Positions 1 to 64,000 of a DNA stretch of 64,000 nucleotides are shown here, piece after piece. How positions within the stretch are numbered: position 1 is the first letter of the stretch; every line of letters begins with the position of its first letter. The position numbers and the translations under genes were made by a program. This stretch comes from Sarea resinae (lineage: Eukaryota): NCBI GenBank assembly GCA_026026165.1, contig JAPEUD010000022.1, positions 1 to 64,000 on the forward strand, written 5' to 3'. The notes under the pieces are model-generated. The model saw only the letters and a program-made list of their open reading frames with translations. It was not told the origin of the DNA and ran no database searches.

Positions 1-227
<227 letters not shown>

Positions 228-416
228 CTCTGCCGTTAACCCTTCAATCTATCACGTGGCGGTTACGTCTTTCGTATTTTATGTAGTTGAATCATACATA
301 TACAACCTCAATCGCTTTAAAGCGAGTCGTCATACATCTACAATAGCACATACAACTGTATAGTACAAGAGCGCAGTGAAGATTACATACCAGAGTATAC
401 ATGCGCGAATGTCCGT

Positions 417-596
417 CGCCCGAATTGCACTTGTGGTAGATGCTGTCCGACAGACTGCATTGCGCTAGTGGTGGATGTACCACGCCCGAACTGCACTCGT
501 GGTATACGCCGTCGCCTGAATTGCGCTGGTGGCGGATGTCCCTCGCCCGAACTGCACTCGTGGTTGGTCTATGTCGCCGGAACTGCACTCGTGGTG
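417..596. repeat. Degenerate ~30-bp subtelomeric minisatellite
   Basis: Core CGCCCGAACTGCACTCGTGGT or variants at ~417, 484, 513, 544 and 575, plus a decayed unit at ~450. Confidence 0.85.
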
Positions 597-682
597 CCTG
601 CGGCTGCGGGTACCAGGTACGTACCGCTATTTATCAGATCCGTCGATAAGGCACCTGATCAGTGTCCCAAGTACACAGTAGT

Positions 683-1008
683 CTGAGACGTTCGACGATA
701 AATGTCGAAAACTCAAATATCGTCGGACGTCTCAGAACGACACCCAAATTTGAGACGTTCGACGATTTTCGAAGTTATCGACTTTTATCGTCGAACGTCT
801 CAGCAAGGCCACCCAAATGTGAGACGTTCAACGATTTTTGAGTTTTGTTCAATTTCCGTCGAACGTCTCTGAGGATGATTCGCTCTGGTCTGAGACGTTC
901 GACGATTTTAGAAGTAGTCGACTTTTATCGTTGAACGTCTCAGGCAACCATGAAAATTGGAGGCGTTTGACCATGTTCGAGTGTCGGAAAGTTCGTTGAA
1001 CGTCTGTG
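683..1008. repeat. Tandem array of ~5 palindromic units (~69-bp period)
   Basis: TGAGACGTTCGACGAT alternates with its reverse complement: 683-700/718-735, 751-766/787-802, 820-834/857-869, 890-906/927-943, and a degenerate pair at 960-1005. Confidence 0.92.
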
Positions 1009-1599
1009 ACTCGAACGCTCCGATCTCAAATGATTCGATCAAGCACCTCAAGAAACCGTGAATCGAATGATCAGGCTCTAGAACGCGACCGTCGGCCAGT
1101 AGTTGCTGCAGCAAAGTCTGATGTATTGATCTGGCAAGTCGGAAAACGTTGGTTGCTGGTCTGTTCTTTGAAGGCGTCTTACCGATCACTCGATGAGATG
1201 CCGACTCCCGGTGCAGAGCCGACGAGAGGCTATGCGATCATTGAAGCATCGCAGATGAGCACCGGCGTAGCGGTTTACGGTATCGATGCCGACCGCAGCG
1301 TAGGTGACAAGACGTGTGACAAGCGTTCAAACCATGGATTGGCGTGGGACGTACGAGCAGAGAGGCTCTTTCGGTGGGTCATGTCAGCATCCTGCAAAGA
1401 CGTAGAAGAGCGACCGGTAGGAACTTGGTTCCCTTACCTGCTTCATCGATCCCAAGCCAAATATGTTCCACATTGAGAGGTTGACGCCATTCGAGCGATT
1501 CGGAGCGTTGGAGGCCTATAGAGGTGGAGGAGAATGATTAGAAATGATACGGTAAAAGTCCGTGGCGGGAAAGATGTGCAAGTGCGATGTGAGCAGTGA

Positions 1600-2950
1600 A
1601 ATTGCAGCGGCCAGAACTCACTCGTCCATCCATCCACGAGAGACCATGGCGACGTCGAGAGTCGCGATAGATGACGGTCGCAGCCTTAGTATATGGATCG
1701 GATCACAGATGACATTGTAGATGCAACGCGTGCTAAGATCGTCTGAGAAAGGCAACAGAAAGTGTTCTGAAGAGATGTAAGCGGATTGCAGTGGCCACGG
1801 GTCGCAGACAATACTCACTGCTGCCTCATGGCGGAGCTGCTGCCATGGAGTCTTGCTGTGGGACGCGAAGGACTGGATAGGAACATACCACCAATCACTT
1901 AGATGGAGCTCGATTGAGGATATGGAAGAAGCGATCACAGAGTATTAGTCCCAACCCCCAGCGACGTGACTGCAGCTGGCGGAACAGCTGTCCGCTGATG
2001 ATGGACGGCTCAAAGGCAATCAGATTCAGGCTGTCGTATCGTCCTTCCGCTCGAGGAACCCTCGATCCGTCAGCGTCGTTCTGGAGCGTTGAGGTGAGCT
2101 GAACTGAAAGAGTGCACGCCACGAAGACGCAGTACGGACGCTCAGAAGGCGTTGAATTGGCGGATAGGTAGCTTGTCTTTGAAACGATAAGTCTGAAGAG
2201 ATTGTTCGTCAATGAATTGTGAAAGCGGCGTCAAGAGGACAGAGGATGCCTTACAGGAAGCCACAGCACTGCAATCACGATGCTGACTGCGATCTGTTTC
2301 TCTGGCAATGATTTCAAGTCGGTCGGAGATGAAAGGCTTCTGAAGCAAAGCGGGATCATCCTTGATCGGCGTCAGCCACCACGATCTCGAGTCACCTGGA
2401 GTAACTCACTAACCCGAGCATCGCCCCGTTGTATGAGCCACCGGCGGCTCCATCAGTCTAGCGCCACAGTCGTCTGTGTCTGGCAGCAGTGTCGGCAATG
2501 TCCCGCTCAAAGGAAGTCGAATCGAAGAGATGGGGGCGATGCAACAGCAGAGTATGCAAGAGTCCGATTCCTTTGAGAAAGCGAAGCCATTAGAATCCAT
2601 GATGTGAGCGATGAGCAAGGGACAGGAAACGTACCGTGATATCGTGGATGATCAATGACCCGCGTCAGCCAAGAACGCGTCTCGCCACGACTGAGCGTAG
2701 ATGGAACATCTGGAAGAAATCATCACGAGCGGCCATGATGACCAGTCCCAGCATCAATCCATTGTATCCATGGCGTCCAGGTCTTGGGATTGGATTGTCA
2801 TCTGGATAAGCTCTCTGTCTGGCGGTGATGGACAGAAACCCTGGTTTCTCGAGACAGTCAAGCTCGGTGGCCGGAGCAAGACGACAGCAGTGCGAGGGAT
2901 TGCGTTTGAATATGAAAGGATCAAGTGTCCTGCGTAAGACGAAGCTGTAA
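1600..2950 (-). pseudogene. Decayed protein-coding gene of unknown family with an internal repeat
   Basis: Minus strand encodes YNGLMLGLV (2740-2766) and YNGAMLGLV (2407-2433) with synonymous codon differences; GTACGT donor at 2634; many stops and frameshifts; ends approximate. Confidence 0.45.
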
Positions 2951-3914
2951 TCAGACGAGATGAGCGATGAGCGACAGATGGCCGTGATGACCTACCATGA
3001 CTTCAACCCAGCGCCGGTCCTCCGCTTCAAGCCTCGAGCGTAACAACAATCAAGCAGCCTGGATGATGTGAAGTGTATCAGCGAAGCAAATTTGCGGGAT
3101 GGAGGAGCGTACGCGGAAGTGAGGGCGGCGGGTGCAGTCAGCGATGAATGGCAGGTTTTGTCGGTCGGCGGGCTGTTGGCAGCAACTCTGGTCAGAATCG
3201 GGAGGCAATTGAGATGATACACAGAATACGCTTGGAAAGAAGTAAAGAGAGATGCCGGCAAGAGTATTGAAACGCGTTGGAGGTGCAGATGGGCGTGGAA
3301 TTGACGCTGGGCGTGCCTTCCCAAATGAGTGGCAGGTAGCAGGTGGTATCTCGCGGTGGCTACCAATCACCCACAACGTCATCACATCTCGAATCTGCGA
3401 AATTCAGCAGCATCAAGAAGCAATCGGACTTTGGCAAGTTTTTCTTCTGCCTGTACACTGTTTCTAGCTAATTTGCATTGGGAGGAATCATCAAAACGCT
3501 TTTTCTCGCTTTTCCTGATTATATTCGGAATTTCCATGGCGAAAACCCAAAACATCCAACCAACAACCAGACAACGATTGGCACAGCTCGATGAACACTT
3601 CTCGGATGGTTCTTGTTACAATTCTACATTCCGCTGAGTCTCGACATGCATAATAACGTCCAAACAGCGCCGCGAGAAACAGAAAGTGGGAATACGAGCA
3701 TAAAGATCAAAGGGTATGCATCTCGTGCCAATCTTACAACCAGACGTGCTGACCGAGTCGTCCACAGGACAACAAAGGAAGCATCGAAGAGAAATCAGAA
3801 CCATCCGAACAACTGGTAATTGAACCATCCTGAGCAAATTTCCTCAAGACGCTGACGAGTATGGTCTGTTCGGAGATACAGAGTCACAGGTCTTGGAAGA
3901 TCAACCCTCTATCA

Positions 3915-4810
3915 TGACGAGACAACATCTTCCTCGGACGAGAATATCAACGGTCACATCTGCTCTCTCTATTCTTCTCCTCCCGACCGGAGCAATATCC
4001 ACGGAACGATCAGAACGACAGACTCGTACCTCGACGCGAGTCCCCTCCGACAAGCACACCTCTCGACAACCCTTTTGTGGCCCTACCTGAAAGGCCATCA
4101 GAAGAGTGTTCAAGCTCGGTTTCCACATGAGATCAGCACAGCGATAGTTTTCTACAAGGCTGCCATTGCTAATTAGAAGAATCAGGCCTTCAATCTCATC
4201 GCAGTGCCCTATCGTCTATATGCAGCATCCACGTCGCTCAATTCGAACGAGTCCCAGCCTCTGTTACCTCCGAGCTTCGATCATGTTGCTCTCTGACATG
4301 AACGCTAGACTTGATCTGCCATCGAGGGAGACCACAACCATTTAGCCTTGAGCTGTCTCAGGCATCTGCAACGCGGTCGGCGCTACCTGGTATGTGAGCC
4401 CTCATCTCCCGGATTCAATGCTAGCTAACCGCCTTTCTCTGGCTCCGCAGACGCCGAACCTATTGCCCCGAGAGGAACACCTTCTTGCGTTCCGAGCCTA
4501 TAATTCCGCAGACATCGATATCAATCGGATCGTCATCAACGAGGACCCATGACGTGTCAACTGTTACGGCTCAGTATGGCAGTAAGCTACCGAACATTTA
4601 CGGATCTTGATGGAGAACGAACACGGAACAGCAGCGCCTGTAGGCACGGTTGCCAACGAACTGGACTTGGGGAATGTCCACGTGCCGGTCAGGGCTATTG
4701 GTGCCGGCATGGGCAAGAGATCGAAGGTGAATTCTGTTGAAGGAATACAGAACGACAGGACTAGCGATTCGTCGGCCTTGATCCGATCTTGCTTTACAGA
4801 CCTGAACTGA
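3915..4810 (+). pseudogene. Probable decayed gene, unknown family
   Basis: Intron-like GTATGT(4390)..GCTAAC..CAG(4450), followed by protein-like TPNLLPREEHLLAFRAYNSADIDINRIVINEDP interrupted by stops. Confidence 0.35.
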
Positions 4811-5159
4811 CTTCTCGTTCTTAGTTCTATGTTCGCTCATTTCCTGATCTACCCTTTACACGGGTCCGCTTTGCGGCTTGTTTCTACACGTTTGGACAGT
4901 CCCTTGAGCCGGCAGGTCTCGCCGATGCGTGGTTCCCAGACGACTACAATCAAGCTAACGCCAGCCAAGCTCGAATTTGATGCAATAAGATCTTTTTCTC
5001 TGGGTTGACTATCAAGGGGGCTCTTTGCTACTCAACTGGAATGTTTCCTAATGCTATTGCTCCGGATCAAGGTCGTAGAAAGCTTGATCACAGCCTAGAT
5101 CGCAGAGTAATGAAAAGGAAGGCTTTGATCAGCTCTTACAGCTGCAGATTGAAAATAGA

Positions 5160-6000
5160 TAACGCGCTTTCATGTATTTGATTTCAATCGAACCGTTAGA
5201 ATCTCATTGCACATGTCTGAAAAAGGTCCGCTTAAAGCTTTTCCCCTATTTTGCTAAATTATCTTTAAAATATACTTTGGGTCTAGAATCTTAAATTTCT
5301 CTAACAAAAACGATGCAGATTAATTTAGGATTTGCCTTGAAATATTAGAGACATAATGTTATATTTACAAGGTTCAAATTAAGATCAGGAAGCTACTCTA
5401 CACGCACTTACTAGAAGAAAATCAAGGTTCCTAATATTTGAAAATAGTGATTATTAAGAGGAACAAAGATAATCAAGTTAAAAATGTACTAGAGAGGTAA
5501 TAACAAACTAAATGTATCGTCTAAACTCAATAATCTATCTATAGACATAACTAGCCTACTAGAATATTCGAATAATTATTAATTAAAAAGGACCTATAGT
5601 ATAGTATAAGGTCTAGTAAATAGGCAAACCTGTTTCTACATGCGCTAAGAAGAATACTATAACCCGGCTCGTCTAGGCTATGCCAATTTGCCTACTATAC
5701 AGCAGCGGACCTCATGTATATAAAGTAATAAAAGCATATTTTATCAAGCAAGTTAAGCATAGTTATATACTTTAATATTATAGAAGCTCTATAAGGTCCT
5801 ACTATATTCTACTAAGCTGTACTAGTTTCTATAGGTGTATAGAAGCTTCTAGAGATATCTCGAGTTCTGTATTAGTCTGTAACAGTCGAGATATTTTACG
5901 GTGACGAGAATTAGAGTTATATTTCAATATCCACGGATAACAATCGAGGTCTGATTCTGGGATAAGAAATATAACATAAGTTAATACAACGTGGTCTAAT
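5160..6000. mobile_element. AT-rich, RIP-like mutated repeat relic (copy 1)
   Basis: Abrupt AT and TpA enrichment, no ORFs; homologous in inverted orientation to 29.1-29.8 kb; family not identified. Confidence 0.7.
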
Positions 6001-6859
6001 CTGTAGATATTTGGCCGCAGTCAATCAATTGACAATGGAAAAAGCAAAAGCGCAATCCATCTACAGTCGGCGGATGCTATCCAGATGCAAGATTCTGATC
6101 GTGCGTCAGTCATCCCGTAACACCGTTCCCCCTCGTTGACGTGTCGTTCGGCAGGCTCACTTGATTCTACTGAGCGTTTTCCGGAAAAGCCATATCATAC
6201 GGATGGGTCAATCACAAGAAGCCTTGGTTTACTTGATGTTGCGCTTTGGAAGCTTGCATAGTGACGTAGGCAGCAGAAGGGCAGCGGGAACGACAGATTT
6301 GCAGGCTTATAACCTGTGGCAGTACGCTCGGGCAATCGAGAAGGTGTTTTCTACTCCTAACTTACCGCTCAATTAATTACACACGCGGGAGGCCCGGATT
6401 ATATGGTGGGAGAGCTTCGGAGAGTACGACGGAAGGGTCGGTCATACTCGATGTCTCCGTCAATCATAGTACTAGGCTCCTAAGAGAATCGTTAGAATGT
6501 AGCCAAACAAAGACAATGGATCAAGACGGGTACTGAGGGTGACTTAAGTCTTCTCCTAAGGCGTTCCAGCTTTTGAACCGGTCGTCAAAACGTGTGGCCG
6601 AGAAGGGCTGTTGTTGTCTTCGCAGTTGTACTTCGGATTGTGCATTCAGCGCCGATTCAGCATCTATCTGAAAGGGAAGGAATCCGTCAGTACCGCAGAG
6701 GGCAGGCTGTCTGGGGACCCACCCATCAAATTAGTCACTTCGCCATGTCTAGCGTCCTGGCCGCCGGTATTGCTTAGAGCCCGTCCTATGTGATCTTTAG
6801 CGGATGATTCTTCTTCTAACATCTTACACGGAAGGTTGATGTGAATTGATGTTAGATAA

Positions 6860-9800
6860 CCTTATGGGGTTGGACGCAGACCATGTGATGCGGTCAGCGC
6901 TGTCGAAGTCATCGTCCAAGTAAAGGGCCTAGAATGAGACTTAGAGAGGGCTTGGTCACCGGGATTCTTATACCAGGTGCAATGAGGGTTTCGCAGCTTT
7001 ATAGGCAGGCAAGAGCGCGCGATAAAGAGACGGCGAGTCAGCCGTAACTGGGCAGAGGCGACGAGCACTTGGCCGCAGTCGGGCGATGGAAACGTTAGGA
7101 CGTCGGATCTGTGTGTCGAGAGCTTCAGCCCGGAGATGCGGGATTGCACGTGGAGGAGCGACTTACTACAGAGACGCCGATGAGGCTTCAACGTAGCAAT
7201 GTTGAGCTGCTGCAAAGGCTACGCAGGTCAATAAAACAGGCTGAGTTGAAGGAAGAACTCTGGAAAGCGAGCCGGGTAAGACGACATGTCGGCAGTGAGC
7301 TGTCCAAAGGTCTAGAATGTCGATGGGTAGTAGGTGGTAGAAGCATGGCGGCAGAACAAGTATCAGTATAGCCATCCTCTCAAGAGATCTACTTACTAGC
7401 TGTCAAACCTGACCGTGCTTCGTTCGACTCAGGTGGCGTAGATAGAGATCTAGGCATGGGAGAATGCGAGTATGATTGAAAACTTCGAGGCAGGCTTGAA
7501 GGTGCGATTACCGAAATTGTTTCATCGGCTGTGAGTGAGGCATAAGAAATGCGGCACGCTATCAGTGATACTGTTCGCATCATCACGGTTGAGAGACGTG
7601 GATTTTGATGGGTTTATGATCCTTTCAGCAAACAGGAAGCTGATACGATGAAAGGTAAGGCGCCTTACTTGGATCATCATGGGGATCTGAATCTGATTCG
7701 GAAGATGGCAGCTCGACAGACTCAGCAAAGTGAGGGTCCGCTGCGAAGCCGCTTATGATCCGGCATAACGATATCGTCCGCAGTGTATGAGAGTAATACT
7801 GTCAGAATTGAAATCGGGATGCGGAGGAGCATCTCACCCTGACAGAAGTTGGATCCCATCCGGTGTATTCAAAGGCTGTCGTAGTGTCAAACAAAAATTG
7901 TTTATGATCGAGGCGGGACGACGTGGAGATATGGGAGACCTGTGGGATATTGAGCAGGCTGATCTTCAAAATCTAGGGCGAAAGGTCCTAAGCTTGGCAA
8001 GATCGTCAGTACCACTACGTAGCATTGCAAGGCGGCGAGGATTTCTTATGAATGGAAAGTTGGCGAGGCTATGGACGTTCCTCCACATGTGAGAAGATTA
8101 GATCGATGACATTCCTCCGCTCTTTAACCGTCAGTTCCTTGATATCGCTCTTGATCTAGGCCAGGAATCGACACCGTTGTAACGAGACTGCAGGGTCTGA
8201 AGAAAGCCGCAGCTGCAATATGGCATCGCGTTTCAAATCCACTTCTCGACACCCCGGAAGCTTTGCCGTTGTAGAGATTGATGAATTCGACCGGATCGTA
8301 CAGAGGACTGGAGTAGGACCGGCGAGGGAACCGCAAGGAGGGTACGGCCCTGGCAATGCTCACAACTATAATACTAGGATTGTATAAGCGGCCACGGGCG
8401 GCAAAAGCTCGAGAACATTGAGCGTAGCTGCTGGAGCAAGCTTTGAGGATAGTAATGCTGATGCAACAGTCAGTCTTTGTGGATCGCAAGCGATGGAGTA
8501 AATTATTTCGTACCTGGTGCCCGCAATAATTGTCCTGTTCCATCTTTCTTCGTACTGTTGCCGGTCGCGATTCTTCAATAGCACGGTCTGTAGCAGTAGA
8601 GATCTGGAGGTGGAGGGAGCAGCAGTCAATAAAAGCTAGAGGTGAAAGGGCTAACTCAGACCAAGTCATTCGTTCTCCCCATGGAGCTTGTGGAAGCATA
8701 GATTGCCACGTGCCTGCCATTAGCCTGGTCATTGCAGTAAAACATAGTCAAAGTTGGATGCATGCCTAGTATGGCAGCGGTATTCGAATAATGGGGATGC
8801 GGGTGCGTGGAGTATCCAGACATTCGGAATCAGCCTGGAGCATTTGCAGGAGCTGAGGAGATACCATCATTCCCAATCCTCTGTCCCTGGAGCCGTTGGC
8901 TGCTCTCGAACGAGAAATTGAATCTGCTCAGAGAGTTGCAGTGCGGCCTAGCGGAGCCGTCGATGGTAAGGCGAGTGAAGCCGGTGAAAGGTCTAGAGCG
9001 TCAGAGGCTATACAGGATTGATGATGTGGAATGGCAAACTCACATCAGGATCGAAGGCAACAGATATCTCCTCCAGCAAGATGCCTGCACACCGTCAGTG
9101 ACATTTTCGGTCTGGCGATTGAAGCAAATGCGACAAAGACGCCGATGTGGCTCTCGATTTGATTGACTACTGATGTGGCGCAGTGCCTCTTGGAAACAAA
9201 GCTGGACGGGAGGCGTGCTGAAGCCGTTGGATTGAATTCAGTAGCAAAGCAATCGATTGGCTCAGGAAGTGCCAACCGGAAGAGGTACTCAGCGATCTGC
9301 ATTCAAATTGAGTAGCATAACTTACCATTGGAAATGATGTCTGGCCTCGGAAGTTTGATTGACTGTCGAGGCCAAAGATGTTGCAGGTTGAGTGTTGCGA
9401 GGCCGAAAGGCTCTCGGATGATGAGGTCAATGAGAAGAAGACGATTGAGCCATGAGGAAGTGGGTGAGAACCAAGGTAAGATATGGTCGAACAGCCCACC
9501 ACGCATGGGCATCACGTTATGCAGTTCCTGCATTGCTTCCCTTAAAGGCAGCAACGCCGGAGACGGTATCGAATAGAGTATAGTTGGTAAAACTTCGTTC
9601 CAAGCTGTCCACTCGGCCATGATTTTTATGCTCATAGACGCTCAAAGGCTCTTGCCAATGGTCCGGCACTTTGACTAGGAGCTGGGCGTTTCGGTAGTGC
9701 TCTACCCATCACTTGCATTGATCAAGATGGCGGCCGGAGGAAAGGACAGGCGACGAAGAAATTGGGGCCCGGATCGAATTCAAAACACACGTGGATGACA

Positions 9801-11500
9801 GGTTGGATGAGAAGGCCTTGAAACGGGCAAGAGGGAAAGTGCCGCGAAAATTGAGCGAAATGGAATACGAGCGACGCACTCGGAAAACTGGCATGAGGGC
9901 TTAAGCTTCGGGTTACCGTGGTGGCCTAAGAAAACCACTTTGGGCACGTTAGCGTTTAGGGATTGAATTAGCATCGTTACGTCGAGGTGCGAGTCGCCCA
10001 GCGTCGATGGCCTAAGATGGCGAGCGAGGCTGAAACCCTCGGTCCGCGAACCGTGCCCTGATACAGGCGTAGAGGCTCGCGCTGCCTAATGGTATTGAAT
10101 TCGTGGACGAATTTGCATATGGACGCTACTCATTTCCCGGACTCACGACGATGCCGTTTCATCAAAAGGAAACGGAAGTTGGCAGAATAAGCGTTCTACG
10201 ATGCGAGGACTTGAGTCAACCGACATGAACGTGCGCTGCAGGGGGTTGTGGCCAAAGAAATGAGGATGTCATGACGGCGTGTGATTGTGAAGAGCTCCAG
10301 ACACGTCGAGTCCGAGAGACATACCTATCTCTTGTCCGGTCGATGGGAGTAGAGGGATAAGAGGTTCGAGCCGGACAACGTGGAAAGACAAATTTTAGAA
10401 GAGACTGACGAATTGAGGGCGGATTTGCGTAACCCACAAAGTAGATCAGCTCCCGGTGTTCGCTGCTCGCAGATAACTTTCGAAAAGGTAAGCCAGCTCG
10501 TTGTAGACCGCAGTGCAAAGCGACTTGAGGCTGGAGTTGCGAGGATTTACGAAGAATCAAACGGGTAAGCGCGAGTCTTCAGCTGGGTGAGGAACAACAA
10601 TCACCACTTGCATAATGCAGTCTGCGAGAACGGCGAGAGGTGATGCCATGAATAGGTCCGTGTCGCTCTTCGACCCACCGGCTCGATTCTCCTGGTAGAT
10701 TTTTCAATGCCTGAGGTGGGCAGCGGGCTTTGTGCGTTTGGAGCAGTGGCTTGCAGCCCTCGAATTGCCGGGACCGAGAGTAATGTTACATCACCAGAGT
10801 TCGAAAGATGCAGAGTCGAGTATTTCCGATAGATGTATGACAAGAGCCTGTGCCATGCAGCATTGGCTATGAGAATGGAGATCCTTTGCAACCATAGCAT
10901 CAATCTAAGAATCACCAAACCCGAGGACCTAGACCCACACGGGATTATCAATACGAGCGGCGACAGTCGCTTTTCTGAATATGCTCGTCCCACAAGCCTC
11001 ATGCAGATAATACCAGATGACCGAGAACTTCGTAATCATGGACGGGCGACGAGCTTGCGGAGATGGGTTATATGTGGACAAGCAAGATGAGGTCTGAACA
11101 GTTGAAGGCAGGCTAATGCTTGCGAGGTTGATACTTGCCGTGGACCGGGCCTTATCTAGCTCGAGGCTTGGAAGTTGCGGTGCATATTTGATTGTGGGTA
11201 TTGCCAGACGAATGGCTTGCACCGAAGCACGGAAGCAGTAGCGGTAAAAATCGAGGCTAAGCAAACCCAATTCTCCATCGCTCCTGATTGCAATTGGCAA
11301 GACCGACAAACGCAAGGTATCTATAAAGTCAAACCTTTGCAGGACAGGCGGAAAGAAGGACGGCGGGGCTGGGTGTAGAAGACATGTCTTGTTTGCAGCT
11401 GTCTTTGCCAAGGCTCTTTGGTCGTCTGCGGCAGTGATCGTTGGCAAACGTGCCCTCATGATGGTATAGTAGCGGCGATGATGACTTGGCATGTAGCATT
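6860..11500 (-). pseudogene. One or more heavily decayed minus-strand genes
   Basis: Patches of protein-like translation (e.g. MAEWTAWNEVLPTILYSIP, FFVNPRNSSLKSLCTAVYNELAYLFESYLR, LYDPVEFINLYNGK) broken by stops and frameshifts; no family recognised. Confidence 0.3.
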
Positions 11501-14500
11501 GCGTCCGGCAAAAGCTATGGGGAACGTTGTGGTATGATTAGTAGCTGCAAGAAATTGAGAAGGGCTAGGTACGCAACTTGGAGGGGGGAGATCTAACTTC
11601 CTGACCGTATCCTCAAAGCCGTTCCGTTTGCATTGTGCGATAAATATGGTGTCATGCAATGCCTTGGAATGTCAGCATCATCCGTGGTCGATGAATAGTA
11701 GAGGATTTAAGAAGACAAATTAGAGAAACGGTTACCGTCTCTGAAAGAAATGTTACCGTAGCCGGCATCGACAGAGTTGTGATGCGGCATGGGGCAATTG
11801 GTTTGATGTAGTGAGAGACACGGCAAACCCACCGTCGTTCCCTCCATCAAGAATAAGAACCCTCATCGGCGGCAATCTCATTGTGATCGGAACCCAGAGG
11901 ATAGAGTGGGTTATGTTGGATGAGTGGATTTGACCCCGTTGAAGCAGGACCTATTGAAGCGACGAACCGTTAGCCATTGCGTGATAACATGCTCGAGCAA
12001 ATGCAGGTCACTCATAGTTTCTGAGATCTCCATGACTCAGCCCCACTCAGAGTTGGGGTTGTGAAAGGCGCGGCAACACTGAAAGCAGTAGCAAGTACCC
12101 GGTATACCACAGCAAGCCCACGGTAGCTGGAGAGGCCAAATCTTTGCCTGGTGGTATTCATTGCGGTCGTTTGTCTGTTGGCGATACAGCTAAGCAAAGT
12201 AGTGGGCTGCCAGTTGTTTACTAAAGTATGAATGAGACTCACGGATGCATGGCCAATTTTCATCGAGGGTCTGCAGGAAGAAACGTCGAAGCGACTTCAA
12301 GAATTCATTCGTGGCCCTGTCCAAAAGTGACGACCAGATCCGTAAAGTCCAGGCTCCGATGGGTGAGTAATTCATGATACCCCTCTGCAGTATCTCATAC
12401 AAATAATGGAATAATTGCGGAATATGTATCGACAGAGCCAGAGGACCAGCAGATTTGTGTCCAATGCCGTTTGTGTCTTCGTGGTGTCTAAGAGGCGGAC
12501 GATCCGTGTCGAGAGGCAATGTTGAAGAATGACGGAGATCTATTCGAGTGTCAGGCCAGTGATTCCAACGCGGATGCAATGGCAGATACTTCTCAAGGCC
12601 CCGGAAATAACTGATGAAATTGGTGGATTGGAAGATGGGCGTACAGATTGGCACAGTCGAGGATTTGGATACAATGGACCCTCTGCTCCTACCGACGATC
12701 GGTGCCTGCGTTGCGCGAGTTCAAGCAGATGAAGAGCCATAAAGCAATCCTAGTGAAGTCATCCCGTCTTTCCTTCACTTTTGAAGGAAGACTCGGTGCT
12801 CTTGCTGCTGCCTGGCGGTTGCAATGGCTTGTTGCTGTGACGTCACGATGCACGCAGATATATGAGCTGAGGATTAAGGTATCTGGCCGACGGTACCTGA
12901 CTTGGACGCATACTGGTGGTTTCCCTAACCAGATCGCGTTATTAAATATCCTACCATATTGTCAAACCAGCTCAGCAGGTCCGATCCCTCGCTAGAATTC
13001 CAGCAGCGGCGGCGCGACTGAACTCTCTTTGCATGCTCCGTGATCACCCTAGGCACCCAGGTCAGTTTTAATTTCAGTGTCACGTACAGATCACTGATCA
13101 CAAGAAGGTCCAAATGGAAAATCGAATCGTACATCTCCTCAGCGGTCGGATTAGAGCGAATATATGGCGAGGATGCTCTCTACTTTGAACGCCCAGGCAT
13201 ATTGTCGCCCCTCGGTATTGTGGTGGAAGACAACAGTCCAATGGCCGAGAATGTCGTCACAAATGCGCCCGGAATGCCACTCCCTCGAAAGCACCTGTTG
13301 GTTGGTTGTCGGCCACTACTTTCCACGCCCTTTGCATTGAGGGGCGACAAATGAATACTGTTCTCGGTCCCAGAAGGTGCTTGTCTTGAAAGCTACAAAG
13401 ACCGCAAGGTTTCATCTCTGGCTGGAGCTTCCACTGTCCACGTCGATGCCGGAAAGAGGGCTGGCAAGGACCTCGAGTACTTATAGATTGCTGACCCATG
13501 TCATCTGTAGGTTGACAAGCCGCTCGTGCTTTCACGCACTGGTCGCGGCCGCCGCCAGTACGCCAGAGTCAACTACCTCCGCAAACTCTTCTGTTTCAGT
13601 AGGCCAACGAAACCGAAAGCCGCCGATGTGCTTACTATGCAGGTATCCTTGGACGAAACTGTAAGTCCGGTCTTCGTCTGATCCCAACTGCTTATCTCAC
13701 TGACCGAATGCCCGTTATAAAGCCTGAGCCATATTCGTACCTCACATAATGCGCCACTGGGAACTGAGCCTCGTCACAATATGCAATAGGTGCGTACTCT
13801 TTGACGCAATAAGCTGGTATTACCTCTGTCGGCGTAGATTCACGGCGAGATAACAGGACAAAGTTCGTCATTGCGCCCCTTCGAACTTCACTACCACCCG
13901 AGCCATCTATGGACGGCGCGGAAGAGTCTATTGATGGGTCAGGACGAAAGCTTGTGGCCGACGAAACGGCGGAAGGTGTGATCAATCTGTGCTTGTCATG
14001 TTGCCGGCTTCCTCTACATTGTTTGCGTCTCACATCTGTTTTCCTTCGAGACTACGCACGTCTAGTCCGGCCTCGCCTTGACTTTCCCTTCCGAGGCCCT
14101 GCGCACCTGCTGACTTGCTCATTCAATATGATGCTGCCACTTCGGCCGGACTCTATCGAAATTTCGGTTGCTGTGGACCCTGTCAAAGTTTCCTGGTCAC
14201 CACGGGCCATCTTGGCAAGGGCACCGCATACTGTAGGAACCGTCGAGTGAAACCGGTCGTTGATTCTTGCTCTGCCCGGACAGCTGTCGGTCGGCTCCAC
14301 GGACAATGTACGCCGAGCAAACATCCTGCTACTTCATTGTCTACCGCCCGGACTCTTCAACCCGTCGGACCCTGTGGAAAGTCAGCTCCTCCCTCTACCG
14401 CGGCATCAGCATGGTGACTTCCTATTAACATCGGAGTCTCTGCTACAATATCCTCGTAACGACATCTCAAAGACAAATAAATTCGGGAAACGATGGTCGG

Positions 14501-15179
14501 ACAGCAGACGTACACACACCGTCCCTTACCCTCAACCCCTCGGGCTTCAGCTGCTCGAAACTACCTGCTTCCATGGTCGTCGTCGCTTCACTTCAGCAGA
14601 CGCTTGGAAGCAAATCATCGCCCGTCAGTACCCGGGCGGAGATTATGTGGAGCTCGTAACGCGTGCTCAGTGATTGGTGAGCTCTTTCCTCTCTCCCAGC
14701 CTTGCCAGGACATACGCCTTTCATATCCGGAGCCGGAGTGTCAACTCCATCCAAGCCTTTCAGTGTGGCTCCACCATCCAGAACGAGTTCGTTTCCATCT
14801 GACTTCTCCCTATCTTCTAGCTTCCGTCACTGCCTACAAGCATCTTTCATGATCCAGCTCCGTGTTGCTCTACCCATTCTACTTCACTGCCTCGACTTCC
14901 AAACAAATGAGCGTTGGCCCGCCAAATTGCGGACATTTCTCGCAAACATGAGTTGTTATGACCGGTTTGGGCGCCGAACACGGCCTGAGATATACCGGGG
15001 CTTTGGAATAGAGCCAACCCCTTCGCATGGATTGCAGTTGCCTTCCTCTGGTGCATTCATTTTGGCGGCGGTAAAAGGCTCTAGATTTGGTGCGGAGTTA
15101 AGGAATACTTCTACTGCAGACCTTTCTCGCTCCCAAAAGCTGTTCTGCCCAATTGAGGCCGTAATCGCGCTGTGTTTGC

Positions 15180-16200
15180 TTCATTACGCAGCTCTCATAG
15201 TCATATAGCTAGAGTTACTGGCTGGTTTGTTGGACATCGATATAAGTCGACCATCTATATCGAGCCGGTCGAATGCGGCAAGTGATCCTTCCGAGGCCTT
15301 GTCTATGAACTTGTACCACGATTTCTGCATTGGGAACCAGAAAGGAAGTGAGAGCGGAAAAGCCCGGTCAAGACTTGAGAGCATCTCGAGACAAGGGAAG
15401 CAGCTTGGACAGCTGCAAGTACAACGAAAGCGCGATAGTAATCCTGCTTTGTTCTTAATCACGTTGAGAACTGCGGTGGCGTCCTGTCAAGCGGACAAGA
15501 CCCGGCTTGTCGCGCTGTGTGCCCACGAAGCGGGATAGTTGGATAAATCATCAAGCGAAGATCTCCGGTGCGATTGGCCCTCTTGTGTGCATCATGCCCT
15601 GTAGAACCCGTATTGCCTTCTCGACCATCACGTACGCAGATGGAACCCCGCGGAATATGGGTTTAGCTCGCTCTGCCCTCGGTGATACTGCTCTACCGAA
15701 GAGTGATACCGATCAGGTAGATTACACGACGAACAATGGGATACAGGCGTCCGTCCAACAACAAAGATGGTGGCGAAGAAGATTTATTGTAGATGACGAG
15801 GCTTCGTCCACTCGCTCTCGATGACCCCGGTGCTACCCGAGTAGCTTTCGAAGAGTACGGCGACGATGATCGAGCTTGCATTCCGGCCAGGAAAGAAGAG
15901 CAGTCGTTGCTTTGGGCATTTCCTCAAGGATTCTGCGGGCCACACACACAATGGCAGAGAGAATAGTCCGAGCCTTAAGTTGTATTGGCAATCCAGAATG
16001 ACTGCGACGCAGCCCTCAATCCTCCGCGTGGCTCACTGGTACTGTTCAGTGCCATTATTCAACTTTTCTCCGCTCGTGGCTCGCCGGCAATCGTGACTTC
16101 TACCTGCGTTGAAAGGTTAGTGAAAGCAATATCGGAGGGCAGTACTGAACTCAATTTATCGGCGGCAGGCTTTAGTCCGAACTAATCATAGAAATGAGGA
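15180..16200 (-). pseudogene. Decayed gene, paralogue of 30.9-32.5 kb
   Basis: Shared DNA block GTGATACC..TCAGGTAGATTACAC..CGAA....GGGATACAG (~15704 vs ~31213); shared minus-strand motif WI-x8-[YF]xLxHCVCG (~15940-15995 vs ~32210-32265). Confidence 0.55.
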
Positions 16201-17967
16201 CCGTGACGTGCCGGAGACCCACCTTTGCCTTGCTCTTGAAATCCAACGACAGGACTAGCAAAATCGGCATGCCGTGCATATTGGACTGCCCTGTCTTCCG
16301 CGTTTTGGCTCGAAGAGCATAGAAGAGGTGAGTAACGGATTATTGGTCCTCCTCCATCGCTGCCGGTATCACAAGTATAGCCAACGTAACCTTGGCCGTG
16401 TTCGACTCACCAGCGTGAACTTGCTCCCATGGCGGCCGTCAGTATCATTAGCAAGCTGCCAATAGTGGACGGCAAGCAATACATACACTACAACCCTATG
16501 TTCCAAGACCATTGTCTCTCGACGTTCTAGACGATATCAACCCGTCACTACACATGCGGCGGGGTTACGAGTCTAAAGTAATCACCTCTGGTGATCCGCC
16601 CCCAGACTCTTATTGATGGTAGTCGTGAGGTGCGAAATCGATGAGTTGGGGTGCTCATGAGTATCGGTGGCATCTGGAACGCTGAGAGTCATCGTGGACG
16701 CCAGTTCTGTATTAGCAAAGGAATGGGTTTGACGACCGTCGGGTTTACCAATCGTGTTGCTGATAGCCCTTCACTATGTGATCCATTCTCGACCCGCTCA
16801 TGGCGCGCTATTCCATCGGGAGGCCGACAAGGAAGAGCGAGTTTTGCAAATCTGATTGGACGGCGACAGCCGAACCGCGACGGCATTCGTCTGGGAAGAT
16901 AGCAAATCGGATGAGTGAGGTGCTAAAACCGTCAGCCGGGCTTCAGTCGAAAATTGACGGGGCTCGAGACATCAGCCAACTCATTTGATACCAGGGTATC
17001 CAATGTATTCGCTCGAGTTCCACGGTGGGTGCGGTGGGTTTGGTGAGCGAGACTCAGGCAGGCGCTTGCGAGATCCCAACTGGCGAAGCGGCGTACAAGC
17101 ATATGCGAGCTTGCTTCAATGCTGGTGCTGCGGTAGAGCGTAAGGGACGATGGCAAGTGAGTTGTTAGTTACGTGATACCGGCCACTTATCCAATGCACA
17201 TCAGAGGCAAGGAAGCGGAGAAACTGCGAGAGGGCGCTTCAAACACCGGAAGGCACTTAGGATCACAACGAGAGGCAATTGTTCCCATCATCGATCTTTA
17301 GGCGATAACTTTGGTTGGGACCTGATACTCACCGAATACTTGTCCGTGATACTTGCTCCGTATCTCATGCCCCCGGCGGTGGGGCTTCTCTTGCAAAGTT
17401 TCTACGTTTTGCCCGTAGTTGAAAAGCACACGCCTTCGCGAGTGTAACTGGCAGCACCTCGGGTAAGGTCGCTCGCGATCGGCGGCTTCCTTCTACCGTG
17501 GGCTGATAGGCTGAAACCCCAGAGTTCGATGGTTGGGAAAGGACGACCTGGATTGGAAGCCTCGAATAAGACTTCCGACATCCACTGAGCCCGTGATCGA
17601 AGGAGTGTCAACTCAATCGAGGGCCTTTTCTGATCCGAAGGAGGTATGAGCGAATCGTGGCCCTGCGCGGCAAAGGAGTGAGGATTAGCACGGTGCTGTG
17701 ACGTTGGTTCAAGTGGCTGGGCGCTTGGAAAATCCAAAGGAATCTGGGCTCTTACCGAGATAGCAGATATCCATTGATCGAGAATAGCTGTGCGGTGTAA
17801 AGTTCAAACGGCCTGTTATGGCGCTTTACAGGGATACTGCATCGTGAGTGCTTCTGATAGTGGATCTCGCTGCGCGAAAGGCGCGCCCCACTACGTTCTA
17901 CTACGTAGTAGTCCGTCTTAGTCTATTCTAGCCCAACACAGTATGCGGCCCGGCCCGAATAGTCAAT

Positions 17968-18360
17968 CTAAACCCGGGCGTTCTGGTGGTTACGATACTC
18001 TTGGGCGGTACGACGACCAGGTGAGCGAGATCGTTGTCGTGTAAATGTGCTGGCCAAATTACCAGCAATAGCGGCGTCGTCGGTGAAGAGATGCGGATGA
18101 TCATCCGAGTGGACCACTACAAGGGCCGTCCGACACCGTCGTATCCGAGGACAATGATATAAGTGCCGGACTGTGGCGTTGCAATTAGCGCAGAACGCTA
18201 TCCAGGGACCGAGATGACACTCACCACAACGAAGGCAGACCCGGTATTCAAAGGTTTGGGTTCGCCAGGAAGTGGTACTCCCCATAATGAGCTCGAATTA
18301 GATCGACCAATTTTAGTGGGCTGCAGACACCTATTGCACGACGGTTGTTGCCGCCGCAGT
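17968..18360 (-). pseudogene. Decayed paralogue of the zinc-knuckle gene at 26861
   Basis: CLRCGECHLGPWIAFCANCNATVRHLYHCP...RQRSRSPGRR..EYRN aligns with CLSCDRRHLHRCTAFCRQCNARVGHNENHCP...RPRSRSPGRG..GYRD; the 5' part is frameshifted. Confidence 0.75.
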
Positions 18361-20164
18361 CACGAAGAGGATCGTTGACGTGAGCCCAGATCGACATTGC
18401 GTGCTGTCAACGCCATGGCCATGGGACCTTCTGAATGCACGTTAGTGGGTGTTTCGCTGATCTGGGGCAGCATCAAAGCTCGGGGCAGTAGAGCACTTTG
18501 AGCTTCTGTGTTCTCTTCTGACAGTTGTATCTGAGCGGTTTGGGAAGCCTCTTGGAATGATATCGGTAGCCTTCGTTGGGGACGCGGATAGTTATTATTC
18601 GAAAGACCATGGACTCAACCTTCCCCCAGCGAGAAATATACCAAGGTTCTGTCTGTTCTCTCACATTACGAAGCCCTGATATTGGATCTTCGTGGCAGAG
18701 AAGAGATGTAGGGCCCGGCACTTGGTGTTGAAGCGAGTCTGTTGGGTTGCGGGTCGCTGGCGTGAGCCTAAAGGTTTGCTGCTCAAGCAGTGTCATGCAT
18801 CAGTATGCACACCACGGCCTAGCTCTCGAATTCCTTGGGGCAAACAGCCTTGAGATCCAAATGGGGCTCGCTGGAGTCGAGTAGTGTATGCGGTCCAGGA
18901 AGTGTGCTGCTTTGAATTTCAGATCCAGATTTGAACATCAGCCCGGTGTCCAATTCATGTGAGCCCATCAAAGGCTCTCCAGACAGGAATGCAAGCCGGC
19001 ATTGTCTGTGAATTTCTATCCTGAACAACCGAAAGGTCAGCAGACAATTCTGATGAAAGGAAGCAAAAAACAGCGAATCTCGCATTGTATTTTTGATTCC
19101 AAACAGCGGCTCCTCGGAATAAAAGCTTTACCAACCTTCTATTGAGTCGGAGAACGATGACAATTTAACCAGCTAATTCGGGCGACTTTGTGTGTCCGCA
19201 CTGCGAAAGCCCAGGTTCAAAGGAAAGATCTCAAAGACACAGTGAATCAGATGTTTGGGGATCCAGAGACTAGATCGGGAGGCTTGCGGAGCTCTGTAGT
19301 CCGGCTTTAGATAACACAAATGATGAGCGCACTGCAGATGGCGTGAGGCGGACCGGAACCTTTCCAAAACATGAGGCAGTGACATGACTCAATCCGATTC
19401 AGGGTATTGCTTCCAGTGTGGCTGGAAAGACCTAGTCATTCTCTTAGTAGATTCAAGAAGAAGGTGGTAGCAGACGCCATACATAACTTGGGGTTTGACC
19501 GGTAAGACAGACCATTGACCGTCAGGATTGTCCCTTCTGAAGCTTCTAGCTCTGAATGTCGTATGATCATATCGAGACAGACTGTTGCGGATACTCAGTC
19601 TCGACCTGGGTGATAGAGTGTCGTTCTTGCTTTGTCGATATCTATCCAGATGGGTATGTCGATAGTGACGATTGGCCGAGCACTTGACAATCGACGTTGA
19701 GCCGCAGAGGAAATCAAGAAACCGCGACGTGAATGAAATGGAAGTGAATGACAAAGACACGGCGTGGCGGGTACTCCCATAACAAAGGCTCGATGGACGC
19801 CGTAGGGAAACTGTCGGTATAGTTTGAGCCGTTGCCACGCAGCAGCGTCTACTGTAGTGTTCTGCCGGGGGAATCTTATTGACAGCTGGAGCAGGTTCTT
19901 GGCTGACTCTACGACCTGCTTGATCTACAGACCTACCGTGTCTGATTACTCTAACCTAACTCAACGATGGCCAAAGCTTGGGGCTTCGGGCATCCAAAAC
20001 TCAAGCCATGCTACTCAAAACATTGAATCACAGTCACTGATAACAACAAAGATTGGCGAGAGGCTTTGATTGAGTATCATCTATAGCAAAGGTGCCATAA
20101 TGGCAAGTTTATTGGCACTGCCCAGCGAGCGACAGTCCATGAGCTACACCTCGTGGTGGCTGAG

Positions 20165-20292
20165 TGAGAAGCACGAGCTTCTATTTCTGAGGAGCATTGG
20201 ATTGCGCTCCTGTAGCTAATGCGTGCAATGAGAAGCATGAACTTCTATTTTTGAGGGCGTTGGATCCCGCCCTTGTAGCTAGTAAGTGCAAT
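20165..20292. repeat. Imperfect tandem duplication of ~64 bp, 3' of the gene at 20325
   Basis: TGAGAAGCAYGARCTTCTATTTYTGAGG...TGTAGCTA..GTGCAA at 20165 and 20229. Confidence 0.85.
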
Positions 20293-20324
20293 CAGTAAAG
20301 CCGTACAAGCGGCAGCATCTCATG

Positions 20325-20905
20325 TCACTTCTTTTCGCCGTCTTTCTTCTTCTCCTCTTCCCTCTTTTGCTTCCTCGTCTCTTTCTTTCTTGCCAGCCTG
20401 TTCTTTTTGAGGGCCGGCTTCTTCTCCTTTCTTCGCGCCTTGCGCGCCTCCTCAAAGGCCATCCGCTCTTGCGTCTTCGGCCCAGCTGGTTTCGGGATAC
20501 CTTGTTGTATCCTCTTGAAATTCTCCTGGACCTTTTCCTTCTTCTTCTCGTATCGGACCTTGTTCCTACGTTGGCGCTGTTCGGCGCGTCTGGCGCCTTT
20601 CTGGGCCTCATATTCGTCGTGGGGAAGCCTCGACGCTGCTATCGTGGTCAGCAAAAGCATGCCTTATAGCAGATGAACTTACATTGACCGGCCGTGTTTC
20701 CGGTGGCAGGTTGGCCTTCTTGGGCCGACGCGTATTCATCGTCATTCATTTCGTCATCTTCATCAATGTCTTCGTCATAGTGGGCTCTGCCGACCCCGCG
20801 GGCTTGGTCGTCACTATCATCGCCACCGGCCCCACCTGTCCCACCTGTGGCTTGGTGGCCGTAGTTCTCGGTGGCGATATCGGGGCGAAGAGCGAGTGAA
20901 GTCAT
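20325..20905 (-). CDS. Orphan 178-aa protein, acidic N-terminal half and Lys/Arg-rich C-terminal half (2 exons)
   Basis: Exons 20905-20683 and 20638-20325 joined in frame by a 44-nt GTAAGT..GCTGAC..TAG intron; CA-rich leader; divergent from the Spo11-like gene. Confidence 0.8.
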
Positions 20906-21072
20906 TTTTGTAGTATTTATGGAATTGATTGAATGGGGAATTGGATTGCTTACTTGCTGGTATGCTTTGCTGTGGTGTGGTGTGCTTTGCTGTGCTGTGC
21001 TGTGGTTGTGGTTGTGTTTGTGGTGAGGATGGTGATAGTAACGGTGGGAAAATTCCGTGGCACGATTAGGTG

Positions 21073-21146
21073 TCTGTGTGCCTCATGGTTAGATCTTATC
21101 ATCTGTGTGCCTCAGGGCTAGACCTTATCATCTACGATCTGTGCCT
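21073..21146. promoter_or_regulatory. 29-bp tandem repeat in the divergent promoter
   Basis: TCTGTGTGCCTCAKGGYTAGAYCTTATCA at 21073 and 21102, partial third copy at ~21138; a regulatory role is inferred from position only. Confidence 0.5.
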
Positions 21147-21296
21147 TTGAGTTTGTCGTCTCATCTACACACGCACATGCCTACACTCTTACCTTCTTTT
21201 AGCATCATACACAACAAGCACAGCAGGCGGCAGCAAATCCTCGACCAAAGCACTCATATCGAGCAATACAGCATACTAACGACAGCATCATCAACA

Positions 21297-22875
21297 ATGG
21301 CGGAAATAGCTAAGCCGATCCTCTCCCTGAACTGGCGTGATGATAATGCCAGAGACTCAAGGATCATAGCTGCCATCCACCATATCATGCTCAAAATAGA
21401 CGCTGGCGATACGTCTGTGGTGGAGTTTGCTGCCACCAAATCGAAAAAGGCAATCCAACTCGAAGAAATCGAGCACGACGGCGAGAAGACTTGGATGCTT
21501 GTACGCCGCAGCAACCCAAGTCCACGCGGCTACGATGCCCATGAAGATTTCTGGATTCGATTCATCACAATCGGGATCCAAATCCTCGAAATGATGGGCA
21601 ACAAAGAGCCCATCAAATATCGAAGGGTGCAGTATCAACACCTCGTTGACGGTCTGACGTACGCACAGATAACCAAGGGTCTGAAAGACTGGGCCGTCAC
21701 TATACGCGTGCACCCCAAGAGCTTCGGGCTTCAAAACCAACCTTCCGGCGAAGTCTGGCTGGCCCATGGTCTCAGCATTGCCGCCAAGGTAGTCAACAAC
21801 ATTTTCGAGTATCGAGCCACAGAGAAAACAGACAAGGTGGTCTTGAGGGAAACGAAAGGCATCCCAGACATGATTGCCAGCCTCCGAGTTGTCAAGAGAA
21901 ACAGAGACGAGTCGACGGGGTGGCTCGATATTGTCCCCCGTGGTGTCATAGTCACGGAACACCGAAACATTGGTCTTGCTCTGACAGAAATCCAGCGTCG
22001 CTTCTCGGGCATGATTATCGTCATGGTATGTCTCGAACCCCAAGTTCATGAACCCAGCTGATATTTCCAGACCGGAGGCTTCCCTGATAGCTCCACCACC
22101 GAATTTCTTCATCTCCTCGAGGTTGATCCGCTCCTCAAAGATCTGCCTTTCTTATTCTTTTCGGACCACGACTTCTCTGCATTCCAGATGTTCATAGCAC
22201 TAAAGTACGGCTCCGCACATGCAGCCTGGGCCAGTCCCAGTCAAGTTTGCAAACGACTGACATGGGCTGGACCCACCATCGACGAACTATACGCCGCTGT
22301 CCACAGTTATGCCAGTGGGCCCCGCATCGAAGTTCAGAGAAGAAACCACCCAGATCGGGACATTGAGCGTCTACAAGAAGAGAATTCATTGTGGGAAGAG
22401 GCCAAAGTGCAAGAAATTGCTAACGTGTTGACCTCCAGAAAGATCACCAAAGCCGATCACCTTATCATCAAAGGTCTTCGGAATGCAGGTTGTCTAGCTC
22501 TAGAGCCGAAGCTCAACGCCGAGATCGAATACATGCTGTCTGCGGAGCTTGAAGGCAAATCAGTGAGTGACCGGCGCGTCTCAGGTCCAACGACGACGTA
22601 CTGACTTTCGTCAGAAATTCGGTCTTGCCCAACTGGCAAGGATCCGAAGCAGTGGCATGGAGCTATGGATCGCAGACGAGGTCGATCGCTGGAACCATTC
22701 CGAGCCGGAGGAAGACTATGAAGAGCGCGCTCCCGCAGAGAATCGTTCGCAGGACACGCGACGCTTTGTACAGGCTGCCGAGCATGCCAGGAAACAAGAC
22801 GAGCACAAGATGGAAAGCAGCCGTCTCATGCAAACCATTTTCAGAATGACATCACGATCAGAAAGCTCAGCTTAG
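21297..22875 (+). CDS. Divergent Spo11/topoisomerase VI subunit A-like protein, 493 aa, 3 exons
   Basis: Exons 21297-22025, 22071-22562 and 22615-22875 (GT..CTGAY..CAG introns, phase 0). Winged-helix motif IKYRRVQY(113), Toprim VIVTE(221)H, MTGGFPDSSTTEFL, FSD(275)HD(277), LKYGS and C-terminal EIEYML..K occur in Spo11 order and spacing. Confidence 0.85.
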
Positions 22876-23307
22876 TACTGAACCCGAGTCTTGACTCGAG
22901 AGGACCAACGTCCTGGCGTTCGCGCTGTAACAAACTGACGCTTGCGTCACAAGAATGGCATTCTCGCTACTAAAAATCGGCGTTCGCGTCCAAAAAAGTT
23001 GCTCGTTGCTGCCTTAGTCAATGAATACATTCCGCTCATCTTCTGATTCCTTGATTGTGATCTGTCCATATTTTGAATGGTGACTCGCTCGTAGGCTGAC
23101 AATCATGTATGGACCCAATGATTTACGACCTTCCAGGCAACGGCAGATTAGGCTCTTGTTTCATCGTCTACAAAGTTCACAAAACATACAACATGATCAC
23201 TGTGAGGTTTCGGCGATAACATAGCACCAGGTGAAGCTTTCTTTCATTAGGTAACTACCTAGGTAAGCAATTGTTCAATGTGCGCAATGCCTGATGTTTC
23301 TTATCCT

Positions 23308-23391
23308 TGAGGCAGTTACGCCTTTCGCTGAGGCAGTAACACCTTTCGCTGAGACGGTTACGCCTTTTTATGAGGCAGTCACGCCTTTTGA
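23308..23391. repeat. 4 x 21-bp tandem repeat between two convergent genes
   Basis: TGAGGCAGTTACGCCTTTCGC variants at 23308, 23329, 23350 and 23371. Confidence 0.9.
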
Positions 23392-23492
23392 GCTATATGG
23401 ACTTGAGCCATTGCTATGAAGGTATGCCTGGAATGGGCATACCCTTTTCGGGCCGAAGCTCGGAATGAGGTAAGAGCGAAGCTCTATTTTGC

Positions 23493-24395
23493 TTAATGCC
23501 CATTCAAATTGAGACGGTCCATTGCAGCAAGAAATTTGGGACTTGTAAGCTTCCCTGGGAATACCCACGGCTCCGGTTCACCGGGCACAACGAGTTCAAA
23601 TACTTCTTTGGGGACGATTCGGCCTTGTCGGATGCCAGTCCTGAGATTATGTCCACCGAAATCTGGCGGACCAAGGTCTTCGATGCCCTCGCGATTCAAA
23701 TTGAGATATGCCAGTTCTTGCAAGGTCATTCGCTGGAAATGTTCATCAGCAACTTTCGATCAAGAGCAAATCAGGAACATTGGCGTATGTACCTGGAAGA
23801 TGGCTTTCATCTTTTTCCACAGCGCAGCTGATTGCGCGGCATGGGATGTATTATCACACAGCAAAGTTATCGTCCACAACTGTTTTGCAAGCTGAAAAGG
23901 TTAGTCATTATTCCGTGCAGACTGCGAAGACCATTCTACCTTTCGACTGCGGGATGGATTGCCTCCGGGCCCGGCCGTCGTCCCTATCTGGACCGATTGC
24001 ATCTCGTTCAGGACGAAAATGGAGTACTTCTGTCGAGGATCAGGGATATAGAACTCCGCGATTGTTTTCACCTTGCGATTGGCTCTTTCGCCTCTTCGAT
24101 TGACTAGATTGAGTCGAATGACACTATGATTAGAGGCCTTTGTGATTTGTAGTATGGCTCTATAGTCCCTATCTTCCTGCAGATTAGTATCATAGATCTT
24201 ATAGTACTTAGCATCTTCTTGTGACCCGTAAGATATATAAGTGACTGGGGCTTCTGTTGTGCCCAACAAAGTCGACCTGCCGCTTCTGGGATTAGGGTAG
24301 TGGGCACGACGGTCAATTCGTTTCGGCAATCGGACGTTGGTCCTGTGGCTCATCGTGACCACTTGGCTCGACCTCATGAATGGATTCGGTGCCAT
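23493..24395 (-). CDS. Orphan 264-aa protein, possible PH-like fold (3 exons)
   Basis: Exons 24395-23940, 23891-23793 and 23732-23493 joined by phase-0 introns of 48 nt (CTAAC branch) and 60 nt, giving an uninterrupted ORF; the core is a run of short beta-strand-like segments ending in an amphipathic helix. Confidence 0.75.
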
Positions 24396-24612
24396 TTTGT
24401 AATTCTGACCCTTGATCAAATGATTAGTAAATTGCGTATTATTGATGAAGGAACACTGTTTAGTTGTTGAAGATTGATTGTAGTGTCTTAACAATATGAT
24501 GCTTGTTGGTCTTGATGGGACGGTTGTGGGTGATCAATGCTTTCAGAAGTCATACTATTGCCGTACCAAGATGGGTTGACCCAACGTCTTTGAACAGACT
24601 TCTATCACAATA

Positions 24613-24686
24613 GGGGCTTTGGCCGAGTGGAATGGTGCGTTGTCTACGGATAAGCGGTGTCAGGGGTTCGACTCCCCTGGGCCCTG
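24613..24686 (+). tRNA. Atypical tRNA-like gene (Arg-ACG-like; irregular anticodon arm)
   Basis: Acceptor GGGGCTT/GGGCCCT, A-box TGGCCGAGTGG, T-arm AGGGG-TTCGACT-CCCCT, oligo-T terminator; loop CT-ACG-GA is present but the anticodon stem does not pair canonically. Confidence 0.65.
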
Positions 24687-25026
24687 TTTTCTTTTTTAGC
24701 ATCGTGTTCAAATTCCGAAAGGGTAAAATGTCTTATAAATGGTACTTCGTTGAAAATGCGGATTTACTTCTTCAACCCAATGTGAACTTCCTTTCTCGGT
24801 CGTACACCCAAACGTCGGCGGTCATCCGCCAGGTACGACTCGACTTCGGCTTAACATTTCGTTTCTAACATTCTACTCAAATAAAGGTTCAACGCGAAAA
24901 TGATGATTGCGGTGAAAGCCTTGGAAGCTTTCTCTCTTACGGCTTGTTCGCTTCCTTTTAGCCCTCTTCATACCCATTTTGATGCTGTCTGGTGTGCCAA
25001 AGTGTAAGTTGAGCTATACGTGGCCG

Positions 25027-25953
25027 TCACCAATGTTTTCTTTCTTCACTTTCTAACAGCAGATTGTGCAGCTTGGACAAGGCCTCTACATCTATCGAAA
25101 ATTCAACACGACGCTTCGATACGATGGATATGGTTTCACGTTCCGATAGCAACCTATCCATGACGCAACGGTTTCGCGAACAGATCTCCATAGCTCGCTG
25201 GATGAAGATGGCAGCACCGGTCGTTAGCAAGTGTTTAGACTGGAGACCGATCAAACAAAAGCTGTTGAGGATTGCCACCCCCTCTCACTTCTTCTGATAC
25301 TTGTTCCTGAAGCCAATCATAGTATTGCCTGGTCAAACCTGAGATTCTCGGCGAAGTCGATGACTCCGGCAGCGAAGCAGGCGCTCCAACGCCCGATCTC
25401 GACATTGGCAAGGAAGGATCATAACGGCGCCAGCATCAAGGTCTTTGTCTCTTCGGTTCTGAATACAACGTTCCGATGATGATCAAACTCGTCAATCATC
25501 CCAAATCTTCGCCAAGTCTACCAAGCCAGTACTCCACCCATCTTCACCGGATTCGCCGACAAGACGGAAAGAGAGTCAGCGACACATATGCTCTTACAAT
25601 GTCAACAAAGTGCACTACTGATTTGCACAAGCTTGCCCGATCTAGCATGATCAAGTTTGAGCCCTTCTCGGTGGCCATCTTTCCGAACGTGGTGTTGGGG
25701 TCGACCTTCGCTTGAGGGCAAGGATTTGCGATTTCTGCCCATGCCCAAAGCGAACTAAGTGGTCGACTTCTAAATCCTTGGCGGCATAGCTTATTCCAAC
25801 TACTTTGTTTACGGTCGGCTCCAGGCATACGGAGGCAAAAGCTGGAAAAGAGCTGTCGATATCAACTGTACAAAAACTTTGGCACGTTCGCCGGTCTATC
25901 TGGTAAGATCTCGTCCCGATCTTGCGTGTGTAACTCGGCGTATCGAATTCCAT
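25027..25953 (-). pseudogene. Disrupted orphan gene
   Basis: Long protein-like minus-strand segments (MEFDTPSY.., KVDPNTTFGKMATEKGSNLIMLDR.., MIDEFDHHRNVVFRTEETK.., AILNSFCLIGL..) linked by frameshifts, TGA stops and an intron-like GTAAGA..GCTGAC. Confidence 0.55.
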
Positions 25954-26860
25954 CTAACAGGGCTTTTAGGATAGCTATAAAACGTTATTGTCCGCCGTGG
26001 CCGCCTTTGATCAACGAAACTTTGATAATTAGCAGTCATCGTCGACCGGGAACAGACCCTGACCAAGTGAGTGATGGGGTTCTAATGTAGATCTATCAAC
26101 CTGAAATGCCATCCACTTTGTTGCTTGGACAACTGAAGAGCAACAGTGCGAGATTCATAGTGCTATGATCACCTATCAAGAATTTGGGTCTTTCCCCTAC
26201 CGAGCTCTCGTGTGTGCGCTAGGATGACTACGATTTTCTCTTTACGTTGATCTCTCTTCCAAGTCTAATGACGTGCTAGTATTACACGATGAATGTATGT
26301 CTGATGAAGTTAGAAGTGGTATCGATCAAAAAGCTATCCTACGAAATAATCAAGGAGTAGATCAAGCTCTTAGCTGGTTTTCCTGGCTTTCCAAGGCACC
26401 AATGGGCTGTATGAAGAGAGATGGATGCGCAAGGCCAGTGAAAGATGAGGCAACTTCCGAAACACACACAGTCATCTACCATAGAATCAGAGAGAATAAG
26501 AAGGATCTCAGTAGCCTTTCATTCACAGTCGTAGTCGTCTGTCTAGTGCTGTAATTGGATTCCAGTAGCGAATGAATCAGGGCATAGGGCTCGTGTCGTA
26601 GTTGTGTAGACGCATACAGACTTTGCTGTGTCGAACCTTCTTCTTCTTCAACCACGCACCCTCATCACAACAACAATTACAGCTACAGCAACAGATCCAA
26701 CAATATCAACAGCAACGGCAACAGCGATCACCACCACTACTACTACTATCACGACTACCACGACGACTACTTCCATAAGGTGAGTATAGCCACTGTTACA
26801 AGTGTCATCCTCGGTACAACGCTTTCAGATAGAATGATGCTGATAGAGTGTGTGGCGTAG

Positions 26861-27559
26861 ATGGATCGATTTGTTACACGAGTCGATTTTCAGGCGGCTT
26901 GTGAGATGTGGGGCACACAGATGGAGGCGGTGAGGGCAGAGCTGGCCACCCTCACGAACGTTAATGCAGAATTACGCAGAGAGATAGGGCAATTGCGGGG
27001 ACAGCAACCCGCACAACAACAGCAGCACGGAGGTGAGGCCGCCCAGATGTGCGAAATTTGTCGGTCCGCCCATCGTGGGATCTGCCGCTTCGCCGACAAC
27101 ATAAACGCCGCTCAGTTCCCGATGTGCTTGAGCTGCGACAGACGTCACCTTCACCGGTGCACAGCCTTCTGCCGCCAATGCAATGCCCGCGTTGGCCATA
27201 ACGAGAATCATTGCCCTCAGAGGGCCCAACGCCCGGCCGCCGCGCCCCTAATCGCCCACCAGGGTGGCTTCCACTTTTATGGCAACGACGCCCATGCTGC
27301 TGCAAGTGCAGCTCGTGCTTACGGACGAGAGGCTCGGCCCCGATCCAGGTCACCTGGACGGGGCGTTCAAGGAGGGTACCGTGACCGCCAAGGCGGTCGT
27401 GGCAACAACAATCGTGGCGGTAATAACCGCGGCAGAGGCGGGGCTGCTTTGCCCGCCCTGCCCAATAACAGACTGGTCGAGCTACCGCAAGGGGCTCAGG
27501 CTCAGATTCGAAACCCGGGTGACAATAACAATCCCGATGACCAGAACATGGCCCAATAA
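26861..27559 (+). CDS. 232-aa zinc-knuckle protein (coiled coil, 3 CCHC knuckles, RS/RGG tail), Gag-nucleocapsid-like
   Basis: CEICRSAHRGIC, CLSCDRRHLHRC, CRQCNARVGHNENHC; RSRSPGR and GGRG/RGRGG motifs; leader intron GTGAGT(26780)..GCTGAT..TAG(26860) immediately before the ATG. Confidence 0.85.
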   Translation: MDRFVTRVDFQAACEMWGTQMEAVRAELATLTNVNAELRREIGQLRGQQPAQQQQHGGEAAQMCEICRSAHRGICRFADNINAAQFPMCLSCDRRHLHRCTAFCRQCNARVGHNENHCPQRAQRPAAAPLIAHQGGFHFYGNDAHAAASAARAYGREARPRSRSPGRGVQGGYRDRQGGRGNNNRGGNNRGRGGAALPALPNNRLVELPQGAQAQIRNPGDNNNPDDQNMAQ

Positions 27560-28069
27560 ATAGCTACGGCTCAACAACTAACAAAAGCCTAAGTGCTCAA
27601 AAATAAGCCCAAGTGCTTCATGAGCTTACAGGCTCCAATTTTCGATGCTTGAATGCTTTGCTTTTCTTTTTGTTAGCAATGTATTCGTTTTCCTCAACTT
27701 GTCTTGACCGCTGGTGCCGTGACCCTGAAACATGATGCCCTTGCCATTCCCGTAAGCCATTCTTCTAAACTGATAGTAGGCCAATCAACTCTCCGACTCA
27801 AAACCGTAATCCAAGCCTTACGCATGTGCGTCACGACCGAGATTCAACAATCGTCCGCAGCCAAATATTCAATCGTCACCTCCCCGCCCACGATATTTTT
27901 CACACCAGTGTGATACAATCACTTAGCCAAGCCACGGCATTAGAGGAGCAACTACGGATCCAGCAAGAAGCTTCTGCCTCTCTACATCCTGAGCCACTTG
28001 ATGCTTGTAAACAGCATTCGTCATCCGTCCAACGAATCAAGACATCGAGAAGCCTCCATCAGACCAACG

Positions 28070-28732
28070 ATGAATCCATCCACCAATCTGCTCGAAACAT
28101 ACGTCGATAGGCCTTTGCCGGAAGCTCCAGATGTTGTCAAGGCTGATTACGATGCCAATTTCGCCTGGGAGATTACGAATACTCTGTATCGTGACAGAGG
28201 GGTTACCATCACTCAACGGGCGTTCAATCGGGCTCTTGTTCAGGTTGCAGGGCTCTTAATGCTCTCACTTGGTCTTCTTCTCGAGATTACATCAACACAC
28301 GTGGATGATCCTCCTGATGCGAACGGTAACTACTGGTGGCATTTCGCCAGAAACCAGGCTACCGGGCGCCTCGACTGGGTAAGTAATTTTCTCGCAATCG
28401 CAGCAATTCGGACGGCTGATGTGCCATAGCTTACTAGCAACGGCGCCGTGATCAACTTCTGGGATCAACTACCGTACCGATCGCCATTCTTCTGGTCTTC
28501 TCTGGTATGTCGTCGGGACCTGGCAAGAATGAGGCACCACGAGCGGCGCTACGGTACTTCTCCGACTGTCGCTATGCTTCAAAAGTTCATAGGAGTGTGG
28601 AATCTCCTCAGGATCTCAGTAAACTACCACCGAGAAAATGGGTTTATGGCGACTGAAGAGTGTGTCAGAGAGATAGCTGACCTCCAGCGACGTCTCGAAG
28701 ATTTGCGCAATGGGCTCGGTGCAATCCGCTGA
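28070..28732 (+). CDS. Orphan 203-aa protein with a C-terminal coiled coil (2 exons)
   Basis: Exons 28070-28378 and 28430-28732 joined in frame by a GTAAGT..GCTGAT..TAG intron. Confidence 0.75.
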
Positions 28733-28999
28733 CTTCTCCCTCGCCTGCACTGTAACTATCCTTTTGGCCTTCCGGCAGCCATATGCTGCTAGCTATACAA
28801 TGAAGCATTGATTAAGGCTCACAATACTCTTTTTTCTGTGCCCCTCATTCCTGTGGTCCTCGAGAAATCTTCCCGGAACGTCCAGTAGCTGCGGGCCTTG
28901 GTGTCGCTTTTGTGCCTTGAAAGAGCCATCTCCTGACATGCAAAATTGCTAACGAATTTAGGATTAACCTGGGGGGCCTTTGTCTTTCATTCTCAGTTT

Positions 29000-29900
29000 G
29001 CTTTCGTAGGCTAGCTACCTTTTTGCACTAGATTATATCTAATAGAAATCAGTTGGTCTGTGGACGCGTGCTAAACTGGTTGTGCTATATAATCTCAAGG
29101 AGCTTTTAATCAACTTTTAGCCTTGTACCTGATCCCCTAGCATGGTGTATTTGCGGCAGAATTTTAATTCGTCTTTATATTATGAAGCAGCCTTGATTCT
29201 AATCACCCTAAAGCACCTAGAGTATTACAGACTAACACAGAATACTCTAGATATTCCTAAACGCTTTTATACACCTATAGAACCTAGTACAATAGAATGC
29301 TATAGACGATGAGAGAATTATCTAGAAGACAATACAATTTCTATAATATTAGTTATATAACAACCATTGTCTACCTTCTATAAAGTGTGTATACTATTAT
29401 TTCATATGTTCTTATCATGTATGTTAGTCTATAAAATAATTCTTGCAAATTTATATATATCTAATAGTATAATATCTTACTTCCTAAGACTTTTTCTTTA
29501 AAAGATATAATATGTTTATAATATATATTTAATACTTCTTTTTCTAAAGATTTTCTTATAAAACTTTCATAATATTTTTCCTCATATCTTTTTAATAAGT
29601 ACACTTACCAGGATTATGTCTCCCGCGAAAAGATGGCCGAGGTATGCATGTCCAACTACGACCCCTCGTTCTCCAGTGCGCTGCGCTATATAGTGGGCAA
29701 ATAGGCATAGCCCGAACGAGCCGGGTTATAGTAGTCTTTTTGGATGGCTCACGTGGGAACAGGCTTGCCTACTATTTACTAGTCCTTACAAAAGAGAATC
29801 AAGTCAAATATAACTTTACTTTAGAAAGGATAGAAAATTTGATAGTCTTTTATTCTAAAAACCATTAGAAGTCTGCCAAGTAAATACTAACACGTAAAAC
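29000..29900. mobile_element. AT-rich, RIP-like mutated repeat relic (copy 2, inverted relative to copy 1)
   Basis: The reverse complement contains ACTATAACCCGGCTCGTTCGGGCTATGCCTATTTGCCCACTATA and TGTACTAGGTTCTATAGGTGTATA, matching 5656-5700 and 5818-5841. Confidence 0.75.
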
Positions 29901-30401
29901 TTTAAGCTGCACTACACTGTAGTGTCTGTTTCACGATAAGAAATTGTGAGATAAATGCTCAGATTATTCGACCGCGTTTATCGGTGGGCACCTCAGTAGA
30001 TGGACATAGGATTAGAGAAACTATGAGCATATATAGCAATCATGATGAGTCAGTTTCAGCAAGCAAATTCCCGTTCCCTAGACCGTTTTACACCGCGATA
30101 CATGATATCGAGCATCATCTTCCCATCTACTGCCTGCAGGCCGGCGACCAAAGCCGTCTTTCGCGCCCATTACGGAGCAACGATCGCAGGCCTCGACGAT
30201 ACGACCTGACTAGAAGGCCAGTCCTCCTCCACTTCAGCCTCTTATTTCCTTTCTCTCTGTCCCTCTCCCTTTATGCCCTTCCTACCCCCCCTCCGGCACC
30301 TTAGCCATTCCTCCCGTAGCAGTGTTCTCGATCCCGCAATGACCTGCTGGAAAGTAAACCATTAGTATGAATCCTTAATGATGCAAAGACCCTACATGTA
30401 A

Positions 30402-30531
30402 CCTGCTGCATTGCAAGCGTTACATCGCGGGTCACACCGCAGGCCTCGATAGCATCTCAACAGCACCCTGCTGCATTGCAAGCGTTACATCGCGGGTCAC
30501 ACCGCAGGCCTCGATAGCATCTCAACAGCAC
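30402..30531. repeat. Exact 65-bp tandem duplication
   Basis: CCTGCTGCATTGCAAGCG...CTCAACAGCAC at 30402 and 30467, identical. Confidence 0.97.
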
Positions 30532-30899
30532 CACTTCCGCTTCCCTTGATCCCTTGAGAATAGTCAATGAGTCGTGGGTTCGGTGGTCCCATTCCATGGC
30601 CTGGTCCCGCCCTGTCAGAGAATTTTCGAGCCACCGACAGCCCTGATGTCCACCCCGTAAAGGCGAGTCACGCATGGTGAGAAGCCGTTTGAAGAGATGG
30701 AAATCGCCTGTAGCTGATTCAATTCCAACAGTAGTTGGCAAGAGGAAAGCTGTGTGTGGAAAGGTCATCGCCTCATTCAATGCCGTTGTCGTAGTCTGCC
30801 GGAGCCTACCAATCTGACGTTCGCCGGGAGGACTTTGCGATTATGTTTCGACGTTTAGATGATCATCTCACCAAGTCGAGTAGCGACTTTGCTGGTTGA

Positions 30900-32480
30900 T
30901 GTATGGCTTTGATCGATCATTCCTGAAGTGAATTGTGCCCCTCGAAGCGGATGGTTAAAAGGCCAAGACGTGGTGTGCACGCGGCGGTGATGAGTATGTC
31001 CTGCAAACCCACAAAATAGTAGAGGATTGTGCAACGCAACAAGATCGTTCGCTTTTTTTTCCCATTGTCATGAGAGCCGACAGTGACCCACGGTATAGAG
31101 AGCCGACCGAAGCTCCGGCCATCCAACGAGATTCCGGCGCAATGAACAACTTGAACCATGAGCTACGTCTATCTATTATTGGCGGCCTTGGCGGGCCCCT
31201 GTTCTGCTGGAGGTGATACCAGTCAGGTAGATTACACATCGAATGTTGGGATACAGAGTTCCTCCAACAAGCTCTTGTTTCGAGATTACCTAGGCGTGGT
31301 AGAGATTGGCAGACTACGTAAAGCGTCCGGAGATGCTCATGCTCGCGATTGGGACTCACAGACCCGTGGGCGGAGTATTACTTGAAGCCGGGAGGCGGTC
31401 GGAAATTTGGAAATGGCCCGGAAATATGCACTCGCTGTTCCAGCAAAGATAGGAAACGATTCCTTGAGAAGCACAAGCTTCTTCGAACAGAGTCTATAAA
31501 GTGTACAAGTAGGTGGACGTTGGGAATTTGCTGAATCCGGATGACATCGAACCTTTCGAGTTGAAGTACGTGATGTGATTGGTAACCATAACAAAGGCTT
31601 GATCATTGGCGTAGATCAACGGGAAGCATTTGAAGAAATAGATAGAGATGGTAATCATATCATGTCAGTGCATTCCAAGATTGTGAAATTTGATCCGAGG
31701 TAAAGGAATGTTACCGGTGTCGGAACCACCACAGAATCCAATCTCTGAATCCGCTTCAATGTTTGTTGGCGGTCATAAGTTTCGATCGCGATACTTGGAT
31801 AATCGCAAAAACTATCCCTTCATTGCTTGCTTGGTCACCGCACATGAGACATGAGGAATGCAAGATGGGAGCTCATGCGGATTCAAAGTAGCAACCACTC
31901 GGAGACTGATCCGAGGGAAAAGCAGCTTAGCGGGCAGAAAGACGACAATCGAAAACGGTACCGAACCTTGGACATGGTAAACGACGGTAGAGGTCAAGCT
32001 CGCGGGATGTTGGGAGAGCACCAAGCCCAGATCCTCGAACTCCCTCACTCATGACGCCAATGATCCCAATTTCCCGCCACGGCCCAAGGCTTGTCGACCA
32101 CCTGGCATGTCCACACAATTTGACCGTCAAGATCGTTTGCACTGACGTATCGAGGGAGCATTGGCTTCACTTCCTGTGCCTGGATCTCCCAATTCGCTCA
32201 GGTCCTCGTCCGCAAACACAATGTTGGAGATTGAATCCTCACTCGAAGATTTGGTCTAGAATCCAAGCGTGAGCTACAGTCGCCGCAATTGTCATCTGTT
32301 ATCGCAAGAGAAGCGCCCGCCGTTCTTCGTGCTCCTCTTTCGTCTGGCTTCTTCCCTCCGCGGTGTTTGCAAGGCGTCGAGAAAGCCGAGTTGTAAGAAA
32401 TGCGTTGACGAAGATTCGCTCAAGTTCTCTTCTTCGAGCAGCTTCTCCCGCTACTGCCGCTGATTTCCTGTAGATTTGCA
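30900..32480 (-). pseudogene. Decayed gene, paralogue of 15.2-16.2 kb
   Basis: AWILDQIFE*GFNLQHCVCGRGP vs FWIANTT*GSDYSLCHCVCGPQNP; shared DNA block at ~31213; multiple stops. Confidence 0.55.
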
Positions 32481-33548
32481 ACTTGGTGGTGGGAGAGGAA
32501 GGAGATGTGCAATGGCGATCGCTTGAGCTGCGGGCTTGGTCTCGGAAGTAGTGGGCAAGTGGGATCGAGATGCCAATTTAGCGAGATTCGTAGCCAGCAC
32601 GATCAACGTTCTACCGGCTCAATCCTTCAGATGCTCTAGTCCGAGGATGACTGCAAAGCTTTTCATACTGCCTCTCATTCAAGAGTGACGCTTAATGATG
32701 CTTTCGAACTACTGTAAATGTACTCTGTCATTCGGAGATCGCTTTGTTGGTTTCTGCTCCGGTCCGAGGCCGAGGACTGGCAGCGCGGATCGTTCAGACC
32801 CCCAGGCTTTCTTATTCACGCACTTTAGCCACCGTGTAGTCCTCTGGGACATGGGCAAACTCGTGCTAATCAAGAAGGCTTAGGCACTGCAGAACCGATC
32901 AAAACCGGTAGATCTGACCGCTTGAACGATCGATGCCTTTACGAGTTGTAACCCGGCGGCGGATGACGAACTTCCATCGGCGAGTATGGTTGGGTCGAAC
33001 CATGGAACTATAATACCATTCTAGTGGGCACCCGTGGCTCACCGTCTGATGAGGAGTCTTTGTATGGGGCGTAAGAGCGGGTGGGCCATGGATACAGTAC
33101 AGTGGGCACGGATGGCCCGCCGGTTGGTGGCACGGCGTGGTGATGATCAGGCAGCGATGATCTATTGATGAAATTGCCTCTTGGCTAGAGAGGGCCCTGT
33201 GGAAGAGTCAGTCAAACTGGACGGTTTGGAAATACAGATGATGAGGGATAATGGGTGCCGGGAAAGCATACCTACCATCGGAGAATCGTAGGAGATATCA
33301 ATAATGTCCTCGAGTTCGTCATCTACCCGTATCTGGTTCGAAAGCAAGAGAGCGGTGAAGGTGTTAAGCTCCGCCGTGAGTGAGGATAGTGAGTTGATTG
33401 TCGGGAGTCGGTGGCCGGCTCAAAATAGTCATCGCACTGTCCGAGCAGAGAAGCGATAGAGCGATAGAAGATATGCAGAGGACGCTGAGCTTTCTCGTCA
33501 TTCTTTGTGAATATAGCACCGCAATGCTAATGTCCGCAACAAAGTACC

Positions 33549-33591
33549 ATGCGATGCAATGCGATGCGATGCAATGCGATGCGATGCAATC
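33549..33591. repeat. Pentanucleotide microsatellite (ATGCG/ATGCA)n
   Basis: GCGATGCAATGCGATGCGATGCAAT... seen directly. Confidence 0.9.
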
Positions 33592-34179
33592 ATGGTAAGC
33601 AAGGAAATCTATTCACTTGAGCTGGCTGCCAAATGCTGAAGAATCTGCACTCATGCGTCAGTCTTTCGGATTCGATCGCGACACGATTGTTCCAGGACTC
33701 ACCAGAACTTTGCGTAAGGGCGCGAACATGAGGCGCAACGAGCGACGAGAGGCTGTTCTTCCAGACTGTCCTTTCCGGCTTTCAGTCACATCATCTCGAA
33801 TAGATCTCCATGTCTTGCTCACGTTTCATATCCCTGCCTTCTCTATTCACCGCTCTGGCGCTCCACCGTATTCCATACATCGCTCCGTCTCCAGCCGGCG
33901 ACTGTGAATCGCGGATCAGTCTTCCAACAACTTCACAAGGAAGCATCGCTCAAACATACAATTATCTCCCTCCGTCAGCCGCATGGCCTCCCAACTCATT
34001 CCCGGCGTCCAATTTCCGTGGATCCCAGCCGTCCAGGCAAATGCTGATGAAGTCCGGGTTCTGGTGACTGCGGAAATAAGTAGCGCATCCTAAAGTTCAA
34101 GGAAAGAACAAAGAGACGTGAAACGCGAAAAGAAAAAGTAAGAAATGAGAAGAGGAAAGAACGAAAAGGAATCGCATCT

Positions 34180-36230
34180 TGGATTGCCATCCGGCGGTGA
34201 AGAGACAGCAAACCCGGATCTAGTGGTCCCCCCAATCACCAAATGTAATTCAATCAAGTTTTGGACCTCCGTCCGGCTGAAAGGGTCAACCAACCCAGCG
34301 AGGCAAAAGCATGGAGAGTTCTCACTCGATCGCAATCTCAGAGGCGATCATCGCAGGTTCGGAGTAGATCCCACTCGACCTTGAAGAAAGGCTAATCTGG
34401 GTATAGGATTCCCATCCAGCTGTACGAGGCAGCTCACTCAAAGACAAAGTGTTCTCACACGGCCGCGGAGGCGATCAGCTTGGGTTCAGATTCACTCACT
34501 CAATCGTCAAGACAGTCCGTTCGAGTTTGAGGCCACCGCCTGGCTGTGAGAGACAGCCGCCCCAATTGTCGGAGACAATCAAGTCCAGATTTCGATTGTC
34601 ATCTAGCCTGAAAGCACAGCCTGTGCAGATTTGGATTTCTCAATCAACTGTGAGAGGGAGTTGTCTCGGGTTCAAAGTCGACTCACTTGGCCGCAGAAAA
34701 ACGGGCCCCTTTGGATTGAGGATTCCCATCCGGCTGAAAGACACAGCCGCTTCAGGTTCGGAGTTTGCCCACTCAACCATGAAATACGGTCCAAATCGAT
34801 ATGTGATTCTCATCCGGTAGGATGACAAGACCCGCTCAGATTCAAAGTTCTCACTCGACATGGGGAAGGTGTCCGTTCTGATATATGATTCTCATCCGAC
34901 TTGGAGAAAAAGCCCATCCGAATTGAAAGTTTCCACTTGACCTTGGAAGAAGATTCATCTAGATACACGATTCCCATCCAGCTTTAAGAAAAAGCCCATC
35001 CATCTTCGGAGTTCTCACTCAATCATGAAAAATAATCCATCTAGACATAGGATTCTCATCCGGCCAAAAGCCTTGACCTCGACGGAAAGGAAGCTAGAGC
35101 TTTCACTCGGCTTCCGCGGATCAGAGTTCTCACTCGACGGTTGAAAACCGTCTACCTAGATGTAGGATTCTCATCCGACTTGAAGGACAAGTCCATTCGA
35201 ATTTGGAGGTCTCACTCAACCATGAAGAACGGCCAATCTAGAAATCGGATTCTCATCCGGCCAACAGTCTCGGCCTCGACGGAAAGCAAACCGGAGCTTT
35301 CGCTCGGCTTCCTCGATCAGAGTTCCCACTCGATGGTCAGGAACCATCTATCCAGATTTTGGATTCTCATCCAGCTGTCAGAGACAGCCCCCTCGGTGTC
35401 CGAATTCTCATTCGATTGCAAGAGGCAAATATCCCGGGGTCAGAGTCAGCCCACTCAACTGTAGAACACAGTCCAACTGGATGTAAGGGATTCTCATCCG
35501 GCAGCAAAAGGCAACCAGCTCACGTTCGAAGTCTCCACTCGATCTTCGAAGAAGATCCACTTGAGTACGAGGACCTCTGTCCGGCTGTTCGAGACAGCCA
35601 ACTCGGTGTTTGATTGGGGCTCCCGCCCGTCTGCGCAAGGCGCGACTACTCTGGGTATTCAGAGTCCTTTCCCACTCGATTGTAAGAGACAACCAACTTG
35701 AGGTTTTGGACCTGCGTCCGGCTGTAAAGACAGTCAACCTGGAGCCGGAGACGAAGTCCGGCAGGGCTCTCGCCCGAGCGTCAAAGACACTCCATCTTGA
35801 GTAAAGGAATCTTCATTCCGCTGCTAAAGGGCAGCTAGCCTGTCGTTCTGGATTCCCATCCGTCCGTCACAGACGGCTTCACTGGCTTGAAACAGTCGAT
35901 CTGGATCCAGGATTCCCATCCATCTGCATACAATAGACCACAAGACAGTATTGGACCTTCGTCCAGGCGCTGAAGAGACGACATCACTCGACTGTCGAGG
36001 AAAGTCGGGCCTGTGTTTAGGATTTCCATCCGGTCTGTGGAAGAGACAGACTAAATTCAGATAGGGGATTCTCATCCTTCCGTGGAAGAGACGGCGTCAC
36101 TCGACTGTTAAAGGACAGTCCCCCTATATTGAATAATTCTCATTAGCCCGTACATCACAGACAAAGATTCGTTTCGGGTCGACATCCGGCCATAAGGAGG
36201 CCTGGGCCTAGGTTTGAAGATCCCCACCTC
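34180..36230. repeat. Non-coding array of ~41-bp units, each a conserved core plus a sequence-variable 17-nt hairpin
   Basis: Cores GGATTCTCATCC and GAGTTCTCACTC alternate (same-type spacing 81-84 bp at 34720, 34804, 34886, 34969, 35050); each is followed by an inverted repeat; no long ORF. Confidence 0.9.
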
Positions 36231-36891
36231 TCCAAAAGGTCTACGGGGTGTCGAGTGTCGACTAAAGGAAGAATTAGTGGCCATCGGTCAAAAAGGAAGA
36301 CGCTTACAGTCTGGTCTACGGAAAAGGAGGAACAGCCACGCAGAATCTGCCGCGTAGTGGTCGAAGACCATTGACCCGGCAGTGAGACATGACGCCCATC
36401 ATACGGAGGAGATTTTGTCTCGGACCGTTGTGACCACCATGACCTCTTCACTGCCGGGAAAATGGCTATCCAAGAACTGGACAATGCCGCATGCAAAGCA
36501 ATTGGCACCAGAAGAACTTCACAGGGTCTCTTCAGACGTGCCTGTTCCGGGGGAGGAAAGCAAAAAACGAGGGAACCAAAAAACGAGGGAACCAAAAGTT
36601 GTTTTGACATGGACGTTTCAGGTTCGGTTTGGCTGAGTCATCTAGGCACCGACCACCGCTTTCTTGTTTGGGACTTGAAGCAAATGCGGATTGGGCACAA
36701 GGGGCAGAGTAGGTGATTAATTGACATAGACAATTCTACTGGCACACCCGATCCCAACACTAGCCAAGTCCTAAAGTGATCTTCGTTCTCCACAGTCAAT
36801 ACCATTAATCAATATTCTGCACAAACTCTCACATCAACAGGTAATAATACATTGAATAGCTTCGGACAGCAATCGTTATATCATCCTGGAA

Positions 36892-37950
36892 ATGGAACAG
36901 CCATCACTTGAGGAACGTTTGGAACTTCTGCGTCAGTATAAAAACGACTGTACTTTTTCGAGAATAGTATCATTGACAGGGGCAGCTCCACTCCGATCAC
37001 CTCCGCCATACATCAAAGAGATGCTGAGGCAAAGACGAGAGGAAGACGAAGACGAAGACGAAGAAGACGAAGATGAAGTTATGGGGCCCTTGACTGGCCG
37101 CAGAGATCGTGGGACCGTCGATAACATTGTGGCTGAAGAGTCCCGAGTAGCCAATTCTCCAGAAGCTCCGGAGATCACAAATACAGATATGGATATGCCG
37201 CCGCGTCGCCGTGAGATTACTTACGGTCATAGTCGCCGTATTCCCGCGCTGGATTCGCAGGGAAACTTCACAATGGTGGATCTAGATGTATGTATTGAAA
37301 TAGTCAATACTCAACCATCACTAAATAATGCAAAGGACAATTCCACGAGTGCCAATGCCGCCGCCACCGCAAACAAGGCTTCTGCCACGAGCAGATCCAG
37401 CCGCCATCGCAAGGTCAGCCCCCCCGAGATTATAATCGAGGACAATAACAGTGTGATGGATGAGGGTTCAAGCACAGAGAGCGAAATCACTGTTATCCCG
37501 TTTGCAAAACCCGGAAAGTTTGCCGCCTCACTCCGCAGCGCAATTGCTGTTCTCGACACGACTGACACAGATACTGACGTGGCTGCAAACAACCTGCCAA
37601 CTCCGCCGTTGCCGCAGCTGGATTCCGATTTCGAGGTGGCTGGCGACGCATCGCCGCGGCAAGAAAACCGAACCAGTCGAAATTCAAGGAAGAGACGACA
37701 CGAAGAAATCGAGAAAGAGAACAAAGGCGAAGAAGAGCAAGACGCAGAGCAAGAGGAAGAGGAGTTTCGAGAGCCAGACAACTCCGATGACGAAGACTAT
37801 GTCGATGAAGGACTAGCAGCGCGGAGAACCTCTCATCGGCCTCAGACAAGGAGCCGTACTCGCCCTCAAGCACAGAGCGTTACTCTGCCGCAGGAACGAA
37901 GCCGTGCTAGATCGGCTTCCAAATATCCGCATCCTCGATATCGTTATTGA
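36892..37950 (+). CDS. 352-aa low-complexity acidic/basic orphan protein, probably disordered and nuclear
   Basis: Uninterrupted ATG-initiated ORF; poly-D/E tracts, RKRRH NLS-like motif, RS-rich tail. Confidence 0.75.
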   Translation: MEQPSLEERLELLRQYKNDCTFSRIVSLTGAAPLRSPPPYIKEMLRQRREEDEDEDEEDEDEVMGPLTGRRDRGTVDNIVAEESRVANSPEAPEITNTDMDMPPRRREITYGHSRRIPALDSQGNFTMVDLDVCIEIVNTQPSLNNAKDNSTSANAAATANKASATSRSSRHRKVSPPEIIIEDNNSVMDEGSSTESEITVIPFAKPGKFAASLRSAIAVLDTTDTDTDVAANNLPTPPLPQLDSDFEVAGDASPRQENRTSRNSRKRRHEEIEKENKGEEEQDAEQEEEEFREPDNSDDEDYVDEGLAARRTSHRPQTRSRTRPQAQSVTLPQERSRARSASKYPHPRYRY

Positions 37951-38383
37951 TCATTGCTAGACGAAAAGTCTCATCAAACAGACGAAAGTCTCAGCAAACA
38001 AAAACCTGCACATGCTATGCAATGGCCTGCTCAAACAGGTCCAAGAATAATCATTGCACATAACAGAAAACTTTTATATATACTAGACTCAAGAACAGCA
38101 ATAGAATCTTTGAATGCAAGAAACCATATATTGCTCCTGATAGCTATCTCATCTATTCCTAGCCCTGAGAATCTGCGCCGATATAGGAAGAGAGTCAGCC
38201 CCCTGAAGCTATAATCTAACCACTGCAGCTTGCTCTTGCAGTGCACTTGCCATTGTAGGCCGACATAGATAACATGACTTAGGGCTGGAACCACGACTAG
38301 AGACTTGTATGAGCTTAAATCAGCACGAGCATTGCCTGCTCGATAGCAGCCGGTCAATCCATGGACATACCGAACAGAGTCGC

Positions 38384-38740
38384 CTAGGCCGCGACGGAGA
38401 TAGACGCAAATGGAACGTTGGTGCAGGTTTCGGCTCCGATGGTGCCAAAGGTGCCGCAGCCATTGTCCGGCATGGTGAGTCCGCATTCGGCATTGCTGCA
38501 CCCCGCGGACCCAAAGAGCGAAACGGCTCCGCTGACTTCGGTCACGTTCACCGAGAACAGGTTCTCTTGGGATTCAATGTTGGTGCAGTCGAGCCCCACG
38601 CCGGCGTTGTCGCCGACTTCGTAGTAAGATGGTCCGGAGCAGTCGGTGGTGCTGTAGAGTGCCACGTTCCATGCTGTCGAGGTTCCGGCGAGGTTGAGGA
38701 GTGCAAAGGCGCCAGTAGTCATGGCCGAGGAAAAATGCAT
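38384..38740 (-). CDS. Small secreted cysteine-rich protein (118 aa), effector-like
   Basis: Hydrophobic signal-peptide-like N-terminus ending STA-W; 6 Cys; motif VALYSTTDCSG. Confidence 0.8.
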   Translation of the reverse strand: MHFSSAMTTGAFALLNLAGTSTAWNVALYSTTDCSGPSYYEVGDNAGVGLDCTNIESQENLFSVNVTEVSGAVSLFGSAGCSNAECGLTMPDNGCGTFGTIGAETCTNVPFASISVAA

Positions 38741-40170
38741 CGTGCGATAAGTCGAGTATTGGATATCTGAAAGGGGAGAATGAATCGAATATGCCAGAGG
38801 AAGAGTAGGTCGTAATAATGAGGATCGTGATGATTGCCGAGGAAGCTTGGCAGGAGTGTCGATATCTTTGAAGACGGATTGTCCATAGATTTATAATGAC
38901 CAGACAGCTCCATAATTTCACCAAGAAGTTCCAACAGCTACGTCGCTTAGTGGTGATGATAGGGAGAGGAGATACGAGAGATCGACATGTATCAGGGTCT
39001 GCAAGCTTGAAAGAGACTATGATTGTTTCGAATTTGAGTTTCCTGTATGTATCCAGGCTGTAGATACAGGGTACATTAGTTTCCACAAAGACGGGTAAAA
39101 GATCACCTGGCTGACAGGAGAGAACAGAGTCGGCGTACCTTGTTGGCGCCTGTTCGACCCCGCGGACCTGTTTCCCGCAACCAGGCTTGAGCGGAAAGAG
39201 GTAGCGTGCCCATGAAGCGCTGAGCCTGGTTCGGTCCAGCCTTGCGGCTTACGGTATGGGTCCCAGGACAATGGCCCCTAAACCAACTCGGCAAAGCAGT
39301 CTCCACGCGAAAGCTGCGAAGCATTGGTCCAGGTACGACGTCGATCCACTTCCGACCGACTAATGGACGCACCGTTCCGTTCCTGAGGCTTGCACGGCTC
39401 AGCCCCAGGTTTCGTACCCCAGCAGCCCTTCCTGTTACTCGGCTTAATGACACGATCGCCCCGGACCAGGCACGCAGTAGTTTGTAGGTAGGATGGTGAA
39501 TCCCAACACCCGTCGCATAGCTGTCGAATCAGATCAGGGCTTCAATCTGTTGATAATCTGACGGACATGAGATTACCGCCTGTATTGCAACCTCGCGTAC
39601 CTTGATCGTTCTCGTGTGAAGACTGCTGCTCGCGCAGGCATAAATCTCCGAGTCAGTAACATCTTATACATAGAGTAGTAATTGTTATGACAAATTGCGT
39701 TTGGGCAGATACCTGATTGAAATGACAGATTGGTCATATCCCACATCTGTTGCGTCGTTGTGCCTGCTGCTGCCAAGTGTAAAGATCTAGGTAGATGTGT
39801 GCTTTGCTTGTTTGGATGCTGCAAGTGAATTGAGCTCGGTATTCGCTTTCGGCCTCGACGCGTCAATTATTTATTCGGTCTGAAAGTCCTATCAGGTGTG
39901 AATAGAGTCAAGGTCTCTGTGCATCGTAGTGAAGGTTTCGACCTTTGGTGAAGATAAGATCATATGAGCTCACGTAGAATTCGCGTTGTAAACATGCCTC
40001 AATAGTTGCATCAAATCAATTGACGGAATGGGAGATACTCAGCCGCTGTGAGCGGCGATGGGTGGATGGCTTTGAATGCTCAATCGCTTCAGTCGCGAGG
40101 GTATGACAGCACTCAGTAACAGGATCCTGCATTACATATCTGCGTGCAAGGTCATTTCTACCAACAACCG

Positions 40171-40267
40171 GGTGCCTTGGTTGGGAACCCGCTGCTGACT
40201 GTGACGGCCTGTCTTTAAGATAGATGCGGGAACGGCGAGTGTAGGGGTTCGACTCCTCTGGGCGCCA
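40171..40267 (+). tRNA. tRNA-like gene or pseudogene with a collapsed D-loop and a probable intron
   Basis: Acceptor GGTGCCT/GGGCGCC+A, T-arm AGGGG-TTCGACT-CCTCT, anticodon stem CGCTG/CGGCG enclosing 38 nt, D-arm reduced to GGTT-GGG-AACC, downstream T-runs. Confidence 0.55.
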
Positions 40268-41814
40268 ATTCTTTTTCACTTCATTTTTGATTTTTTTGAC
40301 TTAGTACCTCCCCTCCGCGCAACTACCTATCTTTGTAAAATGAGAGGAGATTGCACGAGATACGAGTACGGTGGATTGATCATTATTCTAGCAGGGCATC
40401 TCGAAACCTCATTTGTGTACACTCCACTGGATTCTCTTTGATCCCTGCCCATCTCGCGGTCAAGCTCTTGCTTTTTTTTGTCTACTGTCTCTCGGAATTG
40501 ACACTTTCTCTTCGAAATGCCTTCTAAAGCTCGTCCTCTGTTACGAGGGTTTAGCCGTTCTCAATCCTGATCTCCTCAACTGGCTTCTGGGCTGACCAAG
40601 ACACACAGAATTACTGGCCATCCGACAGCTAGCCAGGCTTCATTTCCCCAGCGAAGTGGAGCCCAGAGCAACGTCGGGCCTTTGATGATGCCGCTCACCA
40701 CGAAGCTGGCGGAGTCTACACCATAGACCCTGACAACCTGCTTCGTGAGCTAGGACTGCACATCTACATTGAATAGTGCATCAGCCAAGGGCAACAGCGT
40801 CGAAGTGATCGTGGGACGAAGCTGGGGAGGCACATGAGAGAGATGGAGAGGTCGATGCCAATAACATCAAAGTATGCGTAGGTGGCCGACAACAGCCCAG
40901 AGCCCGAGGGGACTATTGTTTGGGAGTTGTTGCTTATCAATTAAAGAAGATATGGCTAGTCTTCTGGCCGCAACCACATCAGAATCTTGCATGTCGCACT
41001 CTGCGGCCTCACTATTTTTACCCTGTATCGGCCTGACACCATGTTTGTCCAGTGAATCGAGAAGGCAGTCAATGTCATCTATAAGTGCGTCGAGATGAAT
41101 GAGTCTGTAGACTCCACACAGGCGTCTTCTTCACCGACAGTTTTATCATTTCTGCCTCCTGTACTTGCTATTACTGGCGCAGAGCCAACACGGTTCCATA
41201 TTGCTGAGCGGAGAGGGAAGCATACGGTCGAGAACATCATCTTCTGCAAACATGCCGTTTTATTGGAGGAGCAGACTTCCCTAACCCACCGCGGGACCAC
41301 CCTCCCAAATCTCACTTTTGTCATCGGCACAGAAGCATATGGAAATATAAGTGCTAACGTCAATCATGCTTACTTCCAGATGTTTCGTGGTTGGTTGTCG
41401 TCGCAAATAGACGCCTATACTGCTGCATTCCTAGGCAGTTTTTCTCTCAAGAGACCAATCTGTTGGCTCCTTCTGCTTTCGCTCCGTAGAGGTACTAGTA
41501 CCGGACTGTGAAATGGTCCCTAGCTGTCCTCGTGAAACGTCGGCAAGCCATCGGACCCATCAATTTGGGGGAAATAAACTCTGGAACTTGTCGAAAGCCA
41601 ATATGTAACCGGACAGACAATGAAGGGAGCGTTTCCTTTTGGTTCAGATATTTTGACAATACTCTAGAGATCACCCATCGCTTTACGTAACGAACGAATC
41701 TCTACGCGTCGATCGAAGATATCATCATGGAGCCTCGATGCCAGAGTCGCGATCGCCGCGCAGAGAAGAGTAGGATCAAGCAGTCCCTCCGGGGAGTCGT
41801 ATGTTGGCCCAGCT

Positions 41815-43717
41815 ATGGTGCCCGAGTACGCGGGACCGCCGAAGAGGCAGGTGGGGAGAATGCGGGGCGTGTCCGAGGACTTCCAGTCATCAGCCACCGT
41901 TTCGAAGAACTTTGATATCAGGAGACGGGACGAGCGGGAGGTCCGGACCTTTGCCGTTTACTTCCGCAAGGTGCGCCTCTGTTGCACGGAAGTGCGTTGG
42001 AGCGAGCTTGGGTCGATAGCGGACTTCAGATTGCCATCATAGGTGTGTTGTCGGAGAAACGCATACAGCATGACCCAATCGACGCCTTGCGATGGGGTTG
42101 GATCAGAGACAACAATGAGACATTGGTAGAGAAGATTGTCGTGCACTTACAGGACGTAAAAGCCAAGGACGGTGACCTATTCTCGGCCGCAGGTGAGATA
42201 TGGGCCGTTTGTCGCCGCAAGGGATTCCCAGACTTGAGCGTTGATATTGGCACAACCAACGGATGGACAGCGGTACAATCTTATCTGTTGGAAAAGACCA
42301 TCGTATGAGTTCTGTTTGGCCGCATTTACCCTCCTAGGGAAAGGCGAATGGGTTAGCCGTTGAGGTTCTGCGCCGAGGCAAGAGCGGATTAGGGAAACAG
42401 AGCCCGCTGGCAGTCGTGGTCACGATTAAGAAGCCCTCGACGCGTAATTGGAACCCGGTCGAAGCGGCGATTGTGAGTCTCCTCGAGGATGGACAGCTCG
42501 ACGATGTTGCGGTCGAATTTGGACGAGGGAAAAGAATGCTTCATATCGACTGGGACGGTCTGGTAGGACTAGTATAGGACGCTATGGCTCCGATAAGGGT
42601 ACTGGGACTTTGGGCCGATTTGCCGAGATCAATGACAGCTCAGGATAATGGACAAAGTACGGAATCATCTGCTATCATTGTGCCATACCGAGAAAGCAAT
42701 TGGGATATCGAAAGAAGGTCGGTCTAATAAACAAGATTGATACCGAAGATTAACAGATCACAGAATTACACCGGTACCGCGGCTCTGGAATCAAGCCAGG
42801 TAGAGGGCAAAAGCGTTTCAGGCTCGACCACCCAGGCCGCAGAGATTTGGCGGGGGAGATGCTCGACTGGAGAAGAGATGGATCTAATCAAGAAGCGCGC
42901 CGCGTACGTTTGCATACGCAGCCAAATTGACAAAGTTGACGAAGATATTGCTTTGAGGAAAGAGAGCAGCGCCGGTTTGACCAGCTACAAGGCCGCATCG
43001 ACGTGAACAGCTGTAGACGGCTGAAGCGCATGAAAGAAGAGTCAGAAGGAAAATTGTTTCTCGGCAAAGTATGGGCGGCATCAGGGACACGCATAAGCAA
43101 TAAACGGTTAGAATAAAGCCAGTACACTCGACTGGGCGCTGGTGGACATTAAGCAGTCGCACAAAAATGTTGCGGTCAACGTGGTGAGCTATCTCCTCAT
43201 CAGAAAAGAACGAACCCTAACGAAGTCAGGCAAAGAAGAGACGCCACGCGTCATCAGAGACTCGTAGGTTCCGATAGAGCCACTGATAGCCTAGCACAGC
43301 TTTTCAGCACTCAAGCACGAGCAGGACCTTTTCAAGGTCGGAAGAACAACAGGGTCCACATGGGGAGTTTATAGCGGCCTAAAGACGGCCAGCATGCGGT
43401 TCTGGGCCAGCTATGCCGGAGAGGGAGAAGCCAAGGAAGATTTCACCACGGACCATTTCGTTGTAGGGACGCCTTCCGTGAAGAATATGTTCTCGGAGGC
43501 AGGTGGCTCTGGCTCGATGGTCTTTGATATGGGCGGCAGATCCGTGGGCCTGATGTTTGGGGGCAATAGCCACTCGTTTGTGTCTTATTTCACGCCGGCG
43601 TCTGCCTTGTATGACGAGATTCTCGGTGTGACGGGAGCAGTAGACATCGGACTCCCTCGAGCAAGGATGCAGCAGATATGCAGCAGATGCAGCGAGTACG
43701 CTCGAGGTACCTTGTAA
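41815..43717 (+). pseudogene. Fungal trypsin-like (Ssy5/Nal1-type) serine protease pseudogene
   Basis: Ordered motifs GTLG, YGIICYHC, DWALVDI, LFKVGRTTGST, FSEAGGSGSMV, GLMFGG, YFTP; split by many stops and frameshifts. Confidence 0.75.
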
Positions 43718-44533
43718 TCGTCACCAACCGCAATCAGAGAAGCGATGAGTGAGAGAAGGTAAAGGCGGTAAGAGCGACGAGAATCGACCGCTGACCTCTT
43801 CCTGCCTCCTCCGACGGTAGCAAGACGCATCAAGGATCCAAAGACTCTCTCAACCCTTCGGCTCGCCCAGCATTGCGTTGATCCTGAAGTGCGGAGCGAT
43901 GAGCGATACGATATTCGTACACTTCATTTCGTGTACGCCGCTTGATTGCCTGCTCATGGCTCGGAGAAAGACATCACGGAGCGGAAATAGACATAGATGG
44001 AGACGAAGGGCGGGCAGAACAGAAGAGGATGGGAGAGGTTGACGGAGACAGGGCGTGCGTGGAATAAGGAGTACGAGTGCGAAGAGGGAGTCAATGAATG
44101 AGTTGAAGCCTCAGTGAATGATTGACGACGGACTCGACTGCCCACTCGAGGTGAATCCTATCAGGAGTGAGAGGTCCCTTCTTCGTCTTCTCCTTCTTCG
44201 ATTGTCTCTTGCCTCGATCTGAGTCCTAGACCCATCAACATCCAAGTCTGCCTTACTCTTATCCTGACACTCATCCTTCGTCTTCGCACCTACACCAACA
44301 CCCAACACCCAAGCCGAAACTTACTTCTTCTACACGCTTCCTCCCAAGGTCTTTTCTTCTCAACCTCCACCGTCCTGCCTTTTTCTCGTGTCTTCACTAT
44401 TAGCCTGAGCACCGCCGAGTGCGACCGACCTGACGCTCACTCACTAACTCACTCCCTCTTCTACTCACTCAATCTCGTACGTCAACGCCGGGATAGCAAT
44501 ACTGAAGCAACCAGGACTCGGGACAAAACGAAA

Positions 44534-46509
44534 ATGCCTCTTCCAGATCAAATTCCGGGGCTGATTGATAATGAAAATGTGAGTGTTTACATTGCCTTGT
44601 TGCTCGTTCTCACCGAGCCTCCTATCGCTATCGCAAGCTGGCTGTCTAGCTCGGCCACGAAATATTTCTTCCATGAACAGATAGTCTCTAGTCATCCAAC
44701 TCGCTTGTTTTCAGTGGTTGCCTCGCTTTATTTCTACTACTGTTGACAGGACAAACCCTGCCTTTTGCCCTGCAGTTGCTCCCTCCCATCTCCCAGCCCC
44801 GAGTCCAAACTGATGCCTCTACAACACAGTTTAGCACTGTCCCTCCCACAACGCGAAACGACCTCAGCACACGCTCACGCTTCAACTGGCTCCAGCCCGG
44901 CGTCGCAAAATTCTCAGCCTTTGTTACTGAGCACTGGGACCAACTCAACACGCCCGCAGCAAAGCACAGCCGGATCGATATATCTGCTCTCATCGCGGCG
45001 CTGGGCCTGGCGGAGCTGACAGATGGCAAAGGCTCCGGATGGCAGATGCCGACGAGGGTGGCGGAGGATCCCGCAGCTGTCATCACGAAGAAAGTCAGGA
45101 GGAAGATTGAAAGCGTTTTCCAGACGATGAGCAGAGAGAGGACGGCAGGAGGGGACATAATGCCGCAGGTAGTAGCGGGAGACCTTTCAAAGGTCGCTAT
45201 TGGGGGGATCGAGGAGGATCTTAGTGGCCATGTAAGATTTCCCGCTTCTATCTTGTCGATTTTGTTTTTCCTCTGCTTACAGTAGGAGTAGTTGTTGTTG
45301 CCGCCCCCGCCGCCATACGTCAGTCCCTATTTTCCATCTTCGTCTCCTATGCAGGCGGGGTCCGACTTCCTGTCGACACAAAATCGCGGCATACAAATCA
45401 ACGGCACACAAAGCAGCAGTATTGGCACTGTTAGTACCCCTTTTATTGTTGGTACGCCATCGACCGGGCCTCTGGAGTTCTACCACTCAAACGTTCACGC
45501 GCCGTCGCATCCGCTACCACAGGTCGTACAGACAGAGGTTAAACCACCGGCAGGGAATCAGCCCAAGCGACCGCTCGATCATGATTCCGAGATTGAAGCT
45601 ACTCTTGAGCGGCAGCAGAGAAAACGACCGAGATTGACAGCGAGAGAGTTCACCCCGATTTCCCCTCTCGCCCTGCCGCTACCGCTCCTGGCGTCAGATC
45701 AGGGGGACCGCCCCAAGCGATCGCTCGAGGATGACTCGGAACTGTTGGCTGCTCTCTCGCCGCAGCAGAGAAAACGGCATAAACTGATGTCAAGAGACTC
45801 TAGTCCGGAAATTCGTCCCGCTCACCCGCTCCCACTCCCGCTCCTGTTCTCGCTCTCGGTTCCGGCGTCGGCGTCAGTCAAAACCTTGCCCTATCCATCT
45901 CCTCCGCGACCAGAATCAAGCTTTTCGCCCGAAACGAGCGGGGCTAAAAATCCAGCCGCGCGACAGCAACATACGCACACAGATTCACCTACGCCGGGCA
46001 AGGATCGGCACCAGAGACAAGGCCTAGACACATCAGACTCCGACGTTGACTGGTTTTACTACAACCCCGCCGAGCTCATGGCGGCATCCATCAATTTCTT
46101 CCCAGATGCCGGACCCGATCTTGATCTCGCTCTTCCGCTAGACGACGACGAACCACAGCAGCAGCTACTACTACCGCGGTCTGAGGGGCCTGAAGAACAA
46201 CAACTTCTCCCTGTATTGCAGTCCCAAACCCCGCTTCATCTTCCGCTTCCTCCTGCGCCGTTCGTCGGTTCCGAATCCATATTTCTGTACGCTTATTCGC
46301 CATTGCCACAGAGACTTGATAGCATCCCATTAGACTACATCTCCACGTCTGATCTCCCCTTGCCTGACTCGTTAGCTTTAGCGCAGGCGCAGAGCATACA
46401 GCACTCTTGGCAACTAACAGAGGAGGAGGTAGGACTCGAGCCCGAAGAGAGAGTTTTGTATTTAGACGTCGACGAATTCGGCCCAGGTTGGATGGAAAGT
46501 TTGGGTTAA
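44534..46509 (+). CDS. Pro-rich orphan protein (~550 aa) with duplicated NLS-like motifs; exon structure tentative
   Basis: 405-codon last exon (45292-46509), upstream ORF 44743-45285, donors GTGAGT(44579) and GTAAGA(45232); CT-rich leader. Confidence 0.6.
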
Positions 46510-47020
46510 GGACTCAGTGAAAAGAGAGAGAGAGAAGGACAAAAAAAGTAAACAAAGACTTCGTACATAGTCTATATAGAATAAGATCCACAATTATATA
46601 TATTAGTGCAGAATCTTATAGATGGATGATTGTAGGTAAGGTTATTATATTTTCAAGAGAACAGGAACTGACAAGATGGATATAAGAGAGCATAGCGGGT
46701 GCACTGCCTATTCGTCTGCTCACCTTGATCCTTAGGCCCGTTGACAAGTAACAAGATGGACAATTTAATTAGCTAAGCCTAACTATTCGCCCGCCCGCCT
46801 GCCCGCCTGCCAGTATCGTCCCAAGACAGCTCTAGAGGAGCCACTAAACATAGAACCTCCTCCTTGCCGCGGTGCTGCTCAAGAAATTCGTAGGATCCCG
46901 TCCGGTTGCCTCACAAAATTGAGCCAGAAAACCATGTCCCCTTGTCCCTACACGCAACTGCCTACTCCCCCTTACCCTCCCTCCCCGCTTCTGCTTTGCG
47001 GCTTACAAAGGACGACACAG

Positions 47021-48789
47021 CTAATCCACACTTGATTCGTCCGCAGCACCAGCACTTTTCCACCAGGCTCCGGCCCTGCCTCGCTCTGCAAAGTCACATG
47101 GATGGCTCCTCTGTGCTACGATATTGTCCTTGCTATCTTTCAGTGTCTTGTCTATCGCGGCGTTGGTGTGCTGCGCCCATTCACCCGCACTAGTAGTGAC
47201 GTTATCAGCAGCAAGGCCCGCCTGCAACGTCCTCAAGGCCCGGTCGCGAAGCGCAAAGGCGGCCCACTCGAAGATGGCGTTGAGAGCGCGCAGAAAGCAC
47301 TCCATATTCTCGGGGCTAGTGGCCATAAAGATGCCGAGGTTGCCGGTGACGATTTTCTTGGTGTCCGTGGCAGTAGTGGTCGTATTGTTTGGAGTGGGAC
47401 GGCACATGCTGGAATTGGCTGTCGTTTCCTTTTGGGTGCTCTTTTCGGGATATTGGATGTAATGCACGTAGAGCCCGGTGACGTGGGTTTCGGTGGCCAC
47501 TGAGAAGCAGACGCTGGGATCGTGGTCGTCGTAGGCCAGGCGCCGCTGATGCCTTGTCTTTTGCTCTGGACGAGCGTGCCTATCCCCAGTCCCTAAAGAG
47601 TGGGTTGTTCCGGGATGTGTTGTTTTCGATGTCAATCGCGGAGAACAGACCTTGGAAGGATCTACTCGCGGCACCAAATCCCACACGGACTCGGCGGTCG
47701 CGAGCATCGAGGCGCCGGCAACAGCGGTCTGGTTCTCAGACCCGATCAGCGTCCCGCCCGCACCGTATGACCGCACCTCGACGTCCAGGATGGGGAGATA
47801 GAGCCGGACGGGTATGTCAGGGTCAGCGGGATCGTGGTCGAAGAAGCTTGTGGTCCAGGAGAAGTCGTGCAGGAGGTCGCGGGCCTTGGGCATGTCCATG
47901 TCCAGGTTGTTTTCGTCGTCGCTGGTGAAGCTGCGGCAGCGGCCGCGATCGAAAATGTGCTCAGAGAGGCCTACAGTGATGCTCGGGCAGAGGTCTCTGA
48001 TTGCGACTTTGGGGCGCGGCTGGAGGCGCTCGTTGAGCCAGCGCAGAGTCTCGCAGAAGGGTCCTAGTAACGGACGAGGCTCGAGCTCGGGAGACCATTC
48101 TGCGCGAGTCAGTCAGTCAGTCAGTCAGTCAGTCGTCAGTCATGGACGGGATCAACAGAACCTCTATCGCGGACAGTCGCCAAGGGAAGGAGATCTTTTG
48201 TCAGCGCCTCCACGGCCGTTTGTATCAGATTTTTCCAGCTGGCCTCGTCATCGATATTGTTTTCCTTCAACTGAGTCGCCTTCCTAGCAAGTGCGCCTGC
48301 AGTCTCTTTGATGAGAGCCCGACGATTCTCAAGGCCTACCTGGTCGTGATTCGGTGCCCGCTTGTGCTCGTCGCCGTCGATTTCAGGCATGTTGTCCTCT
48401 AGCCATTGTCGTATCTCGTCGGATGGCCAGCGGTTGATCACGATGTCAGCTTCACCCACAATCTCAGAGCGGTAGACAAGGTCGTCCCGTGTGGAAGCAG
48501 TCTCGCCAGAGTCTTCACTTGCTCTCGAAAGAGCAGTCTGAAATGAGGGGATAGAGGCTGGAGTTGAGGGTGGGGCTGAGGGCGGCGCGATAGCGCCCTG
48601 TTTGTTCACGCTTTTGTCGAGGTTTTCGGCCTCACTGAGGCGTTCGAGGTTATTGTCCTCACCCCCATCGGTGTTGACCAGACGTGGTTGATTGAGGAGA
48701 GTCGCCATTCCTTTCAGCCAGGCTTCTACTCTGTCTAACGGGGAAGAGACGCGCGCCGTCGGGTCAGGAGCCTGAGCTTGCATTGACAT
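47021..48789 (-). CDS. 568-aa fungal PD-(D/E)XK-like nuclease-fold protein (DUF7924-type, recalled from memory) with substituted catalytic positions
   Basis: Exons 48789-48162 and 48099-47021 in frame; motifs PSITVGL, LPILDVEVRSYGAGGTLIGSENQTAVAGASML, CFSVAT, LYVHY, FLRALNAIFEW. Confidence 0.75.
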
Positions 48790-49341
48790 ATTCGTCGGGA
48801 CAGTAGCTGAAGTGATAATGTAGCAGATGATCTTCAGACGGAAGAATTTATTTGGTTCGTGCGGCAGCAGACGTGCGCCCATGATAGACGCCATTGCTTC
48901 ACATGCGAGGATGTGAATTGTGCGGTCGGCGATAGTAAGAGAATGAATCAGTCGATCGCGGCCGCTATTCACGGAAATTCACAGACAATGCTTCTCAAAG
49001 TAGCTGCGACCAGGTTCGATGCTCAAGGACGAAGCCTCTTGATTTCGATATCACATAGCAAGTAGACAGCAGGATAAAAGTGGCAGTCGCCCGATTCACG
49101 CCGTTGTTCCATGAATAGTATCAAGAGACACGGAAATACAGCAGACGGTTGCACTGTAGGGATAAGATCACTAGCTCAAAACGCCCATTTCCAGCGAGGG
49201 ACATACGATAGAATCATACAGGGTCACAGGCTGGAACAGATACGTCTAGCTCTCCACTAACAGCGACCAACATGCTTCCTGTGTCTTGTTGTTATACAAT
49301 CATATCAATCCCATCAGTACAGACACAGTAAGGTTCGAGAC

Positions 49342-50451
49342 TCATGAATTCCGGTCTTCTATACTAGTCTTGTCCGAGCACATCACTCTCTTCACCCTCC
49401 GACCAGATCGGAGTCTATCAACACGAACTCTCCCGTTTGGCGGAGACCGGGGCAAAGCATTTTGGGCTCCGATGGCTTCGCGGAACGTTTCGGGCATGAG
49501 AGACGCGTGCGGCTGATCGGAGAATGAAATGCCTTTGAAGAGAAGCTGCAAGACTGCTCCCGACCTGATACCTCGAAAAAGTTATACCACGGTATCCGGT
49601 TCACCTCCATCAAATCGACGAGACTTGGCTTGAGATGCGCCATCGACTGCAGATAGCGAGGCGAGACCGTCACGGACAGGCATTGCACCCAGAATTTATT
49701 GATCACAAAAAGGCACAGCTACCAACCGTTAAGCATTGTACTCGATGGGAAAGTCGAGCTCCGCACCGAAGGAGGCCCCAATCGTGGATCTGCTTTGTCC
49801 TGTTCAAAGGCGTGCGCAAAGATGGAGAAAAGCTCGATGCCAGTGAACCTCGATTCGTTTTTGCCTGTTGTTGACGATGAGCGAGATGATGACCTTTGGC
49901 TCTCTTGTATCGTGTGGCGTATAGAATGCGGCCATTTCTGACATGACTGGAGCCGTATGGATGCCGACGGGTGCGCTGAGGGGATACTGCCTGATCGCCG
50001 GGCCACTCAATTAGAGTCTAGGTGCGAGCTTTGATGGATAGGACATACCCATGTTCATCCCCGCTACCAAGGAAGTATTCGAGTTCCCGGATCCAGTCCC
50101 TCATCAGCGACGAGACACCTCCCGATCGGGTCCGAACGTTTACTCGGTCGTACTCGACAAAGGCTTCAGAGTTTCGATTGCTTCTCTCTGGTCTTCTGAT
50201 GCCAGAAGACGCTCGATGACATGATGAGTCCGTGGCGGCAGTTCAATTGAGATCTCGTCTGCGAGTTCCTTGTCTGCAGGTCGTCGATGCCGAGCATTCG
50301 GCGCTCCTTGCCGGCCAGAACATTTCGAATGACGCGCAGCCAGGGCGGCGAAAAGGACATTTCGAGGGGCAGACACTGAAAGCACTGATCGACGTGATTT
50401 TGGGTAATCGGTATTTGTGCCTGTGTCTGTGTTTGTTTCTGTGTCTGTCAT
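49342..50451 (-). pseudogene. Frameshifted orphan gene
   Basis: Protein-like segments in alternating frames (IERLLASEDQREAIETLK; ELFSIFAHAFEQDK; FVINKFWVQCLSVTVSPRYLQSM..WYNFFEVSGREQ) and a GTATGT donor at ~50048. Confidence 0.5.
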
Positions 50452-50699
50452 CGCCAGTTGCAATTCGATGCAACGGTGATGGCTTGCGGGAAGGAAAGCT
50501 CGCCCATTTCGTAGCATTCAGTGAGGGTGAAGCGACGGTGGATTGTATTAGATTAGATTGGATTGGACCAGATTAAACCAGATCCTCCGCGTAGCTGGAG
50601 ATCGTATCTTTTTAGGCGGCAGTGACGGCAGTGACGGCAGTGACAGCAGTGAACCCCACCTTCTTCGCTCTTCTGAGAGAAGTGCTAGAGCAGCTCGCA

Positions 50700-51330
50700 A
50701 CACCCCTGGGTGGATCAGGTAGGCTGCTCGAACGGTACTAGCGGTAAGGCGCCTATAGATAGCTACTGCCCAGATATAAGCTAGAGGTAGGCAGAACGTA
50801 TATAGTCTAATAGATAGCAATTGTATACAGATTCCATGCTTGAATGACTACTAACCTTGTAGAGTTGAATGCTGAGGTTCTGACCTCCAGCATTTGGGGC
50901 CCCTTATGTAGGGATCGCCGGTCCCATGCCATTCCATGGCTTTCTATGCTCTGGCGGTGCGGCAGACACATGTGGCGGCCCGAGCCGCGCAGGGCCTCCA
51001 GAAGGAGGCACAGTGCGAACAACGGGAATGCCTGGTCCCTCGTGCTATCCCTGATGCTGCGTCTTGCCAAATACAGCGCTAGGATCTTGCTTAGTTTGAC
51101 GACGTGCAGGTTGGGTGTAGGTTTCAGATAATAGCCTATAAAATAGTGTTATAATAAGCCTATTGTTTGCTATAAAGGCAAGAGAGTGGTTTATCTTATT
51201 TACTAGTCTTCAACTACTATAGTCTTCAACTACTATATAAGAGATATATACTAGACTTCAAGGATGAAATAGGGTTCAAGATCTTTGTAAGAGCGCTGCT
51301 GCATTATAGTCAAATAGCCATGATCCGGAC
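50700..51330. mobile_element. Patchy TpA-rich, RIP-like relic at the accessory/cluster boundary
   Basis: Frequent TAG/CTA/TATA runs, no coherent ORF. Confidence 0.4.
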
Positions 51331-51456
51331 GTACGTGCAACACCTGGACTTCTAAGATAATGTGACCATCCCTAACCCGGCGCGAGGGGTTTCGACCCCC
51401 AAGACAATCACTGTACAGAGCATCGACGAATGGCAATGAAAGGTCAACCTCTTGAA

Positions 51457-53305
51457 TTAGCCAAAGCAAAGTCGCATTTTCAGAGTATGAGCCGTGGCCA
51501 TGTGCTGCTTATCCACGACCTGGCCCCACCATACGTTCTCAAACCCCTTCGTCTCCTGCTCGGCCCATACTTCTTGGAGCAGAGGAATGGTGCTGCGGAA
51601 CATGTGATACCGAGTCCTCTCGTCCCAAACAGAGCAGAGTTCTAGAATCTTCGTTCGCGTTAATCGATCTTGCAATTCGCAGCCTGCGAAGAAAAGCGGC
51701 AACAAGGCCTGCTTGGACATCATGTTTACGTCGCGACATGAGACTACGTGGTCCACAATGACTCTTGCGCGGTACAAGATAGTCGTCGGGACGCTACTTC
51801 CAGGTTGCCACTGAAAGACCCTGAATATATAGAGAAGAAGGCCATGTCTCCATGCCTCCGAGCAGTGCATGACATCCTGATCTTGGTGCATGCAGTCTTC
51901 GTCTTGGAAAGCTGTCACGGCGGGAATGTGACACCAGGACTCAAGCAACTGCTCAATTTTCGAGATGGCAGTGTTGTCGAATTCGGAATCCCGCTTCAAG
52001 CACGATTTTTGCCTCTCTGCACTGAGGCGCGCCACCTGCATTACAATCTCTGCGAGTCTCGTTGGACATCCGCAAAGTCCAAAGAAATCCCACTCTCGTT
52101 TATGCTGGTTCGATAGTACGGCATCAAAGTATGCGTAAGGGAACACGCAGTCTTCCCTGGACAGGAGACCAGTTATAGCGTCCCACCTGGCAATTTAGCT
52201 AGAACGCAGAGACGATCGGAGTGGAAGCATCGCGTACCACGTGAGTATTCCTATCTGAGACTCGATCCTAGAGGACATGGCTAATGTTTTGATACCACCG
52301 CAAGCTTCAAGGAGGCCATATGCTCCCACGAGATGTGTGCTCCATGTTCCGAGCATGGACTGAGTTTCCTAGTATCCACCGTCAGTCTTGACTGAGTCTC
52401 GGGCACACGGAGTTTGGACTAACATCTAGCGAGAATAGAATTACAATCGTGTCAAGTACGGAATACATAGCTTCCGCATCACTGAATGCATTGAGACTCT
52501 GGCGGAGCATCTGAAGTGCTGTATGGCGATGACTCAGGGTTGAGGTACTGTTGACGTGATGACCCGCCAAGGCCATCACCGCGTGCACCAGAAAGGGCGG
52601 CTCCGGGTCGAGGTCTGTGCGGTAGCGAAAGGGATTGATCCGTAGGTGGAAAGTCAATGGGATCGCGCAAAACTCGCTGTTGTCTGTAGGTTGTCAGGGA
52701 GAGTTGGGAGGAGTGAATGTGTGCGCAGAATGCTTACATCTGTTGAGTATCGGCTTGAACCGTTGCGTAAGGCTACTGTACTCTATAGACGGTGGTACAG
52801 ACGTGATAAACGGAGACGGACTGTTGGTCAAAGCCGAAATTGCCGCATCATCTGGCCCTGGGCCGGCAACAGTATGCTCACCGGTCATGGGCTCGGGTGC
52901 GCGCGAGCATGCAAATTGATCTTCGCTGTGGCACGAGCTCAGACGAGGCTCGGTCGAGGCGTCAACTGTCCCTAGATCAGGAGACCCTTCGTTCCTGATC
53001 GATGAGTCGTCATTCAAGGTCCCGAGTGACGGGTCAATGGGTTGTCCATGCTCCTCGACAGCTTCGCTTTGAAATGAAGCTCTCTGGGTGTCTACTATGA
53101 TAGAATGCTCCCTCGAAGAGTCAGAGAGAGCCCCGGGCTGCGTAAGAGTGATTACTGATGGGGAACGTCTTCCGCGACAGGCTCTCTGGGGATGCTCCAG
53201 GACAAATTCCAATTGTTGCCGTCTGTTCCTGCGCGGTACTGGCCTTTTCGCGGGCTTCCTTGACAGAGAAAATCCCGGCTGCCAGGACAGCTGCATCTCA
53301 GGCAT
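51457..53305 (-). CDS. Fungal-specific transcription factor domain protein (Fungal_trans_2/Acr-2-like), multi-exon
   Basis: Motifs INPFRY, LVHAVMALAGHH, WSTHLVGAY, WDAITGLLSRE, FFGLCGCP, HCSEAWRHGLLLYIFRVF, KQALLPLFFAGCE, C-terminal LCFG; start tentative. Confidence 0.85.
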
Positions 53306-53542
53306 CACTGAGACAGCCCGTGAGGTGCCAGACACCCGAAGGATCACAATGTCCAAATTGAGGCTGTGGAAGACAGAAAGAAGAGTAGTGCCGGTGCCGG
53401 GCGTTAGCGAACCCCACGGTTGTCAGTGGTGTCTCGGCCCAAAGATGATCGCTAGCACCCGGTGGACAGCAACGGCGGGCCTTGGCATCCCACTAACTAC
53501 TTTCGGCTTCCTGCCCAATCCCTCCAGTTGCCCAATCCATCC

Positions 53543-53720
53543 AGTTGCCATTTTCAGTCAATTGCCTTTTCGGTCAATTGCCTTTTCGGTCGTCCCTAAG
53601 GCAGCCCGAGGGGAATCCTCATCTCTAATTGGGATCCTGTCTCTAATTGGAATCATGTGCTTACTCGGAATCATGTCTTTCATCGGAATCATGTCTTCCA
53701 TCGGATTCATGTCTCCAATT
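53543..53720. promoter_or_regulatory. Tandem repeats in the TF/MFS divergent promoter (3 x 16 bp and 6 x 18 bp)
   Basis: AATTGCCTTTTCGGTC-type units at 53543-53592; GGAATCATGTCTTYCATC-type units at 53612, 53631, 53649, 53667, 53685 and 53703. Confidence 0.6.
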
Positions 53721-53859
53721 CAATCTATAAAGGATCCTCCACCTTTGCCATTCGTTCATGTAAAGTGTTATCTGTCTTGTCTTGATAAGTTATTGAAAGA
53801 CCGCATAGCAGTTTCCATTTCCCTTTCCAATCTCTTCTCCTCCCTCATTGTTCTCTGCC

Positions 53860-55556
53860 ATGGTTTCCGCCGTCGCAACGGCCGCCGATGTGCCATTCTC
53901 ACAGAGTCCGCGTCGAGAGGATGCACCGACAACAGGTGCCTTTACGAATCACTTTGGAAAAGTGCCTGTTGTGGTGGATGACTTCGAAAAATGTCGTCCC
54001 TCGGCTTTATACTCTCCCACTGGAAGTTGGTACACCTGTTTGGGAGCTCTCACTTCAGCTTCGACTGATTGTGTAATACAGGTCCATGCGATGACGCAGA
54101 TGTTATCATTATCACCTGGGATGGCCCAGACGATCCACAAGATCCCTTCAATTGGTCTGTACGGAAGAAATGGGGGACAGTCGGACTCGGTCTTCTCGCG
54201 AGCTTCATCTGCTCTATGAACGGCACTATTCTCTCGGTTGCTCACAAATCAATCTCCGAGGAGTTCGGGATTTCTGATGAGCCTTTCCCTAATTCCTATT
54301 GGATCACCACGTCCTGGGGGGTAGGAGCCGCGCTTTTCCCTCTTATCTTATTCCCTCTGATGGAGGACTGGGGAGTTCGACCCGTGGTCCTCGGCACCTA
54401 TTTCTGTTTCATGTGCCTTCTCATTCCAGTCGGTCTGGCTCAAAGCTTTGCAACACTCGTCGTGGTTCGGTTCTTTGCCGGCGGCTGCGTTCCACTCATC
54501 AGCGACGCTGTCGCTAGCATCACATCAAATGTGTTCTTCGGAGATCAAGCCAGAAGTGTACCAGTATGTCTCTACGTCTTGGTATATCTGGGCGCAACAA
54601 GCCTAGGCCCAGTGATCGGTGCCTCGATACTTCAATTGCTGGATTGGCGTTGGATCGGTTACATCGAATTGATTTTCACTGCCGCCATTTTTCCTGTCCT
54701 CTTTCTCGGTCTCCAAGAAACTCGTGGCTTGGCTATCCTGCGAGCCAAGGCCAAACGAATGCGCCAAGAGGGGAAAAAGGCATACACAGCAGAAGAATCT
54801 GATCGTAGACCTTTGCTCCAGGTCCTCATCAAGAGCGTGCAACGACCAATCTACATGTTCTTCACGGAGTCGGTGGTCTTTGTCGCTACCATTTGGGCTG
54901 CCTTCAGCCTTGGAACAATCTACCTATTCACTCAGTCGGTCGAACAGGTATATGGACAGCTCCACGGCTGGAATGCTGTCGAGGCGGGATACGTCCAAAG
55001 TGCTATTGTCATCGGCGAGATCCTTGGCACCGGCATTTCCCTCTCCACCAACCACTGGTACCATGCTTCTGCTGCTCGAAACACCGAAGTCCCGGGTACA
55101 CCTATCCCCGAGGCGCGGCTCTATCCAGCCATCATTGGAGGTTTTTTCGGCGTTACGGGCGGAATGTTTGTGTATGGCTGGGCAGCATACCCCAACATAC
55201 ACTGGATAGTAATCACCGTCGGCTTGACCATGGTGGGGCTTGGAACTACTGCTGTCGTGATTAGCATTGCAAATTATCTCATCGATGCATACAGCAAGTA
55301 CGCGGCGAGCGCTCTTGCGGCGGTTGGCTTGGTTGAGAACTCATCGATTGCGTTTCTTCCTCTTGCTGCACCAGCCTTGTACACCAACCTCGGGTTTCAC
55401 TGGGCTAGCACGCTTCTCGGATTCGCGTCGTTGGTGCTCGTTGCTACTCCATTCGTGGTCATCAAATGGGGCAAACAGATCAGAGCTCGCAGTCCATTCA
55501 TGAAAGAGGCGATTATAGACCGGCAAAGAGATTTCGGCGTTGTAGCTAGCGTATGA
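53860..55556 (+). CDS. MFS transporter, DHA1-like
   Basis: WDGPDDPQDPFNWSVRKKW, PLMEDWGVRP, LGPVIG, PEARL, NYLIDAYSKYAASALA, IRARSPF; about 12 hydrophobic segments; probable intron 54026-54081. Confidence 0.95.
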
Positions 55557-55917
55557 TAGAGACTAGAACCCTTTTGAATGTTTACAAGAAATGCTTTCAA
55601 TAGCACTTTAATTGGAGAGACCCTCTCAGCGGCGTGTAGGGCGCCGAGTCACGACTATATGGCATGATAAGCCGCCACCGCTGCAAGTAAGCAAGCACAT
55701 AGCATACTCACGAAAAGTAGCTAGCGTTTAGTACACTACTAAGTAATGCTCTGGAGTCGGCTGTAGCTGTGCGTAAAAAATCCCTCGATCGCGCCGTCAG
55801 ACTCAGCTGAGAAGCAGCGATACTGCAGATAGCAAAGGCTAGGCTGAGCTTTGTCTCGGTGTAGTCAAGTCCTTTGACTTTACTCAGGTTATAGTGTTGT
55901 GTAAAGGTAAGTCTGAC

Positions 55918-56036
55918 ACATACGGCCATAGGTTGTGGAATATAGAGGATCCCGTCCGCTCTCCTGTACTCAAACCACAAACCGGCGGATTAGTAGTTGG
56001 GTCGGTGACGACCAGCGAATACCCGCTGCTGTATGT
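55918..56036 (+). rRNA. 5S rRNA gene (dispersed copy)
   Basis: 119 nt, ACATACGGCCATAGG..GATCCCGTCCGCTCT..TTAGTAGTTGGGTCGGTGACGACCAGCGAATACC..GTATGT, followed by T-runs. Confidence 0.97.
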
Positions 56037-57192
56037 TTTTGACCTTTTTTTGGCCTCGCGTACGAAGTACCTATCCGACGGATCGGCGAGCACATTACAC
56101 AGAATGCGACAGTCTGCAATTTTTTGGAATTATGTTTTGTCTCATAGTTTTTTGCCACTAACGACGCTGATATGCACCCAGATGATCGTGGGCAGATTGA
56201 GCTTTCGAAGCCAGCGCAGTCTTTCCTTTACGCGTCTGTAGCTCTACAATACCCACAGCTAGCTCCTCTACATTGAGAAAAAGTACGATATCTTTTCGAA
56301 AAATAGTATACCCGCACAGAGAATTTCTATCACGGGCGCTACCTTTTCGGATTCGAATTTTCGACCGAGGATCACCTTATCAGATAGCCATTTCATTTCA
56401 GACACGGGCGACAGAGCAAGCGTCGAGGTATCAATCAGCACAGCACACGCATCTGCTTCTTCGAGCAGAGAGCAGGAGAGGAAGAGCGGCGACCAGGAGC
56501 ACGCAACCTGAGCTCCTATTCTCTTACCAGGCGATACAAAATCTCGTCACCATTGTCGTTGTGGGGTTCAGAGTTCGCCATTATCGTGCATCCCGTTCGC
56601 TCGGACGGGGCTTGGACGGTCGCGTACAAGACGTGTCTGGTGAATACCGCCTACGTCGGCTGCTGCGGCTTTATCAGACCTTAGGCGTCCTGTGCTGTTG
56701 TGCTAACGTGCTACTCGAGGACGTTGAGGGTACGTCGGCGCTGTCGTTGTTGTTTTTGCAAGACGAGGTCTTTCTAGAATGAGCTCCGCTGTGTGAGGCG
56801 TTTCGATGCAGGACGGGGTCGGTAAGGATGGATGAGGTGTTATATAGAGACGATATATGAATTAGGAAAAGAACCTCTATATTGTATTTACACATCAGAA
56901 ACTCGTCAATGGTGCTTAAGCTCCAGATGGAGGCTCTTTCATATAGCGAGGCGCTCGATCGGCTGAGAAATATTTGACATATTCGGTCTCAGGTTAGTCT
57001 ACTAGAACATTTCAACCACCAGACCCTCGGCATGGCCAAGCCGATCTGGCTAATCAGACCTAATCATGGTTTGAACAAGTGTCATTTAACAGCTACCTTA
57101 CATGGTAGAAACAGCAAACCAGATTCCCGGGCAAATTAAACTCCAATCAATACCCCTACTAGTAGTACAGGAACGGCAGATATAAAGACAGC

Positions 57193-59464
57193 TTAAACGC
57201 CAGGCTTCGCGGGAGACGTATCCAGCCTTTGCGCGCGGGGCGATGAAAGGCCGTCTATTTCTGCCATCACCGAGGCTGCCTGTTCGACAATCTGCCACAT
57301 ATTAAAAGTCCCAGGGTCCTGCTTCATAGGGTCGATTGGGACGCGCAGCTGCGACAATAACGATACGATATCTGAAAGTCCAAGCCTAACCCAAGCCCAG
57401 CCTTGTAGACTCTTCAGCGCATCTATCAACATGTGAGTATCGCATCTCACATCATATCTAGAGGCAGTCTTTTACCTGCAAGAATTCGAGAAATCTGCCA
57501 ATGTTGTGCAAATCGATCCAAGGCTAGGCTCAGCAGGTCCAGTGCGCTGACAAGCCTTTGATCGGGGATTTCGTCGAATTGGCCAAAGTTCGACATTGTG
57601 TGAATCGTTAAAATGCATGTGGTATACCAAATAATCGTGCTTGTGATCGGGTCTGCTCCCGTAAAGTATCCAGGCCTCCAAGCTTTGAAGATGGCGGCAA
57701 TGTCTTCACCGATACTTATACACCCTACCCAGTTTCCAAGATCATCGTCCCGCATGATGTCTGCCAATTGAGTGTTCGTGATAGGCTCGAGGACGTGTAT
57801 TTGGGAACTAAGCTCTCAGTCAGTACTATACTGAACTATTCCGGTTGGGCCTTACATGAGAAGAATAAGAAGACTCTCAAGTCGAAGCCGATGCTTGTCT
57901 GGTGTCTCGAGCAAGAGTTGTCTGGCAGGCTCAAAATACCATGAAGGCAGCGATAGCCGCATGTATGAGAGAGAGTTCCTCAGAACCGTCAAGTGGCGAG
58001 CTGATTGTGGGGTGGGATTGGTGTATAAACGTCGTCGAAACGCCATCACATGACGGAGATGACAGATTGCAAGATAATACATATTCGTCCCGTCTTCGGT
58101 GTCGTTATTCAGTAGCTGCTGGGCCGATTTCCATATTCTTTCCGAATCAACTGGCAGGAACTGTTGTGTTGATTGCGTGCTTTTACCCGCTGTAAAATCC
58201 GCAACGGACGTTGAAACAAGTGCAGTACTAGTATTATCACTCTCAATACCACATGGCGCACCAGTGAGAGTGTTTATCGCAGAATCTAGATTCCATACCG
58301 TCCACCATACAAAGCGATGTTCCTCCAGCTCAAAATCCGACAAAGAGAGACTTTGTTGGCCACTGTCAAGGCAGTGAAGTCCTATCGACAAGGCCATACG
58401 AACCAAGTTCCCTACCATCATCCACGCTCTGCGACCAGGGAATTTAGTATATTCGTAAAGAGTTAGAAGTGCAAACGCTTTGATGTCATTGAGTAGTATA
58501 GGTGTATTCTTGTCCTCCTGGTCTTGCATTTGTCGCTCCGCAAGGCGAGCAAAGTCATCCCACGGTGCAGGGTATAGCGATCCCAATAGTGCTGGGACAT
58601 CAGTGACTGGAATGAACCTCGACGCAAGGGCAAGCATAGCGTTAAAGAGCGCGTCCGGGATTTTCTTCTCTGCAAGGTCTTGCTCAAATGATTGTTTGCA
58701 GAACATCGGATAGGTGGGTTGGACGTGGGCGAAGTATAAATCGATCCTAACGGATGGTCAGAGGATACAGGACACAAAGATGGCACTGCTCGACGTACAA
58801 CTCGCGCTTTGCACTCTCATTGATAACGATGGCTATGCTGGTCTCTGCGGATCGTTGAGAGTTAGCCGGGTGGTCCAGAGTCCGGAACAGAGGATAATAG
58901 ACAAAAGAGGGTGCGGTATACTTGATCGCTCCTCCACGACTGGCGCTCTGAGCCCGACAGACCCTTTCGCCGGCCCAGGTTTTCTCTTGATGCATCGATA
59001 CTCACAGGTCCAACCATTCTCGAGGCAGAGGGAGCATGCCGGCCTTTCCAGACTGCCTGACAGGAAGACGTATCAGCACTTGTGGAAGGTTAGAATCTGA
59101 CAGACTCACATTTGCGCTTCTTGCTGGATCAAACGCATATCAGCCCCAGCCAAGCTTCACTATCTAACGTCAGATACACTTACCGACGACAGTTGCCGCA
59201 CACTTGGAATTTGATCGGTGCTGGCGTCTTACTTTCATCTCTCCTACACCGCCTGCCAGGTGCAGACGAAGTGGGCGAGTGCTGTTCTGTTGGAGTCGAA
59301 GCGGGTGACGACTGTTCGATTGGAGTGATGGCATTCGTTGGTGAAGCTGTTTGAAGATCGGAAAGTGTGTTCCAGGAAAAGCCGGTGAGGAAAGAGTCCA
59401 TACTCAAGTCCAGACTGTTGCCGGAGAGGTCATCCATTGCATACATTTCTGACATTATCGACAT
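57193..59464 (-). CDS. Zn(II)2Cys6 transcription factor with a fungal-specific TF domain
   Basis: Spliced CGNCRRKKRKCSLERPACSLCLENGWTC; YFAHVQPTYPMF, LFNAMLALASRF, AWMMVGNLVRMALSIGLH, EEHRFVWWTVWNLD. Confidence 0.92.
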
Positions 59465-60499
59465 GTAGACCAAGAATGAAGATGACGGATTATGGGGTTC
59501 GAGGTTATGAACCACGATTCTGCGCAAAATAGAGGAGAGAGGAGACCTATGGCATATAGGCGAGTGCGGGGGGTCGCGTCCTAGCATGCATGGCGCCGCC
59601 AGGATGAGACGGGGAGATCACTGTAGTAGACCGTGCTAGGGTCAATGTGGGGTCGGCACTGCCGACCCGCGAATTCCGATGCAGATCCATGGATCCGACG
59701 CAGATGCGGATGCAGACGGATAGCACACCGTACTGTATATTCGATGTGAAGGACACGCCGATGAACGCTGAGCCACCCATCTGCAATTTCCTGGATACTC
59801 AGCGTTCGCGTCCTTTAGTGTCTTGGTCTTGGCCTTGGCCAGAGGCTCTATTTGACGAAGACGGGAGCTACCTCAGCCCGAAGCCCGGATTTCAGTGCTC
59901 CTAAGCCGAAGGAAATGAAGCGTTACCCCTTGTAGCGATAGCGCCCAACAGACTACAGAAACAACACGACTCAAGGTCGTTTTCGATGCTCGATTGGTCG
60001 ATGTGGTTTCAGGTAGACACCAGGGGTGATATAGATGATGCAGTAATGGCGAACAGAGTTGATTGTCGCAAAGAGAGAGATCTCGAATCTAGTCACAGAC
60101 AAGGGTTAGAATTGTGTTGGAGAACAAATAGAGAAACCGATTTGCCGCTATACTAACACGTAATATATTATGGACGGCGGGTCCTTGCAGGTGCTAGTGT
60201 CTATATACTTCTGTATACTGTAATAGGTAAGTTGGGAAAGAAGTCGTCTCAGAGCATCGTTCACTGATTAAGCCTACGACAAGCTTTTGAGTATTGGAAG
60301 GGGTCATCTCAGATGGTAAGTGCCAAGTCAAACCAAAGCTCAGCCTCACTCAGAACAATATCTAGACTGCTGCTCGGACACGTTCACCGAATGTATACGA
60401 CTCAAATCGATTTATTCTTAGGTTGACTCGGGCTAGCAATGACAATATTAGAGCACATCTTCGATGTTCTCACGTCGATTGCTCAGCATCCATAAACGA

Positions 60500-61622
60500 T
60501 TACTTTTCAAACACGATTTTGTTCTTCAAGACCCCAATCGGTTGGATCTCCACCTCCACTACATCTCCGTCGCTCAACTGTGCTTGCGGTTTCTGGAAGA
60601 ATCCCACTCCCGCTGGTGTACCCGTCATGATCGCAGATCCATAAGGTACCGTGGTGCCTAGAGCAGTGGTTAGCACTTTCATGTCCGCACTTCAGGGAAG
60701 ATCGTGGGGCAACTCACCTTGGGAAAGGAAGCTGACAAGATCCATTACAGGAAATATGAAGTCTAGCGTGCTTTGCTGCACCACTTTTCCGTTGACACGC
60801 GTCTCGATGGTGTTCGGGGCGGAAGGTTTGAATTTTGACGGATGCACAAGACGCGGACCAAGAGGTGCAAATGCATCGAAAGCTTTGGCGTAGGTGTACT
60901 GGCCGCCGCAACGCTTTGGATCCTGAAACATGCGCGCTGTTAGATCGTTACCGATTGTGTAGCCGAGAATGGCAGAGGAGGCTTCTGCGTTAGAAATGGA
61001 TTTCGTGGGACCGCGAAGTATGACCGTGAGCTCGCCCTGTTGGAGGAGGTCAATAACTCATACAAAGGTTCTGATGAAATACAAACCTCGTAGTCGGGGA
61101 AATTCGTGTGCGCGACAGTTGGAAAGAGAATGTCCTCTGCATGGTTGGCAAGGGCTCCCGCTGGTTTGTACCACATCGGTGGACATGGAGGAATAGTCAA
61201 CTGCAACGACACGGTTCAATCATTGCATTCTAGAGCGGTGCCAGAGTCCTTTCGCCGGCTATCAAGGTGCATACCTTTGCCTCCTCGGCATGGTTTCTGT
61301 AGTTCAAGCCGATACAATATATAGGAGTATCTGGGTTCGGGGTGGGTGCGAGCAACTGCAAGACGATGGTATGGTAAGTAACGGACTTTTGAGCGATTTC
61401 GCATACGCAAGGAATAAGATGCGCCAATATCACGCCTTTGATTCGCCCTACCTTCTGTACCGTCACTTTCTGAGAAGTCGCACCACTTTCCAGCGCTTCG
61501 ATACTAGAGAACCCGTCGACTTCGAGACCCGCGACTGGAATAGTGTCGAGTGCAATTGCAGCCCAGTAAGTCTTCCCATCTTCAGAAGCCTCGAAGCGAA
61601 TTGCGCTGTCCCACGGAGCCAT
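60500..61622 (-). CDS. Fumarylacetoacetate hydrolase (FAH) family protein, multi-exon
   Basis: [53 protein letters not shown]. Confidence 0.95.
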
Positions 61623-62203
61623 TTTGGACCCTCACTGAAACCCCTCTTGCTCGATTGATAAAGTAGTTCTCGAGTCTGTGCAAGGTGAGAGGCAAAGTCG
61701 AAATCGTCCAGCAAGGATGTGCACGACATGATGAATTAATAGTGATGCATGAATGATACTCCTCTACAGCTCACAGGCTATCGGTGTGCTGATTGTTACG
61801 TCTGGTGAGGGTGCTTGTCGGAAGAAATGGTTCCTCCGCAAAAACCACAGCCTCGGAATACGGACTTCAACACATAGTACCATCGTCCGAGACATGATCG
61901 ATCACCCGGGATGAGGATCCTCCTGTCATCCGAGACAGGGACTTGCGACGAGTCGTTTTGTCTAGATCCTCGATTTCGGCACTCGTTGAAGAGTTCAGGG
62001 TTCAAAACTGCGGGTCCATGCCTTGCCCGCACTTTTGTGCCTTGTGCTTTGTGCTCGCCGTCAACGGGCCTGGCGTGTTGAGGCTTCATCCTAAACAGAC
62101 CCGTCCAGACGGGTTGTAGCATCACACTATTCGGTCTCAATCATCTACGCGCAATACAACACGTTTGAGAAAATCACTGATATTGACGATTTCGTGACTA
62201 TGA

Positions 62204-63264
62204 CTAGAAGACTTCAGGGAGCTGTGGCCCCCAGACGGATAATGTGTTCGGACCCTGGTCCTCCTGTCTCTGGGTCTTCGTGTCTTCATTGACGACGTCA
62301 CCATCAGCATAATGTTCTGCGGTAAAGCCACTTGGATCCTTCCAATAATCGAAGATTTGCGATCCCAAGATATGCCTTCCGACTCCCCATACCAGCTTGT
62401 ATCCTTTGCCCAGCAGGTATTCGTGGCCGAGAAGTTGCGTATCAAAGTCGTCTACTTCGTAAGACGTGTGATGGAGTATCGTGGCAGGCATCTCCGGAGG
62501 CGCGCGCGCAAGAAATAGAGAATGGTGATCGGAGAATTCTTTGCCGAGGTCGAGATGCAAAAATGTTAAAATGTCCATGTCCGGATTGCCGGGCGCGTGG
62601 AGAATGTCAGAGGGGACGAAGTTGAAATTCCCAGTGTAGAATGCCACATCCTCATCCCAAGTCTTGGAGATGAAACCATAGTGGCCTAATTTATGGACCA
62701 AGGCGCGGCCGGGTGTAAATCGCTGGAATTCACCTGCCGATCGACATTAGAGCCTTCTCATCGATCAGCTAGAGGTTCGTACGTACCTTTCCTGTGCTTC
62801 TCCAGACTTGTGTTGTAGTCTGCTTTATGGACCTCTGTGGCTGAGACGGCCTTATCGGGCGTTGGCCGTTCTTTTTGACCGAAAACGACGTGGATCCAGC
62901 TCCCAGAGGGAGTTGGAATTGTCACCATTTTTCCTCCCCCAGGAGCTTCACCCAGATCTACGACTTCTGCATTGACGAGTTTTGTGGCCTTTTCAAAATC
63001 TCCTGCTGTCGCCGCAACAAACGCTGCACCCCCAAACTCTTTCTCAGAGCTTGTGCTTTGTGATGCAACGGAGATGTAGGGATCTTTTCCATAGCCCCTG
63101 TAGAACGTCTGTGTCTCGGTTTGGGCAGCTATTTCGAACCCAAAGTCGTACGCAAACTGCTGCCACTTCTCAAGGTCTGGATGTGACTGATAGACGTGGC
63201 TAATGCGTGCTAGCTGAATCTTGTTAGGGTCATTTCTGACCGTCGGGATGACAAGAGATGACAT
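62204..63264 (-). CDS. VOC/glyoxalase-family extradiol dioxygenase (trihydroxytoluene oxygenase-like), 335 aa
   Basis: Exons 63264-62787 and 62733-62204; LARISHV, VHKLGHYG, DHHSLF, HHTSYEVDDFD, WGVGRHILGSQIFDYWKDPSGFTAEHYADGD. Confidence 0.93.
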
Positions 63265-64000
63265 GGCTCAATATGAGATGGGAATTCAACGATATCAACA
63301 GTTTCAACAACTTCAAGGGAAAAGGACGAAGTATGTCAAAGTGCACAAGATCTGGACATTCTCAAAAGCTCTTTTGAAGAGTATATAGAACAGGATGTTA
63401 CCTGAAATAGGATGTGTAAACACACCGTAGTCAAGCGCGGCAGGCTGTCGTCATGTAGCTGTGAAACGTATCCGGATTGGATGGACAGATCTTCCGTCAC
63501 GCGGCATTGGAGGAGAAGTATTTCGGGGGCTTCGAAAGTTGCGGAGGAACTGTTGCTCCTCGGCGGAAACACTAACACGGATCTCATGCGCCGGAAAGCG
63601 AGGATCTGTGGGGAAGGCAGAACGGAAACCACCTGGCACACAACACCTAAACTATCGAATCAATGCGGAGAACAAGCCCACGCTACTTCTCGCGGAACAA
63701 TCGATCCTCCACAGCTTCCACACGGCGGACTTGACGACTTGAGCTTCTACGACTTCGGAAATGTGGGTTTTGCGTGCTCTCTGGGAAATAGCGAGATCGC
63801 ATGATTGTTGGCGAGGTTGTATATACATCGTCTAACCGGACAGGCCCACGACGATACCTTATATTGCGCCCGTCGTTAATAGTTCCAGTCGTCAGATACC
63901 AGCTTGAAAACGGTTTTCGACATCAAATGGAGGAAACAACTGTTCTGATTGTTGGCGCTGGCCCCACGGGTCTCGCTCTAGCTACGTACTTGGGGCGGAT

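Follow-up and report, generated by a model that had tools for sequence, protein, structure and literature searches.

A subtelomeric gene block of Sarea resinae that may be a reduced copy of a recurrent neighbourhood around a divergent Topo VI-A/Spo11 paralogue

The window analysed in this study was the telomere-proximal 64 kb (64,000 nucleotides) of a contig from the resin-dwelling fungus Sarea resinae, and the gene block of interest lies at 20–29 kb from the chromosome end. The features of the window are listed in Table 1. Since the window starts with telomere repeats, the block is subtelomeric; this setting was absent from an earlier sequence-only reading of the same DNA and was added here on the basis of the repeats. 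That reading had described five intact genes, a tRNA-like gene and a broken gene. The structures of the Spo11-like gene and of genes A, F and G stood up, while the cases for ORF C, the tRNA-like gene and the broken gene were weaker.

Table 1. Positions of the features in the window
Feature	Position	Strand	Details
Telomere repeat (CCCTAA)n	2..125	.	Repeat search; followed by (TTGCTG)n to ~230
AT-rich patch	5100..6000	.	GC 0.32, RIP-like dinucleotide indices; inverted partner of 29000–30000
109-aa ORF with F-like Cys/His stretch	17971..18297	-	Regex match and tblastx
Gene A, 178 aa, no relatives found	20325..20905	-	44-nt intron 20639–20682; divergent from the Spo11-like gene
Spo11-like / Topo VI-A-like gene, 493 aa	21297..22875	+	Exons 21297–22025, 22071–22562, 22615–22875
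ORF C, 164 aa, orphan	23901..24395	-	Flat codon-position GC
tRNA-like gene, tRNA-Arg(ACG)	24613..24686	+	ARAGORN
Run of short ORFs in shifting frames (earlier 'broken gene')	25013..26087	.	ORF list
Gene F	26861..27559	+	Annotated as 212-aa protein P0153, start 26921
Gene G, 203 aa, two exons	28070..28378 + 28430..28732	+	51-nt intron GTAAGT..CAG
Second AT-rich RIP-like patch	29000..30000	.	GC 0.34; inverted copy of 5100–6000

The introns of the Spo11-like gene were of the GT..AG type with lengths of 45 and 52 nt, and the spliced product was identical to the annotated protein P0002 (KAI9835116.1). The 44-nt intron of gene A had the borders GTAAGT..TAG, and the frame was kept over the total of 537 nt. 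The encoded protein was acidic in its N-terminal and basic in its C-terminal part, rich in K, E and R, and showed no Pfam match. Gene F combined a coiled coil, a Q-rich stretch, a double Cys/His knuckle (27125–27214) and an RGG-rich tail. Genes A, F and G followed the order GC1 > GC3 > GC2, as did the clear genes of the window. Neither relatives nor a family were found for ORF C, its structure model (pLDDT 39.7) was unusable for judging the possible PH fold of the earlier reading, and it is uncertain whether it is a real gene. The tRNA-like gene scored 28.5 bits against the Rfam cut-off of 29 and was absent from the gathering-threshold listing, and no ORF in the run of short ORFs matched a Pfam family. 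In word-based or pairwise searches, genes A, F and G and ORF C had no detectable relatives.

The flanks at 1–20 and 29–34 kb had previously been described as regions in which everything recognisable was decayed. In our analysis nothing recognisable was detected there, decayed or otherwise, except for one F-like fragment. No real Pfam match was obtained on flank ORFs of at least 110 aa (113 such ORFs in the whole window), nor on 189 ORFs of 60–109 aa from 1–20.3, 22.9–26.8 and 28.7–36 kb, among which only three telomere-repeat ORFs gave low-complexity matches under the cut-off. The long flank ORFs were without coding-like composition. The sole relic found in the flanks was the 109-aa ORF on the reverse strand, to which gene F was aligned by tblastx (27113–27199 versus 18249–18163; 45% over 29 aa, E 0.002). 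This ORF is probably a decayed paralogue of gene F. In addition, the two AT-rich patches matched each other in inverted orientation (5607–5911 versus 29788–29196, 68–78% identity); the RIP indices of the patch at 5100–6000 were 1.22 for TpA/ApT and 0.86 for (CpA+TpG)/(ApC+GpT). The two patches may be no more than a small repeat that is present twice and was altered by RIP.

The AF2 model of the Spo11-like protein had a pLDDT of 92.6 and a pTM of 0.86, and its best Foldseek matches were Top6A and Spo11 (9o0g_A, E 4.8e-13; 8uru_A, E 4.5e-9). With VIA-align, the Z values were 29.0 for M. mazei Top6A 9o0g_C (rmsd 3.1, 337/360 residues) and 22.3 for yeast Spo11 8urq_A. Model residues 16–435 spanned the whole Top6A and Spo11 chains; as modelled, the protein has the entire Top6A/Spo11 fold. 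The earlier assignment of the Spo11-like gene was confirmed.

The family profile matched M. jannaschii Top6A (1d3y) with an E value of 1.9e-15. On this chain, the 'R..Y' of the family fell on 'REAYY', the second Y of which we take to be the catalytic one, the 'EH' fell on the Toprim Glu, and the 'DhD' fell on 'DGD'. Judged from the alignments, the residues that form the covalent 5'-phosphotyrosyl DNA break in Top6A/Spo11 are kept, namely R109 (44/47 filled rows of alignment A2), Y113 (45/47), Toprim E221 (62/64), D275 (47/48), and D277 (46/47). Both domains of the Topo VI-A/Spo11 superfamily were recognised. The Toprim domain was matched by PF21180 above the cut-off (E 7.8e-8) with the E and DxD conserved, and the winged-helix (5Y-CAP) domain with its catalytic tyrosine was traced by the model alignment and the R..Y profile match. 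By these comparisons, the Spo11-like protein is a divergent Topo VI-A/Spo11 paralogue that seems to be competent for catalysis.

Pfam assigned only PF21180 to the Spo11-like protein, and TP6A_N (PF04406) was missing even at E 10. Among family members, 46/65 matched PF21180 and 1/65 matched TP6A_N, whereas the canonical loci L013–L015 strongly matched both (TP6A_N E 1e-9 to 1e-15), and TP6A_N was present in 95% of the members of the Ascomycota Spo11 cluster. The Spo11-like protein lacked the canonical Ascomycota signature of TP6A_N plus PF21180. Moreover, a PDB sequence search with the single protein found neither Spo11 nor Top6A, and the family profile scored archaeal Top6A far above yeast Spo11. 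Relatives were found as 175 representatives at E ≤ 1e-3, with best non-self identities of 34–37%, and many of the matches were short fragments. The depositors of one relative had labelled it 'putative meiosis-specific topoisomerase spo11'. Twenty clusters were looked up for taxonomy and 15 were named; all 15 belonged to the Pezizomycotina, and one was a second Sarea protein, P0012. The Sarea genome holds at least two family copies, which were only 29% identical, yet sisters in the tree. The median terminal branch was 1.08 changes per site, and the tree mostly followed taxonomy, with the Ramalinaceae grouped and most Teloschistaceae grouped. On sequence grounds, the family is a fast-evolving family of the Pezizomycotina that is distinct from canonical Spo11. 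The earlier suggestion of a recent acquisition was not supported, since the block has the composition of its flanks and the two Sarea paralogues are sisters of such low identity.

The neighbours of the relatives were surveyed on metagenome contigs, where three lineages had flanks, with identities of 31–41% between lineages for the Spo11-like protein. All three were drawn from a single series of contigs, and since a few organisms with several paralogues might account for them, they represent few independent samples. A double-knuckle/RGG gene and a Ulp1/C48 gene were located within ~10 kb of the Spo11-like gene in 3/3 lineages, and in 2/3 a chromodomain gene was located near it together with a gene for an AAA ATPase. 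The C48 partner carried a distinctive N-domain. The AAA partner was a single-module protein closest to Cdc48/p97 D2 and Vps4, and it touched IstB_IS21 at E 1e-5. The partners had diverged between lineages (32–50% at the amino acid level) about as far as the Spo11-like proteins. The values were 39% for the C48 partner (E 1e-48) and 50% for the knuckle partner (E 1e-7) between L006 and L011, and 32% for the chromodomain partner (E 1e-22) and 36% for the AAA partner (E 3e-36) between L001 and L011. None of the four partners was present at the canonical Spo11 locus L013. Further, gene model P0007 of Teloschistes flavicans was a fusion of the Spo11-like part with a knuckle of this kind and a tail rich in K and E. 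According to these loci, members of the family are co-inherited in other lineages with a knuckle/RGG protein and a Ulp1-type protease, often also with a chromodomain protein and an AAA ATPase.

The order and orientation of the partner genes were shuffled among loci, and the partner sets differed even among close relatives: L009 had the AAA gene only, and L010 was without the knuckle and chromodomain genes. Decay had affected some partners, among them the L010 C48 gene. A 1.3-kb piece carrying the knuckle gene was present in L001 and not in its close relative L009, a 3.2-kb piece was present in L006 and not in L007, and the AAA segment was inverted between close relatives. The assemblies JAABUQ, JAABUL and JAABUW each contained loci of lineages I and II. 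In nine of the 12 non-canonical loci the contig ended within 10 kb, and most metagenome loci were without telomere repeats. The sequence-only reading had proposed that the block is a co-inherited module. The part that survived is that, at other loci, the Spo11-like gene recurs with a set of neighbours; these are other genes than those the reading had listed, and no link was seen for the tRNA-like gene, gene A or ORF C, which had no counterpart in any partner locus.

In the window, exon 1 of gene G was the best match of the protease N-domain HMM among 1404 ORFs (E 3e-4; next 0.53), and hhalign gave a probability of 62% (E 7e-5). The match covered ~55 aligned residues in exon 1 alone, and exon 2 had no match to the partners. 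Pfam gave no C48 domain (PF02902) in gene G, tblastn of the partner C48 domains against the window was empty, and no AAA, chromodomain or C48 remnant was found in the window by Pfam on its ORFs. Gene G is probably a relative of the protease partner that has just the N-domain and no peptidase domain. For gene F, the strict six-Cys knuckle pattern occurred five times in 239 kb, in four partner genes and in F, with no occurrence in reversed decoys or in 100 shuffled windows (6.4 Mb). This pattern, with six Cys and two His, is longer than the retroviral-type CCHC. No zinc-knuckle Pfam family was assigned to gene F at E up to 0.1, and an HMM of five knuckle cores did not match it at E 10. The best BLASTP E values of the knuckle partners against the window ORFs were 0.047–0.82, and the hhalign probability for gene F was just 15.5%. 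By the shared rare pattern, gene F is probably the knuckle/RGG partner, a homology to which the profile tests lent no statistical support. Both genes F and G were within 6 kb of the Spo11-like gene.

Our preferred explanation, with a probability of roughly 0.55, is that the block represents a reduced copy, in a subtelomere, of the recurrent neighbourhood around the divergent, apparently catalytically competent Topo VI-A/Spo11 paralogue. The frameshifted stretch and the tRNA-like gene would then be bystanders, as would gene A and ORF C. It is rather unlikely that the locus is an ordinary subtelomere, in which a lineage-specific Spo11 paralogue lies among unrelated young orphans and the likeness of F and G to the partners comes from chance or shared low complexity. 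The telomere at the window start agrees with such an account, and fungal subtelomeres are well known to turn over quickly and to harbour orphan genes. It would also explain the lack of relatives of A, C, F and G, the failure of gene F in profile tests, the shortness of the gene G match, and the lack of AAA, chromodomain and C48 genes in the window. However, exon 1 of gene G was the single match below E 0.5 among the ORFs compared, the strict knuckle pattern was also absent from the remaining DNA examined, F and G both lie close to the Spo11-like gene, and the partner linkage in other lineages is strong and independent of the window. A further account, that the Spo11-like gene is the very diverged canonical meiotic Spo11 of Sarea resinae and its neighbours are irrelevant, is highly improbable. 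The full fold, the catalytic residues and the depositor name of one relative would suit it, but Sarea has two copies, the family is without TP6A_N and evolves extremely fast, and its profile favours archaeal Top6A while the single protein finds no Spo11. Moreover, PMC11515122 reports a canonical spo11 in the Lecanoromycetes, the class with most named family members.

The block could also be the core of a large mobile element, which we regard as doubtful. The Spo11-like protein would be its nuclease, a tyrosine-linked 'topoisomerase-type transposase', the AAA protein would regulate target choice, the chromodomain, knuckle and Ulp1 proteins would be accessories, and the window would hold an old, eroded subtelomeric insertion; such an element was found described in none of the searches. 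The multi-gene set stays together across lineages of low identity, several divergent copies occur per assembly, with two lineages in each of the three assemblies named above and two copies in Sarea, and short family fragments and decayed partners are found. The indels and the inversion between close relatives and the IstB_IS21 match of the AAA partner point in the same direction. Transposons often contain chromodomains, zinc knuckles, Ulp1 proteases and AAA+ regulators, and the block is flanked by inverted RIP-like repeats at 5.1–6.0 and 29.0–30.0 kb. However, these patches may be just copies of a small repeat, as noted above, and no terminal inverted or direct repeats were found around the sets in L011, L001 and L006 (~20 kb each). 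Around the window block, too, neither ends nor target-site duplications of an element were found. The gene order is not conserved, unlike that of known transposons, the copies within the genome are very old by their identity and sister position, and the tree largely tracks taxonomy. Further, Pfam detected no transposase, integrase or Starship captain (DUF3435) in the 113 + 189 window ORFs or in 111 + 27 ORFs of the surveyed loci.

The domain content of the full set suggests a chromatin-targeted DNA-breaking machine. The DNA would be cut by a Spo11-like dimer, which the chromodomain and knuckle/RGG proteins would guide to nucleic acid or chromatin, and the covalent complex would be remodelled or removed by the SUMO-type protease and the AAA ATPase. 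With its fast evolution, its duplication and its location in unstable regions, the set may act in genetic conflict or in the recombination of subtelomeres rather than in ordinary meiosis. More tentatively, the Spo11-like, AAA, Ulp1 protease, chromodomain and knuckle/RGG proteins might form a selfish, self-contained, heritable DNA-breaking system of fungi, which could be a new class of mobile element with a Topo VI-A-type transposase or, equally, a driver or defence that cuts marked chromatin, and the window would hold an eroded copy. On the usual view, fungi and animals have a single relative of Topo VI-A, namely Spo11, which starts meiotic recombination. The present family would be a second one of the Spo11 type, found in many lichen-forming fungi and their relatives, that evolves fast and looks catalytically intact. 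If active, it would mean programmed DNA breakage outside the canonical meiotic machinery, which might remodel subtelomeres, favour selfish inheritance or mobilise DNA. It would also offer a natural experiment on the partners with which a Spo11-type nuclease can work. No description of a Spo11-like family with these partners was found in the main texts of the literature searched.

Compared with Topo VI-A/Spo11 (PDB 9o0g, 1d3y, 2zbk, 8urq), the Spo11-like protein shares the whole-chain winged-helix/5Y-CAP and Toprim fold and, across its family, the aligned and conserved R-x3-Y and E...DxD. It differs in the lack of TP6A_N, in an identity of only ~12–14% to the solved chains, and in an extra C-terminal helical tail of ~55 residues. 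Furthermore, the family is multi-copy, fast-evolving and confined to some Pezizomycotina, its loci have other neighbours than the canonical Spo11 locus, and no B-subunit or Rec102/Rec104/Ski8-type partner was identified. The JetD/MksG nucleases of bacterial Wadjet and Mks (PDB 7til, 8b7f) are likewise Top6A-type Toprim nucleases outside topoisomerase or meiosis roles and have a separate ATPase, and family members touched JetD_C (16/65) and DUF2399 (11/65). The structural Z values of 12.0 and 11.0 were far weaker than the Top6A match. The Spo11-like family keeps the catalytic tyrosine, which to our knowledge is lacking in JetD, its partner ATPase is a classical AAA protein (Cdc48/Vps4-like) and not an SMC complex, and its hosts are eukaryotic.

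Large mobile elements of eukaryotes include the Starships of the Pezizomycotina and Polinton/Maverick, which has a protease, an ATPase and a chromodomain-bearing integrase. The Spo11-like sets resemble them in keeping several genes together, in combining an Ulp1-clan protease with an ATPase and a chromodomain, and in their unstable, gene-poor residence. They differ in that no gene for a DUF3435 tyrosine recombinase, an integrase, a polymerase or a capsid was detected, terminal repeats were likewise not seen, and the gene order is unconserved. Among the fungal subtelomeric gene families are the yeast Y' elements and the telomere-linked RecQ-like helicase genes, which likewise place a gene for a DNA enzyme near the telomere, at a distance of 21 kb in the present case. 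However, the enzyme here is a Spo11-like nuclease and not a helicase, the copies are not near-identical, and telomere repeats are missing from most metagenome loci. The locus tag of one relative, A1O1_00005, would, going by its number alone, place the gene around fifth in order on a scaffold of 4.6 Mb.

The spliced product of the Spo11-like gene was the 493-aa protein P0002, identical to KAI9835116.1 (locus tag M1819_002484), which lies on a 307,947-base contig of a Sarea resinae metagenome-assembled genome. In Pfam, P0002 matched the TopoVIA/Spo11 Toprim domain only (E 7.8e-8) and gave no match to TP6A_N. The search with HMMER against 1.84 billion representatives returned 175 relatives at E ≤ 1e-3, all of which were at most 37% identical. 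Among 20 relatives looked up, 15 belonged to named clusters, and all 15 were from Pezizomycotina, to which Sarea (Sareomycetes) also belongs according to the database taxonomy. They came from Teloschistaceae, Ramalina and Bacidia, which we take to be Lecanoromycetes; from Phaeomoniella, assigned to Eurotiomycetes by the database taxonomy, and Capronia, Lithohypha and Pyrenula, presumably of the same class; from Cirrosporium (Xylobotryomycetes); and from Sarea itself (P0012). The two Sarea proteins shared 29% identity and were sisters in the 17-row family tree, where the median terminal branch was 1.08 changes per site. When the family profile A1 was used in a word-based search, the query's own protein was the sole match, and phmmer of P0002 against PDB sequences gave nothing significant. 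No description of a Spo11-like family with these features was found in the main texts of the literature searched. The available passages of the paper on TopoVI evolution (PMC9665070) do not mention such a fungal family, and in those of the lichen genome papers canonical Spo11 is the sole one mentioned.

The AlphaFold model of P0002, built with a 65-sequence alignment, was confident (pLDDT 92.6). Foldseek matched it to Methanosarcina mazei Top6A in the cleavage state (E 4.8e-13) and to the yeast Spo11 core complex (E 4.5e-9), and VIA-align of model residues 16–435 with the whole chains gave Z values of 29.0 for Top6A and 22.3 for Spo11. Furthermore, the family profile matched M. jannaschii Top6A with E 1.9e-15. 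In this alignment the R..Y of the family corresponded to REAYY, its EH to the Toprim glutamate and its DhD to DGD, and these residues were nearly invariant across the family. The whole-chain fold match and the aligned active-site residues indicated, at the level of sequence and model, that P0002 is a complete Top6A/Spo11-type enzyme which retains the residues of the active site. The homodimer prediction for residues 1–440 scored 0.00 against a mark of 0.32 and counted neither for nor against a dimer.

The surroundings of the family were investigated in a scan of metagenome contigs, which gave 15 loci, 12 of the family and three with canonical Spo11. The family loci were grouped by DNA identity into lineage I (L001, L002, L003 and L010, with L009 at about 84%), lineage II (L004–L006, with L007 at 94% and L008 at 84%) and lineage III (L011), and L012 was a short fragment. 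Four partner genes, identified by Pfam, cross-lineage tblastx and tblastn, recurred within about 10 kb. A Ulp1/C48 protease with a common N-terminal domain was present in all three lineages (39% between L006 and L011, E 1e-48), as was a protein with a six-Cys double knuckle and a G/RGG-rich stretch (in lineage I at L001; 50% between L006 and L011, E 1e-7). Lineages I and III also shared a chromodomain protein (at L001 in lineage I; 32%, E 1e-22) and a single-module AAA ATPase (36%, E 3e-36), whose closest solved relatives were Cdc48/p97 D2 and Vps4. The order and orientation of the partners varied between lineages, and close relatives varied too: L009 had the AAA gene alone, L010 had neither the knuckle nor the chromodomain gene, and the AAA segment was inverted between close relatives. 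In addition, the annotated Teloschistes flavicans protein P0007 carried a Spo11-like part, a double knuckle and a K/E-rich tail in one chain.

Some further features of these loci were observed. The knuckle/RGG gene of L001 was on a 1.3-kb piece (445–1761) that was cleanly missing at L009 8046–8047; the left flanks of the two loci were 99% identical and the right flanks about 72%. The knuckle/RGG partners of L006 (4149–5513) and L011 (16465–17436) had a common acidic end, D/E-rich and then LY-x-x-x-L, which may be a short interaction motif. In lineage I, NLR-type genes (NPHP3_N NTPase with ankyrin repeats) and 2EXR/DUF7730 genes were found beside the Spo11-like set. Genes of these families often occur in the non-self-recognition regions of fungi.

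Coordinates of the features in the window and at the comparison loci
Feature	Position	Strand	Remarks
AT-rich patch	5.1–6.0 kb		RIP-like dinucleotide indices; inverted copy of the 29.0–30.0 kb patch
F-like Cys/His ORF	17971–18297	minus	sole relic found
Gene A	20325–20905	minus	one 44-nt intron; 178-aa protein, acidic then basic
Spo11-like gene	21297–22025, 22071–22562, 22615–22875		three exons; introns GT...AG
ORF C	23901–24395	minus	
Gene F	26861–27559 (ORF)		annotated from 26921 as P0153
Gene G	28070–28378 + 28430–28732		51-nt intron
AT-rich patch	29.0–30.0 kb		RIP-like dinucleotide indices; inverted copy of the 5.1–6.0 kb patch
Long ORF	36856–37947	+	coding-like codon-position GC; no Pfam family
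Long ORF	45292–46506	+	coding-like codon-position GC; no Pfam family
Long ORF	47024–48112	minus	coding-like codon-position GC; no Pfam family
Long ORF	48139–48978	minus	coding-like codon-position GC; no Pfam family
5S rRNA gene	55918–56037	+	lone full-length match, 80.7 bits; neighbours are ordinary genes
Canonical Spo11/Top6A gene, L013	7740–9218		TP6A_N + Toprim
Canonical Spo11/Top6A gene, L014	178–1854		TP6A_N + Toprim
Canonical Spo11/Top6A gene, L015	100–1577		TP6A_N + Toprim
NLR-type and 2EXR/DUF7730 genes, L009	1647–3380		
NLR-type and 2EXR/DUF7730 genes, L010	382–1449, 2914–4650		

Direct comparison of the partner loci with the window by tblastn, tblastx and phmmer gave nothing beyond the Spo11-like gene, and the same programs with the partner genes detected no AAA, chromodomain or C48 remnants. 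An HMM of the protease N-domain was then built from L001, L010, L006 and L011. Among 1404 window ORFs its sole good match was the first-exon ORF of gene G (E 3e-4; next 0.53), and hhalign gave 62% probability (E 7e-5) for gene G. The peptidase domain was absent from gene G by Pfam and by tblastn with the partner C48 domains, and the similarity of its exon 2 to the partners was not significant. Gene F showed the strict pattern C-x2-C...H...C-x3-C-x2-C...H...C, together with an RGG tail and a coiled coil. This pattern occurred five times in 239 kb, in four partner genes and gene F, and was found neither in reversed decoys nor in 100 shuffled windows. Profile tests failed to establish homology of gene F with the knuckle partners; the pairwise comparison with P0007 gave E 6e-4, and the word-based search returned its own annotated protein only.

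Genes A, F and G had a codon-position GC pattern like that of the clear genes of the window, whereas ORF C differed. For ORF C, no relatives were found, its Atlas look-alikes were at chance level, all-ORF phmmer against the partner loci gave nothing, and the single-sequence model was unusable (pLDDT 39.7). The match of gene A to the K/E-rich tail of P0007 was not significant (E 0.36). The tRNA-like gene was called tRNA-Arg(ACG) by ARAGORN and scored 28.5 bits against the Rfam cut-off of 29. The so-called broken gene consisted of short ORFs shifting frame at 25.0–26.1 kb, where Pfam matched no family. The sequence-only reading had placed the Spo11-like gene in a co-inherited set. The recurring partners bear this out in other genomes, and for the window, where genes G and F are leads, it is probably true in part. 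The proposed gene list did not stand. Gene A, ORF C and the tRNA-like gene had no counterpart at the partner loci. Nothing indicated the recent acquisition also suggested there.

The favoured explanation is a conserved, fast-evolving, putative DNA-breaking gene set, which is present in reduced form in the subtelomere here. Judging from their domains, the members of the set would have cutter, targeter and remover roles. The main rival is a mobile element, with which the multi-gene set, the several copies per assembly, the indels and the transposon-like accessory domains are consistent. However, no ends were found, gene order was not conserved, the copies were old, and the tree was largely congruent with the taxa.

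Two other explanations, that the association arose by pure chance and that the gene is canonical Spo11, were less likely than the gene set. By its sequence P0002 is not canonical Spo11, since TP6A_N was touched by one of 65 family members, whereas the three canonical loci of the same scan gave strong TP6A_N matches and 95% of the members carry the domain in the Atlas cluster for Ascomycota Spo11. At the canonical locus L013, none of the four partners was detected by Pfam or tblastn. The canonical genes of L013–L015, which served as a contrast, were located among housekeeping genes (CDC20, M24 peptidase).

At the start of the window, a run of some 20 CCCTAA units (2–125) was followed by a (TTGCTG)n microsatellite to about 230 in the repeat search; the window therefore represents the telomere-proximal end of the chromosome or contig. 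Among sequencing runs, its DNA turned up in the probable source run only, with neither an RNA run nor a second strain listed. Just inside this run were 49-nt direct repeats (455–595) and palindromic repeats on TGAGACGTTCGACGAT... (682–1009). Pfam was applied to the 113 window ORFs of at least 110 aa. The Toprim domain of the Spo11-like gene was the sole domain recognised in the first 43 kb, a weak peptidase match below threshold was seen at 43.3 kb, and ordinary genes appeared only from about 51 kb (two fungal transcription-factor domains, an MFS transporter, an FAA hydrolase and a glyoxalase). The four long ORFs (280–405 aa) that separate the block from these ordinary genes are further lineage-specific genes.

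The flanks had been described as a graveyard of decayed genes, which was not confirmed. The 189 ORFs of 60–109 aa in 1–20.3, 22.9–26.8 and 28.7–36 kb gave no real Pfam match, and the longer ORFs there had neither a Pfam match nor a coding-like composition. Ruin of these genes by RIP was rejected, as RIP-like indices were confined to two 0.9-kb patches within 1–34 kb. Over about 7 kb, at 6000–13000, GC skew was strongly positive (0.14–0.18) and AT skew was positive too; despite the skew, neither a coding-like ORF nor a family match was found there. At 34366–35940, diverged repeat units of about 82 nt, 60–79% alike and with the common core GATTCTCATCC, formed an array; short ORFs ran through it, and no family was recognised in them. 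Moreover, a 65-nt unit was in perfect tandem duplication at 30402–30531.

What the first reader, a model, noticed from the sequence alone, without database searches (positions are those of the whole stretch)
21297..22875. Intact, highly divergent Spo11/Top6A-like gene 21 kb from the telomere
Seen: splicing three ORF fragments gives a clean 493-aa protein. Known: Spo11 uses a winged-helix Tyr (yeast Y135, in RDIFY) and Toprim acidic residues (E233, D288, D290). Here RRVQY113, E221 and D275-x-D277 occur in the same order with nearly the same E-to-DxD spacing, and GFPD..T..FL and KYGS are also present. Normally conserved neighbours are changed (EK to EH, GKGYPD to TGGFPD). Inference: this is not the canonical single-copy meiotic SPO11 but an accessory, potentially active DNA-breaking paralogue. 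It could be a selfish meiotic nuclease or the mobilising enzyme of an undescribed element.
Basis: partly seen in the sequence, partly recalled or inferred. Interest (0 to 1): 0.9.

Follow-up and report, generated by a model that had tools for sequence, protein, structure and literature searches.

The report
Extra Spo11-like DNA-cutting gene in fungus
Near a chromosome end of the resin fungus Sarea resinae lies an intact gene for a very divergent relative of Spo11, the enzyme that cuts DNA to start meiotic recombination; it belongs to a fast-changing, multi-copy fungal gene family that seems not to have been described.

Summary
Window 21297-22875 (+) is a three-exon gene with GT..AG introns of 45 and 52 nt. 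Its 493-aa product is identical to an NCBI-annotated hypothetical protein of Sarea resinae. It starts 21.2 kb from a (CCCTAA)n telomere.

It is a true full-length Spo11/Top6A homologue:
- Pfam Toprim hit above threshold.
- Family profile against M. jannaschii Top6A, E 8e-12.
- AlphaFold model, pLDDT 92; Z 29 to M. mazei Top6A and Z 22 to yeast Spo11.
- R109/Y113, E221 and D275/D277 align with the catalytic residues and are almost invariant in relatives.

It is probably not the ordinary meiotic SPO11. It belongs to a distinct family of at least 150 clusters at 50% identity. All 18 looked-up hits that carry a name come from Lecanoromycetes, Chaetothyriomycetidae, Sareomycetes or Xylobotryomycetes. 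The family has an invariant "EH" signature and almost no Pfam TP6A_N match. At least two diverged copies occur in Sarea and in Pyrenula. Branches are very long, and dN/dS is 0.22-0.31 in relatives.

I could not test whether a canonical SPO11 also exists in this genome, or whether the gene is expressed. I found no support for a mobile element built around it. Verdict: a new variant of a known kind, and moderately interesting.

The parts
1..125 (.). Context: telomere repeat (CCCTAA)n at the chromosome end. The gene's ATG lies 21,172 bases inside it.
21297..22025 (+). Exon 1, residues 1-243. Holds the N-terminal region (1-80, conserved L-x-W-R motif), the 5Y-CAP winged-helix region and the first Toprim strand.
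   Evidence: The ORF ends in intron 1. About 20 fragmentary relatives end at residues 242-250 of the query, as expected if the intron position is conserved.
21621..21635 (+). Codons for R109-R-V-Q-Y113. Y113 (21633-21635) is the putative catalytic tyrosine; R109 is the conserved arginine four residues before it.
   Evidence: Aligned with REAYY of M. jannaschii Top6A and with KRELYY of a canonical Spo11. In relatives, Y in 46 of 48 and 62 of 64.
21957..21962 (+). Codons for E221-H222. E221 is the Toprim glutamate; 'EH' is the family signature.
   Evidence: E in 59 of 59 and H in 57 of 59. 'EH' in 84 of 94 sequences covering the column. Aligned with the E of IETSG and of IVEKE.
22026..22070 (+). 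Intron 1, 45 nt, GTATGT..CAG. It is in frame but holds a TGA.
22071..22562 (+). Exon 2, residues 244-407: Toprim core (TGGFPD, SDHD, KYGS) and a helical insert.
   Evidence: Pfam PF21180 on this exon alone, E 6e-6, 26.8 bits
22164..22172 (+). Codons for D275-H276-D277, the Toprim DxD metal-binding pair.
   Evidence: D275 in 41 of 42 and D277 in 41 of 42. Aligned with DGD of Top6A and DHD of a canonical Spo11.
22563..22614 (+). Intron 2, 52 nt, GTGAGT..CAG.
   Evidence: The junction residues GKS|KFGLAQL match the conserved KF-x-L of relatives.
22615..22875 (+). Exon 3, residues 408-493 plus TAG. Holds the end of the Top6A-like fold (to about residue 435), then a poorly conserved tail with one long helix (453-491).

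Best explanation
The gene encodes an intact, probably catalytically competent member of a distinct, fast-evolving, low-copy paralogue family of the Spo11/Top6A (type IIB topoisomerase A-subunit) superfamily.

The family is found so far in Pezizomycotina of four classes: Sareomycetes, Lecanoromycetes, Eurotiomycetes (Chaetothyriomycetidae only) and Xylobotryomycetes. It is most likely an addition to the ordinary meiotic SPO11, not a replacement for it.

Inferred mechanism, by homology:
- Two protomers assemble on duplex DNA.
- Mg2+ is held by E221, D275 and D277 of the Toprim domain.
- Y113 of the winged-helix (5Y-CAP) domain, helped by R109, attacks the backbone. This leaves the protein covalently joined to the 5' ends of a double-strand break.
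- The conserved N-terminal module corresponds to the part of Top6A that holds the B subunit. This suggests an unidentified partner.

Shown: an intact gene, the fold, the conserved catalytic residues, multiple diverged copies, and purifying selection in relatives.

Inferred: the catalysis, the dimer, the partner, and any role. My best guess at the role is a lineage-specific DNA-breaking function in the sexual cycle or in genetic conflict.
For: Gene intact and identical to an annotated protein. The region shows no RIP-like mutation bias.

Homology:
- Pfam Toprim above threshold.
- 16 of 16 and 111 of 150 relatives hit the same model.
- Family profile against PDB: 1d3y_A E 8.4e-12 over profile positions 94-356, 2zbk_A E 1.2e-9, 9o0g_A E 3.5e-5, yeast Spo11 8urq_A E 0.063.
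- hhalign against a canonical Spo11 (L013, which has TP6A_N plus Toprim): probability 98.7%, E 2.3e-16, catalytic residues in register.

Fold:
- AlphaFold2 with 59 sequences, pLDDT 91.8, pTM 0.86.
- Foldseek 9o0g_A E 4e-13, TM 0.78 by target; 8urq_A E 2.4e-9.
- VIA Z 29.1 (336 aa, rmsd 3.0, model 16-435) to M. mazei Top6A and Z 22.3 to yeast Spo11. JetD-type nucleases reach only 10.7-11.7.

Catalytic residues conserved: Y113 46 of 48, R109 45 of 48, E221 59 of 59, D275 41 of 42, D277 41 of 42. Similar figures in 150 sequences.

A distinct family:
- 175 representatives at E<=1e-3, 27 at E<=1e-30.
- 'EH' in 84 of 94.
- TP6A_N in only 2 of 150, best E 3.6e-4, against 95% of a 641-member canonical Ascomycota cluster.

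Multi-copy:
- A second Sarea resinae protein, P0011.
- Two Pyrenula proteins.
- Two paralogue groups on contigs that share a name prefix, in three assemblies.
- Teloschistaceae genera split over at least 3 subclades.

Selection in relatives: dN/dS 0.22-0.31 at dS 0.33-0.48.

Background: opisthokonts are reported to have one SPO11 (passages of Brinkmeier et al. preprint).
Against: - The key point, a separate canonical SPO11 in this genome, was not tested. No genome is held.
- P0001 resembles a canonical Spo11 only over residues 214-310 (24% identity, pairwise E 2e-10). This is too weak to surface in a 1.8-billion-protein search. The lack of canonical Spo11 among the 150 listed hits therefore says nothing about orthology.
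- One family member (Phaeomoniella chlamydospora, P0027) is named 'putative meiosis-specific topoisomerase spo11' by its depositors.
- There are no expression data.
- Only 30 of the 150 listed hits were looked up by name, and 18 carried one. The taxonomic range may therefore be wider than stated.
- The second Sarea copy lacks the conserved C-x-x-L-x-W-A-G-P-T stretch in its annotated model. It may be degenerate or mis-annotated.
- Residues next to the catalytic ones differ from the usual (EH for EK, TGG for GKG). The effect of this is unknown.
- The dN/dS values come from other family members, not from this gene.
Confidence: 0.62

Rival explanations
1. It is simply this lineage's meiotic SPO11: the true orthologue, evolving so fast that Pfam's N-terminal model no longer sees it, with occasional recent duplicates.
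For: Full Spo11 architecture with all catalytic residues. One member was named spo11 by its depositors. The class-level topology of the family tree agrees with vertical descent. No canonical SPO11 was demonstrated in the same genome.
Against: - Two copies at 29% identity in Sarea, and two in Pyrenula.
- At least 3 old paralogue lineages inside Teloschistaceae.
- All 18 named hits of the 30 looked up, plus Exophiala, fall in four classes. None is from the heavily sequenced Eurotiomycetidae, Sordariomycetes, Dothideomycetes or Leotiomycetes.
- The canonical Ascomycota cluster carries TP6A_N in 95% of members, against 2 of 150 here.
- spo11 was recovered in Lecanoromycetes (Lepraria, Stereocaulon) by DIAMOND with a representative fungal protein (passages of PMC11515122), and in Onygenales (passage of PMC3445971). 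Neither paper shows which type was found.
Confidence: 0.12
2. It is a non-catalytic or decaying duplicate: a DNA-binding or regulatory pseudo-enzyme, or a gene on its way to loss in a gene-poor subtelomere.
For: It sits in a 50-kb subtelomeric stretch where it is the only one of 86 ORFs of 110 aa or more with an above-threshold Pfam hit. Branches are very long. Neighbours of the catalytic residues are changed. The sister copy P0011 lacks a conserved segment. Dead Top6A paralogues exist in archaea, according to notes of this scan that I did not check.
Against: The reading frame and splice sites are intact. Catalytic residues are kept in nearly all relatives, which a pseudo-enzyme family would not need. 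dN/dS in relatives is well below 1. The whole-chain model is confident.
Confidence: 0.1
3. It is the DNA-breaking enzyme of a selfish or mobile element.
For: - Multi-copy, fast-evolving and patchy in distribution.
- In the window, ~80%-identical inverted repeat relics (5607-5911 and 29196-29788) in low-GC patches bracket a 24-kb segment that holds the gene.
- In 3 of 4 independent metagenome loci a transposon-type Ulp1 protease gene lies within 10 kb. In 3 of 4 there is a single-module AAA ATPase gene.
- Type IIB A-subunit relatives on prokaryotic mobile elements (Mini-A, Topo VIII) are a precedent; this is recalled and named only in the abstract seen.
Against: - Nothing but the gene itself is shared between the window and 11 related loci (tblastn, E 1e-4).
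- The Ulp1, AAA and chromo genes are absent from the window.
- There are no near-identical copies.
- There are no terminal repeats or duplications next to the gene.
- The tree follows taxonomy at class level, and same-species copies are sisters.
- There is no viral structural relative: 0 matches at E<=1e-3.
Confidence: 0.07
4. It is a Toprim nuclease of an immune-type system, working like Wadjet JetD (hydrolytic cutting, no covalent tyrosine link).
For: Weak JetD_C/DUF2399 Pfam hits in 26 of 150 relatives and weak PADLOC JetD hits in 5 of 5 tested (P0001 E 0.0033). An NLR-like gene (NPHP3_N plus ankyrin) and AAA ATPases lie near some relatives.
Against: The fold is far closer to Top6A/Spo11 than to JetD (Z 29.1 and 22.3 against 11.7 and 10.7; Foldseek E 4e-13 against 0.67). 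The R-x3-Y motif typical of type IIB enzymes is conserved. The JetD hits cover only the shared Toprim core.
Confidence: 0.06

Closest known systems
Canonical eukaryotic Spo11 (SPO11-1 type; yeast Spo11 in PDB 8URQ/8URU)
   Same: Same domain order: N-terminal module, 5Y-CAP winged helix with R-x3-Y, and Toprim with E and DxD. VIA Z 22.3 over 296-302 residues. hhalign to a canonical Spo11 gives probability 98.7% with the catalytic residues in register. The motifs G(Y/F)PD..T..FL, DHD and (K/F)GS are shared.
   Different: Pairwise similarity is limited to about 100 Toprim residues at 24% identity. Pfam TP6A_N is not matched. 'EH' stands in place of 'EK' and 'TGG' in place of 'GKG'. There is an extra helical insert (about 313-365) and a 58-residue tail. 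The family is multi-copy and taxonomically patchy, whereas opisthokonts are reported to have one SPO11.
Archaeal topoisomerase VI subunit A (M. mazei 9O0G/2Q2E, M. jannaschii 1D3Y, S. shibatae 2ZBK)
   Same: The best structural and profile matches. Z 29.1, 336 of 360 residues, from model residue 16 to 435. Profile E 8.4e-12. The match includes the N-terminal part that binds Top6B in the holoenzyme; that role is recalled.
   Different: 12-15% identity. NCBIfam Top6A equivalog models score 19 bits against cut-offs of 424 or more. No Top6B-like gene was seen in the window by Pfam. It is a eukaryotic, intron-bearing gene with no close prokaryotic relative among the 150 listed hits.
Plant and protist SPO11-1 / SPO11-2 / SPO11-3 paralogy
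   Same: A precedent for several Spo11/Top6A paralogues with split roles in one genome (passages).
   Different: Those paralogues are ancient, slowly evolving and each single-copy. This family is restricted to some Pezizomycotina, evolves fast and duplicates repeatedly. Its relationship to them was not tested by phylogeny.
Wadjet JetD; Mini-A and Topo VIII of prokaryotic mobile elements
   Same: A shared Toprim core, and stand-alone A-type proteins outside the classical enzymes.
   Different: JetD matches only at Z 10.7-11.7. Mini-A and Topo VIII were not compared here, because no sequences or models of them were at hand.

Membership tests
Spo11/Top6A superfamily (type IIB topoisomerase A subunit) | Toprim domain with the conserved Glu and DxD | tested here: met
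   PF21180 32.9 bits against a cut-off of 24.1. E221, D275 and D277 align with those of Top6A and of a canonical Spo11. They are conserved in 59 of 59, 41 of 42 and 41 of 42 relatives.
Spo11/Top6A superfamily (type IIB topoisomerase A subunit) | 5Y-CAP winged-helix domain carrying the catalytic Tyr with an Arg four residues before it | tested here: met
   Pfam TP6A_N itself does not hit. The family profile aligns R-x3-Y with REAYY of 1D3Y and with KRELYY of a canonical Spo11. The model superposes over this domain. Y in 46 of 48 and R in 45 of 48 relatives.
Spo11/Top6A superfamily (type IIB topoisomerase A subunit) | Whole-chain fold like solved members | tested here: met
   Model pLDDT 91.8. 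Z 29.1, 26.9, 26.4, 22.3, 21.5 and 19.4 to Top6A/Spo11 chains; the next unrelated family scores 11.7 or less.
Spo11/Top6A superfamily (type IIB topoisomerase A subunit) | Mg2+- and Tyr-dependent DNA cleavage with a covalent 5' protein link | not testable with these tools
   Needs biochemistry.
Canonical meiotic SPO11 orthologue of fungi | One copy per genome | tested here: not met
   Two family proteins carry Sarea resinae names (P0001, P0011) and two carry Pyrenula ochraceoflavens names. The copies are 29% identical.
Canonical meiotic SPO11 orthologue of fungi | N-terminal domain recognised by Pfam TP6A_N, as in 95% of the 641-member canonical Ascomycota cluster | tested here: not met
   No hit for P0001 at E<=10. 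2 of 150 relatives hit at E<=0.01.
Canonical meiotic SPO11 orthologue of fungi | Groups with SPO11 orthologues in a phylogeny and is the only Spo11-type gene in the genome | not tested
   No genome is held. No canonical Pezizomycotina sequences could be fetched.
Canonical meiotic SPO11 orthologue of fungi | Meiosis-specific expression and need for meiotic breaks | not testable with these tools
   No RNA run is available. Needs genetics.
Topoisomerase VI proper (A2B2 enzyme) | Scores as a Top6A equivalog and is accompanied by a Top6B (GHKL ATPase plus transducer) gene | tested here: not met
   NCBIfam: 19.3 bits against a cut-off of 424. No GHKL or transducer Pfam hit among 113 window ORFs. The rest of the genome could not be searched.
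Wadjet JetD-type Toprim nuclease | JetD N-terminal domains and a JetD-type fold as the best match | tested here: not met
   Only the shared Toprim core matches (PADLOC E 0.0033, residues 239-288). JetD chains score Z 10.7-11.7 against 29.1 for Top6A.

The most novel reading that the evidence does not exclude
Some filamentous ascomycetes carry, beside SPO11, a second, rapidly diversifying set of catalytically active Spo11-like enzymes. These would make programmed DNA breaks outside the canonical meiotic pathway. Possible settings are genetic conflict (drive or defence), subtelomere or repeat recombination, or a remnant TopoVI-like machine with an unrecognised partner subunit. This would overturn the view that opisthokonts have a single Spo11.
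Probability: 0.22. Interest if true: 0.85.

Novelty: new variant of a known kind. Interest (0 to 1): 0.6.

Why it matters
Spo11 is the universal initiator of meiotic recombination. Fungi and animals are taken to have exactly one (passages of Brinkmeier et al.).

A separate fungal family that keeps the full catalytic apparatus, yet duplicates and diverges quickly, would be a second source of programmed, protein-linked DNA breaks. It would also be a natural experiment in how far the Spo11 scaffold can change and which partners it needs.

If it instead proves to be the only SPO11 of these fungi, it is still useful. It would be an extreme case of Spo11 divergence that current domain models miss, which matters for 'meiosis toolkit' surveys of lichens and black yeasts.

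Tried and rejected
- Whole-genome search for a canonical SPO11: not possible, because no genome is held.
- The search for homologous proteins with the family alignment returned only the query. With the Capronia Toprim region at E<=10 it returned only family members.
- phmmer of the single protein against PDB: nothing meaningful.
- Single-sequence AlphaFold: pLDDT 38, discarded.
- Expression: no RNA holder listed.
- Homodimer prediction (two copies of residues 1-440): no verdict, score 0.01, and the alignment was not used.
- Viral structure library: 0 matches at E<=1e-3.
- Earlier notes of this scan: nothing on this genome or sequence. Three notes on dead Top6A paralogues of Odinarchaeia have no bearing here.
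- Literature: seven full-text searches found no description of a second fungal Spo11 family. Papers outside the library and all supplementary files were not seen.
- First try of the metagenome scan failed for lack of a conserved stretch. It was repeated with a 7-sequence alignment.
- Subtelomeric position as a family trait: rejected.
- Conserved neighbours as partners: the Ulp1, AAA and chromo genes recur near metagenomic relatives but not in the window. The Ulp1 type is the transposon-associated kind. I read this as a repeat-rich neighbourhood, not as an operon-like module.
Full report
**What is there.** The window begins with about 20 CCCTAA repeats (1-125), a chromosome end. At 21297-22875 on the + strand three open frames join through two short introns with standard fungal signals: GTATGT..CAG (45 nt) and GTGAGT..CAG (52 nt). 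The spliced product is 493 aa plus a stop. It is identical to a protein already in public collections, 'MAG: hypothetical protein M1819_002484 [Sarea resinae]' (P0001). About 20 fragmentary relatives called on unspliced contigs stop at query residues 242-250. Others start at 243-244, as expected if intron 1 is old and its position conserved. The conserved KF-x-L directly after the second junction supports intron 2.

**It is a real, full-length Spo11/Top6A homologue.**
- Pfam finds only the TOP6A-Spo11 Toprim domain (E 7.8e-8, 32.9 bits, cut-off 24.1) and no TP6A_N.
- An exhaustive HMMER search of 1.84 billion representatives found 175 relatives at E<=1e-3, the best about 34% identical.
- A profile of 16 of them hits M. 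jannaschii Top6A at E 8.4e-12 over profile positions 94-356, and S. shibatae Top6A at 1.2e-9. Yeast Spo11 scores only 0.063.
- In that alignment R-x3-Y lies on REAYY, the Glu on IETSG and the DHD on DGD.
- A canonical Spo11 turned up by chance in a GC-poor metagenome contig (L013; TP6A_N E 1.8e-15 plus Toprim E 3e-27). It aligns to the family profile with probability 98.7% and E 2.3e-16. R109 and Y113 lie on the R and the second Y of KRELYY, E221 on IVEKE, and DHD on GDHDPNG.
- AlphaFold2 with 59 sequences gives pLDDT 91.8. The single-sequence run was useless.
- The model matches M. mazei Top6A at Foldseek E 4e-13 and VIA Z 29.1 (336 residues, rmsd 3.0, model 16-435 on chain 9-368). It matches yeast Spo11 at Z 22.3. 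JetD-type nucleases follow at 10.7-11.7.
- Beyond the common fold there is a helical insert (about 313-365) and a poorly conserved C-terminal tail.

**Catalytic residues are under constraint.**
- In the 59-sequence alignment, among sequences with a residue in the column: Y113 is Y in 46 of 48 (one S, one F); R109 in 45 of 48; E221 in 59 of 59; H222 in 57 of 59; D275 in 41 of 42; D277 in 41 of 42.
- In all 150 listed hits the figures are Y 62 of 64, E 89 of 94 ('EH' 84 of 94), and D-x-D 103 of 118. Fragments add some alignment noise.
- For relatives on metagenome contigs, pairs with dS 0.33-0.48 give dN/dS 0.22-0.31. Closer pairs have too few changes to judge. These values are for other family members, not this gene.
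- The gene region shows no RIP-like bias.

**Why it is probably not the ordinary SPO11.**
- I looked up 30 of the 150 listed hits by name, and 18 carried one.
- All are Pezizomycotina of four classes. These are Sarea (Sareomycetes) and Cirrosporium (Xylobotryomycetes). They include Lithohypha, Capronia, Exophiala, Pyrenula and Phaeomoniella (Eurotiomycetes, Chaetothyriomycetidae). They also include a dozen lichen fungi (Teloschistaceae, Bacidia, Ramalina).
- Four lineages were checked. The rest are placed from my own knowledge.
- None comes from the far more heavily sequenced Eurotiomycetidae, Sordariomycetes, Dothideomycetes or Leotiomycetes.
- Sarea resinae has a second member (P0011, M1819_003424, 29% identical over 406 columns). 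Pyrenula ochraceoflavens has two.
- Contigs sharing a name prefix hold two paralogue groups in each of three assemblies.
- I built a tree of the 38 members of 300 aa or more. Three redundant rows (P0021, P0151, P0157) and all shorter rows were left out. It separates a Eurotiomycetes-plus-Cirrosporium clade from a Lecanoromycetes-plus-Sarea clade (SH-aLRT 99 each).
- The two Sarea copies are sisters (support 89) and so are the two Pyrenula copies (100).
- Gyalolechia, Pyrenodesmia and Teloschistes are scattered over at least three subclades. The median terminal branch is 0.84 changes per site.
- Only 2 of 150 hits touch TP6A_N. The nearest large Atlas cluster of Ascomycota Spo11 (641 members) carries it in 95%.

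**Limits of this argument.**
- No genome is held for the window. My capped searches did not retrieve a canonical SPO11 from any species that has the family.
- P0001 resembles a canonical Spo11 only over about 100 residues (pairwise E 2e-10). The big search could therefore not have listed canonical proteins, and their absence among the hits is uninformative.
- One member is named spo11 by its depositors.
- Papers report spo11 in Lecanoromycetes (passages of PMC11515122) and in Onygenales (passage of PMC3445971). They do not say which type.

**Surroundings and the mobile-element idea.**
- Of 86 ORFs of 110 aa or more in window 1-50 kb, only this gene has an above-threshold Pfam hit. Ordinary genes (fungal transcription factors, an MFS transporter, an FAA hydrolase, a glyoxalase) begin at about 51 kb.
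- Two ~80%-identical inverted repeat relics in low-GC patches (5607-5911 and 29196-29788) bracket 24 kb that include the gene. They are short, and nothing marks them as element ends.
- Eleven metagenome loci with family members fall into four independent ones. Within 10 kb, 3 of 4 carry a transposon-type Ulp1 protease gene. 3 of 4 carry a single-module AAA ATPase gene, 2 of 4 a chromo-domain ORF, and 1 of 4 an NLR-like ORF.
- None of these is in the window. tblastn of all window ORFs of 60 aa or more against the loci finds only the Spo11-like gene.
- The gene's 90%-identity cluster has one member on one contig.
- No locus has telomere repeats, and positions range from under 1 kb to over 50 kb from contig ends.
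- No viral structure matches.
- I therefore read the neighbourhoods as repeat-rich, accessory-type DNA, not as a conserved element.

**Mechanism and verdict.** By homology the protein should act as a dimer on DNA. E221, D275 and D277 would hold Mg2+, and Y113, with R109, would form a 5'-phosphotyrosyl link. The conserved N-terminal module (W13 in 33 of 34) corresponds to the Top6B-binding part of Top6A, which hints at an unknown partner. All of this is inference. A homodimer prediction gave no verdict (see Tried and rejected), and no RNA data exist.

Seven literature searches found no description of such a family. The current view is one SPO11 in opisthokonts. I rate it a new variant of a known kind, interest 0.6. 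The decisive test, a search of the complete genome for a canonical SPO11, is simple but was out of reach here.

Noticed in passing
window 1-230: The telomere (CCCTAA)n (1-125) runs straight into about 17 copies of the hexamer TTGCTG (125-230).
   Followed up: no
window 680-1010: Subtelomeric units of about 140 bp, each holding a palindrome (TGAGACGTTCGACGA ... TCGTCGAACGTCTCA), repeated at 73-92% identity.
   Followed up: no
window 5607-5911 and 29196-29788: Inverted repeat relics of about 80% identity. They lie in two low-GC (0.42-0.43) patches with TpA/ApT of about 1.0, 24 kb apart, with the Spo11-like gene between them. They are probably degraded copies of one repeat.
   Followed up: partly
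window 30402-30531 and 34300-35600: A perfect 65-bp tandem duplication, and a degenerate tandem array of 82-bp units.
   Followed up: no
window 1-50000: A gene-poor or orphan-rich subtelomere. Of 86 ORFs of 110 aa or more, only the Spo11-like one has an above-threshold Pfam hit. Recognisable genes start near 51 kb.
   Followed up: partly
L001 about 6000-6730 and 12016-13365; L006 19206-20912; L009 1647-3380 and 11774-13159; L011 8186-9700, 11824-13122 and 19400-19891: Family members on metagenome contigs have recurring neighbours. These are transposon-type Ulp1 (C48) protease genes, single-module AAA ATPases (Cdc48-D2/Vps4-like), a chromo-domain ORF and an NPHP3_N-plus-ankyrin NLR-like ORF. 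None of these is in the window.
   Followed up: partly
L013 7764-9218: A canonical Spo11 (TP6A_N plus Toprim) of a eukaryote with 20% GC, picked up by the FL[YF]F[SGA]DHD pattern. I used it as a comparator.
   Followed up: yes
P0006 (Teloschistes flavicans, 815 aa) and P0011 (second Sarea resinae copy, 415 aa): P0006 carries a C-terminal extension of about 330 aa with a Cys/His-rich stretch. P0011 lacks the conserved C-x-x-L-x-W-A-G-P-T segment. Either may be an annotation artefact.
   Followed up: no

What the first reader, a model, noticed from the sequence alone, without database searches (positions are those of the whole stretch)
34180..36230. 2-kb array of ~41-bp units with conserved cores and covarying 17-nt hairpins
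Seen: each core (GGATTCTCATCC or GAGTTCTCACTC, often alternating) is followed by a hairpin of about 17 nt with a purine-rich loop. The stem sequence changes while pairing is kept: AGCTG-TACGAGG-CAGCT (34418), GGCTG-AAAGACA-CAGCC (34732), GACAT-GGGGAAG-GTGTC (34857), GACGGTT-GAA-AACCGTC (35136), GACTTG-AAGGA-CAAGTC (35177), GATGGT-CAGGA-ACCATC (35332), GATCTTC-GAA-GAAGATC (35541). A second small hairpin often precedes the core (CCTA-GATG-TAGG, CTTG-AGTA-CGAG). Ordinary minisatellite decay does not give compensatory changes. Inference: selection on structure, either a repetitive structured ncRNA or a hairpin/protein-binding DNA array with a period of about four helical turns. Both G-T and A-C mismatches occur, so the functional strand is unresolved.
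Basis: seen in the sequence. Interest (0 to 1): 0.82.

Follow-up and report, generated by a model that had tools for sequence, protein, structure and literature searches.

The report
Fungal tandem array of paired hairpins
A 2-kb stretch of fungal DNA is built of about 45 diverged repeat units that each keep the same two small hairpins while their sequences change, which points to an undescribed structured non-coding RNA read from the bottom strand, though nobody has yet shown that it is transcribed.

Summary
Window 34179-36224 holds a head-to-tail array of about 43-46 half-units (41 bp; A and B types alternate as an 82-bp unit). Copies are only 60-79% alike, the array is single-copy, and it has no long ORF and no Rfam, Pfam or protein match.

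Each half-unit keeps a 4-bp hairpin (the "core", itself a covarying palindrome) abutting a 6-bp hairpin. In 37 aligned units 82.4% of cells pair on the minus strand. Partner shuffles give 64.1±1.5% (0 of 500 reach it) and slid registers give 27-47%.

Two diverged 197-bp blocks allow a controlled test. All 6 double changes keep Watson-Crick pairing, and 8 of 11 one-sided changes give A·C on the plus strand, which is G·U on the minus strand. All 10 isolated interior mismatches are of that kind, while unpaired columns show no matching mutation bias. Read on the minus strand, 29 of 37 core loops are GNRA-type.

Best reading (about 0.45): a minus-strand modular structured ncRNA that offers many copies of a protein-binding double hairpin. 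Transcription, conservation in other fungi and the binding partner are untested, and folding energies are unremarkable. A DNA-level hairpin satellite kept paired by template switching is the main rival.

The parts
34179..36224 (-). Whole array: about 43-46 half-units of about 41 bp, all in one orientation. The strand given is the inferred functional one; the units were described on +.
   Evidence: nhmmer profile; covariance model, 43 matches; my segmentation into 46 pieces; strand
34720..35570 (-). Regular centre of the array, with strict 41/82-bp register and alternating A (GGATTCTCATCC-type) and B (GAGTTCTCACTC-type) half-units
   Evidence: Spacings; repeat families D1-D8; lag 41/82 self-match
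34927..35123 (-). Higher-order block, copy 1 (four half-units plus a 33-nt insert that holds an extra core-like hairpin)
   Evidence: Family D7; global alignment to copy 2, 147 of 197 columns identical
35124..35319 (-). Higher-order block, copy 2. This is the paralogue used for the controlled count of compensated changes.
35124..35152 (-). Example B module: a 4-bp hairpin (loop GAGA on the minus strand) abutting a 7-bp hairpin
   Evidence: 31.9 bits
35165..35193 (-). Example A module: a 4-bp hairpin (loop GAGA on the minus strand) abutting a 6-bp hairpin with a pyrimidine pentaloop on the minus strand
   Evidence: 32.5 bits
34090..34178 (-). Purine-rich tract on +, so pyrimidine-rich on the minus strand, directly downstream of the array in minus sense. 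Its role is unknown; a 3'-end or termination zone is only a guess.
   Evidence: Read
36225..36891 (.). Spacer between the array and the neighbouring + strand gene. It is the only place for a promoter of a minus-sense array transcript, which would diverge from that gene (inferred, not shown).
   Evidence: Sequence; gene
36892..37947 (+). Neighbouring orphan gene for an acidic, low-complexity protein
   Evidence: One database relative, 90% identity, named 'hypothetical protein M1819_002490 [Sarea resinae]' (MAG); no Pfam family

Best explanation
The array encodes a long non-coding RNA read from the minus strand (right to left in window coordinates), at least about 2 kb long. It probably starts in the 36.2-36.9 kb spacer, divergently from the neighbouring gene.

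The RNA is a string of about 45 modules. In 5'->3' minus sense each module has three parts:
- a linker of about 12 nt;
- a 6-bp (5-7 bp) hairpin with a pyrimidine-rich loop of 3-7 nt;
- directly abutting it, a 4-bp hairpin capped in most units by a GNRA-type tetraloop (GAGA, GGGA, GGAA, GAAA).

Stem sequences drift freely but stay paired. The first and last loop positions, the closing pair and the junction are the conserved letters. The most likely mode of action is as a multivalent platform: many copies of one small double-hairpin site that bind, concentrate or sequester an RNA-binding protein, in the manner of repeat modules in animal lncRNAs.

Shown: the array, its pairing, the compensated changes and the strand asymmetry. 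Inferred: that the single-stranded molecule is RNA, that it is transcribed, its ends, and the protein-platform function.
For: (1) Pairing.
- In a gapless alignment of 37 units, 82.4% of 370 cells pair on the minus strand. Partner shuffles give 64.1±1.5% (0 of 500 reach it) and slid registers give 27-47%.
- 89 cells show a change on both sides, against 30.9 in shuffles. All 10 pairs show double changes. The plus-strand figures are 79.2% against 61.0%.
- The second hairpin played no part in choosing the units. It pairs in 73.0% of cells (minus) or 68.5% (plus).

(2) An unguided scan of all column pairs ranks 2-11, 3-10 and 4-9 (first hairpin) top by mutual information. Pairs 14-28, 16-26 and 15-27 (second hairpin) are among the leaders.

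(3) Controlled test on two duplicated blocks that are 74.6% identical, covering 44 homologous pairs.
- 26 pairs are unchanged Watson-Crick.
- 6 pairs changed on both sides and all stayed Watson-Crick; 3 of these involve transversions, so they are not RIP-type transitions.
- The 11 one-sided changes split into 8 A·C<->WC, 1 G·T<->WC and 2 mismatches.
- P(6 of 6 stay paired | 1/3 each) = 0.0014. P(>=8 of 11 are A·C | 0.25) = 0.0012.
- The stems of the second hairpin are the fastest-changing part: 0.44 differences per site, against 0.33 in the linker.

(4) Strand.
- In 25 well-formed second hairpins, all 10 isolated interior non-Watson-Crick pairs are A·C on +, which is G·U on -. None is G·T or any other kind (binomial p 0.002).
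- Unpaired columns show no matching bias: G>A+T>C 30 against C>T+A>G 27.
- The RNAalifold consensus of ten 82-nt units is -10.1 kcal/mol on - and -3.4 on +.
- Per-unit MFE is lower on - in 27 of 43 units (Wilcoxon p 0.0015).

(5) 29 of 37 first-hairpin loops read G-N-R-A on the minus strand. The loop's first position is at least 90% G.

(6) Local folding. 15-16 of 43 modules have z<-2 against their own shuffles, compared with 3 and 7 of 148 control windows in the two flanks.

(7) It is not an assembly artefact and not multi-copy. One independent 5520-nt contig spans 32651-38170 with 0 differences, at the depth of the flanks (388 against 357-377).

(8) It is not coding. The longest frame is 137 aa, there is no Pfam family, and the 41-bp period breaks the frame at each unit.
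Against: - No evidence of transcription. No listed run that holds the stretch is RNA, and the only holder may be the source sample.
- No related array was found, so all covariation comes from paralogous units of one locus. These share ancestry and are not independent.
- The 37 unit starts were partly picked by me for a palindromic core, which inflates the figures for the first hairpin. The second hairpin and the block comparison are free of this bias.
- Thermodynamics are weak. 300-nt windows give z from -3.3 to +1.6, like the flanks.
- In the equilibrium ensemble of a 921-nt stretch, module pairs have mean probability of only 0.37 and 0.46 on the minus strand, and 0.32 and 0.36 on the plus strand.
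- The first hairpin has only 4 bp.
- Composition-corrected z-scores do not separate the strands (-1.43 against -1.25, p 0.17).
- 8 of 37 core loops are not GNRA on the minus strand.
- Over all cells the excess of A·C over G·T is modest (28 against 16).
- Replication template switching can create and repair hairpin stems without any RNA function (PMC8794818; abstract and the opening of the introduction read).
Confidence: 0.45

Rival explanations
1. A functionless (neutral or selfish) hairpin-rich minisatellite. The units spread by unequal exchange. Their short inverted repeats are created and repaired at the DNA level by replication template switching, or by repair within transient hairpins, so paired stems persist without selection on any RNA.
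For: - The array is single-locus and has no relatives in any collection searched.
- Folding energies are unremarkable.
- Edge units are more decayed than the centre, as in ordinary tandem arrays.
- Template switching is reported to make perfect stems and multibase compensatory changes in one event (PMC8794818; abstract and the opening of the introduction read).
Against: - The remaining mismatches are one-sided: 10 A·C, 0 G·T and 0 other in interior positions, and 8 against 1 between the duplicated blocks. Unpaired columns show no such transition bias (30 against 27). A repair mechanism acting on duplex DNA should leave a symmetric spectrum.
- Pairing is kept in units that have diverged 25-40% and in stems as short as 4 bp, where DNA hairpin extrusion is unlikely (inference).
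- Loop ends and closing pairs are conserved while the stems drift.
Confidence: 0.25
2. A single-stranded or non-B DNA element. The minus strand folds into hairpins during replication, transcription of a neighbour or recombination, and this marks a chromosomal function (origin, fragile or recombination site, or a small centromere-like locus with dyad symmetries).
For: - G·T wobble is also tolerated in DNA hairpins, so the strand asymmetry fits one DNA strand as well as an RNA.
- The array lies in a stretch of about 8 kb (28.7-36.9 kb) without a convincing gene, beside a RIP-like high-copy element.
- Short (<10 bp) dyad symmetries are reported as a feature of centromeric satellites (PMC5889037; search listing and start of abstract only).
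Against: - The array is 2 kb and single-copy, at the depth of its flanks, with GC 0.51 like its surroundings.
- 4-bp stems with 4-nt loops are too weak for cruciforms (inference).
- No second array lies in the 64 kb.
- GNRA-type loop conservation has no known meaning in DNA (my own knowledge).
Confidence: 0.1
3. A double-stranded array of palindromic binding sites for a dimeric transcription factor, spaced about four helical turns apart, that regulates one of the flanking genes.
For: - The array fills most of the spacer upstream of the + strand gene at 36892.
- The 41-bp period would put the sites on one face of the helix.
- Fungal-type transcription-factor genes lie in the window, at 51457-52191 and 57852-58754.
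Against: - Half-sites vary among at least 12 complementary pairs. A dimer that reads each half-site would lose binding with each change, and a matching change in the other half would not restore it.
- The second hairpin's stems are the fastest-changing part.
- A duplex site cannot produce an A·C against G·T asymmetry.
Confidence: 0.05
4. Debris of a repeat-protein gene or of a transposable element (foldback or MITE-like arm, or an internal tandem region).
For: - Some reading frames repeat a short motif; for example, the translation of the A core recurs.
- One 801-aa library protein scores E 3.3e-08 against a 137-aa frame of the array.
Against: - 41 and 82 are not multiples of 3, and all six frames carry stops (longest 137 aa).
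- No Pfam family and no word-sharing relatives.
- The one library hit is the translation of 12 identical copies of an unrelated 58-aa (174-bp) perfect repeat. It matches a single 22-residue stretch of the query, with pairwise E 0.004, so its library E-value is inflated by non-independent copies.
- No inverted copy of the array and no flanking inverted repeats.
- Depth equals the flanks.
Confidence: 0.05

Closest known systems
Tandem hairpin modules inside animal long non-coding RNAs, for example the A-repeats of Xist (recalled; PMC6917512 and PMC4672913 seen only as search listings)
   Same: Head-to-tail copies of a short module whose conserved part folds into small hairpins separated by linkers. 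The working idea is that many copies bind one protein.
   Different: - Xist A has about 8 copies of a well-conserved sequence. Here about 45 units differ by 20-40% and keep pairing through compensated changes.
- The module here is a double hairpin with a GNRA-type cap.
- The host is an ascomycete.
- No transcript or binding protein is known.
- There is no sequence similarity, and no Rfam match at E<=5.
Bacterial REP/BIME-type palindromic repeat arrays
   Same: Short hairpin units with variable but paired stems. Two unit types alternate in tandem, in intergenic DNA.
   Different: - REP elements are dispersed in tens to hundreds of copies per bacterial genome and are linked to a RAYT transposase.
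- This array is a single locus in a fungal nuclear contig. No copy lies elsewhere in 64 kb, no extra depth is seen, and the pattern does not form arrays in prokaryotic genomes (3 single matches, about the number I expect by chance from my own estimate).
Satellites with short dyad symmetries / non-B DNA at centromeres (PMC5889037; listing and start of abstract)
   Same: Tandem repeats that carry dyad symmetries shorter than 10 bp.
   Different: - Those are long, homogeneous, multi-copy satellites.
- This array is 2 kb, single-copy and highly diverged between units, and its mismatch spectrum is strand-specific.
Ordinary minisatellite
   Same: Head-to-tail array with higher-order blocks and decayed edges.
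   Different: Pairing is preserved far beyond the shuffled and slid controls, and changes are compensated.

Membership tests
Any curated RNA family (Rfam 15) | Match to a covariance model | tested here: not met
   The only match at gathering score in the window is 5S rRNA at 55918-56037. There are 0 matches at E<=5 over 33900-36900 on both strands.
Structured ncRNA (generic) | Base pairs kept through compensatory changes above null models | tested here: met
   (0 of 500 shuffles; slid registers 26-47%). Caveat: the units are paralogues of one locus.
Structured ncRNA (generic) | A transcript exists, in the predicted sense | not testable with these tools
   No listed holder is an RNA run and no genome is held.
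Structured ncRNA (generic) | Conserved in related species | tested here: inconclusive
   Pattern scans gave only single matches, about the number I expect by chance from my own estimate: metagenomes 3, prokaryotic genomes 3, viral contigs 0. No collection of fungal genomes was available.
Structured ncRNA (generic) | Folding more stable than shuffled sequence | tested here: inconclusive
   Modules: mean z -1.25 (+) and -1.43 (-), against 0.0 in the flanks. 300-nt windows: z -3.3 to +1.6. Pair probabilities: 0.32-0.46.
Xist-A-like lncRNA repeat module | Multiple tandem hairpin modules that bind a defined protein | not testable with these tools
   The tandem modules are met. Protein binding cannot be tested here.
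REP/BIME-type mobile palindromes | Many dispersed copies per genome and an associated Y1/HUH transposase | tested here: not met
   One locus only in 64 kb. Depth equals the flanks. No Pfam family in any of the 57 ORFs of at least 90 aa between 24 and 43 kb.
Foldback / MITE transposon | Inverted copies or terminal inverted repeats that flank the unit | tested here: not met
   All units have one orientation. Only short, weak inverted pairs lie nearby.
Repeat-protein gene (intact or decayed) | Period a multiple of 3, an open frame, and protein relatives | tested here: not met
   Period 41/82. Longest frame 137 aa. No relatives. The single library hit is explained as an artefact of a perfect repeat.
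RIP-mutated repeat | TpA/ApT high and (CpA+TpG)/(ApC+GpT) low | tested here: not met
   Array: 0.40 and 1.26, GC 0.51. For contrast, the element at 29204-29770 gives 1.21 and 0.82, GC 0.32.
Palindromic transcription-factor site array | Conserved half-site sequence | tested here: not met
   The half-sites covary instead of being conserved.

The most novel reading that the evidence does not exclude
A fungus makes a long non-coding RNA built of about 45 self-similar double-hairpin modules (a GNRA-capped 4-bp stem stacked on a 6-bp stem with a pyrimidine loop), each kept folded by compensatory evolution. This would be a natural multivalent RNA scaffold or protein sponge of a kind so far described only in animals. 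It would also be a case where RNA-level selection can be read from the paralogous units of one locus, without any other genome.
Probability: 0.35. Interest if true: 0.8.

Novelty: new variant of a known kind. Interest (0 to 1): 0.6.

Why it matters
Structured, repeat-built lncRNAs are known mainly from animals, and fungal lncRNAs rarely come with any evidence for selected structure.

If this array is transcribed, it gives a compact and testable case. About 45 natural variants of one small RNA module already amount to a mutational scan that shows which letters matter (loop ends, closing pair, junction) and which only need to pair. That would make it straightforward to look for the binding protein and to test function by deletion.

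The locus also shows a method. Strand-specific G·U signatures between diverged tandem units can assign a strand and argue for single-stranded function when no related genome or RNA data exist.

If it turns out to be untranscribed, it becomes a clean example of short hairpins maintained at the DNA level in a eukaryote.

Tried and rejected
- Whole-genome search: no genome is held for this window.
- RNA evidence: no RNA holder is listed. The only run that holds the stretch may be the source sample. The two other runs of that study gave only low-complexity matches.
- Earlier notes of this scan: nothing by place or by sequence. A search by words returned only bacterial REP-like arrays.
- Literature by the two core strings and their reverse complements: 12 papers held at least one string; the 11 listed show nothing relevant by title or start of abstract.
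- Literature on tandem hairpin lncRNAs: nothing fungal that resembles this.
- Pattern scan for two cores 41 bp apart:
  - metagenome contigs, 3 single matches without arrays;
  - prokaryotic genomes, 3 single matches;
  - viral contigs, 0 matches.
  - By my own estimate from the pattern's information content, a handful of matches per large collection is expected by chance.
- Looking for related arrays through spurious ORFs: a word-based protein search found none. Full HMMER over 1.84 billion representatives found one hit, which I judge an artefact of 12 identical target repeats.
- A third hairpin in the linker: not supported.
- Kissing between the purine and pyrimidine loops: the complement of a unit's own first loop lies in its second loop in 6 of 37 units. 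The mean over all unit combinations is 4.3 per 37. Shuffled loops give 2.9±0.8, and 60 of 1000 shuffles reach the observed value, so this is not significant.
- RIP as the source of the paired double changes: rejected. 3 of the 6 double changes need transversions, and the RIP indices are negative.
- Resemblance of the plus-strand GAAGA/GAAAA loops to GNRA-like pentaloops of phage boxB sites (recalled): not pursued, because the mismatch evidence favours the other strand.
- C/D-box or k-turn reading of the core: no Rfam support.
- Pol III transcription of the minus strand: unlikely, because several runs of five T occur on that strand (A5 on +, read). This is an inference.
Full report
**What is there**

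Window 34179-36224 is a head-to-tail array.

- A profile made from five 82-bp units finds copies only in this interval and only in + orientation. The best match elsewhere has E 0.56.
- Self-match peaks at lags 41 and 82 in 34401-35600, with z 4.3-5.5.
- The unit is 82 bp and consists of two 41-bp half-units. Type A has the core GGATTCTCATCC and type B has GAGTTCTCACTC.
- Copies are only 60-79% identical, which is why Tandem Repeats Finder reports nothing.
- A higher-order duplication of about 197 bp (34927-35123 against 35124-35319) is 74.6% identical.
- I segmented 46 pieces by eye.
- A covariance model of the 29-nt double hairpin finds 43 matches in the array, all +. Six of them were not in the training set. 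The 13 matches outside are weak; the best has 16.8 bits and E 0.17.

**Context**

- The window is fungal. It holds fungal-specific transcription-factor domains and an MFS transporter at 51-59 kb and a dispersed 5S rRNA gene.
- The right-hand neighbour, 36892-37947 on +, has a single database relative at 90% identity. A source names that relative as a hypothetical protein of a Sarea resinae MAG.
- None of the 57 ORFs of at least 90 aa between 24 and 43 kb matches a Pfam family.
- The stretch 29.8-34.1 kb shows only short overlapping frames.
- An independent de Bruijn contig of 5520 nt spans 32651-38170 with no difference, at the depth of the flanks (388 against 357-377). The array is therefore neither an assembly artefact nor multi-copy. 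That run may be the source sample.

**Anatomy**

- Its stem covaries. Variants include GGAT/ATCC, GAGT/ACTC, GGAC/GTCC (four units), GGGC/GCCC, AGGC/GCCT, GTGT/ACAC, GATT/AATC, GAAT/ATTC, AAGT/ACTT, GAGC/GCTC, GGAAT/ATTCC and TAAT/ATTA.
- In a strict scan for this shape, 24 of the 30 plus-strand hits in 64 kb fall inside the array. The minus strand gives 7 hits in the whole window.
- The core is followed without a gap by a second hairpin of 5-7 bp with a 3-7-nt loop, and then by a linker of about 12 nt.
- An all-against-all scan of columns -13 to +43 ranks the first-hairpin pairs 2-11, 3-10 and 4-9 top by mutual information. The second-hairpin pairs 14-28, 16-26 and 15-27 are among the leaders. 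No third helix appears, so the 'second small hairpin before the core' is not a general feature.

**Is pairing more than chance?**

I used a gapless alignment of 37 units (29 columns) and the fixed structure of 4 + 6 pairs.

| Strand | Cells paired | Partner shuffles | Slid registers |
|---|---|---|---|
| Plus | 79.2% of 370 | 61.0±1.5% (0 of 500 reach it) | 26-41% |
| Minus | 82.4% of 370 | 64.1±1.5% (0 of 500 reach it) | 27-47% |

- Cells with a change on both sides number 92 (plus) and 89 (minus), against 34.4 and 30.9 in shuffles.
- All 10 pairs show double changes.

Two caveats apply. I chose several unit starts because a palindromic core stood there, which inflates the first hairpin's 95-97%. 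The second hairpin played no part in that choice and pairs in 68.5% (plus) or 73.0% (minus) of cells in one fixed register. Also, the units are paralogues, so counts of cells are not counts of events.

**A controlled count**

The two 197-bp blocks give five homologous sets of hairpins, with 44 pairs in all.

- 26 pairs are unchanged Watson-Crick and 1 is an unchanged A·C.
- 6 pairs changed on both sides and all 6 stayed Watson-Crick. Three of them need transversions.
- 11 pairs changed on one side: 8 are A·C<->WC, 1 is G·T<->WC and 2 are true mismatches.
- If a second change restored pairing one time in three, 6 of 6 has probability 0.0014.
- If one quarter of one-sided changes gave A·C, 8 or more of 11 has probability 0.0012.
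- The stems of the second hairpin are the fastest-changing part (0.44 differences per site, against 0.33 in the linker, 0.27 in its loop and 0.17 in the first stem). The stems are therefore not kept paired by being conserved.

**Which strand**

- Over all cells, A·C outnumbers G·T 28 to 16.
- In the 25 well-formed second hairpins, the 10 isolated interior non-Watson-Crick pairs are all A·C on the plus strand, which is G·U on the minus strand. None is G·T or any other kind (p 0.002). The filter used treats A·C and G·T alike.
- Mutation bias does not explain this. In unpaired columns, departures from the type consensus are 30 (G>A + T>C) against 27 (C>T + A>G).
- RNAalifold on ten 82-nt units gives -10.1 kcal/mol for the minus strand and -3.4 for the plus strand.
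- Per-unit energies are lower on the minus strand in 27 of 43 units (p 0.0015). Composition-corrected z-scores are similar (-1.43 against -1.25, p 0.17).
- Read on the minus strand, 29 of 37 first-hairpin loops are G-N-R-A (GAGA 18, GGGA 7, GGAA 2, GAAA 2). The loop's first G is at least 90% conserved.
- The second hairpin's loops are then pyrimidine-rich.

**What argues for caution**

- Global folding is not unusual. 300-nt windows give z from -3.3 to +1.6 on either strand, much like the flanks.
- In the equilibrium ensemble of 34700-35620, module pairs have mean probabilities of 0.32 and 0.36 (plus) and 0.37 and 0.46 (minus).
- Locally the modules do stand out: 15-16 of 43 have z<-2, against 3 and 7 of 148 windows in the two flanks.
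- No RNA run holds the stretch.
- No related array turned up in metagenome, prokaryotic or viral contigs, nor among predicted proteins as a spurious ORF. No collection of fungal genomes was at hand.
- Rfam gives nothing even at E<=5.

**Explanation**

A double-stranded protein-site array does not fit, for two reasons. Half-sites change freely as long as they stay complementary, and a duplex cannot show an A·C against G·T asymmetry.

Coding debris does not fit either. The period is 41 bp, stops lie in all frames and no relatives exist.

RIP does not explain the paired changes.

What remains is a single-stranded molecule of minus sense whose two small hairpins per unit are under selection. The simplest candidate is a minus-strand non-coding RNA, transcribed divergently from the neighbouring gene out of the 36.2-36.9 kb spacer. 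It would present about 45 copies of a GNRA-capped double hairpin as a multivalent site for a protein. I put this at about 0.45.

The main rival (0.25) is a functionless satellite whose stems are made and mended by replication template switching, a process shown to produce compensatory-looking changes (PMC8794818; abstract and the opening of the introduction read). It has to explain the one-sided mismatch spectrum. A non-B or single-stranded DNA role (0.1) shares the strand signature but lacks other support. Short dyad symmetries are known from centromeric satellites (PMC5889037; listing and start of abstract only).

**Novelty**

The searches found no report of anything similar in fungi. The nearest analogues work alike but are not relatives:

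- tandem hairpin modules of animal lncRNAs, such as the Xist A-repeats (recalled; the papers were seen only as listings);
- bacterial REP/BIME arrays (recalled; earlier notes of this scan).

I rate it a new variant of a known kind. Its standing depends wholly on showing a transcript.

Noticed in passing
window 29204-29770: AT-rich element (GC 0.32) with summed contig depth of about 19,600 against about 370 for its surroundings, and many loose ends at its borders. RIP-like dinucleotide indices (TpA/ApT 1.21; (CpA+TpG)/(ApC+GpT) 0.82). Probably a high-copy, RIP-mutated repeat or transposon fragment.
   Followed up: partly
window 30402-30531: Perfect tandem duplication of a 65-bp unit, two copies at 100% identity. 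The independent contigs break around 30431-30503.
   Followed up: no
window 28700-36850 (wider: 24000-43000): About 8 kb without a convincing open frame around the array. None of the 57 ORFs of at least 90 aa between 24 and 43 kb matches a Pfam family, which is unusually gene-poor or orphan-rich for a fungal contig.
   Followed up: partly
window 35062-35123 and 35259-35319: In both higher-order blocks one A half-unit carries an insert. It holds an extra core-like hairpin (GAGC-TTTC-ACTC / GCTC) enclosed by a further 6-bp stem (GGAAGC...GCTTCC in copy 1). This is a possible variant module.
   Followed up: partly
window 55918-56037 (+) and 24613-24686 (+): A dispersed 5S rRNA gene (80.7 bits) and a tRNA-Arg(ACG) gene. 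Both are ordinary.
   Followed up: no
window 33549-33590 and 36553-36597: Small simple repeats flank the array region: (ATGCG)n of 7.8 copies, and a 16-bp unit of 2.8 copies in the spacer towards the neighbouring gene.
   Followed up: no
protein P0002 (library representative, 801 aa): A predicted 'protein' that is the translation of 12 identical 58-aa (174-bp) tandem repeats, preceded by a stretch that looks like translated telomere-type repeats. It is a spurious ORF over a satellite in some other genome and is unrelated to this array.
   Followed up: partly
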